Assembly (NCBI GenBank): GCA_964508365.1
Contig: CAZDTP010000028.1
Location: 1-46,906, forward strand
DNA length: 46,906 bases
Reading direction: 5' to 3'
Source: an uncultured archaeon
GTDB lineage: Archaea > Asgardarchaeota > Lokiarchaeia > Sigyniarchaeales > SOKP01
Numbering within the stretch: the stretch's first letter is position 1; each line of letters opens with the position of its first letter. Below are positions 1 through 46,906 of the stretch, one piece after another. The position numbers were made by a program, and so were the translations under genes. Under the pieces are notes generated by a model. The model searched no databases, was not told the origin of the DNA, and saw only the letters and a list, made by a program, of their open reading frames with translations.

Positions 1-43
1 TCTAAATATTTAGGATTGTAGAATATGGTTATAACTATGTGCT

Positions 44-1402
44 CTAACCTTGAAATTCTTCTAATAAAAATTCCTTAAAGTCGGTATATTCGCTAATTTC
101 TTTTGGATTTGGAAACTCAGGTTTATTCTGTATTAATTTTAGCGAGTGTGGCATTTCTGGAATGATGCCGATTAGTTTGATTATTTCTTCAGGAAATTTT
201 GAAGGATCCGCAGTTTCAAAGGTTATTGATTTAACATCATTATTCGTTGGATTACTATTACGATATATCTGGAGCGCAGCCCACCCGACAGCTCCGTGAG
301 GTTCTATTATTTTTTTATATTTATTATAAAAATTGACGATTGCATCTTTAGTTGTTTCATCGCTAATGGAATATGAAATGATATCATTGCGAAGTTCTTC
401 CAAATTTGGTTCTTTATGTATTATTCCTTTCTCGTCTATCTGTCCTCCATAAAGATCAATTATTCTTGCTAAATTTGATGGATGCCCAACATTCATAGCG
501 TTAGATATGCAGTTTACCGAAGGTTCGACTTTAGTATATACTCCCGTTTGTAAAAATATTGGAAATTCGTTATTTTCGTTTACTGCTGAGACAAATCTTT
601 CTACAGGAAGTCCCATTTTTTTAGCAATCAAACCCCCGGTAAGGTTTCCGAAATTACCTGAAGGAACGGAAAATATGACCCTTTCGGCTTTTTTACTTAC
701 AATTCTGGAATAACTCCAGAAATAATAAAGCGTCTGAGGTATCAAGCGTCCAAAGTTTATGGAATTCGCTGATGATAAGTTGATATGATTTAACTCCTCA
801 TCTGAGAATGCAGTTTTTACCAACTTTTGGCAATCGTCAAATTTACCCTCTATCCCTATAGCAATTACATTTTCACCTAATGTTGTCATTTGTTTTCTTT
901 GTAAAATGCTAATTTCGTTTTTGGGATATAATACGACAACTTTTATCCTTGCCATCTTATAAAATGCTTGAGCTACCGCGCCTCCAGTGTCTCCTGAGGT
1001 TGCAGTTAATATCGTAACATTTTTATTGTCAACTTCAAGAAAGTATTCCATTATCCTAGCTAATGTTCTTGCTCCAAAATCTTTGAAGCTACATGTTGGA
1101 CCACGATCTAAATAACATATAAAATTATTATCAGCAATCTCTTCTAAAGAGACTTTAAAGTTTAAAGCACTCTTAATTATTCGCTGAAGTTTTTCTTCCG
1201 GGACAATATTTCCAACAAATTTTGAAATTACATCGTTTGCGATAGCAATAAAATCCATATTTTTGAAGGAAGCAATTGTCTCATCAGTCAGTCTAGGTAT
1301 ATGATTTAGCATATATAACCCGTTATCTGCTGCTTGACCATGTAAAACAGCAGTTTTAAAATCAACATCTGATGTATTATAATTAGTGGAATGAAAATCC
1401 GT
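44..1402 (-). CDS. thrC: Threonine synthase (long bacterial/fungal-like class); frame extends 30 codons upstream of the ORF-track start at 1312
   Basis: PLP-lysine motif PTCSFKDFG, ATSGDTG, NSINFGRL, VPSGNFGN and EPHGAVG. In-frame upstream residues xDFHSTNYNTSDVDFKTAVLHGQAADNGLYM match the ThrC N-terminal domain. Inferred start is ACG at 1402-1400 after GGAGGT. Confidence 0.93.
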   Translation of the reverse strand, partial: TDFHSTNYNTSDVDFKTAVLHGQAADNGLYMLNHIPRLTDETIASFKNMDFIAIANDVISKFVGNIVPEEKLQRIIKSALNFKVSLEEIADNNFICYLDRGPTCSFKDFGARTLARIMEYFLEVDNKNVTILTATSGDTGGAVAQAFYKMARIKVVVLYPKNEISILQRKQMTTLGENVIAIGIEGKFDDCQKLVKTAFSDEELNHINLSSANSINFGRLIPQTLYYFWSYSRIVSKKAERVIFSVPSGNFGNLTGGLIAKKMGLPVERFVSAVNENNEFPIFLQTGVYTKVEPSVNCISNAMNVGHPSNLARIIDLYGGQIDEKGIIHKEPNLEELRNDIISYSISDETTKDAIVNFYNKYKKIIEPHGAVGWAALQIYRNSNPTNNDVKSITFETADPSKFPEEIIKLIGIIPEMPHSLKLIQNKPEFPNPKEISEYTDFKEFLLEEFQG

Positions 1403-1403
1403 T

Positions 1404-2426
1404 TCAAAGACCTCCTCTTTTTTGAACTATGTTAATAAGATCGTTTAATATCGCAGATGCGGCTTCAAAACCACCAGCTCCCTTCCCTATTAATATAATG
1501 GATCCAGCGTACTTCGTTTGAAGTTCAATAAGGTTTAATGTTCCCTGAATATTTAGTGGTGAATCTCTTTTGACCAACCTTGGTTCTACGATTAAATTAT
1601 TTCCTTCAGCAATAGCTAGATGTTTTATTACATAATCATCTAACTTAGCTAATTCTAATGCATGTGGCGTGATTTTAGTGATTCCTTTAATCTTTACATC
1701 TTCAATAGATTTTGACCATCCGAGTAATTCGTTTGATATAATTACTAGTTTCCCAGCAGCATCATAACCACTAATATCTAAAGTTGGATCCGTTTCTGCA
1801 TATCCTAACTCTTGTGCTTCTTTTAATGCTACTGAAAAAGAAATTCCTTCAGTTGTCATGCGACTTAGAATATAGTTATTTGTGCCATTTAATATTGCGC
1901 TAATTCGAGAGATAGTATTTCCTATAAGGCTTTTTTTTATAGATATAGCAGGAACGCAACTAGCAACTGTTGCTTCAAATTTAACTAAACTATTCATCTT
2001 TTTAGCTAAATCTTGAATTTTTTTGTAATGTAAATAAAAAGGTGCTTTATTTGATGAAATTACATCAATCTTTTTGTTTAATGCTTCTATAATATGTGTT
2101 AATGCGGGTTCTCCCGTATTTGGATTAGTAGGTGTGGTTTCAATACATATATCTATATTCAAGGTAGAAATTAAATCCTGAGCTTTTACATTACTTTTCC
2201 AATATTGATTTTTTCTCAAATTAGTGTTATCGTCTAAAAGATTATCTAAATCTATTCCATCGTTATCAATCAGAGCGCCGTCGTGTTCGAAAATTGCAAC
2301 TAATTTGCAATTGAAATTAAAATTAACTCTAATATTATCTTGTTTTTCTTTCAATAATTGAAGAAAACAGGTTCCAACATTTCCCATTCCAATTAAACAG
2401 ATTTTTACTTCCATATCTTCACACAT
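1404..2426 (-). CDS. hom: Homoserine dehydrogenase
   Basis: Rossmann motif IGMGNVG, SSNKAP, EATVASCVP, ILNGTNNYILSRM, AQELGYAETDPTLDISGYDAAGK and GKGAGGFEAASA; directly upstream of thrC. Confidence 0.95.
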   Translation of the reverse strand: MCEDMEVKICLIGMGNVGTCFLQLLKEKQDNIRVNFNFNCKLVAIFEHDGALIDNDGIDLDNLLDDNTNLRKNQYWKSNVKAQDLISTLNIDICIETTPTNPNTGEPALTHIIEALNKKIDVISSNKAPFYLHYKKIQDLAKKMNSLVKFEATVASCVPAISIKKSLIGNTISRISAILNGTNNYILSRMTTEGISFSVALKEAQELGYAETDPTLDISGYDAAGKLVIISNELLGWSKSIEDVKIKGITKITPHALELAKLDDYVIKHLAIAEGNNLIVEPRLVKRDSPLNIQGTLNLIELQTKYAGSIILIGKGAGGFEAASAILNDLINIVQKRGGL

Positions 2427-2436
2427 AACTAAGTTA

Positions 2437-2928
2437 TTAAGATCGTATCAAAAAGAGATTCTTCTCTTTACATATTTTTTCAATCTCATTAGTTAATTCG
2501 AATTTTGTCATATCTTCAGGAAATTCTACTTTCATTATAACACTACTTATTTCATCAATTTCAGTAAATTTAGCGTGTAATTCAAGAACTTTAATGTTCC
2601 TTGAATCCAATCGTTTGATTGTTTCTGTTATATCTGTGTCGAAAACATGCCCAGTCAATATAAAAGTTAAAATTTTATTTTTAGAGCCTACTGAAATCTT
2701 AATGAGTTGTATATTTTTTTCCATTAAGCCTTTCTTTATGTTTTTTAGCGATATTTCAATTAGTTCCTCGCTCAACTCAAACCAAATATTAACTGGAATC
2801 ATATTATTAATTTTTTTATCATGATGGTGTAATATACCATGGATATTTCCCCCATTTTGGGAGACTGGTTTAATCAATTCTATTAAACTTCCCGGAATAT
2901 CTGGTAATTTGACTTCTAAGTAAATCAT
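2437..2928 (-). CDS. Tandem ACT-domain protein
   Basis: LPDIPGSL ACT signature plus a second ACT-like repeat (LTGHVFDTDI); first gene of the hom-thrC unit. Confidence 0.8.
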   Translation of the reverse strand: MIYLEVKLPDIPGSLIELIKPVSQNGGNIHGILHHHDKKINNMIPVNIWFELSEELIEISLKNIKKGLMEKNIQLIKISVGSKNKILTFILTGHVFDTDITETIKRLDSRNIKVLELHAKFTEIDEISSVIMKVEFPEDMTKFELTNEIEKICKEKNLFLIRS

Positions 2929-3123
2929 TTTTGAAATAAATCCTAATTTTTTTGAGAAATTTATTCAACGACTAATATTATAGATAAAAATCCATCTGGT
3001 TTACAATTACCGTATCAAAGTACACTTTTTAATTTTTCTACTAATAAACTAAAATTGAAGGGTTTGAAAAAACAATTAATCTCTTTTAAAATTCTACAAG
3101 TAACTTAAAATTGGGTTATGTTT

Positions 3124-3999
3124 TTACAATAAGACGTTTAATATCATTTCTGCGCCACCAGCATTATCTAGATATTCAGCGTTCGATTTTACATCAATGA
3201 ATTTACGCTTATATTCGTTAAAAGGCGTTTTAAGATATTCTTGAATGTGAAGCGCATCGAATGTATATCGATCGTAGCAAGATGTAGGATGAGCTCCAAA
3301 AGGCACTTTCACTACGGCATTGGTTGTTTGCATTGGTAACTGCGCTTTTCCTGGCAGATATCTAATATCTTCTGTTTCAAGTAACCTTTCGCAAATAATG
3401 ATCGTTTTTTTGGCAGTCTTAGCCATATCATCGTCAACCCAAACTGCTCCCGCGATGTTTCCATTACCGTATTGGTCAGCATAAGGGACATGTAGAATAG
3501 CTACATCTAAATCAATTTTAGGTAAGGCCATTAGTTGGGTTCCTGAGCCTAAAGGATCTTCGAATTGTTTTATATCGTTCCTAACTTTAGGGAAATCTGT
3601 GCCTATCATCCCTTTTAATGGCATAAAGGGAACTTTCAAATATGAACTTTTCAATCCTAGAGCGATTGATGCTTCGCTCTCCTCAGAAACTTTTACAGAT
3701 CCCGATTCAACAGCTTTCCTATAATGTGGAGCCATACCAAAAATTTCCATACCTACGAAACAGGCTCTCACTTTAGACGCACAACCTGCAGCTACAAGCA
3801 TATCAATTTCGATCCCTCCAACAAAAGTGCAAAGAGTTAAGTCCTTTTTCTCTTGTCTAATCATTTCTCTACAAGCACTTATAGGTTTTCTCCAAAAAGA
3901 AAGCCCTCCAATTCCAACCAGATCACCATCTTGAACATAAGTAGAAATTGCGTCGTCTAAGGTCATTAATTTACTTTTTTGAATTATTGTTCTCCTCAC
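3124..3999 (-). CDS. Family I CoA-transferase alpha subunit (glutaconate CoA-transferase A-like)
   Basis: LDDAISTYVQDGDLVGIGG, DMLVAAG, VPFMP..G..GTD, HVPYADQYGN and PFGAHPTSC motifs. Confidence 0.85.
   Translation of the reverse strand: MRRTIIQKSKLMTLDDAISTYVQDGDLVGIGGLSFWRKPISACREMIRQEKKDLTLCTFVGGIEIDMLVAAGCASKVRACFVGMEIFGMAPHYRKAVESGSVKVSEESEASIALGLKSSYLKVPFMPLKGMIGTDFPKVRNDIKQFEDPLGSGTQLMALPKIDLDVAILHVPYADQYGNGNIAGAVWVDDDMAKTAKKTIIICERLLETEDIRYLPGKAQLPMQTTNAVVKVPFGAHPTSCYDRYTFDALHIQEYLKTPFNEYKRKFIDVKSNAEYLDNAGGAEMILNVLL
3919..3969 (+). repeat. Dispersed direct repeat, copy 1 (copy 2 at 15501..15551)
   Basis: 43/51 nt identical by manual alignment, with an exact 24-nt core ATCTTGAACATAAGTAGAAATTGC at 3928..3951. 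Confidence 0.85.
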
Positions 4000-4130
4000 T
4001 TCATAGAATATTGAATTTTAGATATTAAAACAATATTTAGAAACAATTTTTGTTATGTTAAAAATATAATATATTAAATTCATTGGAATATAGAAAAAAG
4101 AGGAAATAGAATTTAAAATAATCTATTGAC

Positions 4131-4898
4131 TTAAGTTTTTTTTGCTTTTTCTAATTGCTTCTTTAACTTTACAAAAAATTCTGGTGTTGAAATTTGAAAG
4201 GGTATTGGATATCTAGTACCTGCTTTATGAGTTTTTTCCATACCTTCTATAATTTCGGTAATTATCCCAATTGGTATTGAGGCAATTAAATCCGTATCAG
4301 TTGCCATGCCAAAACGGCGATCGCCAAGACATGGAAACGCAATCTGTAGTTCACCTGTAAGAATGGCATTTGAAATAGTATCGGCACAAACTCCATCACA
4401 AAAAGTTGACATTGAAATTCTCCCCCCTTTTTTCCATAAAGAGCCCTGGATTATTCTCATAATCTGGGCAGAATTACCCCAAATTAGGATTAAATCCGGC
4501 TGAAAATTAATTCGGCTTAAAGCGCCCGAAACTATAGCACTATACTGCCCGAATGGTAATTTTGGCATCGTGGCTGTGGTTTTTTTAGCGGCTTCTTTTG
4601 TTTCATTGTATCGTCCCACGAAAAAAGCGCCCTCTTCGAAAAGTTTATGCGATTTTTCAAATCCAAGAGATATTTCGGCTAAGGGACATAAATTATCCTC
4701 CTTTACACACCCCATTGTCCATCCGTAATACCTAGCATAACTGAATATTTGACAGAGAGCAATTTTTTTATCCGGTTTTTTCAGGAATTCAATGGAATCA
4801 AGTTCATCTAGGGATTCTAATAATTTAACTCCAACTGGGAATGTTGATAGCCTCAGATATTTATTTATTGAATTGTCCAGATTCTCATATTTACTCAT
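4131..4898 (-). CDS. DUF169 family protein
   Basis: LRLSTFPVGVK, ALCQ..SYAR..GW, C.LAEISLG, C.D, and PCLGDRRFG...D.L...IP pattern. Confidence 0.85.
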   Translation of the reverse strand: MSKYENLDNSINKYLRLSTFPVGVKLLESLDELDSIEFLKKPDKKIALCQIFSYARYYGWTMGCVKEDNLCPLAEISLGFEKSHKLFEEGAFFVGRYNETKEAAKKTTATMPKLPFGQYSAIVSGALSRINFQPDLILIWGNSAQIMRIIQGSLWKKGGRISMSTFCDGVCADTISNAILTGELQIAFPCLGDRRFGMATDTDLIASIPIGIITEIIEGMEKTHKAGTRYPIPFQISTPEFFVKLKKQLEKAKKT

Positions 4899-5160
4899 AA
4901 AATCACTAATAACGAATTATATATGCAATATTTTGTCCATCTGTAATATTATTAATTAATGCAACTAACCAATATTAATTCATTAAAAATAAGAATTTGA
5001 ATTAGTTTCCTTAATTTTTTGGGAATGATGTAAATAAAGATAGGTTAGAGGTAAATTAAGGAATGCTCGGTCATTGAAATCACTTGATCTTGGATTTCCT
5101 TTCCTAAATCAAAGATTACTTTAAATAAAAAAGTTAAATGATTTTTATTAAATAAGAGGA

Positions 5161-5301
5161 TCATACGATCTTATAGGAATCATCATCATTTTCTGGAACT
5201 TTTCCCTTTTGAGGGAAAATTTTGTGTCTATGTTTTTTATTCTTTTTTAGAACTACGCCATATTCTTTAACTTCTTGATTATTATCCTTTTTCCTTCCCA
5301 T
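5161..5301 (-). CDS. Putative 46-aa small basic protein missed by the ORF track
   Basis: ATG(5301) to TGA(5161) gives MGRKKDNNQEVKEYGVVLKKNKKHRHKIFPQKGKVPENDDDSYKIV; purine-rich GTGGGG upstream; co-oriented with neighbours. Confidence 0.45.
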   Translation of the reverse strand: MGRKKDNNQEVKEYGVVLKKNKKHRHKIFPQKGKVPENDDDSYKIV

Positions 5302-5363
5302 TTGGATATCCCCACTATACTAAAGTAAAATAGAGTATTTAAAGCTTCTAAATGAATGAAATT

Positions 5364-6470
5364 TTATTTTTTTTGAGCGATCTTTCTTTTCATTATTTTA
5401 TCAAACAGGTCATCCATGGTGGGAAAAGGAATAAATTGTTTATCTTTTTTGTGAAGATTTATTGCGTCCGAAGGACAATGAGCTACACAATTTCCACAAC
5501 CTATACAGCGTTTTTGCTTTATTTTCGCAATGTCATTAATAAGGTTTATTGCTTCCATTGGACAAATTTCGATGCAAGTTTTACATCCAGTACAATACTC
5601 AGCATCAACTTCTGCGTAGTAGTTAGTTATCATCATTTTACCCGGATTAGGAATCTTTAAAAATCTTGATAACCCTTCGCAACAACAGGAGCAGCAAGAA
5701 CAGAGGAATGATAATTTTTGGGAGTTATCTGCCTGAAGTACTAATCCATCTTCTTGATTTTGATTTATTATGTTAATTGCTTCTTCTTTAGTAATTTCAC
5801 GACCCCATCCTTGGTCAATATAAAGCTTTGCGGCATGACCAAATCCCATGCATATTTCTCTGCGAGTAGTAACTTTACAAGGTTGTTCTTCAATATCTTT
5901 TAGTTGTTTACATATACAATTTGCCACCATATAAGGTCCATCAGTAGTTTTTAATAATTCTTGAACCTTATCGAAATTACTGACATTCTGTTCAAATTCA
6001 ATGCTTTTTTCGACAGGTATAGTTCTTAATTGAGCTCCTTTCACTTTCAAGGTTTCAGGAAGCCATCCCTCGTCGAAATAATCGTGAAAATCTTCAATGA
6101 AATCTTTATTGAGCCTGTTTACTTGAAATTCAAAAATGCCTACCATGAGTAAAGCGTTTCCATAATACTTTTGATCTAATTCTTTTTTGGTCATAATAAG
6201 ACCTTTACGACCCATTCTATCTAGTATTATTCCTAATTCTTCTTTTGAAATACTCTTATCATTTACACGCTTGTAAATTGTATCTAATGTTTCGAGATCT
6301 CGTTCCCACCCAAATTTTAAGAGCATGGCAATTTCTGCTTCTTCAGGTGTAAAAAGATGTTTTAATACTCGAATATCAGAACCAGATTCTGTTGATGGAA
6401 AACCAATCGGCATTTTATCCAAATGCTCTTGTAGTTCTCTAAAAACATCTTTTTCTTCACTTTTCGACAT
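5364..6470 (-). CDS. 4Fe-4S dicluster-domain protein with N-terminal winged-helix-like region
   Basis: C-terminal CTGCKTCIEICP and CIGCGNCVAHCP ferredoxin motifs; central NCIC and CSCCSCCC cysteine clusters. Confidence 0.85.
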   Translation of the reverse strand: MSKSEEKDVFRELQEHLDKMPIGFPSTESGSDIRVLKHLFTPEEAEIAMLLKFGWERDLETLDTIYKRVNDKSISKEELGIILDRMGRKGLIMTKKELDQKYYGNALLMVGIFEFQVNRLNKDFIEDFHDYFDEGWLPETLKVKGAQLRTIPVEKSIEFEQNVSNFDKVQELLKTTDGPYMVANCICKQLKDIEEQPCKVTTRREICMGFGHAAKLYIDQGWGREITKEEAINIINQNQEDGLVLQADNSQKLSFLCSCCSCCCEGLSRFLKIPNPGKMMITNYYAEVDAEYCTGCKTCIEICPMEAINLINDIAKIKQKRCIGCGNCVAHCPSDAINLHKKDKQFIPFPTMDDLFDKIMKRKIAQKK

Positions 6471-6531
6471 TTACTCTTCAAATCCTAATAATGATATTTC
6501 CCAAAATATGAAATAAAAATAATAAAATCTT

Positions 6532-7500
6532 TTAAGGGGGATACCTCAATTCATAAATACTTTTTCCACCATTGAGTGGTCCCTTAATATATGGTTCAAT
6601 TTCTTTAGGATTTCTCTGTGTAATTCCTTCTATCGGTGGTAATTTTCCTGGTGGGAATGTTGTTAAAATATCATTAACTAATTTCTCTAAATAATCTAAA
6701 AGTGCTTCCATGCCTGGCTTACCTTTTTCAAAACTACCTTTACTTGGAGATCCTACATGCCCTACAGGATATGCAGCAACTTCAATTGGACCAAATCCTA
6801 CTTGACCATACCATTTAATTGGTTTTTGGTATATATTTCCTGCCTTATCAACATGTCCATCGGGCATCCAACCAACTACTTTATTATCTTCACTAGAATC
6901 AATTTTCTTGATCATTTCTGGAAAAAGCGTCATTGAAAATGAAGTTTCTGCCTCATCTGCATGAACAAAAGGGGTTTCAAAAGGACCTCCATGTTCTTTA
7001 TCCATACAATACTTTGGAATTGCATGATACCAATTAACATTACAAATAACAGCTGGTAATTGATAATTTTTTGCCCATTCATGAATAGCGCTGGGAATTA
7101 CATATTCTTGTCCATGACCATTTAAAAGAATCATTTTTCTAAAACCCATGTTCCATAAACCAGTTATAATCGCACGCAAAAGTCCTTTAAATATTTCTTC
7201 CGGGACAATAATAGTTCCTGGCATTCCCACGTGATGATATGGATGCGAACCGTACCACGTTGGTTGAGCAACTGTGCATCCTGTTTTTTGTGCTACCAAT
7301 TCTGCCATTCTAGTTACAAGAAAGGTATCTTCCCCAATACATGCTGCAGGACCATGATTTTCTGTAGAACCAGTAGGTATAATGATTACATCATTCTTTT
7401 TAACGCGTTCCCGAATTTCAGCAATATTCATATTTTGAAGATATATTCCATCTGCTTTATCAAGGTGACCTTCTTTAGGAGGTAAATTCCATTTACTCAT
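6532..7500 (-). CDS. iolN: 3-dehydro-scyllo-inosose hydrolase (creatininase family)
   Basis: GSTENHGP, GEDTFLVTRMAE, HPYHHVGMPGT, LNGHGQE, NWYHAI, FVHADEAETS and HVDKAGN closely match Thermotoga IolN (TM0413) as I recall it. Confidence 0.88.
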   Translation of the reverse strand: MSKWNLPPKEGHLDKADGIYLQNMNIAEIRERVKKNDVIIIPTGSTENHGPAACIGEDTFLVTRMAELVAQKTGCTVAQPTWYGSHPYHHVGMPGTIIVPEEIFKGLLRAIITGLWNMGFRKMILLNGHGQEYVIPSAIHEWAKNYQLPAVICNVNWYHAIPKYCMDKEHGGPFETPFVHADEAETSFSMTLFPEMIKKIDSSEDNKVVGWMPDGHVDKAGNIYQKPIKWYGQVGFGPIEVAAYPVGHVGSPSKGSFEKGKPGMEALLDYLEKLVNDILTTFPPGKLPPIEGITQRNPKEIEPYIKGPLNGGKSIYELRYPP

Positions 7501-7745
7501 ATTATTTCACATTCAAAAATTAGTTTAACGATTTGGGATAATTCTATTTCGTTAATAAATTTATTAGTCTAATGCATCTTTAACAAAAAGTCGCAACCTC
7601 TAGAATGCACATTGAACCTAGAGATAGGTTGACAGCAATTAAATTATTAACTTTGACCGCTATTAAATTTATTAATACTCCAGAATTGGTTAAAAAAAGT
7701 AATGAAGATATTTGAATAAAGAAATTATTTTATTACTGTTTTTTA

Positions 7746-8990
7746 TTACAGAAATAGCCTCTTTAGATGCCTTTCGTAAATATTTTCAGTAACATTTCGG
7801 GCGATTATCTCATCATACTTTTTTAAGGTTTTTATATAGCGGGAACCCATTTCCGCAGCAATTTTATATCCTACATGGAGCAATTGTCGAAAATTTCGAT
7901 TGTAATCTTTGCAAGATAAGTCATGTCGCAAAGCTCTACTGTATTCTTCACTAGTCCAATTTTTTACTATTTCAGGATAAGGTAATTTATCCTTATTAAT
8001 ATCTATTACTGTGGCGTATGGTGTACACAACTCATCGAATCGACCGTGAGCCTTAATATAGATCTCTTTGGCGATTTCTAGTCCCTCATCTCCCGCCATG
8101 GCTAAACCAATTAACTCCTCCAACCAAGTAGTTCCCGAAGTTTTTAAATGAATCCCTGTGTTATATTTTTTAATCGCTTTATTAATAATGTTATATATTG
8201 AGAATTTATCACTTCCCGAGTGAAGGCTTAATTTTAAATTATCAGGTAAGGAGAATTTTTTTTTCGCAAATTGGATTAGGGCTAAGATAATCTCTAGTTC
8301 TTCGGAAAAATGCTCAATATTTCCTTCATAATCAACGCCTTTATTAAATCTACCTGAAAATTTAGGAGCTATCGTTTGAATAGGAATCTTTTCATCAGCT
8401 ATAGCAGCAAGAATAAACAATATTTCAATTGGTGCTTGAGGTTCGTTCGTTTCGTCCATCGAAATTTCAATTATGTAATTATCCTTACCTTTGCTCTTCT
8501 CAATCTTGCGATACACCCTTCCTGCTTCCTTTACAGCATAAAGATATTTTTCTGCAATTGCTCTTAATTGCTCTTTGTTGATCCTTAAAGGTTCCTTGAT
8601 ATTTGAAATGAATAATTTTCCTATGAGATTTTCATACTTCTCGACAAATGTGTTTATCTCGGCTTCAGATGCCTTTTCATTAATAAATTCAGCTACATCA
8701 ATTGTAAAATAATTACTCGAATCAATAAATAAATCAATATTAGAAATTCCGATGTGATCGGCGTCGATATAATAATTACCTTTCCAATTTAAATCTCTCA
8801 CTGCATTTTGAGCTTCTTTTAAAACATCAGCAGGAGTAGATTTAGTGACTAGATGCTCCCGGTGAGATTTATTCCACACGATTGCGATATCAACATCATT
8901 CTCTTGTGCTTTAATGATCGCTTTCAATTGAGCCTTTCCTTGGCAACCAAACCTATCTCCAGTACCAATTGAATATTTTTTTAGTCTCAT
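7746..8990 (-). CDS. uxaE: D-tagaturonate/D-fructuronate epimerase
   Basis: GTGDRFG, IDADH, EISMDET, APKFSGRFNKGVDY, SLHSGSDKFSIY and HLKTSGTTWLEEL motifs; located in a hexuronate cluster. Confidence 0.9.
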   Translation of the reverse strand: MRLKKYSIGTGDRFGCQGKAQLKAIIKAQENDVDIAIVWNKSHREHLVTKSTPADVLKEAQNAVRDLNWKGNYYIDADHIGISNIDLFIDSSNYFTIDVAEFINEKASEAEINTFVEKYENLIGKLFISNIKEPLRINKEQLRAIAEKYLYAVKEAGRVYRKIEKSKGKDNYIIEISMDETNEPQAPIEILFILAAIADEKIPIQTIAPKFSGRFNKGVDYEGNIEHFSEELEIILALIQFAKKKFSLPDNLKLSLHSGSDKFSIYNIINKAIKKYNTGIHLKTSGTTWLEELIGLAMAGDEGLEIAKEIYIKAHGRFDELCTPYATVIDINKDKLPYPEIVKNWTSEEYSRALRHDLSCKDYNRNFRQLLHVGYKIAAEMGSRYIKTLKKYDEIIARNVTENIYERHLKRLFL

Positions 8991-9025
8991 TATTAAGATA
9001 CACTTATCTCTTGAATTCTTTATAA

Positions 9026-10429
9026 TTATAACATTTTAAAATAGTCGATGGCATTATTATAGCAAATATTTTCAATTAGATTTCCTAGAAAATCTATTTC
9101 ATTAGGAATTTCTCCATTTTCAACCTCAGATCCAATCAAGTTGCACAATATTCTACGAAAATATTCGTGCCGAGGATAGGATAAAAAGCTTCGGGAATCC
9201 GTAGTCATACCAATAAAACGACCCAACAATCCTAGATTAGATAATGTGTTAATTTGCTTAGTTATTCCATCAATTTGATCCAAAAACCACCAACTAGGTC
9301 CAAATTGCATTTTCCCAGGATAAGAACCATCTTGAAAACTGCCAATAATAGACGCTATTAATTCGTTGTCTCGAGGGTTTATATTATAAAAAATAGTTTT
9401 GGTAAGCTCTCCAGATTGATCAAGTCTGTCGAGAAATTTAACCAATTTATTTCCAAAAGTATTGTCACCAATAGAATCGCATCCTATATCGGGTCCAAGT
9501 TTATTGAATAATCTTGTATTAGTGTTACGAAAGGGTCCAATATGAAATTGCTGGACCCAACCACGATTGTAATTCAATCTAGCGCATTCGTATAAAAGAG
9601 CTGATTTGAATTTTGATACTTCTCCTTGAGTTAATTCATTTCCTGAGAGAATATTAACTGTTATTTTTTCAATTTCATCATTAGTATAAGCTTCAGTCCA
9701 AAAAGACAAGATTCCATGATCAGCAATTCGACATCCCATATTATGAAAAAGTTTATGGCGAACATTTAATGCTTCAAGTAAACTCGTAAAGTCTTTTATT
9801 TCGATCCCCGAGATTTCGCTTAATTTAATAATATATTTAATATATGAAGTAGTATTTTCTACTGCCATTGCTTTGTCTGGTCGAAATGTAGGCAGTACTT
9901 TAACTTTATAGCCATCTTCCTTGATTTTTTTGTGATATTCTAAAGAATCAATAGGATCGTCTGTTGTACAAATAAGTTTTACATTCATTTTAAGAAGCAA
10001 ATTCCTAACAGAATAATCTGGTTCTTGGAGCAGAATAGAACATTGATTATAAATTTCATTGCAATTTTTTGAGCTTAATATAGTATCTATATTAAAATAC
10101 CTCTGAAGTTCTAAATGGGTCCAATGATAAAGTGGATTGCGAATTGCCATTGGAACCGTTTCTGCCCATTTTACAAATTTTTCAAAATCAGTAGCATTAC
10201 CAGTGCAGAATTTCTCAGCTATCCCGTTGCTACGCATTAATCTCCATTTATAGTGATCTCCAGCTAGCCAAGCTTGTCCTATATTATCATAACAAATATC
10301 CTCAGCTAATTCTCTCACTGGTAGGTGACAATGATAATCAAAAATTGGCATCTTTTCGGCGAATTCATGATATAAATTCCTTGCTGTTTCCGTTTGTAAA
10401 AGAAAATTCTCATCTAAAAATTTTTTCAT
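9026..10429 (-). CDS. uxaC: Uronate (glucuronate) isomerase
   Basis: DYHCHL, GDHYKWRLMR, GNPLYHWTHLEL-like segment, TTDDP, QFGPSWWFLD and GMTTDSRSFLSYPRHEYFRR. Confidence 0.96.
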   Translation of the reverse strand: MKKFLDENFLLQTETARNLYHEFAEKMPIFDYHCHLPVRELAEDICYDNIGQAWLAGDHYKWRLMRSNGIAEKFCTGNATDFEKFVKWAETVPMAIRNPLYHWTHLELQRYFNIDTILSSKNCNEIYNQCSILLQEPDYSVRNLLLKMNVKLICTTDDPIDSLEYHKKIKEDGYKVKVLPTFRPDKAMAVENTTSYIKYIIKLSEISGIEIKDFTSLLEALNVRHKLFHNMGCRIADHGILSFWTEAYTNDEIEKITVNILSGNELTQGEVSKFKSALLYECARLNYNRGWVQQFHIGPFRNTNTRLFNKLGPDIGCDSIGDNTFGNKLVKFLDRLDQSGELTKTIFYNINPRDNELIASIIGSFQDGSYPGKMQFGPSWWFLDQIDGITKQINTLSNLGLLGRFIGMTTDSRSFLSYPRHEYFRRILCNLIGSEVENGEIPNEIDFLGNLIENICYNNAIDYFKML

Positions 10430-10450
10430 CTATTTTATTCACCATTTATG

Positions 10451-11503
10451 CTAATTTTTCTGAAGAGTTTTGCTTATTCCTTCCCAAAGACCTTCAAGAT
10501 ACGTAACACCTAAAGCTCGATCATATAATCCATATCCCGGTCTTCCTGTTTCCCCCCATATCATCCTTCCATGGTCAGGGCGTATAACTCCATCAAATCC
10601 AATATCTATTAATGCTTTTACCACTTCATACATGTTCACGTCCCCAAATTCTGTAGGATGCTCACTTTCATAAAACTTTTTCCCTTCAATATGTTTAACA
10701 TTTCGAAAATGTATGAATGGAATACGATCTAACGCACCAAATTTTCGAATAGCTTTTACAAGATCCATTTTTAAATTTGCACCAAAAGATCCTGTACAAA
10801 AAGTAATACCATTTGAGGGACTATCTATAATTCTAACCAAACGATCTAAAGCAACCTCATCAGTAATTATCCGAGGAAGACCAAAAATTGACCATGGAGG
10901 ATCATCTGGATGAATAGCCATTTTTACTCCATATTCTTCAGCAACAGGGATTACTTTTTTCAAGAAATATTCTAAATTTAACCAAAGTGTTTCATTATCA
11001 ACTTTGGAATAAGCTTTCAAGTAATTTTGCATTTCTTCTTTTGTATATTTGGTTGCCCAACCTGGAAGATCTAATGAAATTTTCTTAAAATCAATCTCTT
11101 TAAGTTTAGAATCATCATAACTCAAGCTATTAGATCCGTTGGGATATTTCATTGCTAAATCAGTACGCACCCAGTCAAAAACGGGCATAAAATTATAGCA
11201 TAAAATTTGAATTCCTACAGAACCCATATTTCGGATGCTTTGGCAATAATTATCGATTAGAATATCTCGATTTGAATTACCAAGCTTAATATCTTCATGA
11301 ACAGGGATACTCTCAATCACCGAAAATTTTAATCCTTCTGCTTCGATCTTTTTTTTAATGTATTTTATTTTATCTATTGCCCAAATCTCTCCTACAGCAA
11401 CATCATATAATGCTGAAACAATACCGGTGACTTTAGGAATCTGTTTTATGTATTTGAGAGGGATGTGATCTTTATCTCCATACCATCGAAATGCTATTTC
11501 CAT
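10451..11503 (-). CDS. uxuA: Mannonate dehydratase
   Basis: FRWYG, ESIPVHEDIKLG, CYNFMPVFDW.RT, IHPDDPPW, CTGSFG and RPDHGRMIWGE..RPGYGLYDRALG. Confidence 0.96.
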   Translation of the reverse strand: MEIAFRWYGDKDHIPLKYIKQIPKVTGIVSALYDVAVGEIWAIDKIKYIKKKIEAEGLKFSVIESIPVHEDIKLGNSNRDILIDNYCQSIRNMGSVGIQILCYNFMPVFDWVRTDLAMKYPNGSNSLSYDDSKLKEIDFKKISLDLPGWATKYTKEEMQNYLKAYSKVDNETLWLNLEYFLKKVIPVAEEYGVKMAIHPDDPPWSIFGLPRIITDEVALDRLVRIIDSPSNGITFCTGSFGANLKMDLVKAIRKFGALDRIPFIHFRNVKHIEGKKFYESEHPTEFGDVNMYEVVKALIDIGFDGVIRPDHGRMIWGETGRPGYGLYDRALGVTYLEGLWEGISKTLQKN

Positions 11504-11536
11504 TATTACAATACCTTATTATTTAGATCTTAAATT

Positions 11537-12394
11537 TTAAACTCCAGAATACGCAGAAAATCCCCCATCAACAGGAACAATAATACCATTAACGAAACCA
11601 GAAGCTTTTTCATCAATAAGCCAAAGAAGTGTTCCAATCAGTTCTTCTGGTTTCCCAAATCTTCCTATAGGAGTTTGGTTTAATATCTTATTTGCTCGTT
11701 CTGTAAAGGAACCATCTTCATTAGTCAAGAGAGAACGATTTTGTTCTGTTAAAAAAAAACCTGGTGCAATCGCATTCACACGAATGCCCACTTTGGAAAA
11801 ATAAACTGCAAGCCACTGAGTAAAATTACTAACAGCTGCCTTTGCTCCACTATAGGCAGGTATCTTTGTCAATGGTGTAAAGGCGTTCATTGATGAAATA
11901 TTAATAATTATAGCACCTTTTTGATTTACCATTTGTTTCGCAAAAACTTGAACGGGTAAGAACGTACCAATAAAATTTAAATTAAATACGAATTCGATGC
12001 TTTCTTGATTTAAATCAAAAAAAGTTACGAGTCCTTCCCTTTCACTGTCCAAGTCATCTAGAGTTAAGAATTCGTTTGAGGTTGTTCCTTTTGGATGGTT
12101 CCCTCCAACTCCATTAATGAGGATATTACAAGGACCAAATTCTTTTCCAATTACCTCTTCAGCTTTTCGTAAACTCTTAAGATTTAAAACATTTACTTCA
12201 ATTCCAATGGCAATTCCTCCATTTTCATTAATCTTACTTGCCACTTTATCCGCAGCTTCTTTTCGTATGTCAAGTATTGCTACTTTTGCGCCACATTTTG
12301 CAAGAGCCTCAGAAAAGCATCCACATAATTCTCCTCCACCACCAGTTATCACGGCAGTTCTATCTTTCAAATCAATCATAAATGGGAATTTCAT
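11537..12394 (-). CDS. uxuB: SDR-family D-mannonate oxidoreductase (fructuronate reductase)
   Basis: TGGGG, NGVGGNHPKGTT, ISSMNAFTPLTKIPAYSGAK (YxxxK), RVNAIAPGFF and VDGGFSAYSGV; adjacent to uxuA. Confidence 0.88.
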   Translation of the reverse strand: MKFPFMIDLKDRTAVITGGGGELCGCFSEALAKCGAKVAILDIRKEAADKVASKINENGGIAIGIEVNVLNLKSLRKAEEVIGKEFGPCNILINGVGGNHPKGTTSNEFLTLDDLDSEREGLVTFFDLNQESIEFVFNLNFIGTFLPVQVFAKQMVNQKGAIIINISSMNAFTPLTKIPAYSGAKAAVSNFTQWLAVYFSKVGIRVNAIAPGFFLTEQNRSLLTNEDGSFTERANKILNQTPIGRFGKPEELIGTLLWLIDEKASGFVNGIIVPVDGGFSAYSGV

Positions 12395-12440
12395 TACTAT
12401 TTCCTAAACTATATCTATCATTATATCAGTAGAATTAACT

Positions 12441-13619
12441 TTAATCGATTATAACAGAAATTTTGCAATTTTCTTTATCTTTTTGTAATAACTTTAGATT
12501 TTCTGGGACTTCTTTCATTGTTATTTCTTTTGTAATCAAAGGAGTAACATCCATACCAGCAGCCATACTGCTGATAACATTAGGAAAAGTACCATGACCT
12601 GAATGTCCTTGAGCTCCAACTATTCGAGCTCTTCTTACTTGAAAATATTCACCACACACTGGCATTCTCTGTTCTGCTCTAGCAACAATCACCACAGTAC
12701 TGTTTATTGTTTTACATTCCCAAATAGCATTTTGTATATCTTCCGTTACTATTTCAGGTAAACCTGTGGCTTCAAGATATAGTACAGCTCCTTCATTGTC
12801 TGTGTATTCTTTAACTTTTTCTACGAAATTTTCCTTTAGAGGATTAATCACATAATCAGCGCCCATTTTCTTAGCTAATACTGCTCGAGATTCTTCGGGT
12901 TCTGAAATAATACATGTCGCAGATCCCGCAGTTTTTAAAATCTTTACTGCTGCCAATCCGATTGGTCCTGCACCTAAAATCACCACATTTTCACCGGGTC
13001 GAATTCCACCACCTCTTTCTATTACGGCATTATAGGCTACTGATGTAGGTTCCACCAAACTGCCTATTTTGTAAATGTCCTTATATTTTTCTTCTAATTT
13101 TTTCAAGCTCCAACATAATTTTGCAGGAACAGCGATATATTCTGCAAATGCTCCATTTATGGAAAAACCAATTTCTTCTAATCGTTCACAGTGATTTGGA
13201 TATCCATCGCAACATGGTTTACATTCACCACACCAGACCATTTCTTCTGCAGTTACAGGTTCTCCTTTCTCGAAAAGTTTGCTTGTTCTTTTATTTATTG
13301 CCCTGCTGCCTACTTCCACAACCTCTCCAGAAAATTCATGACCAAGAGTAGCTGGAAATGCCGTTAATCCAGGATAATAGATATATCCATCATCATAACT
13401 TTGGTTCATATGTACATCAGAACCACAAATTCCACATCTCTTCACTTTGATTAATACTTCGTTTGGTTTTATTTGAGGTTTTTCTTTTTCTATTACTTTA
13501 ACAATAGGATGTCGCCATACCTGAGAACCTAAATAGGTTAATTTACCATCAATATCTTTAGATCCAAGTTTAAAATTAGGTTTTGGATCCCAATTCGCAG
13601 ATAATTCTACTACTTTCAT
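12441..13619 (-). CDS. iolM: scyllo-inosose 3-dehydrogenase (Zn-dependent MDR family)
   Basis: WDPKPNFKLGSKDIDGKLTYLGSQVWR N-terminus, CGICGSDVH, LGHEFSG, CGECKPCCDGYPNHC and GAQGHSGHGTFP match Thermotoga IolM (TM0412) as I recall it. Confidence 0.9.
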   Translation of the reverse strand: MKVVELSANWDPKPNFKLGSKDIDGKLTYLGSQVWRHPIVKVIEKEKPQIKPNEVLIKVKRCGICGSDVHMNQSYDDGYIYYPGLTAFPATLGHEFSGEVVEVGSRAINKRTSKLFEKGEPVTAEEMVWCGECKPCCDGYPNHCERLEEIGFSINGAFAEYIAVPAKLCWSLKKLEEKYKDIYKIGSLVEPTSVAYNAVIERGGGIRPGENVVILGAGPIGLAAVKILKTAGSATCIISEPEESRAVLAKKMGADYVINPLKENFVEKVKEYTDNEGAVLYLEATGLPEIVTEDIQNAIWECKTINSTVVIVARAEQRMPVCGEYFQVRRARIVGAQGHSGHGTFPNVISSMAAGMDVTPLITKEITMKEVPENLKLLQKDKENCKISVIID

Positions 13620-13803
13620 TTTTTTTATAATCTCATTATTCTGTTTTTGATTAAATTAATCACGAGATCATAATAAGGTTATTGAACTTAAGGAAGATCA
13701 AATTATTAACCAAAAAAAAACTAAGAAATTTAATTATCTACTAATATTTTTAATAGTTAATATCTACTAAATTCTTTAATTATACTAAATAAATGTTCAA
13801 AAT

Positions 13804-14616
13804 ATGTTGCTCAGTATAGTTTCAGGGTTAAATGAATCCAAGAGTAATCTAAAAGAGGTAATTAAGAAATTTTCTTCTTTGTGTCAATTACTGAAATCCT
13901 TTAATTACAATGGGATTGAGTTAAGCCTTCTAGAACCAGAAAAAATTGATGTTAAGAAAATTGTAGAGATAAAAGATTCATATGGAATGGAGATTCCTGC
14001 TTTAGGTACTGGAAGTACTTTTATTCGTTTTGGATACTCTTTTGGGGATACCCAAAATTCTATTCGCAAAAAGGCGATTGAAAGGATGGAGAAATATATT
14101 GAATTTGCTCGAGAAACCCAATCTAAGGTCATTATAGGATTAATTAGAGGGCGTTATAAACATGATAGCAGTCCTCAAAATGAACAACTAAATATTATCT
14201 CTTCTCTTAAAGAATGTTGCTCGTTAGCAGAAAATAATAACGTACAACTATTATTTGAACCAATTAATCGTTTTGAAATTGACTCCTACAATACAATTTC
14301 GGAAACAGTAGATTTAATTGAAGAAATAGGTTCGAATAACTTGAAGTTATTAGTTGACTCTTTTCATACATACCTAGAAGAAGATCCTGCATATATATGG
14401 GAATATCTTAAAGATATTGCTCATTATGTAGGACATATTCATCTAGCAGACACTACACGCAGAGCACCAGGTTCAGGACATTTTGATTTCAAAACTTTTT
14501 TAAATATTTTTAAAAATTTAGGATATACCGAATTTGTTTCAGTTGAAACAATTATGAAACCTTCTTTTGAAATAATAGCTAAAAACTCAGCTGAATATCT
14601 GAGAACAATTTTATAA
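13804..14616 (+). CDS. iolO: 5-keto-L-gluconate epimerase-like sugar epimerase (AP-endonuclease-2 TIM barrel)
   Basis: IPALGTG, RKKAIERM, VIIGLIRG, FEPINRFE, DSFH, HIHLAD..RRAPGSGHFDF and VSVE (metal ligands E, D, H, E); divergent from iolM. Confidence 0.78.
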   Translation: MLLSIVSGLNESKSNLKEVIKKFSSLCQLLKSFNYNGIELSLLEPEKIDVKKIVEIKDSYGMEIPALGTGSTFIRFGYSFGDTQNSIRKKAIERMEKYIEFARETQSKVIIGLIRGRYKHDSSPQNEQLNIISSLKECCSLAENNNVQLLFEPINRFEIDSYNTISETVDLIEEIGSNNLKLLVDSFHTYLEEDPAYIWEYLKDIAHYVGHIHLADTTRRAPGSGHFDFKTFLNIFKNLGYTEFVSVETIMKPSFEIIAKNSAEYLRTIL

Positions 14617-14643
14617 TTTCTCTCAAGAAAAAGAAAAGGAAAA

Positions 14644-15480
14644 TCAAATATGTTTATCTAACCAATTACTAAGATCATTGAGAACTTTCTCTCTTTCTTC
14701 CTTTATTTCATTATAAACTTCATGATATAATCCTTCATAAATAAGAATAGTTTTATCTTCCATATTGAAAGCTTTTCGGAGTAATTCTTCAGATCCTTTA
14801 ATAAGAGAATCTTCAGCACCACACTGAACCAATAAGGGTAATTTTAGGGTGCTTGTAATTGAGTTATATTTTTCAAAGTTGTTCATTAATTCCCATCCCA
14901 ATCGTATTGTAATTTTATCAGCATTAACTAAAGGATCGTTTTCATATGCATGTATAACCTCAGAATCATGGCTTAACTTATCAGCCTTAAGTCCCGGATT
15001 TATATATTTTTTTGGTGTAATTTTTGCTAATAGTTTTACTATCAGTTTTAGGGTTTTACTTGTACTCTTTCCCGCTCCTGTACCAGTACCTGATAAAATC
15101 AATCCTCTTAACAAGGTTTCATAATTTTTTGTAAAAACTAAAGCAATCATAGAACCCATAGAATGTCCTAACATAAAAATTGGTAAATTATGATGATTAT
15201 TCTTTATTAAATCATATAATATTTTTTCGTCCTCAATATACTGATCGAAATTATCAACATAATTTCTTTTTCCATCAGACTTTCCATGACCACGGTGATC
15301 ATTTGCATATATCACATACCCTAAGGGTGTTAATTGATTTACAACATTCAAATATCTTCCTGAGTGTTCAGCAAATCCATGTACAATCTGAATCACTGCT
15401 TTAGGTTTTTCAGGTATCCATACCTGATAAAAAATCTTTAAATCCTCTACCCCGCTATACTCTCCTTCGATATGTTCCAT
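14644..15480 (-). CDS. Alpha/beta hydrolase, lysophospholipase/monoacylglycerol lipase family
   Basis: VHGFAEHSGRY, DHRGHGKS, nucleophile motif GHSMG, and YHEVYNE. Confidence 0.9.
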   Translation of the reverse strand: MEHIEGEYSGVEDLKIFYQVWIPEKPKAVIQIVHGFAEHSGRYLNVVNQLTPLGYVIYANDHRGHGKSDGKRNYVDNFDQYIEDEKILYDLIKNNHHNLPIFMLGHSMGSMIALVFTKNYETLLRGLILSGTGTGAGKSTSKTLKLIVKLLAKITPKKYINPGLKADKLSHDSEVIHAYENDPLVNADKITIRLGWELMNNFEKYNSITSTLKLPLLVQCGAEDSLIKGSEELLRKAFNMEDKTILIYEGLYHEVYNEIKEEREKVLNDLSNWLDKHI

Positions 15481-15494
15481 TTTTTCATCACAAT

Positions 15495-15594
15495 TTAAAT
15501 CAGATTACAATCTTGAACATAAGTAGAAATTGCATGTTCTAATGTCAATAGTAACCATTTTTGCTCTGTTAAAAATATTGTTGACGAACCCCAT
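15495..15594 (-). pseudogene. Frameshifted, truncated 5' remnant of a CoA-transferase alpha gene
   Basis: One frame reads LLTLEHAISTYVQDCNLI* versus LMTLDDAISTYVQDGDLV in 3124..3999; ATG at 15594 is in another frame. Confidence 0.7.
15501..15551 (+). repeat. Dispersed direct repeat, copy 2 (copy 1 at 3919..3969)
   Basis: Exact 24-nt core at 15510..15533, same orientation as copy 1. Confidence 0.85.
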
Positions 15595-15698
15595 ATTAAT
15601 AGATTTATTATGATGGTTTTTAATTGATTAAGTATTACATCATAATATAGTAAGCTTAGAGGTAACATATTATTAGAAAAAGATTAAAACAAGGACTA

Positions 15699-16205
15699 GT
15701 GCAAGTTTATTTTGGTCGGGGCAAGGGTAAGACCACTGCAGCTATAGGACAAGGTATTCGGGCTATAGGGCATGGATTTAAGGTATATATGATTCAATTC
15801 ATGAAAGGATATCCTCAATATGGAGAAGTTAACGCTATAGAGAATACATCTAACTTCGAACTGAAACAGTTTGGCACGCCAGACTTAATAACAATTCCAG
15901 GAGATATTGATTTTGAAGAGGGAAGAAAAGGCATGGAGTTTGCAGAGAAAATAATTATGTCCGACGAATATGACATAGTAATTCTTGATGAGATAGGGGT
16001 AGCGGTTGAGTATGGGATTGTAAAAATCGACGAGGTGTTAAAATTAATTGATAATAAACCCTTTCATGTCGAATTAATCATAACCGGAGGTCCTAAGATG
16101 CATCCAAAAATCAAAGAACGAGCAGATTTGCTTACTGAGATGAGAATGATCAAACATTACTATTCCTCAAAAGGTATTAAAGCTCGCTTAGGTATAGAAC
16201 ATTAA
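15699..16205 (+). CDS. cobO: Cob(I)alamin adenosyltransferase (CobO/BtuR); true start may be ATT at 15669 or 15672
   Basis: QVYFGRGKGKTTAAIG, IQFMKG, ILDEI and LIITG...ADLLTEMR..KH motifs; in-frame upstream RKRLKQGL. Confidence 0.92.
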   Translation: MQVYFGRGKGKTTAAIGQGIRAIGHGFKVYMIQFMKGYPQYGEVNAIENTSNFELKQFGTPDLITIPGDIDFEEGRKGMEFAEKIIMSDEYDIVILDEIGVAVEYGIVKIDEVLKLIDNKPFHVELIITGGPKMHPKIKERADLLTEMRMIKHYYSSKGIKARLGIEH

Positions 16206-16214
16206 AAAAAATCA

Positions 16215-17387
16215 GTGCGTTTACAAATGCGTTTTAAGACAATCATTTATTCACTAATCTTAAAGTTCCATAAATTCAAACTTAAAGATGCCGTTATAGA
16301 TCATCACAGATATCTTGGCAAAAGCGAAAACTCGCTTAATATTTATGATAAGCCACCTAGAAATATGATCTTATCCCCTTTTAATCTAATTTTTGAACCG
16401 ATGGATCGATTGCTTCTGATTAATTTTGAAGAAGACCCTTTATATTATGGCATTGAGCTCCAAGTCTTACATAAAGCAGATGAATTCTACCCGCTAGTAA
16501 TCATGTATCGAAAAGATGACCTAATAGATCTCTATTATACGAATGAAACAGTCATTTTGGATAGAAAGAAAATGATTACGGATTTACTAAATAATACCTC
16601 CTTCAACCACCTAGAATCTATAGACTATAAATTCGATATTGACGAGATGGGCTTGAATGCTTATCTTTTCTTAAAAGATAAGTTGGAAAATAAAGTTGAA
16701 TTCAGAATTAAAGAGAATACTCTTGGTAGAGAATTAACTGCGATTTTAGCACCTATAAGTGCAGTTAGCAAGAACCCTCAATATTTTCCCATTGTTTACC
16801 TTAATAAATTTAGTATGGTTATCAAAAAAGCTACGGATATCTTTGTTAAAATTGATGAGGATTTAAAAAAACCAGCGGAATTGCCTGTAAAAATAGATAA
16901 TCAAAATTTTTATTTAGCTAGATATTCTTTGGATCCAATAAATTGTAATTGGAATAGATCTTATACTGGAAATTTAAATCCTATATTATTACACACAGAT
17001 AATAACGATATAATAAAAGAAAATTTAACGTATGAGATATTGAACAATAATGGATATTTCGAAATTAAAAAAGTAATAGGAGTAGATGAGCGAAAACATT
17101 CTATATCTTTTGAATTTTCTCCCGCTATTCCCAATTTATTATCTCTTAAATCTGGTATGGAGATGAAAGGAAAATTTTCTTTGATTATAGGCAAAAAAAA
17201 GGGGATATTTGCTGGAGTTTATCATATTAATAGAAAAAAAGAAAAAATTACTTTTATTATCCAACCTACTAAAGGTTGGCAACCATTTCCCGGAAAATTA
17301 TGGTTAAAAACATATAAATGGGTTGCGAATATCGAGGTCTTAGAAGATTTTGAATTTAAGATTCACTCACATTGGACTCGTGTGTAA
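16215..17387 (+). CDS. Hypothetical protein
   Basis: 390-codon ORF directly after cobO; no motif recognised. Confidence 0.7.
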   Translation: MRLQMRFKTIIYSLILKFHKFKLKDAVIDHHRYLGKSENSLNIYDKPPRNMILSPFNLIFEPMDRLLLINFEEDPLYYGIELQVLHKADEFYPLVIMYRKDDLIDLYYTNETVILDRKKMITDLLNNTSFNHLESIDYKFDIDEMGLNAYLFLKDKLENKVEFRIKENTLGRELTAILAPISAVSKNPQYFPIVYLNKFSMVIKKATDIFVKIDEDLKKPAELPVKIDNQNFYLARYSLDPINCNWNRSYTGNLNPILLHTDNNDIIKENLTYEILNNNGYFEIKKVIGVDERKHSISFEFSPAIPNLLSLKSGMEMKGKFSLIIGKKKGIFAGVYHINRKKEKITFIIQPTKGWQPFPGKLWLKTYKWVANIEVLEDFEFKIHSHWTRV

Positions 17388-17456
17388 TTATTGATTTCGA
17401 TATTCTTTCAAAAAATAAAAAAAAAAGGTTTTCTATAAAGGTAAATATACTTAAAT

Positions 17457-17891
17457 CTAATTTAAAATTAAAACAACAGCTTCACCATCGGTGACCAGTT
17501 CTTCGTTTTGATTGTAGACTTTCGTGTCGCACCTTATAAATTTTAATTTTCCGTCTTTTTTGGTAAATTTCTCTTTTACTGTCGCAACTGCAGTTAGTGC
17601 GTCTCTAAAAAATACGGGTTTAATAAATCTCACTGTTTGTTCACCGTAAAGTATTCCAGGCCCAAATAAATGCACCCCTAACGATGCGGAAATTAAACCC
17701 ACACTGATAACTCCATGAGCAACTTGTTTTCCAAACATTTGGGTTTTAGCGTATTCTGGATTCACATGAATTGGGTTATAATCTCCAGAAACTTCAGCAA
17801 ATTTCATTACATCTTCCTCTGTAATAGTTTTTGTGAATTTTGCAGAGTCTCCAACCTTATAATCATCAAATTTTACGGGTTCTAAGGACAT
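17457..17891 (-). CDS. MaoC-family (R)-specific enoyl-CoA hydratase
   Basis: FAEVSGDYNPIH hydratase-2 motif, VAHG, and PGILYGEQTVRFIKPVF. Confidence 0.9.
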   Translation of the reverse strand: MSLEPVKFDDYKVGDSAKFTKTITEEDVMKFAEVSGDYNPIHVNPEYAKTQMFGKQVAHGVISVGLISASLGVHLFGPGILYGEQTVRFIKPVFFRDALTAVATVKEKFTKKDGKLKFIRCDTKVYNQNEELVTDGEAVVLILN

Positions 17892-18095
17892 AAATTCAAA
17901 TAATGAATAGACAGATAAAAATTTTGATGCTTAAAATACTGTTATCGAATAAAAGTTAATATCGATCCATTTTGGGTATTTTAGAGCATTTTAATTTATC
18001 ACAAATATGTAAAAGAAACAGCTAAAACATAAACCAAAACATTCTTGAGATACAAAATATTAAAGAAATTTAGTTACAGGGATAAATGATTATCT

Positions 18096-19328
18096 TTGAA
18101 TGAATTAAGTACTTCAGAAAGTATCTCAAGAGTCAAAAGTAGGAATATCTTAGCGTTATGCATCGCGAAACTAATCCATGGATTTGGAGTAAGTATGTTT
18201 AACGTTATATATCAACCATTTCTACTAGATCTTACAAATTCACTATTAATTACTGGGGTTTTAGTTACTTTAGGCAGCATTATGCAATTTCTTCCTATGC
18301 CTTTAGTAGGTAAGTTATCTGATCGATTGGGGCATAAAAATACAATTCTTACAAGCATTCCATTATACATTTTAGGATTAGTATTAATTTTCATTTCAGA
18401 TTCAAATAATATTCTTTACTTAATTTTTGGAATAGTTGTATACTACTTGGGATTTACCATAAATAGCATGAATGCTCAGTTTTTAGTAGCTGAAAATAGT
18501 GGGTCGTCTAAAGGATTGATGTATGGACTGATTTTCTTTTCATTCTTTATTGGAAGCATCGGTGGTAATATCTTTGTAATTTTTGGTCAATCAATTAGTA
18601 CACGCGTTTTCTTTTTAATATTTATGGGGATCTTAATAGTAGAAGGCTTAGTATTCACATTTTTCCTATCAAATAAATGGCGAGAACAAAAAGCTAACGC
18701 ACTTTTAAATGAGGATCTTCAAGTTAGAAAAGAACAGACATGGTTGAAATTTTTTAAGGATCCAAGGATGAGATCGATCCTTATTTTTTTTACTTTAGAT
18801 ATTTTTGTTTATGGAATATCTCTTTCCATTTACACCGGAGGATTAAGCGATTATTACCATTTAACAACTGAGGAAATCTCTTTCATAATTGTTTGGATGA
18901 ATATTACTAATATGTTATTCCAAATTCCCGCTGGACGCATCACCGATAAGCTCGGTAAAAAAAATTCTTTGTTTTTAAGCGCAATATCAGGGCTATGTTT
19001 TTTTATATTAAATATAATAGCCTCGATAATGTGGTCTATTGGAATGACATTTGTTCTAATACCATCTTTAGTAGTTGCCCATATTATATTTGCTTTTTCA
19101 GTTATTACATTTATCCCATCAGAGCAGATTATCCTTACAGATTTAGGTAAAAATAACAAAGCGGAATCGTACGGAGTTGTATCATTTATGAGGGGAGTAG
19201 CGTTTATTCCAACAAGTATAATAGGGGCTCTATTAATAGAAAATGTCCATTATATAGCTCCATTTATAGTAACATCTATAGGGATTATTGTTGAAATTTG
19301 GTTTCTGTTCAAATTCTTCCACGATTAG
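18096..19328 (+). CDS. MFS transporter
   Basis: About 12 hydrophobic segments; motif A GKLSDRLGHK and its repeat GRITDKLGKK. Confidence 0.9.
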   Translation: MNELSTSESISRVKSRNILALCIAKLIHGFGVSMFNVIYQPFLLDLTNSLLITGVLVTLGSIMQFLPMPLVGKLSDRLGHKNTILTSIPLYILGLVLIFISDSNNILYLIFGIVVYYLGFTINSMNAQFLVAENSGSSKGLMYGLIFFSFFIGSIGGNIFVIFGQSISTRVFFLIFMGILIVEGLVFTFFLSNKWREQKANALLNEDLQVRKEQTWLKFFKDPRMRSILIFFTLDIFVYGISLSIYTGGLSDYYHLTTEEISFIIVWMNITNMLFQIPAGRITDKLGKKNSLFLSAISGLCFFILNIIASIMWSIGMTFVLIPSLVVAHIIFAFSVITFIPSEQIILTDLGKNNKAESYGVVSFMRGVAFIPTSIIGALLIENVHYIAPFIVTSIGIIVEIWFLFKFFHD

Positions 19329-19467
19329 TGTTTCTGCTTTTCTTATTATTTATCGTAGAAGTATAAAAAAACTATTAAAAAGAGAAAGAATAAGAAATAA
19401 AATAATTCGAAAATTCAATTTAATAGTTTCTAAAAAAATAAATAATAATTAATTAAAGGTAGAAAAA

Positions 19468-20727
19468 ATGGGAAAGTTATCAAAACGAGTTGCTATCGTA
19501 GGGGCTGGGATGTCACAATTTGGGCGTCTATACCCCCTCAAACGGAATCCTGATCTCTGGGTAGATGCATGGGTCGAAGCTGTTAAATCAGTTGACAATG
19601 GTATAGAACCAAAAGATGTAGATGCATGTTATGTTGGAAATTATTCTTCAGATTTATTTAATCATCAGGGTCATTTAGGTCCTCAGATGGCAAACCTGGT
19701 GGGATTAACACCCAAGCCTGCATCTAGATTTGAAGGAGCATGTGCTAGTTCTGGAATTGCTTTAAGGCAGGCAGTTATTGCAGTAGCTTCTGGTATTCAT
19801 GATGTTATCGCTGTCGCAGGAGTTGAATGTATGAATGAACTTCCAACAAGTTTAGTGACAGACGCATTAGCTACGGCAAGCGATGCTCTATTTGAGTATC
19901 CCGCAGGGGCAACATTTCCAGGGTTATATGCTACTGTTGCAACAGCTCATTTCCACAAATATGGAACAACTTCAGAAGATTTAATGAGAATAGGAATTAA
20001 GAATCATGAAAACGGAGTTGAAAATCCATTTGCTCAGATGCAAAGATCTATCGCACAATTGATGCAAAGCAAATTAAAGAAATTGGAACAACAAGGAAAA
20101 GAACTTCCTGATTGGAAAGATGAATTTGATTACCTTAAAAGTGCTTCAAATCCAATGATTGCATATCCCTTAAGACTTTTTGATTGTAGTTTAGTCACAG
20201 ATGGAGCTGCATGTGTTTTTGTTGCTGCCGAAGATGTTGCTAAAAACTATACAGATACCCCAATTTGGATTGCTGGAATGGGTCAAGGAAGCGATGCGTT
20301 ATCCGTTCATGATAGAGATGATTTAACTGGCTTCCTAGCCACTAGAGAGGCAGCAAGGCAAGCATATGAAATGTCCGGATATGGACCAAAAGATATCCAA
20401 ATAGCCGAACTCCATGATTGTTTTACTATAGCAGAACTTGTCGCTTTAGAAGATTTAGGATTTTATGAGAAGGGAAAAGCCGCTCAGGCTGTGAAAGAGG
20501 GAGAAACTAAACGAGATGGAGCAAGACCCATAAATACTTCTGGGGGATTAAAATCAAAAGGTCATCCTGTTGGTGCTACTGGGGCTGCTCAAGCTGTAGA
20601 AATCTTTAAACAAATGAGAGGAAGAGCAGAACGAAATAGACAAGTAAAATTTGAGGTCGAACGGGCATTAACACACAACTTAGGAGGTAGTGGCGCTACA
20701 TGTGTAGTCACTATCTATGAAAAATAA
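19468..20727 (+). CDS. Archaeal/SCP-x-type thiolase
   Basis: EGACASSG catalytic Cys, ELHDCF, NTSGGL.SKGHPVGATG and HNLGG. Confidence 0.92.
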   Translation: MGKLSKRVAIVGAGMSQFGRLYPLKRNPDLWVDAWVEAVKSVDNGIEPKDVDACYVGNYSSDLFNHQGHLGPQMANLVGLTPKPASRFEGACASSGIALRQAVIAVASGIHDVIAVAGVECMNELPTSLVTDALATASDALFEYPAGATFPGLYATVATAHFHKYGTTSEDLMRIGIKNHENGVENPFAQMQRSIAQLMQSKLKKLEQQGKELPDWKDEFDYLKSASNPMIAYPLRLFDCSLVTDGAACVFVAAEDVAKNYTDTPIWIAGMGQGSDALSVHDRDDLTGFLATREAARQAYEMSGYGPKDIQIAELHDCFTIAELVALEDLGFYEKGKAAQAVKEGETKRDGARPINTSGGLKSKGHPVGATGAAQAVEIFKQMRGRAERNRQVKFEVERALTHNLGGSGATCVVTIYEK

Positions 20728-20741
20728 GGTGATCAGAAAAA

Positions 20742-21167
20742 ATGACTGAAGCAGAAGAAAAAGAATTTACAATTCAAAACTATTTAGAATTTATTCAAAA
20801 TAAGAAACTTATGGGCTCAAAATGCAAAGATTGCGGTACTATGTATGTTCCCGTTAGAAAATTATGCACAGCATGTAATTCACTTAATATGGAATGGGTA
20901 CCATTATCAGGAAAAGGTGAGCTTGCAGCATTTACTTCTATTACAGTTGGTACGCCTTACTTTATAGAACTAGGATATGGTAGAGACAAACCCTATTGTT
21001 TTTCAATTGTAAAACTAAAAGAGGGTCCAATGGTCTCCGCTCAACTAGTTGGTGTAGATGAAACTAAACCTGATACGATTAAAATCGGCCTGCCCTTAAA
21101 GGTTAAGTTCTTAGAAAATGAACTTAAAGGTGAAACCAAAATAGATTTAGGTTTTGAACCAGCCTAA
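20742..21167 (+). CDS. DUF35 Zn-ribbon/OB-fold protein (thiolase partner)
   Basis: CKDCG...P.R.LCTAC zinc ribbon plus OB-fold segment (L.EGPMV.AQL); 14 nt after the thiolase. Confidence 0.9.
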   Translation: MTEAEEKEFTIQNYLEFIQNKKLMGSKCKDCGTMYVPVRKLCTACNSLNMEWVPLSGKGELAAFTSITVGTPYFIELGYGRDKPYCFSIVKLKEGPMVSAQLVGVDETKPDTIKIGLPLKVKFLENELKGETKIDLGFEPA

Positions 21168-21234
21168 ACATAAAATATCTATTTTTTATTTTAATTTTGT
21201 AAGATAATATTTAGTATTTTCAAGTAACATAATA

Positions 21235-22401
21235 TTGGTGGTTTTAATAAAAAAACCTTACAAACTTACTATAATCGTTTTTATTGTGCTAATAGTAGTT
21301 ATACCAATAATATTACCGATCTTTCTTATTTTTAATCAAAACGAGTTAATTAATGTAAATATTGAATTGCTCTTCAATGGGGATGAAGCTTATACTTATG
21401 TAGCTGACCAAATGGGCATTAATACCACATCTTATAGAATACCTGGCACTAAAGGAAGAGAAGAATGCGCACAATATTTTATCGATAAATTTCAACAAAT
21501 TGATCCTCTTATTGACTACTCCCTTCATAACTTTACAATTCTATCAATTGAATGCCAGAATGTACTCTTTAAGATGAACGAAAACTATACGAATATTGTA
21601 ATTTTAGGTGCTCACTACGACTCTAGAGCTAAGGCTACTAAAGATACTACCAATCCAAATTTACCCGTTCCTGGAGCAAACGATGGTGCTAGTGGGTGTG
21701 CTGTTCTTATAGAACTAGCTGAAGTTTTGTATAGTCGATTGAATAACTTGTCTGTTCAAATTTGGTTTTTATTCTTTGATGCTGAAGATCAAGGGTATGA
21801 TCTAGGAGCTGGAATTCCTGGGTGGGATTGGGTTGAAGGTTCTGAGCAATTTGTTCTCGAAATTGATAATTTTTACAATTCATCAAAAGAAGATTTTGAT
21901 GCCATGATTCTGTTGGATATGGTTGGAGGGACCAATTTGCGTTTTATTAATGAGCAACACTCTACTTCCTCATTATTGAATGAACTCTTTGAAATAGGAA
22001 GGCAGTTAGGATTTACAAACGCATTTCCTCTTGATCCAATTGTTGGAACAATAACCGATGACCACATAGCATTTCTAAATTATGGGATTCCTTCTGCTGA
22101 CTTGATTATTAAATTTTGGAATCAACCCGCTGAATGGCCTTATCACCATACTACTGGCGATGATATCTCTCACATTTCAAACAATAGTTTAGAAATTACG
22201 GGAAAAATTGTAGAGCAATTCATTTATAATAATTACTATGATACTATCGATCAGTATCAAGGAAATTTTCCATGGAGAGACGATTTTAACCTTCTGGATA
22301 GTGAGTTATTAATGTTATTATTGATTATTTTACCAATAATAGGTCTTACAGTTGTAATATTATGGTATCGTTCACGATTAATGAAAAAATCATTAGAATA
22401 A
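21235..22401 (+). CDS. Membrane-anchored M28-family zinc enzyme, glutaminyl-cyclase-like
   Basis: GAHYDSR, GANDGASG, FFDAEDQG, LLDMVG, DDH and HHTTGD motifs; hydrophobic segments at both ends. Confidence 0.82.
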   Translation: MVVLIKKPYKLTIIVFIVLIVVIPIILPIFLIFNQNELINVNIELLFNGDEAYTYVADQMGINTTSYRIPGTKGREECAQYFIDKFQQIDPLIDYSLHNFTILSIECQNVLFKMNENYTNIVILGAHYDSRAKATKDTTNPNLPVPGANDGASGCAVLIELAEVLYSRLNNLSVQIWFLFFDAEDQGYDLGAGIPGWDWVEGSEQFVLEIDNFYNSSKEDFDAMILLDMVGGTNLRFINEQHSTSSLLNELFEIGRQLGFTNAFPLDPIVGTITDDHIAFLNYGIPSADLIIKFWNQPAEWPYHHTTGDDISHISNNSLEITGKIVEQFIYNNYYDTIDQYQGNFPWRDDFNLLDSELLMLLLIILPIIGLTVVILWYRSRLMKKSLE

Positions 22402-22431
22402 TACTAAACTTTAAGAGTAAATAGAAACAGG

Positions 22432-23052
22432 TTAATTCTTCTGGCCTAGGATTGCGCGATGATTGGTTTTGTCGATGTAAATTTCAGTCAATTTAAATGC
22501 ACGAAAAACTTTTTTTAATTCTAGAATGGTAAAGAAATGGTGCGGAAGCCCTTTTTCCGGACCTTTAAGGGGGATGTAAGTTCTTGTCTCAACTTTTTTC
22601 ATATTTTCTTTCTTTAGGTAGAAGATTTTGGGCAATGGGAATGTAAGAAAAATGAAACCTTCCTTTCTTAAAATGCGTTCTATCTCATTAACAGTGAACA
22701 ATATATCTTTCATTAAATTGTGGTGAATAACTTGAATTGAGACAACTGCATCAAAAAATCCATCTTTGTATGGAAGTTTTTGTTCAATTTTTTGACATAT
22801 TAGTTCTGATGATAAATTTTCTTTATTTAACCAATTTTTCGCAATTTCTAAACCATTTGGTGATCCATCAAGGCCATAAATTTCAAATCCTTTCTTTAAT
22901 AGAAAGAGAAGATGTCTCCCAGTTCCACATCCTAAATCTAAAATTCGTTTAATTCCTTCCTCGATAAATAGGTTAGCTATTCTTTCCATATCTGGATGAG
23001 GTTTCGTAAAGAATTTCCCCTTTTCAGCAAAAACATCGTCCCAATCTGGCAT
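22432..23052 (-). CDS. Class I SAM-dependent methyltransferase
   Basis: ILDLGCGTGRH motif I; FDAVVSIQVIHH. Confidence 0.9.
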   Translation of the reverse strand: MPDWDDVFAEKGKFFTKPHPDMERIANLFIEEGIKRILDLGCGTGRHLLFLLKKGFEIYGLDGSPNGLEIAKNWLNKENLSSELICQKIEQKLPYKDGFFDAVVSIQVIHHNLMKDILFTVNEIERILRKEGFIFLTFPLPKIFYLKKENMKKVETRTYIPLKGPEKGLPHHFFTILELKKVFRAFKLTEIYIDKTNHRAILGQKN

Positions 23053-23097
23053 TGTTTACTTAACTTGTTCAGTTATAAAGAAAGAAATTTAATTTTA

Positions 23098-24057
23098 TCA
23101 GTGTTCGCATTCATAGAAATATCTACCGTATTTTTCTTTAAAGGCTTCTGCGACTTCATTGGTTTTTGGACGAATAAATGCGTAACCATCTTTTATTGTT
23201 TCATAAGTAACCGGTAATGGACCTAACACTTCACCGTCAACTTGGCAAAGATAAGGATCATCTTCTGACTTCACCATTTCAATTCGTACTTTTTTACTCT
23301 GATACTCAAAAACATCAGGGTGTGGTAATAATGAGGCATTATACATTCTTTTAAATTGAAAGAGTAATTTAAACTTACCAATATCAACAACACTTATGTC
23401 AAATAATCCATCTTCTACACTTGCTTTTTGACACACGTACATTCCTCCTCCGTACGCTCCTCCATTTCCTACTGCGGTTAGGTTAGCCATTCCTTCGAAA
23501 GTATCATTATCCATAACAACTCTTATTTCTTTGCTTTTCCATTTGAATAGTGTTTTAATAACGAGAGCATTGTAGTTTTTTTCTTGGTTTTCGTTTGCCC
23601 TTTTCGCAACCTCCGCATCGAAGCCCTGTGATCCAATACCCAAAAAGTATCGCTCAACACCTTGATCCGTCTTAGCATATCCTATATCGGATTTACCTGA
23701 ATAACCTTCTGCGATAATTTCACAAGCTCTCTTTATGTCAGGAGTTATCCCGATAACTGCCGGAATGTCATTTCCTGAACCCATAGGAATAAACCCACAT
23801 AAAGCTCCAGAATTTGAACTAATGACGCCGTGCAAAACTTCATTACAAGTACCATCACCACCCGCGCCAATAACTCTATATCCTTCTATAGCTAATTGAG
23901 TTGCTAGTTCTATGGCATGTCCTGCAAATTCTGTCTCGAATAGTTTATATGAAAGCTTAAGATCATCTAAACATTTTTTTGCGTATTCTATATCCTCGGT
24001 TGCCTGTTTAATACTCCCTGCGATGGGGTTATATATAATTGCTAAATCTTGTTCCAT
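23098..24057 (-). CDS. Diacylglycerol-kinase/YegS-family lipid kinase
   Basis: NPIAG, GAGGDGT, PMGSGND, GNG..YGGG and QVDGE. Confidence 0.9.
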   Translation of the reverse strand: MEQDLAIIYNPIAGSIKQATEDIEYAKKCLDDLKLSYKLFETEFAGHAIELATQLAIEGYRVIGAGGDGTCNEVLHGVISSNSGALCGFIPMGSGNDIPAVIGITPDIKRACEIIAEGYSGKSDIGYAKTDQGVERYFLGIGSQGFDAEVAKRANENQEKNYNALVIKTLFKWKSKEIRVVMDNDTFEGMANLTAVGNGGAYGGGMYVCQKASVEDGLFDISVVDIGKFKLLFQFKRMYNASLLPHPDVFEYQSKKVRIEMVKSEDDPYLCQVDGEVLGPLPVTYETIKDGYAFIRPKTNEVAEAFKEKYGRYFYECEH

Positions 24058-24240
24058 AATTTAATCACACAATTAATCTTAGATACTATAATTTCATTAG
24101 AATAATATAATGTAATATAATTTTAAATCTACAACTATATAAAAATTATATTTTTGATTTAATCTAAAAATATCATAACATTTTTTTTAAAAATCGGGAA
24201 TTAACAACAACTATTTAAGAGGATTGTGAATAAGGTGTTT

Positions 24241-24756
24241 TTATTTCTCCTTCCAAACACACGAACAGCCACTACAAATATATTTCTTTCCATAAATCCT
24301 CGGGTAGTCGCAGAGGATATCATTCTTATCAATTAATTCGTGTATTTTAAACCAACTTCCATCATCACATATAGGACACAACCGACGACCTTGAGATTTT
24401 GGGATTGTTAAGATTTCTTCAGATCGGCCAAAAAGACCTTCATTTTTTATAGAATTAAGCATCTTATTTTTTTCTATAAAACTTACGCGAGGAGCTTTAG
24501 AAGTTACAGTTCGTGAAGAATATCTTTGAGATTTTTCTATGATTTCTGAGCTATTTTCTTTTCTTTCGAGAATTTTTATGTAGCTTGAAACTATCGGATT
24601 AATTTCACTCTTTTTTGGTAATCTTTCATATTCGCTAATAAAATTATCTATAAAACTTTCAACATAATCTTTTTCAATGCTTAAACCTTTTTCTTCAACT
24701 TCTTTGATGATGTCTCCAACGATATAATCTTTTAAGATTGGATCTTCCACAATCAT
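24241..24756 (-). CDS. Hypothetical protein with C-terminal zinc ribbon
   Basis: CPIC...(x)...CSGC pair at the C-terminus; N-terminal helical region. Confidence 0.75.
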   Translation of the reverse strand: MIVEDPILKDYIVGDIIKEVEEKGLSIEKDYVESFIDNFISEYERLPKKSEINPIVSSYIKILERKENSSEIIEKSQRYSSRTVTSKAPRVSFIEKNKMLNSIKNEGLFGRSEEILTIPKSQGRRLCPICDDGSWFKIHELIDKNDILCDYPRIYGKKYICSGCSCVWKEK

Positions 24757-25002
24757 TTACGAACACCCTACCCTGATGAGATCACAATAAGTACGATGAT
24801 GTCATTAAATCAATATTTCTAGATTAAGATTTTATGGTTTAAAATACTATCTCAAAAGTTACTGGCATTTAAATATCTCAACTGTAGACAACTTCGTTTA
24901 ACAGAATATGTTAAATCTTTGATGACCTTAGAACAAAATTTATATTAACATCGTTATTTAATTAGACAAGAGAAAGAGGAAACGTCAAAAATTAAAAAAA
25001 AA

Positions 25003-25626
25003 ATGAAGAACGCCACAGAGAAAGAAAAAAAGCCCGTTTCTAGAAAAAAGATTATCATAGCTGTTGTATTGATTAGTATTGCGTTCTTTGGATCTTTCTT
25101 AGTATATTTTATCCTACAAATTTCATTTAATACGGAATCCCCTATAGTAGTCGTGGTCAGTGGCTCAATGGAGCCTCAGATTCATGAAGGTGACTTGCTG
25201 TTTGTAATGGGAATCGAACCAGAAAACATAAAAAACGGAACTATCGAAGATAAAGACGGAGATATCATTGTATTCAATGCTCAGGGATTGTGGCCCTTGG
25301 CTCCCATCGAACCTATAGTCCATCGTGTGATTGAGAAATACCAAATAAACAACACATGGTATTTTAGAACTAAAGGAGATGCTAATGCGCTTCCTGACCC
25401 CGAAGAATTTCCAGAAACTCGTGTTATCGGTGTTGTAGTCGGTGGCATTCCCTATATAGGTTGGGTGAAAATATTCTTAACAGAATCTGGCTTATTAATC
25501 CCTCTATTAGTCATTATATCGGCGCTTCTTATTATCAGTATAGTGAGAGATATATACAAAGGCGATGACGACGATCAGGATGAAAAAAATAAAGAAGAGC
25601 AGGAAATTACTGAAAAAGAGCCTTAA
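25003..25626 (+). CDS. Signal peptidase I, archaeal/ER SEC11 type
   Basis: N-terminal TM; VVSGSMEP (catalytic Ser), IVHRV (His instead of the bacterial Lys), TKGDAN; C-terminal TM. Confidence 0.92.
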   Translation: MKNATEKEKKPVSRKKIIIAVVLISIAFFGSFLVYFILQISFNTESPIVVVVSGSMEPQIHEGDLLFVMGIEPENIKNGTIEDKDGDIIVFNAQGLWPLAPIEPIVHRVIEKYQINNTWYFRTKGDANALPDPEEFPETRVIGVVVGGIPYIGWVKIFLTESGLLIPLLVIISALLIISIVRDIYKGDDDDQDEKNKEEQEITEKEP

Positions 25627-25797
25627 TAAATAGATTAGCCAGAAAAATAATTAATGATAAAGAAAAAGAGTTAATGAATGTAATAATCACATTACACATT
25701 CATAAAAACTTTTATAAAACAAAATTTTAATTATTACTATCCAAAATTTCAGAATAGAATTTTTAATTTTTGTTCTGGATATTTATAACTGAATATT

Positions 25798-26337
25798 ATG
25801 GGGACAAAAAGAAGTAATGGTAAGTTTTTTCTAATTATTGGTGTTATTTTAGCATATTTCAGCGTCTTTTCTTATTTTCTATTAGATTCAATAGGTGCAT
25901 GGTGGCTGGTAGAAGTAGATCCTGTATTAGGTACAACCCAAACTGCTTATCTAAATGCTTTTGGGTATATTGGAGTAACTGGGGAAGAGTTAGAACTAGT
26001 CTTGGGACCGTTAGGCATTTTTGGTGCAGTTTTATTCCTAATTAGTCCACTGCTTTCGATATTATCTTTTGTAAAGGGAACCAAAATATTTGCTTATTTA
26101 GGATTTTTTTTGATGTTGAGTGCACTAGTAATCTTTCTTTATGGATTAGCAAATGTTCAAGATTACGAATCAATTTTAGAAAATTTAAGTTTTATTACAA
26201 GCGATGAATATATTATATATTATGGTACCGTTGATTTGGGACTATTTGGGATTTGGACATGGATGATAGGGGCAGGCTTTTATATCGCAACAGCCGGAAC
26301 AATTGTAACATTAATAGGAGCCATCAAACTTAACTAA
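25798..26337 (+). CDS. Hypothetical four-TM membrane protein
   Basis: Four hydrophobic spans with two extramembrane loops. Confidence 0.7.
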   Translation: MGTKRSNGKFFLIIGVILAYFSVFSYFLLDSIGAWWLVEVDPVLGTTQTAYLNAFGYIGVTGEELELVLGPLGIFGAVLFLISPLLSILSFVKGTKIFAYLGFFLMLSALVIFLYGLANVQDYESILENLSFITSDEYIIYYGTVDLGLFGIWTWMIGAGFYIATAGTIVTLIGAIKLN

Positions 26338-26560
26338 TAAAAGATATAAAATTATTTTCTTGAATTTTTTTCTATTTTTAATTTTATAGCATAAAAAACT
26401 ACTAATCCATATATAATAGATAAGGTTTCTTTTTTAACTTAGAATTACTAAGATCTTTAAACTGAAATCTCAGACTTTTATTTTTTTAGGCATTAAAATT
26501 TAAATATTAATGTAGAATTAATGTAAATTATCAATAAACTATGTATATTTGATGATATAA

Positions 26561-26785
26561 ATGCCATGGACACCACCTACGAAATTTACTGTGGTTTTTT
26601 CCTTTTTACTCTTAGTAGTAGGATTGTTTATTTTGATTGAACTATTCTTTAATCTAACCGACATATTACCCGTGATAACTTTTGGAAATTTCAACTCCAC
26701 AGAATCATGGGCTATCATTGGAATGGCTTTAGTATTTCTAGCCTGGTTTTTAATGTTTCTAGGAGTAATATTAAAAGGTATATAA
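26561..26785 (+). CDS. Small two-TM membrane protein
   Basis: 74 aa with two clear hydrophobic helices; isolated ORF with ATG start. Confidence 0.7.
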   Translation: MPWTPPTKFTVVFSFLLLVVGLFILIELFFNLTDILPVITFGNFNSTESWAIIGMALVFLAWFLMFLGVILKGI

Positions 26786-26922
26786 TTTCCATACTTACAT
26801 TTTTTTTTAATTTTGAAATTACATAAGTTTTTAGAATAAATGAGTTATTAATATGAAAATAAGAAAAAAAAAAGATTTTAACTGCCTAATTGCTATACTC
26901 GGACAGTTTGAATATCATTTGT

Positions 26923-27204
26923 TTATTTTGGTGGAGTAAGTACAATTTCAATGCTAGAAACATTGTTACTTTGCCCGTTCTCTCCTTCAAGTTGCTCTGT
27001 GGAGAGTCTGATATCTTTGTATTCCGTTCCTTTTAAGAATCTGTTTCTTAAAATTTCGCACACATCAACTGCGTGAGAAATAGCTCTACCTCTGGCTTTA
27101 ACAGTACAATCTTCTCCCGTATTTAGGATCATCATTGTAGCCATAACATAATTCATTGTTGGTCTGCGACCTACAAATACTGAATTTGCTTCTTTGTTTG
27201 ACAT
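26923..27204 (-). CDS. albA: Alba chromatin/RNA-binding protein
   Basis: VFVGRRPTMNYV, VKARGRAISHAVDV.E and VSSIEIVL Alba signature. Confidence 0.95.
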   Translation of the reverse strand: MSNKEANSVFVGRRPTMNYVMATMMILNTGEDCTVKARGRAISHAVDVCEILRNRFLKGTEYKDIRLSTEQLEGENGQSNNVSSIEIVLTPPK

Positions 27205-28035
27205 TTTTTTTACCTCTATTATTGTTTCAGTTGATTTCCTTTACTTTTTAGATATTTCGAATAATGCAATTTATATTTTTATTTTATGTATTGCTGTTTT
27301 ACTGTTTTCATGTTTCAAAATAGCAATTAAGATCAAAAAATATTTAAAAATTATTAAATGTTATCAACTTGTTAATATTTAAATAAGCGTTTCCGAGTTA
27401 GAAAAGATTTTTCTAAGTTGTTTAATTTCTTTTTAGTTAAAAATATTATTTTAAAAGCCAGGTATATCAAAAAAATTTATTTCTAACGAATAAAATTTAG
27501 ATACTTTAAAATTGATTAATGATCTATAAAAAGTGGGAATGGTTACATGTGAAATATCTGTTAAAGCAGAGGACGATAAAAGATTTAGTTTTATTAATAC
27601 TATTGCACTAATAACGTTTTAAGAACCAGTTGATTATATACCCTTTATCATTATTAATGACTCATGATTCAAAATTAAATACGTAATCTTCCAAAACAAA
27701 TAGAGGGATTATAATCTAAACTCTCTTCGCTAAAACCAAAAAAAAAATCTTTTTTTTATCTATTTTACATTAATTTTTTCATTAGATAGTTTAATCGGTT
27801 AAGATCATTATATTTAATCATCCAAGAGTAATTTTAGAATCAAATATAGACCCTTCTTTTATGATTCAATGAGGTCAAAGGATGGTAGATTTTAGAGAAT
27901 TATTGAGGATTGTCAAAACAAACATTTAAAAACTCATATGGTAATAATTTATATTAATAAAAAATCTATTTATAATCGATTTTTTAGGACTTTACTAAAA
28001 TTTAATCAAAGTATAAGAAGAGGAAGAAAAAATTA

Positions 28036-28233
28036 ATGTCGAAAAAAGGTAAGGCGGAAGCTTTATTTGTAAAATCTAAAGTTCGAGAACATATAAAAGC
28101 CAGCGACCTCAATACATCCTCAGGTGTGCTTGATGGTGATACGCTGAATGGTCTGATAACAGCTTTTCTTGATAGAGCCTGTGAACGTGCCAAAGGAAAC
28201 GGTCGAAAAACCGTAAAAGCGCGAGATTTATAG
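28036..28233 (+). CDS. Histone-fold protein with truncated alpha3 (face-to-face/Bd0055-like)
   Basis: FVKSKVREHIK (alpha1), NTS (L1), long alpha2, RAKGNGRKTVKARDL (L2 plus short alpha3). Confidence 0.88.
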   Translation: MSKKGKAEALFVKSKVREHIKASDLNTSSGVLDGDTLNGLITAFLDRACERAKGNGRKTVKARDL

Positions 28234-28254
28234 GCAAACTTATAATATAAACTA

Positions 28255-28268
28255 TCTTTCTTTTTTTT
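28255..28268 (+). terminator. Oligo-T tract, likely archaeal terminator of the histone gene
   Basis: T-rich run about 20 nt after the histone stop, between convergent genes. Confidence 0.45.
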
Positions 28269-28305
28269 ATTATTTACCGAACTTTCTGAAGCTCAGAATA
28301 GGATT

Positions 28306-30411
28306 CTATGAGTTAAGTAAGGTTTCTATCGCTATTTTCTCCGGTTGAAATACTGCCGTGCTTATTCCTGTGGTATGGTCTTTACTTACGATTATTTTGT
28401 GCGTATTTATGTCTGATGGAATTGCTGTGTGAGTAATCAAGAAAATTTGTGAAAATGTTTTTGACTTTATCAAATGCTTGAGTATTCTTTCTCGTCGAGT
28501 TTCATCAAGTGCTGCTAGTGGCTCATCCAAAAGAAGAATATCAATTTTAGGATTTTTTTTTGGTGATTCTTTTGTGGGGCGTATTTTACTCATTAATTCG
28601 GAAATAGCTAACCGAAGTGCCATCCCTAACGCCGTTCTATCGCCTCCAGAAAGTACTTCGACTGATTCGTGAACGCCATTAAAATTATTTTTGATTTTGA
28701 GCGAAAGTCCGGTCTTTTTTGAACCAATTAAATCCAGAAGTAAATCGCTATACTGACCAGAGGTAAAATCTTTTATGTACTTATTTGTCACCAATGCAAT
28801 ATTTTTTACTAAACGTTTTACGACCATATATTCTGTTACAAACCTTCGAACGAATTCTTTTGCTTTATTAATGTGATCTAGTTCAATTTCAAAGTCTCCA
28901 ATATTCTTCTCCAGGTTGTTCATTTTTTTTATTTCCTCGTTCAAATCTGCAATTCGTTTAAGATTTTCTTCAAAATTCTTTTGATTTTCTATTGATTCTT
29001 TAATAATAGCAGTTAATTCAGTATTGAGCTTTTTCTTCTCAATTGAAAGCATTTTTATGTTGGCAGGAGTTATATCAGTAAATTTAGACTTGTGTTCTGC
29101 TAGAAAGAGAGTAGTTTCTCCCTTGATCTTTTCAAAATCCATTGCTTTTTTTTGGTAATTCTGATAATCATTCCTTAATCCTTGAATCACAGTAATCTGT
29201 TTTTTGATATTATCAAGTCTGTTTTGTTTTTCTTCTATATCCAAATCCAGATTTTCAATAATTTTCGTAATGGAATTAATTTTTTCTTGATTTATTTCAA
29301 TTTCTTTGTTAAAATCACCGACCATCTCGTCATAATGCTCTCTTGTAAGCTCATTTTGGCAAGTAGGGCATCGAGCTACTTCTGCATTATCCTCGTTCGT
29401 AGTAAAAAGTAAGCTATCTTCCAACTGCTTTAACATTTTTTTATTATCATCAATTCGACCTCTTGTCTTCCCTACACCTTTGTATGTCGCTTCTCTTCTT
29501 TTATCTAAAATATCCTTCTGTGATTTAGTATCGTTTTCTTCTTTAACTAAAAGCGATATTTTTTCATTAATTTTAGATAAGGCTTCAAAGTCTTTGATAT
29601 TTAATTTAGTATTTTCGATTTTTTGTTGGAAATCGCTTTTGTAAGCGAGATAATTTTCCTCAAGTATGTTTTGTTGGTCATAAAGATTCTCTAAGTTCGA
29701 AATTAAGTCATCTGATGGAAAATCTGAAATTTGTTGTTCATGTTCTTTTTTTGCGTTGCTATTATCAACAAGTTTTTTTTCTAATTCTGCGTTTTCGAGT
29801 TCTGCATCAGTGATATCCTTTTTGATCCGCTCTATTGGAACTCTTTTCTTTTCTAATTTTTCTTTATTAAATTTAACATCTTTAGATTCTCTATCAAGAA
29901 AAGCGAGCGCATCATCGATTATATTGAGTCTGAATAAATCGATTATCATTTCTCTAAGATCAGCCCCCTTTTTGTTTGCCAAATCCTCAACTTCTCCCTG
30001 TCTAACGAAAACAGTGTTTAATGCTTGCTCAGTAGAAATCTCAAAAAATTTTTCGATATCGAACTTCTCAACTTCTCGATAAGACGATGTAACCCATTCA
30101 AACAATTTCGTAGTAGTGGCTCCAGATCTACTCCACTTACGATAAATATTATATTTTATTGTATCAATTGTAAAATAGATAGTTAGCTCGGCTTTAGATT
30201 CTCCGTAAGTAATAAAAGAGGCTGCATTTCTTCCACGAAATATTTTAGGTCCGAAAAAAGCGAATAAAATCCCTTCTAAAATAGTAGATTTGCCGTATGA
30301 ATTCTTTCCACTAATTAATATTAATCCTTTGGGAAATTCTTTTTTATTCTTTGGGAGAGATAATTGTTTATATCCCATGAAGTTTTTAAATATTAGGGTT
30401 GTAATTTGCAT
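28306..30411 (-). CDS. rad50: Rad50/SbcC-type SMC ATPase with short coiled coil
   Basis: Walker A GKNSYGKST, Q-loop VFVRQGEV, zinc hook CPTC, signature LSGGDR, Walker B/D-loop LLLDEPLAALD, H-loop LITH. Confidence 0.9.
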   Translation of the reverse strand: MQITTLIFKNFMGYKQLSLPKNKKEFPKGLILISGKNSYGKSTILEGILFAFFGPKIFRGRNAASFITYGESKAELTIYFTIDTIKYNIYRKWSRSGATTTKLFEWVTSSYREVEKFDIEKFFEISTEQALNTVFVRQGEVEDLANKKGADLREMIIDLFRLNIIDDALAFLDRESKDVKFNKEKLEKKRVPIERIKKDITDAELENAELEKKLVDNSNAKKEHEQQISDFPSDDLISNLENLYDQQNILEENYLAYKSDFQQKIENTKLNIKDFEALSKINEKISLLVKEENDTKSQKDILDKRREATYKGVGKTRGRIDDNKKMLKQLEDSLLFTTNEDNAEVARCPTCQNELTREHYDEMVGDFNKEIEINQEKINSITKIIENLDLDIEEKQNRLDNIKKQITVIQGLRNDYQNYQKKAMDFEKIKGETTLFLAEHKSKFTDITPANIKMLSIEKKKLNTELTAIIKESIENQKNFEENLKRIADLNEEIKKMNNLEKNIGDFEIELDHINKAKEFVRRFVTEYMVVKRLVKNIALVTNKYIKDFTSGQYSDLLLDLIGSKKTGLSLKIKNNFNGVHESVEVLSGGDRTALGMALRLAISELMSKIRPTKESPKKNPKIDILLLDEPLAALDETRRERILKHLIKSKTFSQIFLITHTAIPSDINTHKIIVSKDHTTGISTAVFQPEKIAIETLLNS

Positions 30412-30414
30412 TTT

Positions 30415-31731
30415 TCATACCTCCTTCTCCTTTTCCATATATTTTAACGCATATTTAAGAGCATTCATTCCCAATTGGCTAAGTTTATCCACATTAAAAT
30501 GAGATTGATCTTCTGTTAACTTCTCTGAAACAAAAGATTTAAATTCTTCATCCGGATGTTCTAAAATATAGTCTTGAATTATACCTGCACTTATATCATC
30601 CTCAAGAGTTTCAGATATATCAAAAATCTTCCAAATAATCTGTAAGATATTGAATTTATCTGGTTGAGAAAAGCAATCCCTTCGTATTCTCGACATCATT
30701 TCATTTATTTGCCAATTTTTTTCTATTGTAATCTCTCCAGTAAAATTAAATTTTAGTCTTGCAGCAGTTTTTGGGTTAAATCCATTAATTGAAATAAATG
30801 GATTTAGTTCTTTGTAAATTAGAAGCTCTAAATCGGAGGAGGATTGATCAGGATTAGCTACAATTTGCACGATTTCAAAAGATCTTTGTAGAAGAATATT
30901 TGTAAAGACTCGCTCTACATTTAATAATTTAGTTTTGTCATCGATGTTTACTATTAAATAACCCTGGTTTTCATTAACTTCTTTAAAATTCATTGGAAGC
31001 AAGCTTCCTGAGAAATATTGATTTTCAGATAATTTTTTTAATCCATGTTCGTGCCCTAAAGCGATATAATCGTAATTGAAATCATTAGAATTAATTTTCC
31101 GATGTAATGTGTTATCACCAGCTGAACCATGAGCAACTGCAATATTAATATATCCATTGTCTTCAATCGGATGTTGATTTTCTATCCAATTATCATAAGC
31201 TGCTTCATAGACTTCGTAATCTTGAAATTCAAAATATGGATATAAATAGAATCGCACTTTTTTTGTTGGAAAATCCAACTTTAATGGTTCATTATTTTTA
31301 ATAGCGTTCAATAGGTCTCTTTGTTTATAATAATAAAGATTTGAATATCTTTCGACTTGAATGTGTGATTCAAATGGTGTATATTCATATCCTCTGAAGA
31401 TTCCATGATTCCCTTCAATGTAAATGAATGGGATTTGATTATCCGTATTATTAAAGAAAATATCTAAACCTTCCTTAAATGCTCTTCTCGCAGGTTCTGG
31501 TGGAGGATATGAACTATATTTAGAAGGGTGGTGAAACATGTCGCCACAATGAACAAGAAAATCTAAATTCTTGATTTTGGAGATGTCTGTCATGACTTTT
31601 AAAAATGAATCGTAGATTTCTTGTTCGTAAGGTTTTGAGTAATTTTGAATCGCCCATTTGTTTATAACACCTCTTCTTGTTCGATAACCTAAATGAGAAT
31701 CCGATATTTGTACAATTTTTACCATATGCAA
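30415..31731 (-). CDS. mre11: Mre11/SbcD nuclease
   Basis: Metallophosphoesterase motifs DSH, GDMFH, GNH, AHG and GHEH all intact; 3 nt from rad50. Confidence 0.9.
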   Translation of the reverse strand: MHMVKIVQISDSHLGYRTRRGVINKWAIQNYSKPYEQEIYDSFLKVMTDISKIKNLDFLVHCGDMFHHPSKYSSYPPPEPARRAFKEGLDIFFNNTDNQIPFIYIEGNHGIFRGYEYTPFESHIQVERYSNLYYYKQRDLLNAIKNNEPLKLDFPTKKVRFYLYPYFEFQDYEVYEAAYDNWIENQHPIEDNGYINIAVAHGSAGDNTLHRKINSNDFNYDYIALGHEHGLKKLSENQYFSGSLLPMNFKEVNENQGYLIVNIDDKTKLLNVERVFTNILLQRSFEIVQIVANPDQSSSDLELLIYKELNPFISINGFNPKTAARLKFNFTGEITIEKNWQINEMMSRIRRDCFSQPDKFNILQIIWKIFDISETLEDDISAGIIQDYILEHPDEEFKSFVSEKLTEDQSHFNVDKLSQLGMNALKYALKYMEKEKEV

Positions 31732-31765
31732 TCCTTATCTTTTTTTCACATAAAATAAATAAACA

Positions 31766-32947
31766 TTATTCCCCTAATACTTTATGTCTCCATTTCTGAG
31801 TATATTTTTTTGTTTTTTTATTATATTGTAATTCTAAAAAAGCAGCTTCTAGCTTATTATATTCTGAGGTTAATAAAGTACTTGCTTCATGAGCTCCTAC
31901 AAGGCAAAGGGGATAACCTCGTGGAGCAAATGGAATTAGATTTTTAATAATGTGTAAAGCATCTTTCGTATCTAAATCGTCACAAATATCAAACCTTAAA
32001 GCAGAGCTATCTTTTTGCAGTCTTGTTATATATGCTTTACTTTTTGTGTACATTGAAAGATCTGGCATATCCACAAGAAAATTCTTGTTTTCATATAATT
32101 CTGACCAAATTGGCAGTAAAAAATTGCCCTGAGCATCTCTTAACCTGCAAGTCTTTGAAAAGCTATAATATTTTATCTTGTATGACTGAATAAATCTGTA
32201 AAAAAATTCTGTAAAAGCGGTTGGAGGAAAAATATGCTGTCGGAACATTTGAATTCCATCTCCAAGGAACACTACGTTTTCATTTTTGCCCCAATTACTT
32301 ATTTCTTTAATTCTGACTAGTGTTTTTAGTATCTCGTCAGCTGTTCTTATCCTATCTACAACATGCCCTAATGTTGGATAATAGAAAGCGTGAGAGTTAA
32401 TGTGATCATTTATTTTTTTTTTATAAGTTGATTCGTACCATTCATCTAATTTATCAATTTTATCTTTTAAACTACCTACATAGAAGTCTCGTTTAATGGT
32501 TTTTACAAAATTTTCGATTACTGTTTTATAAATAATAAGCTTATGCTCGTTGTCTTCAATATATGAAGTAATAGGTTTATACATTATCTTTTCTTTTTGA
32601 TATTCTCCATTTTTAAAAGTGATTTGACATTCTCCAAATTTAAATGACGCAAGTTTTGCATAAGTTCCACTAAAAGTATTTGAGCTCTCATCAAAACCGA
32701 TGATTTTGTAATTATCGTGTACGTAATTCATAGATTCCTCCCCGATTATAAGATGCGGCATTTCACTAAATAGTAGATTAGTATTTTTTAAACTCTCATC
32801 ATTGTCAAATTTATCCGTCTCGAGTTCGATTTTCTCTTCTTCACTCCACTTAGCTCTTCTTTCTTGAATATATTCTTTAAATTTTTGAACTTCTTCGTCA
32901 ATAGATATATCAGGTCTTTTTTCAAATGACTTCTCTAGCGAGATCAA
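31766..32947 (-). CDS. nurA: Divergent NurA-family nuclease
   Basis: IIGFDES (compare DGS), FLGDG, SFSKT and GYPLCLVGAHEAS (compare GYPxxLxxAH); lies between herA and mre11. Confidence 0.72.
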   Translation of the reverse strand: MISLEKSFEKRPDISIDEEVQKFKEYIQERRAKWSEEEKIELETDKFDNDESLKNTNLLFSEMPHLIIGEESMNYVHDNYKIIGFDESSNTFSGTYAKLASFKFGECQITFKNGEYQKEKIMYKPITSYIEDNEHKLIIYKTVIENFVKTIKRDFYVGSLKDKIDKLDEWYESTYKKKINDHINSHAFYYPTLGHVVDRIRTADEILKTLVRIKEISNWGKNENVVFLGDGIQMFRQHIFPPTAFTEFFYRFIQSYKIKYYSFSKTCRLRDAQGNFLLPIWSELYENKNFLVDMPDLSMYTKSKAYITRLQKDSSALRFDICDDLDTKDALHIIKNLIPFAPRGYPLCLVGAHEASTLLTSEYNKLEAAFLELQYNKKTKKYTQKWRHKVLGE

Positions 32948-33005
32948 TTCGAAATTAAAAGAAATTATTTGTCACCTTTAGTTTTTTTTATATTTTATCT
33001 TATAA

Positions 33006-34754
33006 TTATGGAAGCGAGGTAGGTGGGGGAGACATTCCTGAAGACGCGACTTTTTCTGCAAAATTTTCATAAAACCTTTTAGAGTGTTGTTCAAAATAAT
33101 CATCATATAGAGGAATTTTTAATTTTTGAAAATTGGTTAGCCAAATTCCAGATATTAAAGCTATCCCTCTAGTTCCCGTTAACGATTCTAAATCGCTATG
33201 CTGGATGCCCCCTCCTAATGTATTGGCTGCAACAGCTTTTTCTTTTTCAGATCTTAAAGGTAAATTAATAACGGTATTCATATTAGATAAAATTGTATCA
33301 TCTATGGGTGAATACTGCTGTGAAATCACTTCTAACCCTAAATTGAATTTTCTTCCTTGGCGCGAAATATCTTTAAAGACATTATTATATCTCATCATTT
33401 CAGGCCGTAAGATGCTTGGAGCTTCTTCTATTGTAAAGATAATAATTGGTAATTCTGACGGATCTTTAACGGTTGTTCCGGTTTTTATATAAACATTTTT
33501 CAAATTATCTTTATAATTTTCATAAAAGTTTTTGGGCAAATTCAGCTTTAATTTTTTTTCAAGGGTGACAAGATCCGAAGACGATTTTAGCGATTTACGG
33601 ATATCAAACAATGTTCTAGCCAGGATGCTATTAAAAAGGAATTGTTCTAAATCGGATATCATGGACGCATTGAAAATAATTATATTCCCTTTTTCCAGTT
33701 TTAACACGATTTCTGGAAGTTTGCTTGCGGCATTAGATTGGAACATGTCAGAATACTCCAACCAATGCATTCTTCGCCGTATCGCAGCCATAGTTTTTTC
33801 GTCATGTCCTCCTGGAGGACGATAACCATCGGTTAATAAATTTTCGATATAATTCTCTTGGTCACTTCTAAATGCAGAATAAATCGCTCCAACTTGAAGA
33901 TCATTAAAGGACCCTGTTGCAAAAAGGTCTTCTGGTGTTATTTCTTGATAACTTACCAGACACGGTTCTGCTAGGCTCTTTAATTCTGCCGGTGGTACTC
34001 CTTTATTAGGATAGAGGTAAAACCATGAACCAAATAGATCTTTATTGTAACCTGATGTTTTACATATATCATTAACTCCATATTTAATACATCCTAAAGC
34101 ATACTCATCATGCATGTCTATAGCAAGCATGGAGATTTTAGTCCCTTTCTCTCCAAGAATTATCTGAGCGTTATGTTGTAACAAACCGTCTACAAAAACT
34201 TGATTTAAATTTGATTTCCCCATACCTGTAGCACCTGCAATAAAAAAGTGATACATTAAATATTTGAAGGGAAAATAGACCTCTACTTTTTTTTCAGATG
34301 CTAAATTACCCATAAAGATTCCATCAGGAGGGAAAATATATCTCAAATCTTCATGGATGTCGCTTTGATCCTCTGAAATTTCCATAGTATGAGGTTGAAG
34401 TGTTTTATTTTCCATCAAATCTTCAATTAAAAAGAATACATTGGTTACATGACTCTTTACTTCTTTTGTATTTTTATCTTCTTCGATGCAGAGGATAGGG
34501 CGGCCTTGAATAACATATTGTAATTCTGATTCTAATTCTGCCTTGATGTAATCTGTTATTTTAACATTTCTTAATTTTTGGCGCGTAAATATATAGTCTG
34601 ATATTGTTTGTTCACTAAGGATCTGAACAATTATGGTATATAGCTTATTCTTACTATGATCTTCAGCATTCAATTTTAAAAAACCATGAAGATGAACATA
34701 GTTTTTGTAAAAAATTTCAATTGTACTTTCTATAGGATTTATTCTAATAATCAT
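33006..34754 (-). CDS. herA: HerA-family ATPase/DNA translocase
   Basis: Walker A AGATGMGKS, IDMHDEY, Walker B IEEAP, RQGRKFNLG and ISQQ. Confidence 0.85.
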   Translation of the reverse strand: MIIRINPIESTIEIFYKNYVHLHGFLKLNAEDHSKNKLYTIIVQILSEQTISDYIFTRQKLRNVKITDYIKAELESELQYVIQGRPILCIEEDKNTKEVKSHVTNVFFLIEDLMENKTLQPHTMEISEDQSDIHEDLRYIFPPDGIFMGNLASEKKVEVYFPFKYLMYHFFIAGATGMGKSNLNQVFVDGLLQHNAQIILGEKGTKISMLAIDMHDEYALGCIKYGVNDICKTSGYNKDLFGSWFYLYPNKGVPPAELKSLAEPCLVSYQEITPEDLFATGSFNDLQVGAIYSAFRSDQENYIENLLTDGYRPPGGHDEKTMAAIRRRMHWLEYSDMFQSNAASKLPEIVLKLEKGNIIIFNASMISDLEQFLFNSILARTLFDIRKSLKSSSDLVTLEKKLKLNLPKNFYENYKDNLKNVYIKTGTTVKDPSELPIIIFTIEEAPSILRPEMMRYNNVFKDISRQGRKFNLGLEVISQQYSPIDDTILSNMNTVINLPLRSEKEKAVAANTLGGGIQHSDLESLTGTRGIALISGIWLTNFQKLKIPLYDDYFEQHSKRFYENFAEKVASSGMSPPPTSLP

Positions 34755-34986
34755 GATATTAGACTCTTTTTTTTTATTCCCAAATAAAATGTAGCAAGCT
34801 ACTAACTCATTTAGTGATCACTACTTTTATTTATAGCTATAAGATTTTTTGTTCTTTTGAAGTTATTAGTTTTTACATTTTATAAATCTCATGGACTTTA
34901 GAAATTTAATAGTTTTTAAAATAACTATAATGTACCTAATATAAAGAAAAAAAACGATAGCTTATGATTTCACTTAGCTTTGTTGA

Positions 34987-36177
34987 TTACTTTAAGAACT
35001 CCTCAATTAAGTTATATACTTTTTCTAGTATTTTTAGTTCCGGTAAGAAGGTTAATCTCATATGTCCTTTCCCATATTCACCAAAACCTGAGCCATAGAC
35101 TAAACAAACTCCAGTTTCTTTGAGCAAATTAACAACTAATTCCTTATCGTCTTTCCATTTCTGTAATTCTTCTAAATTTAGTTTAGGGAAAAGATAAAAA
35201 GCACCATTTGGCTTAACGCAAGTAATCCCTTCAATTTTGCGTAACCTATCGTATGAATAATCACGTCTTTCTTTAAGTTTTCTAACCATATCAACAGTAT
35301 GGCTACTTGGAGTTCTTAAAATGTCAATTGCAGTGAATTGCGCAATGGAACTAGCAGAAAGACGAGCACGAGCCAATTTAGCGATGCCGTTTTTTAATTC
35401 TTCCAGTTTGTTTTCTGGATCATGATAATATAGGTATCCAAGCCTCCATCCAGTAATTAAGTGAGTTTTTGAGAACCCATTTAATCCAATTATAGGAACA
35501 TCTTTAGCTAACGACGCAGGACATACATAAGGCTTTTCATATGTAATCTGATCGTAAATCTCATCTGATAAAATTGGTAGGTTGTACTCTCCAGCAAGAT
35601 CGATTATCTTTTTAATTTTTTTTTCTCCGTATAAGACGCCCGTCGGATTATTAGGAGAACATATTAAAATCGCTTGAGTTTTTTTAGTAATTTTTTTTCT
35701 TAAATCTTCAATATTAGGCTCCCAATCTTGTTGTTCATCAAGTTCATATTCAACTGGTTTACCATCATAAAATTTAGTATAATTAATATATAAGGGATAG
35801 GATGGACCAGGTATGAGTAGCTCTTTACCATTTTCGATCAAACTCGAAATAACAAAGTTTATTCCCTCTGTGACTCCTGATGTTACAACGATTTCGTCAG
35901 TACTAACATTAAGATTTTGTTTCTTAAGGAGCTTGCTTATTTCTTCTCTTAATTCAATTACTCCTAACGAATTTGCGTAAAAATTCTTACCTTTACGACT
36001 ATAGACAGATAGTGCATCCGAAATAAATTCTGGAGTCTGAAAATCGAAGGCAACTGGATCGCCAATGTTTAAATGGTATACGGTTTTACCACTTTTAGCA
36101 ACTTCTTGAGCTACAGCTGCGATCTCTCGAATCGCATACTCTACACCTTTTACTCTATTAGTGAGCATACTAATCAT
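34987..36177 (-). CDS. Class I/II PLP aminotransferase (AlaA/alanine aminotransferase-like)
   Basis: VEYAIRE, LNIGDP, SPNNPTG, SDEIYD, NGFSKTH..TGWRLG, and PNGAFYLFP. Confidence 0.9.
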   Translation of the reverse strand: MISMLTNRVKGVEYAIREIAAVAQEVAKSGKTVYHLNIGDPVAFDFQTPEFISDALSVYSRKGKNFYANSLGVIELREEISKLLKKQNLNVSTDEIVVTSGVTEGINFVISSLIENGKELLIPGPSYPLYINYTKFYDGKPVEYELDEQQDWEPNIEDLRKKITKKTQAILICSPNNPTGVLYGEKKIKKIIDLAGEYNLPILSDEIYDQITYEKPYVCPASLAKDVPIIGLNGFSKTHLITGWRLGYLYYHDPENKLEELKNGIAKLARARLSASSIAQFTAIDILRTPSSHTVDMVRKLKERRDYSYDRLRKIEGITCVKPNGAFYLFPKLNLEELQKWKDDKELVVNLLKETGVCLVYGSGFGEYGKGHMRLTFLPELKILEKVYNLIEEFLK

Positions 36178-36282
36178 CCATTAACTTTTGAATTAAAATT
36201 CATCTAATACAATTAAGTTTATGGAAAGAAGAATTAAATAGCTTATCTTTCTTTAGAATGAGGTTAATTGAAATAAAAAAAG

Positions 36283-36651
36283 TTAAAACTGAAATTCCCT
36301 ATTACGTAATTTTGATACTAAATGCCCTCTTGAGAGTAGCTGGATTCCAAATTGCGAACTATAATCACGCGAGAAATCTGTGGCGATATTACAAATCATA
36401 ATTCCACCTTCTATTTCTGGTATATCAACACAAGCTTTATGAAGTTGACGTAATTGTGTAATAGAGATTTCTCTTTTCCAATCCCGAACAAAAACGCCAT
36501 AGTTCCCATACTTACCGTTACTAACAACAGCGTTAAATGTCCATAATTTTCCGGATTTACCCTTTAATTTCTTAGGGCCATTAATGAACTCATATTTCTC
36601 AGAAAAGACTTTTTCAGTTAACTCTGTTAATGACTTATCTCCTAATGACAT
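36283..36651 (-). CDS. Stand-alone Mrr/PD-(D/E)XK-like fold protein, probably catalytically inactive
   Basis: LKGKSGKLWTF, then ISITQLRQL and GGIMI resemble Mrr-cat, but N and RDW sit where D and ExK are expected. Confidence 0.55.
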   Translation of the reverse strand: MSLGDKSLTELTEKVFSEKYEFINGPKKLKGKSGKLWTFNAVVSNGKYGNYGVFVRDWKREISITQLRQLHKACVDIPEIEGGIMICNIATDFSRDYSSQFGIQLLSRGHLVSKLRNREFQF

Positions 36652-36836
36652 AAAATCACTTATTTGTTTATATAAATATATTTTGTAAGTAATATATAAG
36701 TGTTATTTAGATAGATATGGAAAGTAATCTTAAAAATAAGTAATACGCAGATAATATCATCAGAATATGTGAAAGTTTGAAGATTCCTTAACTTCATACA
36801 ATGCCGACAAAAATCTATGCTCGCATAATTTAGTTA

Positions 36837-37688
36837 TTAAGAATTAAAATTTTTATAATTCAGCAATTTATACAGAGGATAGTGGCCCTCTACATCGGGA
36901 CCTTCCATCTTTATGTATTTATAAAGGTTTGACTGCAAAAATTCAATGAGTTTACTGGCAATCTCATTGCAAATCGCGTCACAATTAATAAAATCATCAA
37001 CAAGAAAATGACACTTGCCATTATGTTTAATACAGAATTTTTTCATTTGTAAAGATAATCCTTCTGCAGAAAGAAGATCAAAATGATCCCATTTATCTTT
37101 AAATCCTCCTAAATTTATGGGAGCAATAGCTCTGAGTTCTTTATGTAATAATTCTAATTTTTCGCTTAAAATTCCATTAACTAAATTTCCTAATCGCTTA
37201 GAAATTCCTTTTAATTCTTTTTTCGCTTCGATTTTGCATAAAAAGTTATATTTCTGTAAGAGCTCTTCAGCTTTTCTTGCTTTTTTAGGATATTTTATCC
37301 TCCACCCCGCGACTTTCTTACAACTTATGTCTTTATTTTCTGGATTTGAGAATCCTGTTGGATAAATCCAGCATTGAGGTGGTTTTATTCCAGAATTGTG
37401 AATTAAACATCCATTTTTTTCTTTATCGAATAGAAAACATTTTCCCGTTTTTTCATTAAATCTTAATTGAAAAGAAAAAATATTACTTCTAATAAAGTCG
37501 TTTACGCTAGCATATCCTCTTTTAATATATTCTTTAGCAAGAACCTTTGGTACATCTATTTTAATAGAACAACAATCTCCTTTACAAATCTGAGGATCTA
37601 TACAATTTGGACCTTCTATAGCAGATTTCATGAAATCATTAAATTGTAAAACAATTTGCCAAAAGTAATCATTATTTTGATCTATCAA
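36837..37688 (-). CDS. YkgJ-like cysteine-cluster protein
   Basis: C...ICKGDCC, CFLFD....CLIH..GIKPPQCWIYP pattern; additional C-terminal Cys residues. Confidence 0.7.
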   Translation of the reverse strand: MIDQNNDYFWQIVLQFNDFMKSAIEGPNCIDPQICKGDCCSIKIDVPKVLAKEYIKRGYASVNDFIRSNIFSFQLRFNEKTGKCFLFDKEKNGCLIHNSGIKPPQCWIYPTGFSNPENKDISCKKVAGWRIKYPKKARKAEELLQKYNFLCKIEAKKELKGISKRLGNLVNGILSEKLELLHKELRAIAPINLGGFKDKWDHFDLLSAEGLSLQMKKFCIKHNGKCHFLVDDFINCDAICNEIASKLIEFLQSNLYKYIKMEGPDVEGHYPLYKLLNYKNFNS

Positions 37689-37782
37689 GACATAAAAATA
37701 ATCCTAATATATATTTAAAAATTCTCTATTTCAGATAAAATAGAATTTTATTCCTTTTAATTAAATTCCTTATAGTTGAATT

Positions 37783-38862
37783 ATGAATTCCTACGAGCGC
37801 TATTTAGCAGTTTTCGACGAGAGTGGACGAAAGAAGCTCGATAGAGTTCCAACCCATGTCCAATATATCACAGATAAATTTATTGCTAAAAATAAAGAAG
37901 AAATATTAAGTCATTACACTGGAAAATTATTTAACGATGTATATTTCGATATCCCTCTGATCTTAGGTTTTGATTCTATTTTTGCTCCATTTCCTCAAAG
38001 CTTAACATTTAAAAGCATTAAAATCGATAATGGAGAAGGGAAGAATGTTAGAATTGGAGAAAGTGGACAAGCAATTAAGCGTAAGACAACTTATTATGAA
38101 CGTGGTTATGTTAAAAATATAGATATTTTAAATGAGCTTATAGCTAACTCAAAGATTGTAGAGAATTACGAGATGATTAATAAAACTATAATCCGTTATG
38201 AAGAATTATCTCCCTACATTTTTCCTATTTTAACAATAGACGGTATATTCGATCGAGTGTGGAGAAGTATGGGTATGATTGATTTTAGCTATCATTTCAA
38301 TAAAAACACAACCCTTTATAAAGAATTAATTAAATTCTATGCTCACATAACTCAAACTAATTTGGAAGGTTTAATAAACGCTACAGGAAATAGAGGTAAG
38401 GTTATCACTCTTTTAGATGATGTTGCATATAAAGGAAATATTATGATTTCACCTAAAAGGTGGGAACAAGATTTTATGCCCTATTACAAAAAAATTAATT
38501 CAATTATTGCAGACGCTAATATGATTCCTCAAATACATACAGATGGCGATGCTACAGAACTGATTTCTTCTTTTAAAAAAGCTAGATTTCGAGGATTACA
38601 AGGATTTGAAGGGGGGTGTGATCCTGCTTTCATTAATGAACACCATCCAGACTTTGTCGTAATTGGTTTTGGAGATGTGTCTTATACACTACCATACGGA
38701 ACGAGTGACCAAATCGAGTTACATGTAAAGCAATTATTGGATGTATTAAAAGAAAATAGACATTTTATTCTAGGACCAAGTACAGTGATATTTAAAGAGA
38801 TACCTTTAAAAAATGTAAAGAAGTTCATGAATACTGCAAAAAATTATGGAAAATATAATTAA
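37783..38862 (+). CDS. Uroporphyrinogen decarboxylase/MtaA-like superfamily protein
   Basis: LLDDVAYKG..MISPK.W...FMPYYK, QIHTDG and FILGPS pattern. Confidence 0.75.
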   Translation: MNSYERYLAVFDESGRKKLDRVPTHVQYITDKFIAKNKEEILSHYTGKLFNDVYFDIPLILGFDSIFAPFPQSLTFKSIKIDNGEGKNVRIGESGQAIKRKTTYYERGYVKNIDILNELIANSKIVENYEMINKTIIRYEELSPYIFPILTIDGIFDRVWRSMGMIDFSYHFNKNTTLYKELIKFYAHITQTNLEGLINATGNRGKVITLLDDVAYKGNIMISPKRWEQDFMPYYKKINSIIADANMIPQIHTDGDATELISSFKKARFRGLQGFEGGCDPAFINEHHPDFVVIGFGDVSYTLPYGTSDQIELHVKQLLDVLKENRHFILGPSTVIFKEIPLKNVKKFMNTAKNYGKYN

Positions 38863-38923
38863 ATCACATTTTTCTTTAAATTTTTTTTGTACTCTCTCAA
38901 CTTCGAGTTGATATTTCTTAGTT

Positions 38924-40117
38924 TTATTGTTTCTTGATTTTTTTTATTTCTTCTTTTATATTTTCTTGAAGATTCTTTACTTCACGCATTTGTTTACCAA
39001 TTACATCTAAATCTCTTTTTAAAGGACTAGTTTCTGATCGCTTTTCTTTCTCTAAGTCCCTCCTAATTAAATTATACGACTTTATCTGGTTGATATTATT
39101 TATGATATACTCTGTCACATCATTCCTGTCTGTTTTAATTCGTTGCATAGTATCTAAAATTATCGTAATATTATCAATAGAAGTCATCCAATAGCTCAAA
39201 TTTTCGTTCTCTCTTAAAGAATCAATAGCTTGATCGATAAATTCTAAAGCTATTAAAAATACATTTTCAGAGTTAATTTCATGGGTCTGACTTTTTGAAA
39301 AAGGTTCTAATCCTACTTCATCTAAAATATCGGAACTATAGTTAATTAAAATGTTTTCGATAGATAATTGATGTTCAGGAACATCATCTTTTGGATTGAT
39401 TTCTGTGATTTCTGTCACAAGTTTGAGTTCGTCCAACTCAATTTGAGTAATCAATGGAGTGAAACGCACTTGAAGGTGCTTTTTTCCATAAAATTCGTTT
39501 CCTATGCGTATTATCTGAGTGTAGTTTTGTATAAAATCTTCTCCAATGGGGGCGAACAAAACTCCCTCTGAAGAATCAAGCTGAAGCAACAACGGAATAA
39601 TCCTTTCTTGCTTTATAGCACCAGTTACAAGAATTTTTTGCCACGGAGTTAATTCAGGGAGGCCGTTTAATGGATTATCTACAATTACCCTTACTTTATC
39701 TTGAAGACCATTTATCTTTAAATTATCTTGCGTAATCTTGGCAATATCTTGATTTGCTTCTAATATTACGATTTTCCCTTTAGGGGCTAACTTATGTGCA
39801 AGTGCGGCAATATATCCACTTTTAGCCCCTAGGATAAGAAGATCGTCATCTTCTTCTAATAATAACTGTTGTAGCATAATTGAAATCATATGCGGAGCAG
39901 ATATAGTTCTAAGGGTTTCGGGGTTCTCTCTATTCAAGTAAAATAAAACTGGAGCATCAGTATAAATTTTAAAACGGGAATGTAATTCATTCGGTATAAA
40001 TTTCTTTAGAGGCACATCCAAAAAGGCTTTAACTAATCGTATATCTCTCAAGTACCCATTATAAATTAGGGTAAATAATAGCTGAATTTTTGACCGAAAT
40101 AATTTGCGACTCTCCAT
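38924..40117 (-). CDS. Protein-L-isoaspartate O-methyltransferase-like protein with C-terminal helical extension
   Basis: TISAPHM, LILGAKSGYIAAL, PWQKILVTGA, LFAPIG and VRFTPL; about 170-aa C-terminal extension. Confidence 0.75.
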   Translation of the reverse strand: MESRKLFRSKIQLLFTLIYNGYLRDIRLVKAFLDVPLKKFIPNELHSRFKIYTDAPVLFYLNRENPETLRTISAPHMISIMLQQLLLEEDDDLLILGAKSGYIAALAHKLAPKGKIVILEANQDIAKITQDNLKINGLQDKVRVIVDNPLNGLPELTPWQKILVTGAIKQERIIPLLLQLDSSEGVLFAPIGEDFIQNYTQIIRIGNEFYGKKHLQVRFTPLITQIELDELKLVTEITEINPKDDVPEHQLSIENILINYSSDILDEVGLEPFSKSQTHEINSENVFLIALEFIDQAIDSLRENENLSYWMTSIDNITIILDTMQRIKTDRNDVTEYIINNINQIKSYNLIRRDLEKEKRSETSPLKRDLDVIGKQMREVKNLQENIKEEIKKIKKQ

Positions 40118-40217
40118 GTAAACAACAAGATAATGATAAAATTTATAGTTATTATATCTTTTTATATTAAAATATTCGATCTTCGTAATTATGTTACAAC
40201 TTTAGGTTTTTACTTTT

Positions 40218-40799
40218 ATGTTTGTTTTAGATGCATCAAACATTAAAAATGCACGGATTACGATATTTTTGATAACTTTCAATACGCTCCTGTATCTTTT
40301 TTTCTCATTTGGTTTCGAAGATGTATTTTATTTATTAATTCAAATCAATAGTAAAGTGGTCTATGATTTAGAACTATGGCGTTTAGTAACATCAATGTTC
40401 CTACACGGAGATGCTCTACACCTTTTCTCAAACATGGTTTCTCTATTGATTTTTGGATCGTATATTGAACTCAATTTTTCAAAGTATAAATTTGTCGTGA
40501 TATACTTTATTTCAGGTTTTTTAGGAAGTTTGTTTACTGTATTTCTTTTACCTCTAAACACGCTTAGTTTGGGAGCCTCTGGCGCAATCTTCGGGTTAAT
40601 AGGGGCTGCTCTATCAATTTCGATTGTAGAGAGAAACAATCCTTTAATTATTTTAGGATTGATCTATGCTTTTTACTTCGTGATCACATCTTTTTCACCT
40701 GGAATCAACTACTTTGCTCATATTTTTGGTTTATTAGGAGGTTTTTTGTCTTCACTTATTCTAAGAGAAAATAAGAAAAAAATTGATTATTTAAAATAG
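40218..40799 (+). CDS. Rhomboid intramembrane serine protease
   Basis: WRLVTSMFLHG...HLFSNM, GASGAIFG (Ser) and AHIFG (His). Confidence 0.93.
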   Translation: MFVLDASNIKNARITIFLITFNTLLYLFFSFGFEDVFYLLIQINSKVVYDLELWRLVTSMFLHGDALHLFSNMVSLLIFGSYIELNFSKYKFVVIYFISGFLGSLFTVFLLPLNTLSLGASGAIFGLIGAALSISIVERNNPLIILGLIYAFYFVITSFSPGINYFAHIFGLLGGFLSSLILRENKKKIDYLK

Positions 40800-41583
40800 T
40801 CAGAAGCGTCTTTCTTGTCGTGGTCTTGTATATCGCATATCATATTTTTTGGGTAGATTTTTTCTGGTTTTGGTATAAGAAAATATTGCGTTTTGATATT
40901 TAAATCGTAGGTCGCTACAAAATTCTGATGGAAATAACATTATTTAAAGAAAAATGTGCGACAAGAAAGTCTTATGTCCGAATAAAGGACTTGAAAAGAA
41001 AGAAACATAAAGGTGATTTTCAAAAACTGGTATTGAGATGACCGATAATGGCTACCCAAACATGCATCGTTAGTAATGATGGTGTGTGAAGCTTTGGGGA
41101 AAATGTACCTTCAGCATTTAGCTATAAAGTGGTCTGAGGGGCTAGCCAAGGAGCCTAAGGGAAACTAACGTGAAGGTGCGATAAACCTCGTTATTAAAAA
41201 TCGGCGAAATGTAGCTGATACGCCGAGACCAAAAAGGTGAGTTGCCGGGTAGAAATGGTATTTTTTCATTTCTTTGTCATCCATTGCGCAACCGGGGGAA
41301 AGTGCCTCCCTAAGGGCTCTGCTGAACATCGGATATAAGGAACTTGGTAAACCCAATAAGTCCCATATATGTATGTGTTATGGTATCCTGACCGTGAGGA
41401 AAGGTGAAGATTTAGTGGGCAGAGGATGCTGGAGAAAGCGAATGCCATGCTGTAATGGTATGGATAGGGCTGTAGTCTTGGTTGAACTACAGAGATACCC
41501 AACTTGAAAGGGTGCTGACTTCCTAAACAGGTCTCAACGAAAGAAACATATTGAAAAATCTTAACTGGAGGTGAAGTTAGACG

Positions 41584-43083
41584 ATGTGTGAAAGCATTGA
41601 ACAGAACAAAGGGCGTGTGTTAGATTGGGATAATATCTAATGGGATATTCCCAGACTACACGTAAGACGGCTTCAAGAACGAATCTTTCGAGTAACCCGT
41701 GATAAGGACTGGGCGAAGGTTAAGAACCTTCAGAAACTCCTTGTTAGATCACATTCTGCGAGGCTCTTGGCTGTTAGAAGAATCACGCAGGAAAATAAAG
41801 GCAAGAATACGCCGGGAATTGATGGACAGATATACGCAACTTCTAAAGCTCGTTTAGAATTACTTAAGGACATCCGTCAAACCAATATATTTAATTACAA
41901 ATGTAAACCGCTCAGACGTGTATATATTCCTAAAAGTAGCGGAGATAAGCGACCCTTAGGGATTCCAACGGTTAAGGATCGAGTTATGCAAATGCTCGCG
42001 AAGTTAGCTTTGGAGCCTGAGTGGGAAGCTCGGTTTGAACCCCATTCGCACGGTTTCAGACCGGGACGGCGATGCATGGATGCTATTTGGCAAATCTGGC
42101 ACTCTATTCGGGTAGTAAGAATGTTTCAAAAGAGTGAATGGATTTTGGATGCGGACATTTCTGGATGCTTTGACAATATTAAACACGATGCATTGCTTAA
42201 AAGAATTCCCGTATTTCGGGAACCAGTAAGGAGATGGCTAAAATCAGGGATAATTGAATTCGGAAAATATTTTCAGACAAAAGCGGGCACACCGCAAGGT
42301 GGAATTATAAGTCCCTTACTCGCAAATATAACTTTGGATGGCATGGAACGACTCTTTGGAGCGGAAAACTCCAAGGGTAATTACACCGCACCAGTTCATA
42401 GAAGAGGTGATAATAGGAGGCTTAATTTAATTCGATATGCGGATGATTTTGTGGTGACGGCACCGTCGAGAGAAAGGATCGTAAGTTATGTGCTTCCGAA
42501 GCTTAGAATCTTTCTTAAAGAAAGAGGAATGGAGTTAAACGAAGCCAAAACGAAGATCGTGCATCGAGATGAGGGATTTGATTTTCTTGGTTTCAGTATC
42601 CGTCAATATTACAATAAAACTCGAGGAATATGTTTAGCAAAACCTTCTAAGAAAGCTGTTAAACATCATTTAGAAAACATTAAAATAATGATTTCAAAGA
42701 ATAAACAAATGAAAGCAGATGACCTAATCTCTAAATTAAACCCGATAATTAGAGGCTGGGCTAATTACTACTGCTACAGTAGTGCAAAAGAAACTTTCAA
42801 TTACATTGATTATCGAATATGGAAGATGTTATGGCAGTGGTGCTTACGACGCCATATAAATAAGGGAAAACAGTGGATACGACATCGATATTTTATGAAT
42901 TTCGGTAAAACAAGATGGATTTTTGGAGAACGAAAGGAAAATGTGTTATTGTTTTGTCGTTCCTTTCGAGCGGGTGTGAAATACACACCCGTAAAGGGAT
43001 ATAATAGTCCGTATGATGCGAGTTTGCATGAATATTGGAGTAATCGTTATGGTAAATCTTGGCGGGAAACAACGCCTATGTGA
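41584..43083 (+). CDS. ltrA: Group II intron reverse transcriptase/maturase, interrupted by in-frame TAA at 41638-41640, no HNH domain (possible pseudogene)
   Basis: GGAGGTGA then ATG at 41584; WDNI*W...VRRLQERI N-terminal region, TPGIDG, RPLGIPTVKDR, DADISGCFDNI, GTPQGGIISPLLANI, YADD, FDFLGF, X domain LNPIIRGWANYY; ends after SPYD...YW. Confidence 0.9.
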
Positions 43084-43101
43084 TCGATGGTTTTGAGGCG
43101 C

Positions 43102-43177
43102 GAGCCCCGTGCGGGGAAACTCGCACGCGGGGTTCCTAAAAAAGGAAGAGGATAGCAATATCTTCTCCTTATTTAAC
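43102..43177 (+). ncRNA. Group II intron catalytic domain V and branch-point domain VI
   Basis: 34-nt GAGCCCCGTGCGGGGAAACTCGCACGCGGGGTTC with AGC triad and GAAA tetraloop; D6 stem with GCAA loop and an unpaired A seven nt from the 3' end. Confidence 0.93.
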
Positions 43178-43491
43178 TTAATTTGATTTTGAAGAGAATT
43201 TTTTGATCTCCTAAGCAAGAAATTTGATAAAGATGCTTGTTTAATCATAATGAATGTCTCTAACGATTTATCTCTTGAAAGAAATCCTCGATCTCACTAC
43301 GAATCTTTGACCATGGAACAGGTAATCGACTTAAGAAAGAAATTGATTAGACATTTGAATATGGTTATTAGCCTGCTTTTCAATTAAACATCTGATTATA
43401 TTAGCATAGAAATTCAATTTGGTCCCTTTCCTTAATAATAACCTTTTAATATATATATTTTTAAGACTATACACTTCTGCAAAATTTAAGA

Positions 43492-44655
43492 ATGATGAAG
43501 AAACAAATAACAAAACGCCAGCATTGGAATCCCAGAATGCATTTAAAACATTTTGCAATAAATGGTAATATCTATGTTTATGATAAAAAAACTATGAATG
43601 TAGAGTTGAGATCCATAGAAAATACAGCAGTAGGGAAGTGGTTTTATGATAGGGATAATAGCATTGAAAACAAATTAAGCAAAATCGAAAGTAATGTGGA
43701 TAGAATTTTTTTAAAAATAATCAGAACTAAGCGCATTGACAATTTAACAATTGAAGAAAGAAAAAATCTTAACGAGTTTATGGTATTGCAAGATTATCGA
43801 ACACCGAATAGTAGAAATCAGTATGAAATGATATATCACGAACACTTAAGAGTATTTATAAATTCGATGAGAAATGGTGAAATCGATGAAAATTTGTTAC
43901 CAGATGGAATGCCTAAGGAATTATGGAAAAATATGCCTGAACCAAGGGAAAATTTCATAAAATTCCTTCAAAAGATAAAAGAAGACTTTAACTATTTTGC
44001 TGAATTCAACAAAGAAAGTGCAATAAGAGTAACAAACATGATCATCAGGGGTATATTACCTAGTAGGATCAAGTTATTTTCTAAATTAAAACTTAGGTTG
44101 TTTATAAACTCATCTGATGCTGACTTCCTCACTTCAGATCATCCTTTATGTCGTTATAATCAATACATGATGGATTCATTTGGTCATATTACTGATAAAG
44201 GAATAGGATACAATTCAAAAGGCATACAATTTTTTTATCCGTTAACTCCAAAATTGTGTTTAGCATTTGAAGATGGAAAAACATATGAGATGTATGAAGA
44301 TGTGACGGCGGTGGATCATGAATTCGTTAATTTCGTGAATGCAAGGATTATTCAGAACTCCAAACAGTGGCTTTATTCGCAAACTAACAGTTTTAATTTT
44401 GTAAATAACTTTCTTGGAGATTACCCACATTTTAGAAATTCTGATATTTTATTTGGATTATGGAGAATACCTAAAACCGATTTAGAAAGAGCTATTTGTG
44501 AACATTTCTACGGAAAAGAAGCACGAAGGAAGCTCGAAAATTATGTTAATCATCTAATCAAAAAAGGGGCGACCAAACAAGAAGTTGAACAAATTTACGC
44601 TCAATACGATTTAGAATACAAAATGGCATTAGAAAATGGTCAAATGCAGAACTAA
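43492..44655 (+). CDS. DUF4238-like protein
   Basis: N-terminal RQHWNPRMHLKHF (compare HYVPxxYLxxF) and FLTSDHP, PLTPKLCL motifs. Confidence 0.72.
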   Translation: MMKKQITKRQHWNPRMHLKHFAINGNIYVYDKKTMNVELRSIENTAVGKWFYDRDNSIENKLSKIESNVDRIFLKIIRTKRIDNLTIEERKNLNEFMVLQDYRTPNSRNQYEMIYHEHLRVFINSMRNGEIDENLLPDGMPKELWKNMPEPRENFIKFLQKIKEDFNYFAEFNKESAIRVTNMIIRGILPSRIKLFSKLKLRLFINSSDADFLTSDHPLCRYNQYMMDSFGHITDKGIGYNSKGIQFFYPLTPKLCLAFEDGKTYEMYEDVTAVDHEFVNFVNARIIQNSKQWLYSQTNSFNFVNNFLGDYPHFRNSDILFGLWRIPKTDLERAICEHFYGKEARRKLENYVNHLIKKGATKQEVEQIYAQYDLEYKMALENGQMQN

Positions 44656-44737
44656 AATTTTTTAAATTCCTCAAATTATAAGAATTAATTCAGTTCTGAT
44701 TTATATCTTTTAATTTTTTCCCTTGTTTCTGCAGTAA

Positions 44738-45151
44738 GATTCAATTAGACTCATTTCAGTCGACTATACTTATATATCTGAGTGGAGCAAGATATCGGAA
44801 AAACTCGAAAAGTTTTACCAGTCGGGAGATCGAATGTTATTAATTGTTTTATTGGGTCAGACTGAAAAACACATTAAAAACTTTAGAGAGAGTTTACAAA
44901 AAGCTACTGAGGACGACGACGGTTCATTACATCTTGAAAATGTAAAAATATTAACCTCAAAAGAATACAATGAATTTCTCGGATTTGACGGGCACCATGC
45001 GAAAACTTTTGAGCTTTATCAAAAATTAGCCTTCAACATTTTCAGCTCAAAAAGATTGCTTTATGATGCAGCCTTACAATCTAATCTTGTTGCTAAAGAA
45101 TTAGCGGCTCTTAACAAAGACTGGATTAATACCTATCTAAGGCAACGCTAA
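44738..45151 (+). pseudogene. Probable 5'-truncated gene fragment (ORF-track start at 44834)
   Basis: Frame stays open 32 codons upstream of the Met (DSIRLISVDYTYISEWSKISEKLESFYQSGDR) with no start codon, and reads like the tail of a larger protein. Confidence 0.45.
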
Positions 45152-45213
45152 TTAGTGAAAGTTTAAATACTTTTTTTATATATATTTTTGTAGATTTAAG
45201 GTATTAAATCCTT

Positions 45214-46428
45214 TTGGGTTTTAAATTGAAAATTAATCATTTAATTAAGTTAGTATCGGAAGCTTCTAATGGACAAGACAAATTCAAAGAAGGGACTATA
45301 GGATTTAACGGTTATGGTTTTGTTTTTAGGGAGTTCGATTATAACTCTAAAGATTCCTTTGTTATTGGGGATGGAAGCAGTAAGCTTTGTTCGATTGGTG
45401 CTTTTAGGGACCTTTACGAAAGGTCTTTAGAACGCCTAGACTCTCTGGAGGATTTAGCAGAAATAGTAGAGTACGATCGAGACTCTGATTTATATTTTGG
45501 TGGAGCAATAAAAACATTAGTTCCTGACGTAGAGTTTGGAGGTTACGAAGACTTATATTGCGTATGGATGTTCGTTAAGACCCCTCAAGGCAAGATGTTT
45601 CCAACAACCTTTTATCACGGAAAATCTGGGGCTTCGGTCGGAGCTTGGTCTCCTGATTATCGCGCTTTTCTTTTTGCAGAAGAAAGGACTCTTCCTCAAG
45701 ATTTTGAATCGATTGTAAATTTTAGCCCATTTAATTTTACAAAAATAGAATTAGAAGAATTTATCGAGGCTCTTAAACTTGCTTTAAATAAGGTGCCTAT
45801 TTCTGATTTTGAGGGCGTTTACGAGGACGATTTTGGAAAGGAATTAATGAGGATAAAGTCAAGCGAGCCTTTCGTAGAACCTCTGGAAGTCGAACATGAG
45901 AAGATCAATACGTGGTCGTATTCTATCATGGGAAACGACGAGGCATGGGATTTTTCTTCTGATTTTGTACATATTATGCTCGACTATCTTACTCCAGAAG
46001 AAGACGATAAATATCCTAGAGAAATTCCAAAACAACTGTTTAAAAGTTTAATCGAAAGAGCATACGATCGATTAATCGCTTACGCTTGTGAAAAGAAGTC
46101 TCGGTTAGCGTTTATGATTCTTGGTCGTTCTTTAATGCTACACAAATGTAAAATTACAGAAGAACTTCGCCAAACCATTCTTAAATATTCTGATTGGGAT
46201 TACGAAAAAGATCAGTTAAAAGACGAGAGAGACCGCAAGGAAAGAAAAGAATTTCTAAATGATTTCCGCGAGAAGATTAAAGCCTACGACGGATCAAAAG
46301 TAGTGAAAGTCCCCTTCTATACCGTTACTCGGGTTATCAATGAGAAGAGAGAGAAAGGAGACACTACCCCAGTTAACCGCCAAAATATCGATTATTCAAT
46401 CGAAAATTCTGGGAGTACATTAAATTAA
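45214..46428 (+). CDS. Hypothetical two-domain protein
   Basis: 404-codon ORF; the C-terminal half begins WSYSIMGNDEAWDF, loosely DUF4259-like. Confidence 0.65.
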   Translation: MGFKLKINHLIKLVSEASNGQDKFKEGTIGFNGYGFVFREFDYNSKDSFVIGDGSSKLCSIGAFRDLYERSLERLDSLEDLAEIVEYDRDSDLYFGGAIKTLVPDVEFGGYEDLYCVWMFVKTPQGKMFPTTFYHGKSGASVGAWSPDYRAFLFAEERTLPQDFESIVNFSPFNFTKIELEEFIEALKLALNKVPISDFEGVYEDDFGKELMRIKSSEPFVEPLEVEHEKINTWSYSIMGNDEAWDFSSDFVHIMLDYLTPEEDDKYPREIPKQLFKSLIERAYDRLIAYACEKKSRLAFMILGRSLMLHKCKITEELRQTILKYSDWDYEKDQLKDERDRKERKEFLNDFREKIKAYDGSKVVKVPFYTVTRVINEKREKGDTTPVNRQNIDYSIENSGSTLN

Positions 46429-46771
46429 TTAAAAGAATTGACCTAAGCAGACAACATCCGATCTTCCAAAGCGAAAGAATGCCTGGCGCCCCTAGATCTC
46501 AATATTTCGAGGGTTTTTTAAGAATGTATCCGATGGATGCGATTAAAACGATGAAAGAGGGAGAAATTTGTTAAGTTTTTTACTAATCCTCGTAATACCC
46601 CAAAGCAGACTACGAGAAGATTTTTACCTTTCACGGTTAGGAATTATGGGAATTTGCAGCAGCAAAAAAATCGATTCGAAATGCGATATGTGTCCATTCT
46701 CTAATTTTTACACTAATTTATAATTTAAATATTCTCAGAACAAATAAGCGTGATGAACAAACATATTGAAC

Positions 46772-46906
46772 TCACAATTTCTTTTTCCTTTTACTTTTCA
46801 TTGCTAATTCCATTGAAAAATCTTGTGGGCATATGGCATTTAATGGGCAAGAATCACATTTAGGATGAATAGGTAAACACACTTCTTGACCAAATCGTAC
46901 AAATAA
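46772..46906 (-). CDS. nth: Endonuclease III (HhH-GPD) C-terminus, partial at window edge
   Basis: LFVRFGQEVCLPIHPKCDSCPLNAICP gives the C-X6-C-X2-C-X5-C FCL 4Fe-4S motif; stop at 46772-46774; not in the ORF track. Confidence 0.85.
   Translation of the reverse strand, partial: LFVRFGQEVCLPIHPKCDSCPLNAICPQDFSMELAMKSKRKKKL

Follow-up and report, generated by a model that had tools for sequence, protein, structure and literature searches.

Here we address whether an archaeon can hold, at one chromosomal site, the genes for an inositol ring-opening route together with those for hexuronate breakdown, and where such an arrangement would have come from. The question is raised by a 46,906-nt stretch of DNA from an uncultured archaeon (hereafter the window), in which homologues of iolM, iolN and iolO are interleaved with uxaE, uxuB, uxuA and uxaC. 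We consider it probable that this locus is a genuine archaeal catabolic island that joins two modules, each of which is already present in Lokiarchaeia.

Seven genes of one predicted pathway lie within 8 kb

All seven ORFs listed in a preliminary description of the sequence (iolM/N/O, uxaE, uxuB, uxuA and uxaC) are intact, and the identities, order, coordinates and strands given for them were right (Table 1). The layout it reported, a tight same-strand iolM-uxuB-uxuA-uxaC-uxaE run followed by iolN, with iolO divergent, is borne out by the spacing on the minus strand, with gaps of 46 nt (iolM-uxuB), 33 nt (uxuB-uxuA), 21 nt (uxuA-uxaC) and 35 nt (uxaC-uxaE), then 245 nt (uxaE-iolN); the divergent iolM/iolO gap measures 184 nt. 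Because seven genes of the same pathway fall within 8 kb and recur in the same layout in three further genomes (see below), a chance grouping can be set aside. In profile searches, curated cutoffs were passed by six of the seven genes, IolO being the exception.

Table 1. Features of the island and its right junction, in window coordinates.
Feature	Position	Strand	Predicted product or remark
Whole island, ~9.1 kb	6471..15597		Between the start of the ferredoxin-domain (Fer4) gene and the cobA upstream region
iolN	6532..7500	-	3-dehydro-scyllo-inosose hydrolase, creatininase fold; NF041098
Conserved 31-nt element	7538..7568		38-68 nt upstream of the iolN start; holds the palindrome TAATAAATTTATTA
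uxaE	7746..8990	-	Tagaturonate/fructuronate epimerase, short 414-aa form; PF16257
uxaC	9026..10429	-	Uronate (glucuronate/galacturonate) isomerase; NF002794, PF02614
uxuA	10451..11503	-	D-mannonate dehydratase; TIGR00695, PF03786
uxuB	11537..12394	-	SDR-type D-mannonate (fructuronate) oxidoreductase; NF006132
iolM	12441..13619	-	scyllo-inosose 3-dehydrogenase, Zn-dependent MDR; NF041097; first of the five-gene run
Divergent iolM/iolO intergenic region	13620..13803		Presumed promoters both ways
iolO-like	13804..14616	+	5-keto-L-gluconate epimerase candidate; xylose-isomerase-like TIM barrel
Accessory alpha/beta-hydrolase (Hydrolase_4, lysophospholipase-like)	14644..15480	-	PF12146, 227 bits
Orphan CoA-transferase gene fragment (duplicated 5' end plus upstream region)	15491..15578	-	Right junction, directly upstream of the hydrolase gene

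IolN matches its model NF041098 in full (positions 1-307 of 307) at 509 bits, the cutoff being 245, and is predicted to open the ring of the diketo-inositol by hydrolysis. IolM scores 500.5 bits against NF041097 (cutoff 450) and aligns over residues 2-390 with the T. maritima protein of PDB entry 3ip1 (4e-170, ~64% identity). The third protein failed the equivalog test, with 232 bits against NF041099, below the 300-bit cutoff, and is therefore labelled IolO-like. Its top match among solved structures is T. maritima TM0416 (2zvr; 1e-42, the runner-up being at 5e-17), and alignment to 2zvr revealed that the TM0416 motifs E-P-x-N-R, D-x-F-H, H-x-H-x-A-D and S-V-E are kept. The residues concerned (Glu; Asp and His; His; Glu) are those that we take to be the Mn ligands of the epimerase superfamily. 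Moreover, an iolO-like gene adjoins iolN in most of the best 80 loci from genome_contigs and in 34 of 40 Asgard loci. The structure match, the motifs and the conserved iolN/iolM neighbourhood together argue for a putative IolO where the profile score makes only a weak call.

For the hexuronate enzymes, UxaC reached 614 bits against NF002794 (cutoff 387) and 671 bits against PF02614 (positions 1-464 of 464), UxuA 396 bits against TIGR00695 (cutoff 200) and 476 bits against PF03786 (positions 1-352 of 352), and UxuB 439 bits against NF006132 (cutoff 281), far ahead of the second-ranked SDR model (161 bits). UxaE scored 203 bits against PF16257 (gathering score 27.1) over profile positions 78-475 only, and none of the NCBIfam models matched it. 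At 414 aa it is missing the first ~90 residues and departs from the full-length architecture of characterised enzymes (~480-490 aa). This short form is common to Planctomycetota proteins of 414-416 aa, and the canonical long UxaE occurs in genus g11 (599 bits). The window UxaE matches Cohnella UxaE (6il9) at 3e-24, and in the 6il9 alignment it keeps the equivalents of Glu126 and Asp159 (within S-x-R-E and D-x-D-H), the proposed catalytic residues of the Cohnella enzyme (PMC11194214). On the family match and these conserved residues, the window protein is a predicted UxaE of a short subfamily.

The island sits in an archaeal backbone at a fixed site

The host is a Loki-type member of the Promethearchaeota from salt-marsh sediment, in agreement with the Asgard affiliation that the preliminary description had deemed likely: homologues of the encoded proteins are named Promethearchaeota or Lokiarchaeota, and the contig also carries a HerA-Mre11-Rad50 block. 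The assembly has no SSU rRNA, and the host is therefore classified by how homologous proteins are named. A bacterial-archaeal chimera had been named as one finding that would overturn the case, i.e. an assembly or binning artefact that puts a bacterial sugar-acid fragment on an archaeal contig. All seven enzymes are indeed of bacterial type, with nearest non-Asgard relatives that are 62-69% identical, but archaeal backbone flanks the island on both sides in two separate assemblies (the window genome and G236), and the same backbone synteny is found in at least ten congeners. Window-identical contigs from another run span the right junction as well as internal gene junctions, bridging iolN-uxaE-uxaC, uxuB-iolM and iolO-hydrolase-cobA; GC is uniform (0.31-0.34), and IolN and UxaC fall into Asgard-specific clades. 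Synteny, bridging contigs, clades and GC exclude a chimera, leave an artefact with a negligible probability and mean that this reading is effectively already refuted.

Comparison with congeners revealed a composite island at one fixed chromosomal site, present in some and absent from others. Seven sampled congeners have an empty site in otherwise identical backbone synteny, with either DUF169 (G249, G243, G247 and G235) or DUF169-Fer4 (G250, G246 and G241) adjoining CobA. A marine-sediment contig from another study also represents the empty site, with position 4781 joined to 15598, and this contig and blastn set the right boundary at 15598. The left boundary would lie at 6471, with the Fer4 gene taken as part of the backbone. 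Within the island the hydrolase gene is a variable part: G000 and G236 (89%) have it, whereas in G253 it is missing and iolO abuts cobA.

The orphan CoA-transferase fragment is part of direct repeats between 3909-3981 and 15491-15563 (73 nt at 79%, including an exact 24-mer) and between 4038-4067 and 15549-15578 (87%). The orphan repeat occurs only in the island-bearing G000 and G236 and at none of the empty sites. We rejected the direct repeat as the bracket of an island that includes DUF169, since empty sites have DUF169 (and in some cases Fer4) but lack the orphan copy; the repeat marks the right junction only. The patchiness of the island may reflect repeated loss or lateral spread, and the flank tree fits either.

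The fusion was assembled from parts native to the family

Of the 399 genomes of this phylum (Asgard), 83 encode an IolN that scores above the model cutoff; among other archaea, iolMNO is found in Bathyarchaeia and Nitrososphaerota, and NCBI already names the IolM/N/O proteins. The presence of iolMNO in archaea is not rare; what is rare is its fusion with the uxa/uxu block. Among 40 sampled Asgard IolN loci, 39 have a compact iolN/iolO/iolM cluster without uxa/uxu and one (G236) is fused, and inspection of UxaC loci added the fused G253 and G244. The survey across Asgard genomes that the preliminary description had proposed thus finds the fusion in, so far, four genomes of one genus (the window, G236, G253 and G244), with the layout kept at 80-96% protein identity and recurring in a population, ~95% alike, that was sampled in a separate study. 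The uxuB-uxuA-uxaC-uxaE block is free-standing, in the same gene order, in three genomes of the sister genus g12 (G216, G185 and G225). Of the IolN loci in genome_contigs, which number at least 576, we inspected the best 80 (74 from bacteria, the others from archaea) and found neither uxaC nor uxuA within 10 kb of IolN. What the data show is the identity of the genes, their layout and distribution, the empty sites and, by the trees described next, where the parts came from.

Trees were built for IolN, UxaC and the flank, with the nearest bacterial relatives assessed by identity ranking only. Per-gene phylogenies had likewise been proposed, and those for IolN and UxaC yielded Asgard-specific clades: the fused-type IolN clade (96*) branches from within the compact-type IolN proteins of its own genus, and the fused-type UxaC clade (99*) is sister to the free-standing g12 block, represented by UxaC of G185. 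As the iol genes thus group within the genus and uxaC next to the block of the sister genus, the fusion arose by assembly within Asgard rather than by arrival from bacteria in one piece. A census of the genus found UxaE in 5 of 42 genomes and IolN in about three quarters; with UxaE scarce and IolN common, the fusion adds a follow-on step that is missing in most relatives.

These data bear on the suggestion that the route is undescribed in archaea. Our literature search found no paper describing it in Asgard archaea, which upholds one part, but databases already name its genes and iolMNO is present in a substantial set of Asgard genomes (83/399). The pathway is known and the fused layout is rare.

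Intergenic elements and transcription

In the 245-nt gap between uxaE and iolN, G236 conserves solely the 31-nt element (94%), a candidate promoter or operator of iolN; its palindrome TAATAAATTTATTA has a second copy at 7661-7674. The iolM/iolO intergenic region, 87% identical over 174 nt in G253, holds two copies of the direct repeat TATCTACTAA and is presumed to contain promoters facing both ways. These regions are AT-rich, and repeat and palindrome searches in them yield candidates only. The 245-nt gap and the divergent iolO imply at least three transcription units, with iolN probably forming one of its own, and they count against taking co-regulation of the island for granted. RNA-library contigs falling on iolN, uxuB and iolM (7 of 30 bins covered, in a run that may contain DNA) give a weak hint that these genes are transcribed.

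A proposed route from inosose and uronates to KDG

All of the enzymatic steps below are inferred from this gene set, as are the operon structure, the substrates and where the inosose comes from. The first module would be the compact iolN/iolO/iolM cluster of the family, specifying the Thermotoga-type inositol ring-opening route: IolM would oxidise scyllo-inosose to 3-dehydro-scyllo-inosose, IolN would open the ring hydrolytically to 5-keto-L-gluconate and IolO would epimerise the latter to D-tagaturonate. The second would be the four-gene uxuB-uxuA-uxaC-uxaE block that stands alone in the sister genus, with UxaE predicted to convert tagaturonate to fructuronate, UxuB to reduce fructuronate to mannonate and UxuA to dehydrate mannonate to KDG, while UxaC would admit glucuronate as fructuronate and galacturonate as tagaturonate. 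In a sublineage of one genus the second module lies between iolM and iolN. The five genes iolM-uxuB-uxuA-uxaC-uxaE are probably transcribed together, and iolN and iolO would each have a separate promoter. An unlinked PfkB kinase would phosphorylate the KDG, and cleavage would fall to the Eda aldolase, of which the genome has only one. Eda (270 bits, cutoff 241) is encoded on contig C36, unlinked and inside another sugar module; the KdgK candidate, a PfkB protein on C7 and likewise unlinked, falls short of the cutoffs of NF041633 (518 bits, to the kinase half of the model) and NF041332 (215 bits). The top PfkB match was rejected as KdgK, being a ribokinase. A UxaB/UxaA altronate route is not evident in the genome: the sole UxaA-family gene, a split SAF + GD_AH form, lies beside AOR and LUD genes and has no UxaB next to it.

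The preliminary description proposed that one locus would funnel inositols and both uronates into KDG, and this reading is supported, with caveats. The gene families for all steps from inosose to KDG, and UxaC, are in place, but the island contains neither an inositol 2-dehydrogenase (IolG) nor a transporter, and inositol entry is not encoded in it. The genome's Gfo/Idh/MocA proteins reach at best 157 bits against TIGR04380, whose cutoff is 355 (three similar paralogues, on contigs C7, C1 and C85, are at ~150), and no Gfo/Idh/MocA paralogue lies beside the iol genes in 40 Asgard loci; the MFS gene close to the island is part of the backbone, and empty sites have it too.

This gap would suit an island that is essentially a hexuronate operon, in which the IolM/N/O-like enzymes do not act on inositol but supply tagaturonate from some other precursor, such as 5-keto-L-gluconate (from L-sugar acids) or an inosose of non-inositol origin. 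IolG or an inositol transporter is neither found in or near the island nor assigned in the genome, and inositol use needs no UxaC. Conversion of 5-keto-L-gluconate to tagaturonate also ends a Luteolibacter L-glucose/L-galactose route (PMC12632266). Such an operon is nevertheless unlikely: IolM and IolN exceed equivalog cutoffs trained on inositol enzymes, IolM very closely resembles its T. maritima counterpart, the M/N/O trio is kept as a unit in many phyla, and 5-keto-L-gluconate as the sole input would make IolN and IolM superfluous. We consider it very unlikely that the uxu block came to lie between iolM and iolN by chance, with both modules regulated and used independently. That iolN and iolO retain upstream regions of their own (gaps of 245 nt and 184 nt), that the island is patchy among congeners and that the hydrolase and orphan gene fragment mark a recombination-prone site would all accord with adjacency of no functional meaning, but the predicted IolO product is the UxaE substrate, iolM and uxuB are just 46 nt apart on the same strand, and the layout is kept in the four genomes (80-96% protein identity) and in the ~95%-alike population sampled elsewhere. 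It is also conceivable, if improbable, that the island is a self-contained exchangeable cassette, spread among Lokiarchaeia by homologous recombination at one site, whose inositol arm would serve the cell's own inositol compounds. If so, Asgard archaea would lengthen a pathway by operon fusion of parts circulating in the family, and a eukaryote-like inositol-phosphate system would be tied to central carbon metabolism.

The island of two joined modules, our preferred reading, leaves the range of known pathway kinds unchanged. The proposed drainage of the Thermotoga-type inositol route into the hexuronates at tagaturonate has rested mainly on one bacterium with scattered genes, and physical fusion, with iolM 46 nt from uxuB, lends independent genomic-context support to the tagaturonate junction; the short UxaE subfamily is likely the outlet of the inositol route. 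For Asgard biology, the locus offers a concrete, dated case of pathway assembly, from family-native parts that were fused in one genus into a composite that is polymorphic at a fixed site, and it hints at the use of plant-derived uronates and cyclitols by Lokiarchaeia of salt marshes.

Comparison with known systems

In T. maritima the iol regulon (IolR) is separate from the uxa/uxu regulons (PMC3750489), which confirms for this species the earlier statement that Thermotoga keeps these genes at separate loci. The sets comprise IolG, IolM, IolN and IolO on the one hand and, under UxaR/KdgR, uxaE, kdgA-kdgK-uxuB-uxuA and uxaC on the other, as given where PMC3750489 cites Rodionova et al. 2012, 2013. 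Every step from inosose to KDG involves the same enzyme families as in the island, but T. maritima has them in scattered loci and regulons, whereas the window has them in one island, in an archaeal host and without linked IolG, IolR or ABC transporter. The UxuB of T. maritima is a member of the mannitol-dehydrogenase family; the window UxuB, in contrast, is SDR-type, and its UxaE is of the short form.

The compact clusters of Lokiarchaeia, which are common in the window's own family, carry iol genes orthologous to those of the window (79-90% identity), but with iolO between iolN and iolM, without uxa/uxu and at other chromosomal sites, in G261 for example beside genes for an MFS transporter and a second Zn-ADH. 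The g12 block (G216, G185 and G225) has the window's four genes in the same order at 64-80% identity and no adjacent iol genes, its neighbours in G216 being GH57 genes, an MCP-domain gene and another alpha/beta-hydrolase gene. Partial linkage of the inositol route to its tagaturonate outlet is seen in bacterial hosts, as an adjacent uxuB-like and uxaE-like pair at Pseudothermotoga iol loci (L091, L096 and L099) and as iolN-iolO-uxaE-like at Chloroflexota loci (L048, L050, L054 and L066); the UxaE-like proteins of both are 25-30% identical to the window UxaE. With the classical hexuronate isomerase pathway of E. coli and B. subtilis the window has UxaC, UxuB and UxuA in common, as full-length matches, but tagaturonate is handled there by UxaB/UxaA and in the window, as predicted, by UxaE.

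The inositol-hexuronate gene set

All seven genes that the preliminary description had called at this locus were recovered intact, with identical coordinates and strands, and its tight one-strand iolM-uxuB-uxuA-uxaC-uxaE run, followed by iolN and with iolO divergent, was likewise borne out: on the minus strand the gaps from iolM to uxaE are 46, 33, 21 and 35 nt, followed by 245 nt to iolN, and 184 nt separate iolM from the divergent iolO. IolM matches T. maritima structure 3ip1 at 4e-170. For the IolO-like protein, which scores below its model cutoff, the top hit among solved structures is T. maritima TM0416 (2zvr, 1e-42), with other sugar epimerases far behind (5e-17); the Glu, Asp/His, His and Glu motifs are kept in the alignment to TM0416, and such a gene adjoins iolN in the majority of loci examined in bacteria and Asgard archaea. 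The 414-aa UxaE lacks ~90 N-terminal residues of characterised enzymes and keeps, in the alignment, the equivalents of Glu126 and Asp159, the proposed catalytic residues of Cohnella UxaE (PMC11194214).

Features, locations and model matches (coordinates are those of the window unless another contig or locus is named)
Feature	Location	Model	Score (bits)	Cutoff (bits)
IolN	window	NF041098	509	245
IolM	window	NF041097	500.5	450
UxaC	window	NF002794	614	387
UxuA	window	TIGR00695	396	200
UxuB, SDR-type	window	NF006132	439	281
UxaE	window	PF16257	203	27
IolO-like	window	NF041099	232	300
CoA-transferase 5' end / direct repeat	3909-3981 / 15491-15563			
CoA-transferase upstream piece / recurrence	4038-4067 / 15549-15578			
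DUF169-Fer4 backbone pair	4131-6470			
Inserted segment	~6471-15597			
Orphan copy	15491-15578			
Last ~100 nt before cobA	15598-15694			
X3 contigs, iolN-uxaE-uxaC	7477-9829			
X3 contigs, iolO-hydrolase-cobA	13642-16216			
HerA to Rad50-like run	28306-34754, minus strand			
Group II intron	41042-43177			
Reverse-transcriptase/maturase ORF	41767-43083			
Split UxaA-family dehydratase	G000:C29 ~36739-38213 (L184 6740-8214)			
Long-form UxaE (scored) with adjoining UxaC, genus g11	G174:C301:24752-27595; G170:C129:996-3827	PF16257	587-599	
Compact iol cluster, genome G261	L109 14873-17264			
Divergent second UxaC type	L154, L155, L157, L161, L162, L156 (G132, G278, G275, G280, G134, G116)			

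If the proteins catalyse the reactions on which their matched models are defined, IolM, IolN and IolO would convert scyllo-inosose to D-tagaturonate, UxaE, UxuB and UxuA would carry D-tagaturonate to KDG, and UxaC would add glucuronate and galacturonate as inputs. The proposal that one locus funnels inositols and both uronates into KDG is supported from scyllo-inosose onwards, as the predicted enzymes would span scyllo-inosose and the uronates to KDG; the island has no transporter and the genome no assigned IolG. The genome search for IolG returned only three Gfo paralogues, at ~150 bits against a cutoff of 355, no such paralogue lies beside the iol genes in relatives, and the nearby MFS gene was not counted as an island transporter because it belongs to the backbone shared with congeners. 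The genome has one Eda aldolase (contig C36, 270 bits against a cutoff of 241) and a KDG-kinase-like PfkB below equivalog cutoffs (contig C7), and no altronate route is evident in it. Elsewhere in the genome a split UxaA-family dehydratase (96-aa SAF and 395-aa GD_AH proteins) adjoins aldehyde:ferredoxin oxidoreductase and LUD/CCG lactate-utilisation-like genes. In the compact iol cluster of G261, a genome of the same genus, an MFS transporter gene precedes iolM, with iolM facing a second gene for a Zn-dependent dehydrogenase; the two might act in uptake and first oxidation, and neither is present in the window's island.

RNA-library contigs fall on iolN, uxuB and iolM, which is only a hint that the island genes are transcribed. 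Upstream of iolN, at 38-68 nt, lies a 31-nt element that contains the palindrome TAATAAATTTATTA and is conserved in island-bearing genome G236; it would fit a separate iolN promoter.

Host and contig integrity

The preliminary description had regarded the host as a likely Asgard archaeon, and this is upheld by near-identical homologues named Promethearchaeota, Lokiarchaeota, Hermodarchaeota or Helarchaeota and by a block on the same contig comprising HerA (DUF87), an unassigned 393-aa ORF in the NurA position, a Mre11-like phosphoesterase and a Rad50-like ATPase in a single run, which is a typical archaeal end-resection operon. The assembly (4.07 Mb, 149 contigs, completeness 100%, contamination 3.65%) contains no SSU rRNA. 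A bacterial-archaeal chimera, against which the early reading had cautioned, is effectively ruled out: the flanking order (ThrS, HomDH, ACT, CoA-transferase, DUF169, then cobA, orf390, MaoC, MFS, thiolase, OB-fold, M28) recurs in at least 10 congeners, GC is even along the contig (0.31-0.34), and the salt-marsh metagenome X3 holds contigs identical to the window that bridge genes within the island as well as its junction with cobA. Local GC reaches 0.41 at a group II intron (Rfam domains D1-D4 and D5/6) with an internal reverse-transcriptase/maturase ORF.

A polymorphic island beside cobA

Seven congeners have an empty site at this position, with either DUF169 (G249, G243, G247, G235) or DUF169-Fer4 (G250, G246, G241) adjoining cobA, and these sites delimit the inserted segment. 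It comprises iolN to iolO plus an alpha/beta-hydrolase gene in the window's genome (G000) and G236, the hydrolase being absent in G253. The stretch that follows it, up to cobA, matches the empty-site intergenic region at 92-95%, and in marine-sediment data of another study one contig joins position 4781 to 15598; the same run also holds ~95%-alike contigs spanning uxuB and iolM. In the four-gene flank tree the island-bearing genomes form two clades with empty-site genomes between them, so that either multiple precise losses or lateral spread into one and the same site would be required.

A 73-nt stretch within the CoA-transferase gene, at its 5' end, recurs near the right edge of the island at 79% identity and includes a 24-mer that is repeated exactly; a piece from upstream of that gene recurs there too. 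Target duplication bracketing DUF169 was rejected as an explanation of this direct repeat, since DUF169 is also present at empty sites, while the orphan copy is absent from these and confined to G000 and G236, which carry the island. The copy is read as a right-junction scar; it carries the promoter region of the CoA-transferase gene together with its first ~25 codons, sits directly before the start of the hydrolase gene, and may also supply the latter with a promoter, resembling promoter capture.

The neighbouring DUF169 and Fer4 genes form a variable backbone pair. The 368-aa Fer4 protein has two 4Fe-4S motifs and an N-terminal 280 aa without assignment; its gene is present in G000, G255, G250, G246 and G241 and absent from G236, G249, G243, G247 and G235, and in G000 it follows iolN on the same strand after a gap of 61 nt.

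Distribution and origin of the fused layout

Of the phylum's 399 genomes, 83 encode an IolN that scores above cutoff, and almost all of these belong to the window's own family. The Asgard survey that the preliminary description had suggested found the fused layout in four genomes of one genus (G000, G236, G253, G244) and the compact iolN/iolO/iolM layout, free of uxa/uxu genes, at 39 of 40 sampled Asgard IolN loci. UxaC occurs in 33/399 Asgard genomes, and UxaE in 27/135 genomes of the family and only 5/42 of the genus. Sister genus g12 (G216, G185, G225) has a stand-alone uxuB-uxuA-uxaC-uxaE block in the gene order of the window. In genus g11 a canonical long-form UxaE adjoins a UxaC only 54% identical to the window's, constituting a second, independent uxaC-uxaE pairing in the family.

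Gene phylogenies, also proposed at the outset, were obtained for IolN (142 rows) and UxaC. Fused-type IolN forms a supported clade (96) nested within its genus among the compact-type sequences, both types lying inside family (99) and Asgard (98) clades. The fused-type UxaC clade (99) is sister to the stand-alone block of G185 (94), and is nearest neither to the lone UxaC of its own genus nor to bacteria. By identity ranking rather than tree, the closest non-Asgard relatives are Bacillota for IolN (~69%), Marinilabiliales (Bacteroidota) for UxaC (~63%) and Planctomycetota for the short UxaE (62-64%). The fusion was thus put together inside Lokiarchaeia, out of components that were already present in the group. 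IolN from one Asgard lineage (G003/LC30), from Bathyarchaeia and from Nitrososphaerota (L005/L086, L061, L064, L092, L085) forms a second archaeal clade apart from the main Asgard clade, which suggests a separate archaeal acquisition. A very divergent second UxaC type, sharing 33-37% identity with that of the window, makes up a deep clade of its own within the order.

Comparison with known systems

Across a species-representative genome collection, IolN occurs in at least 576 loci from many bacterial phyla and from Bathyarchaeia, Nitrososphaerota and Hermodarchaeota. Among the best 80 of these, iolM, iolN and iolO make up the conserved core, at no locus does uxaC or uxuA occur within 10 kb, and partial linkage is confined to Pseudothermotoga, with a uxuB-like and uxaE-like pair, and to some Chloroflexota or Aerophobetes, with a uxaE-like gene. 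In Pseudothermotoga (L091, L096, L099) SDR-type uxuB-like (48%) and uxaE-like genes lie just upstream of iolM, so that partial linkage of iol genes to their outlet exists in Thermotogota other than T. maritima.

The pathway itself is already known, and several of these Asgard proteins have been named by NCBI; our literature search found no paper on this inositol route, or on mannonate/galacturonate catabolism, in Asgard archaea. What is new are variants of the known pathway, namely the archaeal operon fusion, its family-internal origin and its presence/absence polymorphism. As the preliminary description had stated for Thermotoga, the iol and uxa/uxu genes of T. maritima belong to separate regulons (PMC3750489), whereas in the window they share one island.

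Follow-up and report, generated by a model that had tools for sequence, protein, structure and literature searches.

A structurally complete group II intron with a premature stop codon in its protein gene, from a Lokiarchaeial genome

The stretch of DNA analysed here (hereafter the window, 46,906 nt) comprises positions 1-46,906 of the forward strand of contig CAZDTP010000028.1 in assembly GCA_964508365.1, which derives from an uncultured Lokiarchaeia archaeon (Sigyniarchaeales; SOKP01) and is a draft of 149 contigs and 4.07 Mb scored 100% complete. It carries a full-length group II intron of 2222 nt (40956-43177, + strand), delimited by Rfam matches and by copies elsewhere that end on the same bases. 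The intron is intergenic and lies inside an island (40774-46746, 5.97 kb) that is absent from the nearest relatives of this genome, located at the 3' end of a rhomboid gene and bounded by the two units of an imperfect direct repeat of 18 nt (40756-40773 and 46729-46746). Genus relatives retain the sequences on either side (38902-40773 and 46729-46906) and have them next to each other, and in five of these relatives the homologue of 40773 is joined directly to that of 46729; this adjacency and the repeat indicate that the island is strain-specific. Besides the intron it holds a DUF4238 gene and two ORFs of unknown function. Across the order, the 404-aa ORF of the island has a patchy distribution, occurs in multiple copies and is frequently a pseudogene; it has no match in Pfam, PADLOC or Atlas. 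No integrase was recognised among the island genes. The empty site seen in the relatives is that of the island only: genus homology stops at 40773 and resumes at 46729, no empty site was found for the intron itself, and a search of the genus with the 3' flank gave no real matches.

All ribozyme domains of the intron can be placed on the + strand. Domain I (40962-41346), with CAAG/CUUG closing pairs and a GUAA-capped stem, is defined by an RNAalifold consensus and by RF02012 (group-II-D1D4-7, domain I), which matches 41042-41164 with 48.7 bits (gathering score 34). Domains II (41352-41419) and III (41422-41535) follow from the same consensus fold, which was built from eight copies and contains 177 pairs in domains I-III, 24 of them with compensatory changes. 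Further downstream, the loop of a domain IVa-like hairpin (41561-41580) displays the Shine-Dalgarno-like GGAGGUGA (41567-41574) shortly before the ATG of the gene for the intron-encoded protein (IEP); the 6-bp stem of this hairpin is kept in eight copies, and the hairpin is weak when a single sequence is folded. Domain V (43102-43135; fold z-score -6.4) has the canonical 34 nt and an AGC triad at 43103-43105, as a previous inspection of the letters (the sequence-only reading) had described it, and a GAAA loop; its RF00029 alignment and fold agree. Domain VI (43137-43177), likewise placed by RF00029 and folding, ends in AAC at 43177 and contains the candidate branch point A43171, 7 nt from the 3' end. 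The same reading had seen a bulged A at this position; A43171 is indeed unpaired in both the MFE and the centroid folds, but in the MFE fold a second A lies opposite, the two forming a 1x1 internal loop, so that A43171 is not a pure bulge.

Both ends of the element are similarly well defined. The 5' end reads GTGCG at 40956-40960, exactly where it had been proposed, and at the other end the RF00029 match (domains V/VI, 43100-43177, 52 bits; gathering score 40) finishes with the last position of the model on base 43177. Covariance models thus uphold the 3' end first read from the letters and, through RF02012, the identity of domain I. Similarity among at least nine copies breaks off precisely behind ...TTATTTAAC at the 3' end; beyond GTGCG at the 5' end it continues for no more than about 15 nt, into the shared motif TATWTAAAGAAAAAW. 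Taken together, the copy ends, the guide pairings and candidate EBS3 described below and the consensus fold give good support to the splice junctions 40955|40956 and 43177|43178, with a predicted ligated exon junction ...GAAAAAT|TTAATTTG (written longer, ...AAAGAAAAAT|TTAATTTGAT). By these sequence and structural signatures, 40956-43177 is a real and correctly delimited group II intron whose ribozyme is structurally complete and looks intact.

The guide sequences of the intron fit its own flanks perfectly at EBS1, EBS2 and the candidate EBS3. EBS1 (AUUUUUU, 41260-41266) occupies the loop, GTATTTTTT, of a hairpin at 41251-41273 with the stem AGAAATG/CATTTCT, and pairs with exon positions -1 to -7, i.e., with IBS1 (GAAAAAT, 40949-40955): ATTTTT(T) pairs with AAAAAT and adds a G.U pair at -7. 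EBS2 (UUAAA, 41194-41198) lies within an 11-nt internal loop (41191-41201) and pairs with exon positions -9 to -13, namely IBS2 (TTTAA, 40943-40947, positions -13 to -9), which is separated from IBS1 by a single A at -8. A candidate EBS3, the A at 41158 in a CCUA-A-GGG internal loop, pairs with T43178, the first base of the 3' exon. All of these elements are on the + strand. The EBS1 pairing had already been recognised, correctly as it turns out, from the hairpin and the AAAAAT exon bases; EBS2 and the candidate EBS3, as well as the in-frame TAA in the IEP gene (see below), were absent from that account.

Covariation among copies supports these assignments. Across 11 independent copies, the 12 pairs of EBS1/IBS1 and EBS2/IBS2 are paired in 94.7% of cells, compared with 83.3 +/- 2.0% after shuffling, and 0/500 shuffles reached the observed value; two-sided changes occur at five pairs in 13 cells of the 11-copy alignment, and sliding the register by 1-3 columns lowers the pairing to 51-74%. 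At exon position -1 all four Watson-Crick combinations with EBS1 are seen among the copies. EBS2 and IBS2 vary together in three forms (TTAAA/TTTAA, TTATA/TATAA and TGAAA/TTTCA), with 96.4% of cells paired. For the candidate EBS3 and the first 3'-exon base, six of eight copies show a Watson-Crick pair (A-T twice, T-A four times), one a wobble and one a mismatch, with two states only. Pairing is not perfect throughout: copies C12 (on contig 12 of the same assembly), L044, L045 and L095 have one EBS1 mismatch each, and EBS2 of L045 fits only after a one-base shift. Other EBS2 registers in the 11-nt loop were rejected, since loop positions 4-8 alone co-vary with exon positions -13 to -9. An EBS1 register shifted by one base suits the contig-12 copy better, but the common register was kept because the changes in L007 and L048 support it. 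Nearly all copies have A at position -14, which thus offers no variation by which to assess an EBS2a-IBS2a pair.

The 15-nt AT-rich motif TATWTAAAGAAAAAW is the insertion target of the whole family; at the locus studied here the site is written TATTTAAAGAAAAAT|T. Relatives of the intron are found at many unrelated loci, with identical ends and always behind TATWTAAAGAAAAAW, and the motif is conserved because it pairs with EBS1 and EBS2 of the intron. In the genome under study, 33 unoccupied sites match IBS2, IBS1 and IBS3 exactly and 350 match the family motif. The expectation that an A-rich target in an AT-rich genome would provide many potential homing sites is thus borne out, yet only two D5/D6 matches, i.e., two intron copies, are present in the assembly. 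Such a low copy number despite free targets is consistent with a disabled or slow element.

The second copy, 821 nt long (C12:2-822, minus strand), is 95% identical to the first and ends one base from the end of contig 12. In it, intron positions 1-738 are joined directly to positions 2138-2222, and the ORF is gone. Further copies, at 80-92% identity and with unrelated flanks, occur in other genomes of the same order. Those in L008 and L010 lost their ORFs between different breakpoints (~864/2105 and 971/2043, respectively, against 738/2138 in C12), which indicates that the ORF was deleted independently at least three times. No synteny between the flanks of intron copies was detected by tblastx, and this lack of flank homology implies that the copies are independent insertions. 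Additionally, L047 and L049 are twintrons, and L019 interrupts an IEP gene other than its own at the YADD codons.

The IEP gene (41584-43086, + strand) comprises 499 codons plus a stop codon (43084-43086) and encodes RVT_N, RVT_1 and GIIM domains, as judged from its translation and Pfam, with the YADD motif at residue 285 in RVT_1. Its ATG at 41584 is preceded by GGAGGTGA in the loop of the conserved hairpin. No HNH endonuclease domain was found in the IEP by the Pfam search. The frame is interrupted at codon 19 by an in-frame TAA (41638-41640, + strand), identified by translation and comparison with homologues. This codon specifies Gln in 10 related DNA copies, six of which carry intact 499-codon ORFs, and it reads CAA in the contig-12 copy; among 52 full-length homologues residue 19 is Gln in 38, His in six, Asn in three and Glu in two, and a stop in none. 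The first in-frame ATG, GTG or TTG after the TAA is a TTG at 41767, and a start there would lose most of RVT_N. Beyond the stop, the IEP carries a single additional private deviation at columns where 95% or more of the homologues agree, and intact homologues have a median of four; since the protein otherwise barely deviates at conserved columns, the stop is either recent, a variant or an error. For the latter two, strain variation or a faulty consensus in the metagenome-assembled genome could be the source. The description of the intron as complete therefore holds for the ribozyme and fails for the IEP gene, where a nonsense codon stands at position 19.

Close homologues of this protein are common. 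Those at 75-90% identity are numerous in sediment metagenomes, the family has dozens of intact homologues of 499 aa, and the close homologues that have names in NCBI already carry the annotation group II intron RT/maturase, from Promethearchaeota. HNH-bearing relatives appear at about 55% identity, and the next relatives in species-representative genomes, at 44-48% identity, belong to marine Gammaproteobacteria and a few other bacteria.

These bacterial relatives, being the nearest outside Asgard archaea, and a G+C content of 41-43% in the intron as opposed to about 31% in the contig are what would be expected if a bacterial contaminant, or a misassembled segment, had been joined to an archaeal contig, a possibility raised beforehand as one that would overturn the assignment. 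It can be set aside for practical purposes and is very improbable in view of the surroundings and the distribution of the element. The sequences on both sides of the island are homologous to other genomes of the genus, with the flanks kept in 33 of 41 genus genomes, and the exon bases match the guide sequences of the intron itself. Besides the genome under study, at least 13 others of its order carry the same intron family (80-95% nucleotide identity), embedded in unrelated contigs, and every named IEP homologue down to 54% identity comes from Promethearchaeota/Lokiarchaeota, one of them from the original Loki's Castle data set. As for the host, the HerA protein encoded on the contig about 6 kb upstream of the intron has matches at 93-59% identity, and those with a named source all come from Asgard archaea, chiefly Lokiarchaeota/Promethearchaeota; in a search for eukaryote-like signatures, ESCRT-II EAP30 gave a match over the cut-off in this genome and in 0/14 control genomes. 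Profilin had no Pfam match in this genome or in any control genome and is thus uninformative on the host, and the 16S rRNA search (RF01959) found none in the assembly. The HerA matches, the genus-conserved flanks and EAP30 bear out the Asgard origin that had been surmised from the letters: by these markers, the host is a Lokiarchaeial (Promethearchaeota) Asgard archaeon and, by the distribution of its relatives, the intron lineage is established in Lokiarchaeia/Promethearchaeota.

No RT gene other than the IEP gene was found in the assembly and the contig-12 copy has no ORF, and together with the TAA at codon 19 these observations suggest that the intron is probably no longer autonomous; in the functional sense, completeness is lost, as RT and maturase domains are present in a frame broken by TAA and there is no other RT gene. 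A still active element, in which the TAA reflects an assembly or consensus error, a minority variant, readthrough or an intact copy that escaped assembly, is an unlikely alternative. It would account for an ORF undamaged beyond codon 19, with YADD in place and one private change at conserved columns, and for guide sequences that fit the flanks without a mismatch, and a draft in 149 contigs, in which repeats assemble poorly and the second copy stops one base from a contig end, leaves room for a missed copy. Nevertheless, the stop is there in the sequence as given, the next in-frame start would sacrifice most of RVT_N, just two copies exist next to 33 free perfect targets, and a genome with a completeness score of 100% yielded no second RT gene. 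A different reading concerns the target and is less probable still: a Lokiarchaeial lineage of En-less CL-type introns could have specialised on the TATA-box-like TATWTAAAGAAAAAW (TATWTAAAG), homing to intergenic spacers that bear promoters, for the most part as ORF-less passengers moved in trans, in which case it would represent a promoter-directed counterpart of the terminator-directed IIC introns. All examined copies do lie in intergenic DNA behind the same TATA-like 15-mer, with the downstream gene co-oriented in six of eight copies and the upstream gene divergent in five of seven, but these counts are small and not significant. Moreover, the 350 motif sites of the genome show no orientation bias to the next gene (81 same, 79 opposite), the distance of 30-316 nt from an occupied site to the next co-oriented gene start is mostly too long for that TATA box, and the pairing of IBS2 and IBS1 by itself accounts for the conservation of the motif.

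We therefore favor, as the probable explanation, a structurally complete IIB-like intron with an En-less CL-type RT, belonging to a Loki lineage, whose IEP is disabled and whose two copies in this genome are both stranded. Splicing, branch point and mobility of the Loki intron are here inferred from its sequence and from what is established for group II introns. The 499-aa IEP of intact relatives would bind the domain IVa hairpin and assist the ribozyme in splicing as a lariat through A43171 (numbered as in the present intron), and the resulting RNP would reverse-splice into DNA sites read by EBS1, EBS2 and EBS3; as an endonuclease is absent, cDNA synthesis would presumably be primed by DNA ends at the replication fork. 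In the genome under study, a recent CAA-to-TAA change at codon 19 would cut the IEP gene short, with no other RT gene assembled. The window intron and the ORF-less contig-12 copy would then most likely be stranded, i.e., their ribozymes look intact but would have no maturase for efficient splicing or mobility. The intergenic intron probably arrived together with the 5.97-kb island, or after that island had inserted at the rhomboid gene's end.

The locus offers a cleanly dissected Asgard case, with exact ends, guide sequences, a 15-nt target, trans-dependent ORF-less derivatives and a maturase that appears freshly disabled. It can serve in annotating group II introns in Lokiarchaeial genomes and in picking intact relatives, e.g., L044 or L045. 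As the intron is intergenic and probably of recent acquisition on a strain-specific island, has a broken maturase and finds its nearest non-Asgard relatives in bacteria, it adds little on the origin of spliceosomal introns beyond what has been published; it is an ordinary, well-resolved instance of an already documented Asgard element and not a new clue to intron origins.

Several known introns place these features in context. RmInt1 of Sinorhizobium meliloti is a mobile class D intron whose IEP has RT and maturase domains and lacks an En domain, and in RmInt1-type introns an En-less IEP implies priming from replication intermediates. The En domain is likewise missing from the Loki IEP, and the IEP class differs. 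Among solved structures, the best relative of the Loki IEP is the T.el4h RT (6me0_C, E 3e-112, residues 5-434 aligned), whereas IIC RTs and LtrA score E ~1e-45. RF02012 also matches Methanosarcina acetivorans among the control genomes, and the ribozyme without its ORF, at about 820 nt and with a clearly present EBS2, argues against IIC. As far as this evidence goes, which is the best PDB match and the RF02012 match in M. acetivorans, the intron may be called IIB-like with a chloroplast-like, or CL-type, RT at most. Th.e.I3/T.el4h of Thermosynechococcus elongatus is a IIB1 intron with a CL1 RT, and an EBS2a-IBS2a pair has been described for IIB1 introns (PMC8643678). With Th.e.I3/T.el4h (PDB 6ME0/6MEC) and its relative EcI5, the Loki intron shares IIB-type recognition, i.e., a 5-bp EBS2, an EBS1 and a separate EBS3, the latter a candidate here. 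It differs from T.el4h in its archaeal host, in its IEP of 499 aa with no HNH detected, compared with 562 aa in the solved chain, and in its target, a short AT-rich intergenic motif.

Within the archaea, the sequence-only reading had regarded a full-length Asgard element as valuable on the grounds that group II introns are uncommon outside Methanosarcinales. This valuation does not survive comparison with the literature. Asgard group II introns have already been reported (Vosseberg and Snel, 2017; PMC5709842), several Asgard IEP types, namely ML, D, E, CL2A and "a separate CL type", figure in a later study (Vosseberg et al., 2023; PMC9887622), and a recent preprint likewise reports such introns, naming Lokiarchaeia among the hosts (Mattick et al., 2024; bioRxiv 10.1101/2024.12.10.627823), to which the dozens of intact homologues mentioned above can be added. 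Methanosarcina group II introns, in turn, are cited as being of the CL1A/CL1B, C and D types (Dai and Zimmerly, 2003, cited in PMC8919778). Going by that secondary account, the Loki family resembles them in its archaeal hosts, in the presence of RT-encoding beside ORF-less copies and in the nesting of introns within introns (relatives L047, L049 and L019), and it differs from them in belonging to another archaeal phylum, with a copy that is un-nested and an intergenic target. The published Asgard introns are themselves elements of this kind from the same archaeal group. In the sections considered here, those papers cover proteins and distribution; relative to these sections, the locus described above adds the ribozyme, both boundaries, EBS1, EBS2 and the candidate EBS3, the motif at the target, the derivatives that lost the ORF and the nonsense codon found in one copy.

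The window intron lies within a strain-specific island of 5.97 kb (40774-46746), situated at the 3' end of the rhomboid gene. The two copies of an 18-nt direct repeat that border it, at 40756-40773 and 46729-46746, match imperfectly (ATTCTMAGARMAAATAAG). The empty site is present in five genus relatives, and a search of the island for a recognisable integrase found none. The forward-strand ORF at 45214-46428 (404 aa), which has a second copy in the same assembly (contig C108, 2254-3423), matched nothing in Pfam, PADLOC or Atlas. Its family is present in 46 of the 153 genomes of the order, frequently in several copies per genome and frequently with in-frame stops; the gene behaves like one of a mobile element. 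Elsewhere in the window, four ORFs share the reverse strand at 28306-34754. Two of them, the ones compared with Pfam, are HerA (DUF87) and a Rad50-like ATPase (AAA_23/SMC_N), and the group looks like an archaeal cluster of the herA-nurA-mre11-rad50 type.

Related copies of the intron vary in structure. In the copies L046-L050 the stretch from the IEP stop codon to domain V is about 88 nt longer than in the window copy, L044 and L045. Two relatives are twintrons. In L047 (contig C58 of genome G076), the inner intron (about 297-2525) has a separate D5/D6 and G as its last base, and it directly follows the EBS3 loop of the outer intron's domain I; in L049 the inner intron (572-2877) lies within the outer domain III.

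Additionally, the family is represented by short degenerate 5' pieces at L022 and L014 (reverse strand), L017, L100 and L105, which are preceded by the same TATWTAAAGAAMAAA motif and in some of which GTGCG is mutated; these are relics of older insertions. A related intron also interrupts the RT gene of another intron within its YADD codons, at position 1656 of L019/L081 and in L101 (genome G028), with the insertion junction ...GCTGATGATT|GTGCGAC. The same pattern is known from Methanosarcina, in which introns home into intron ORFs.
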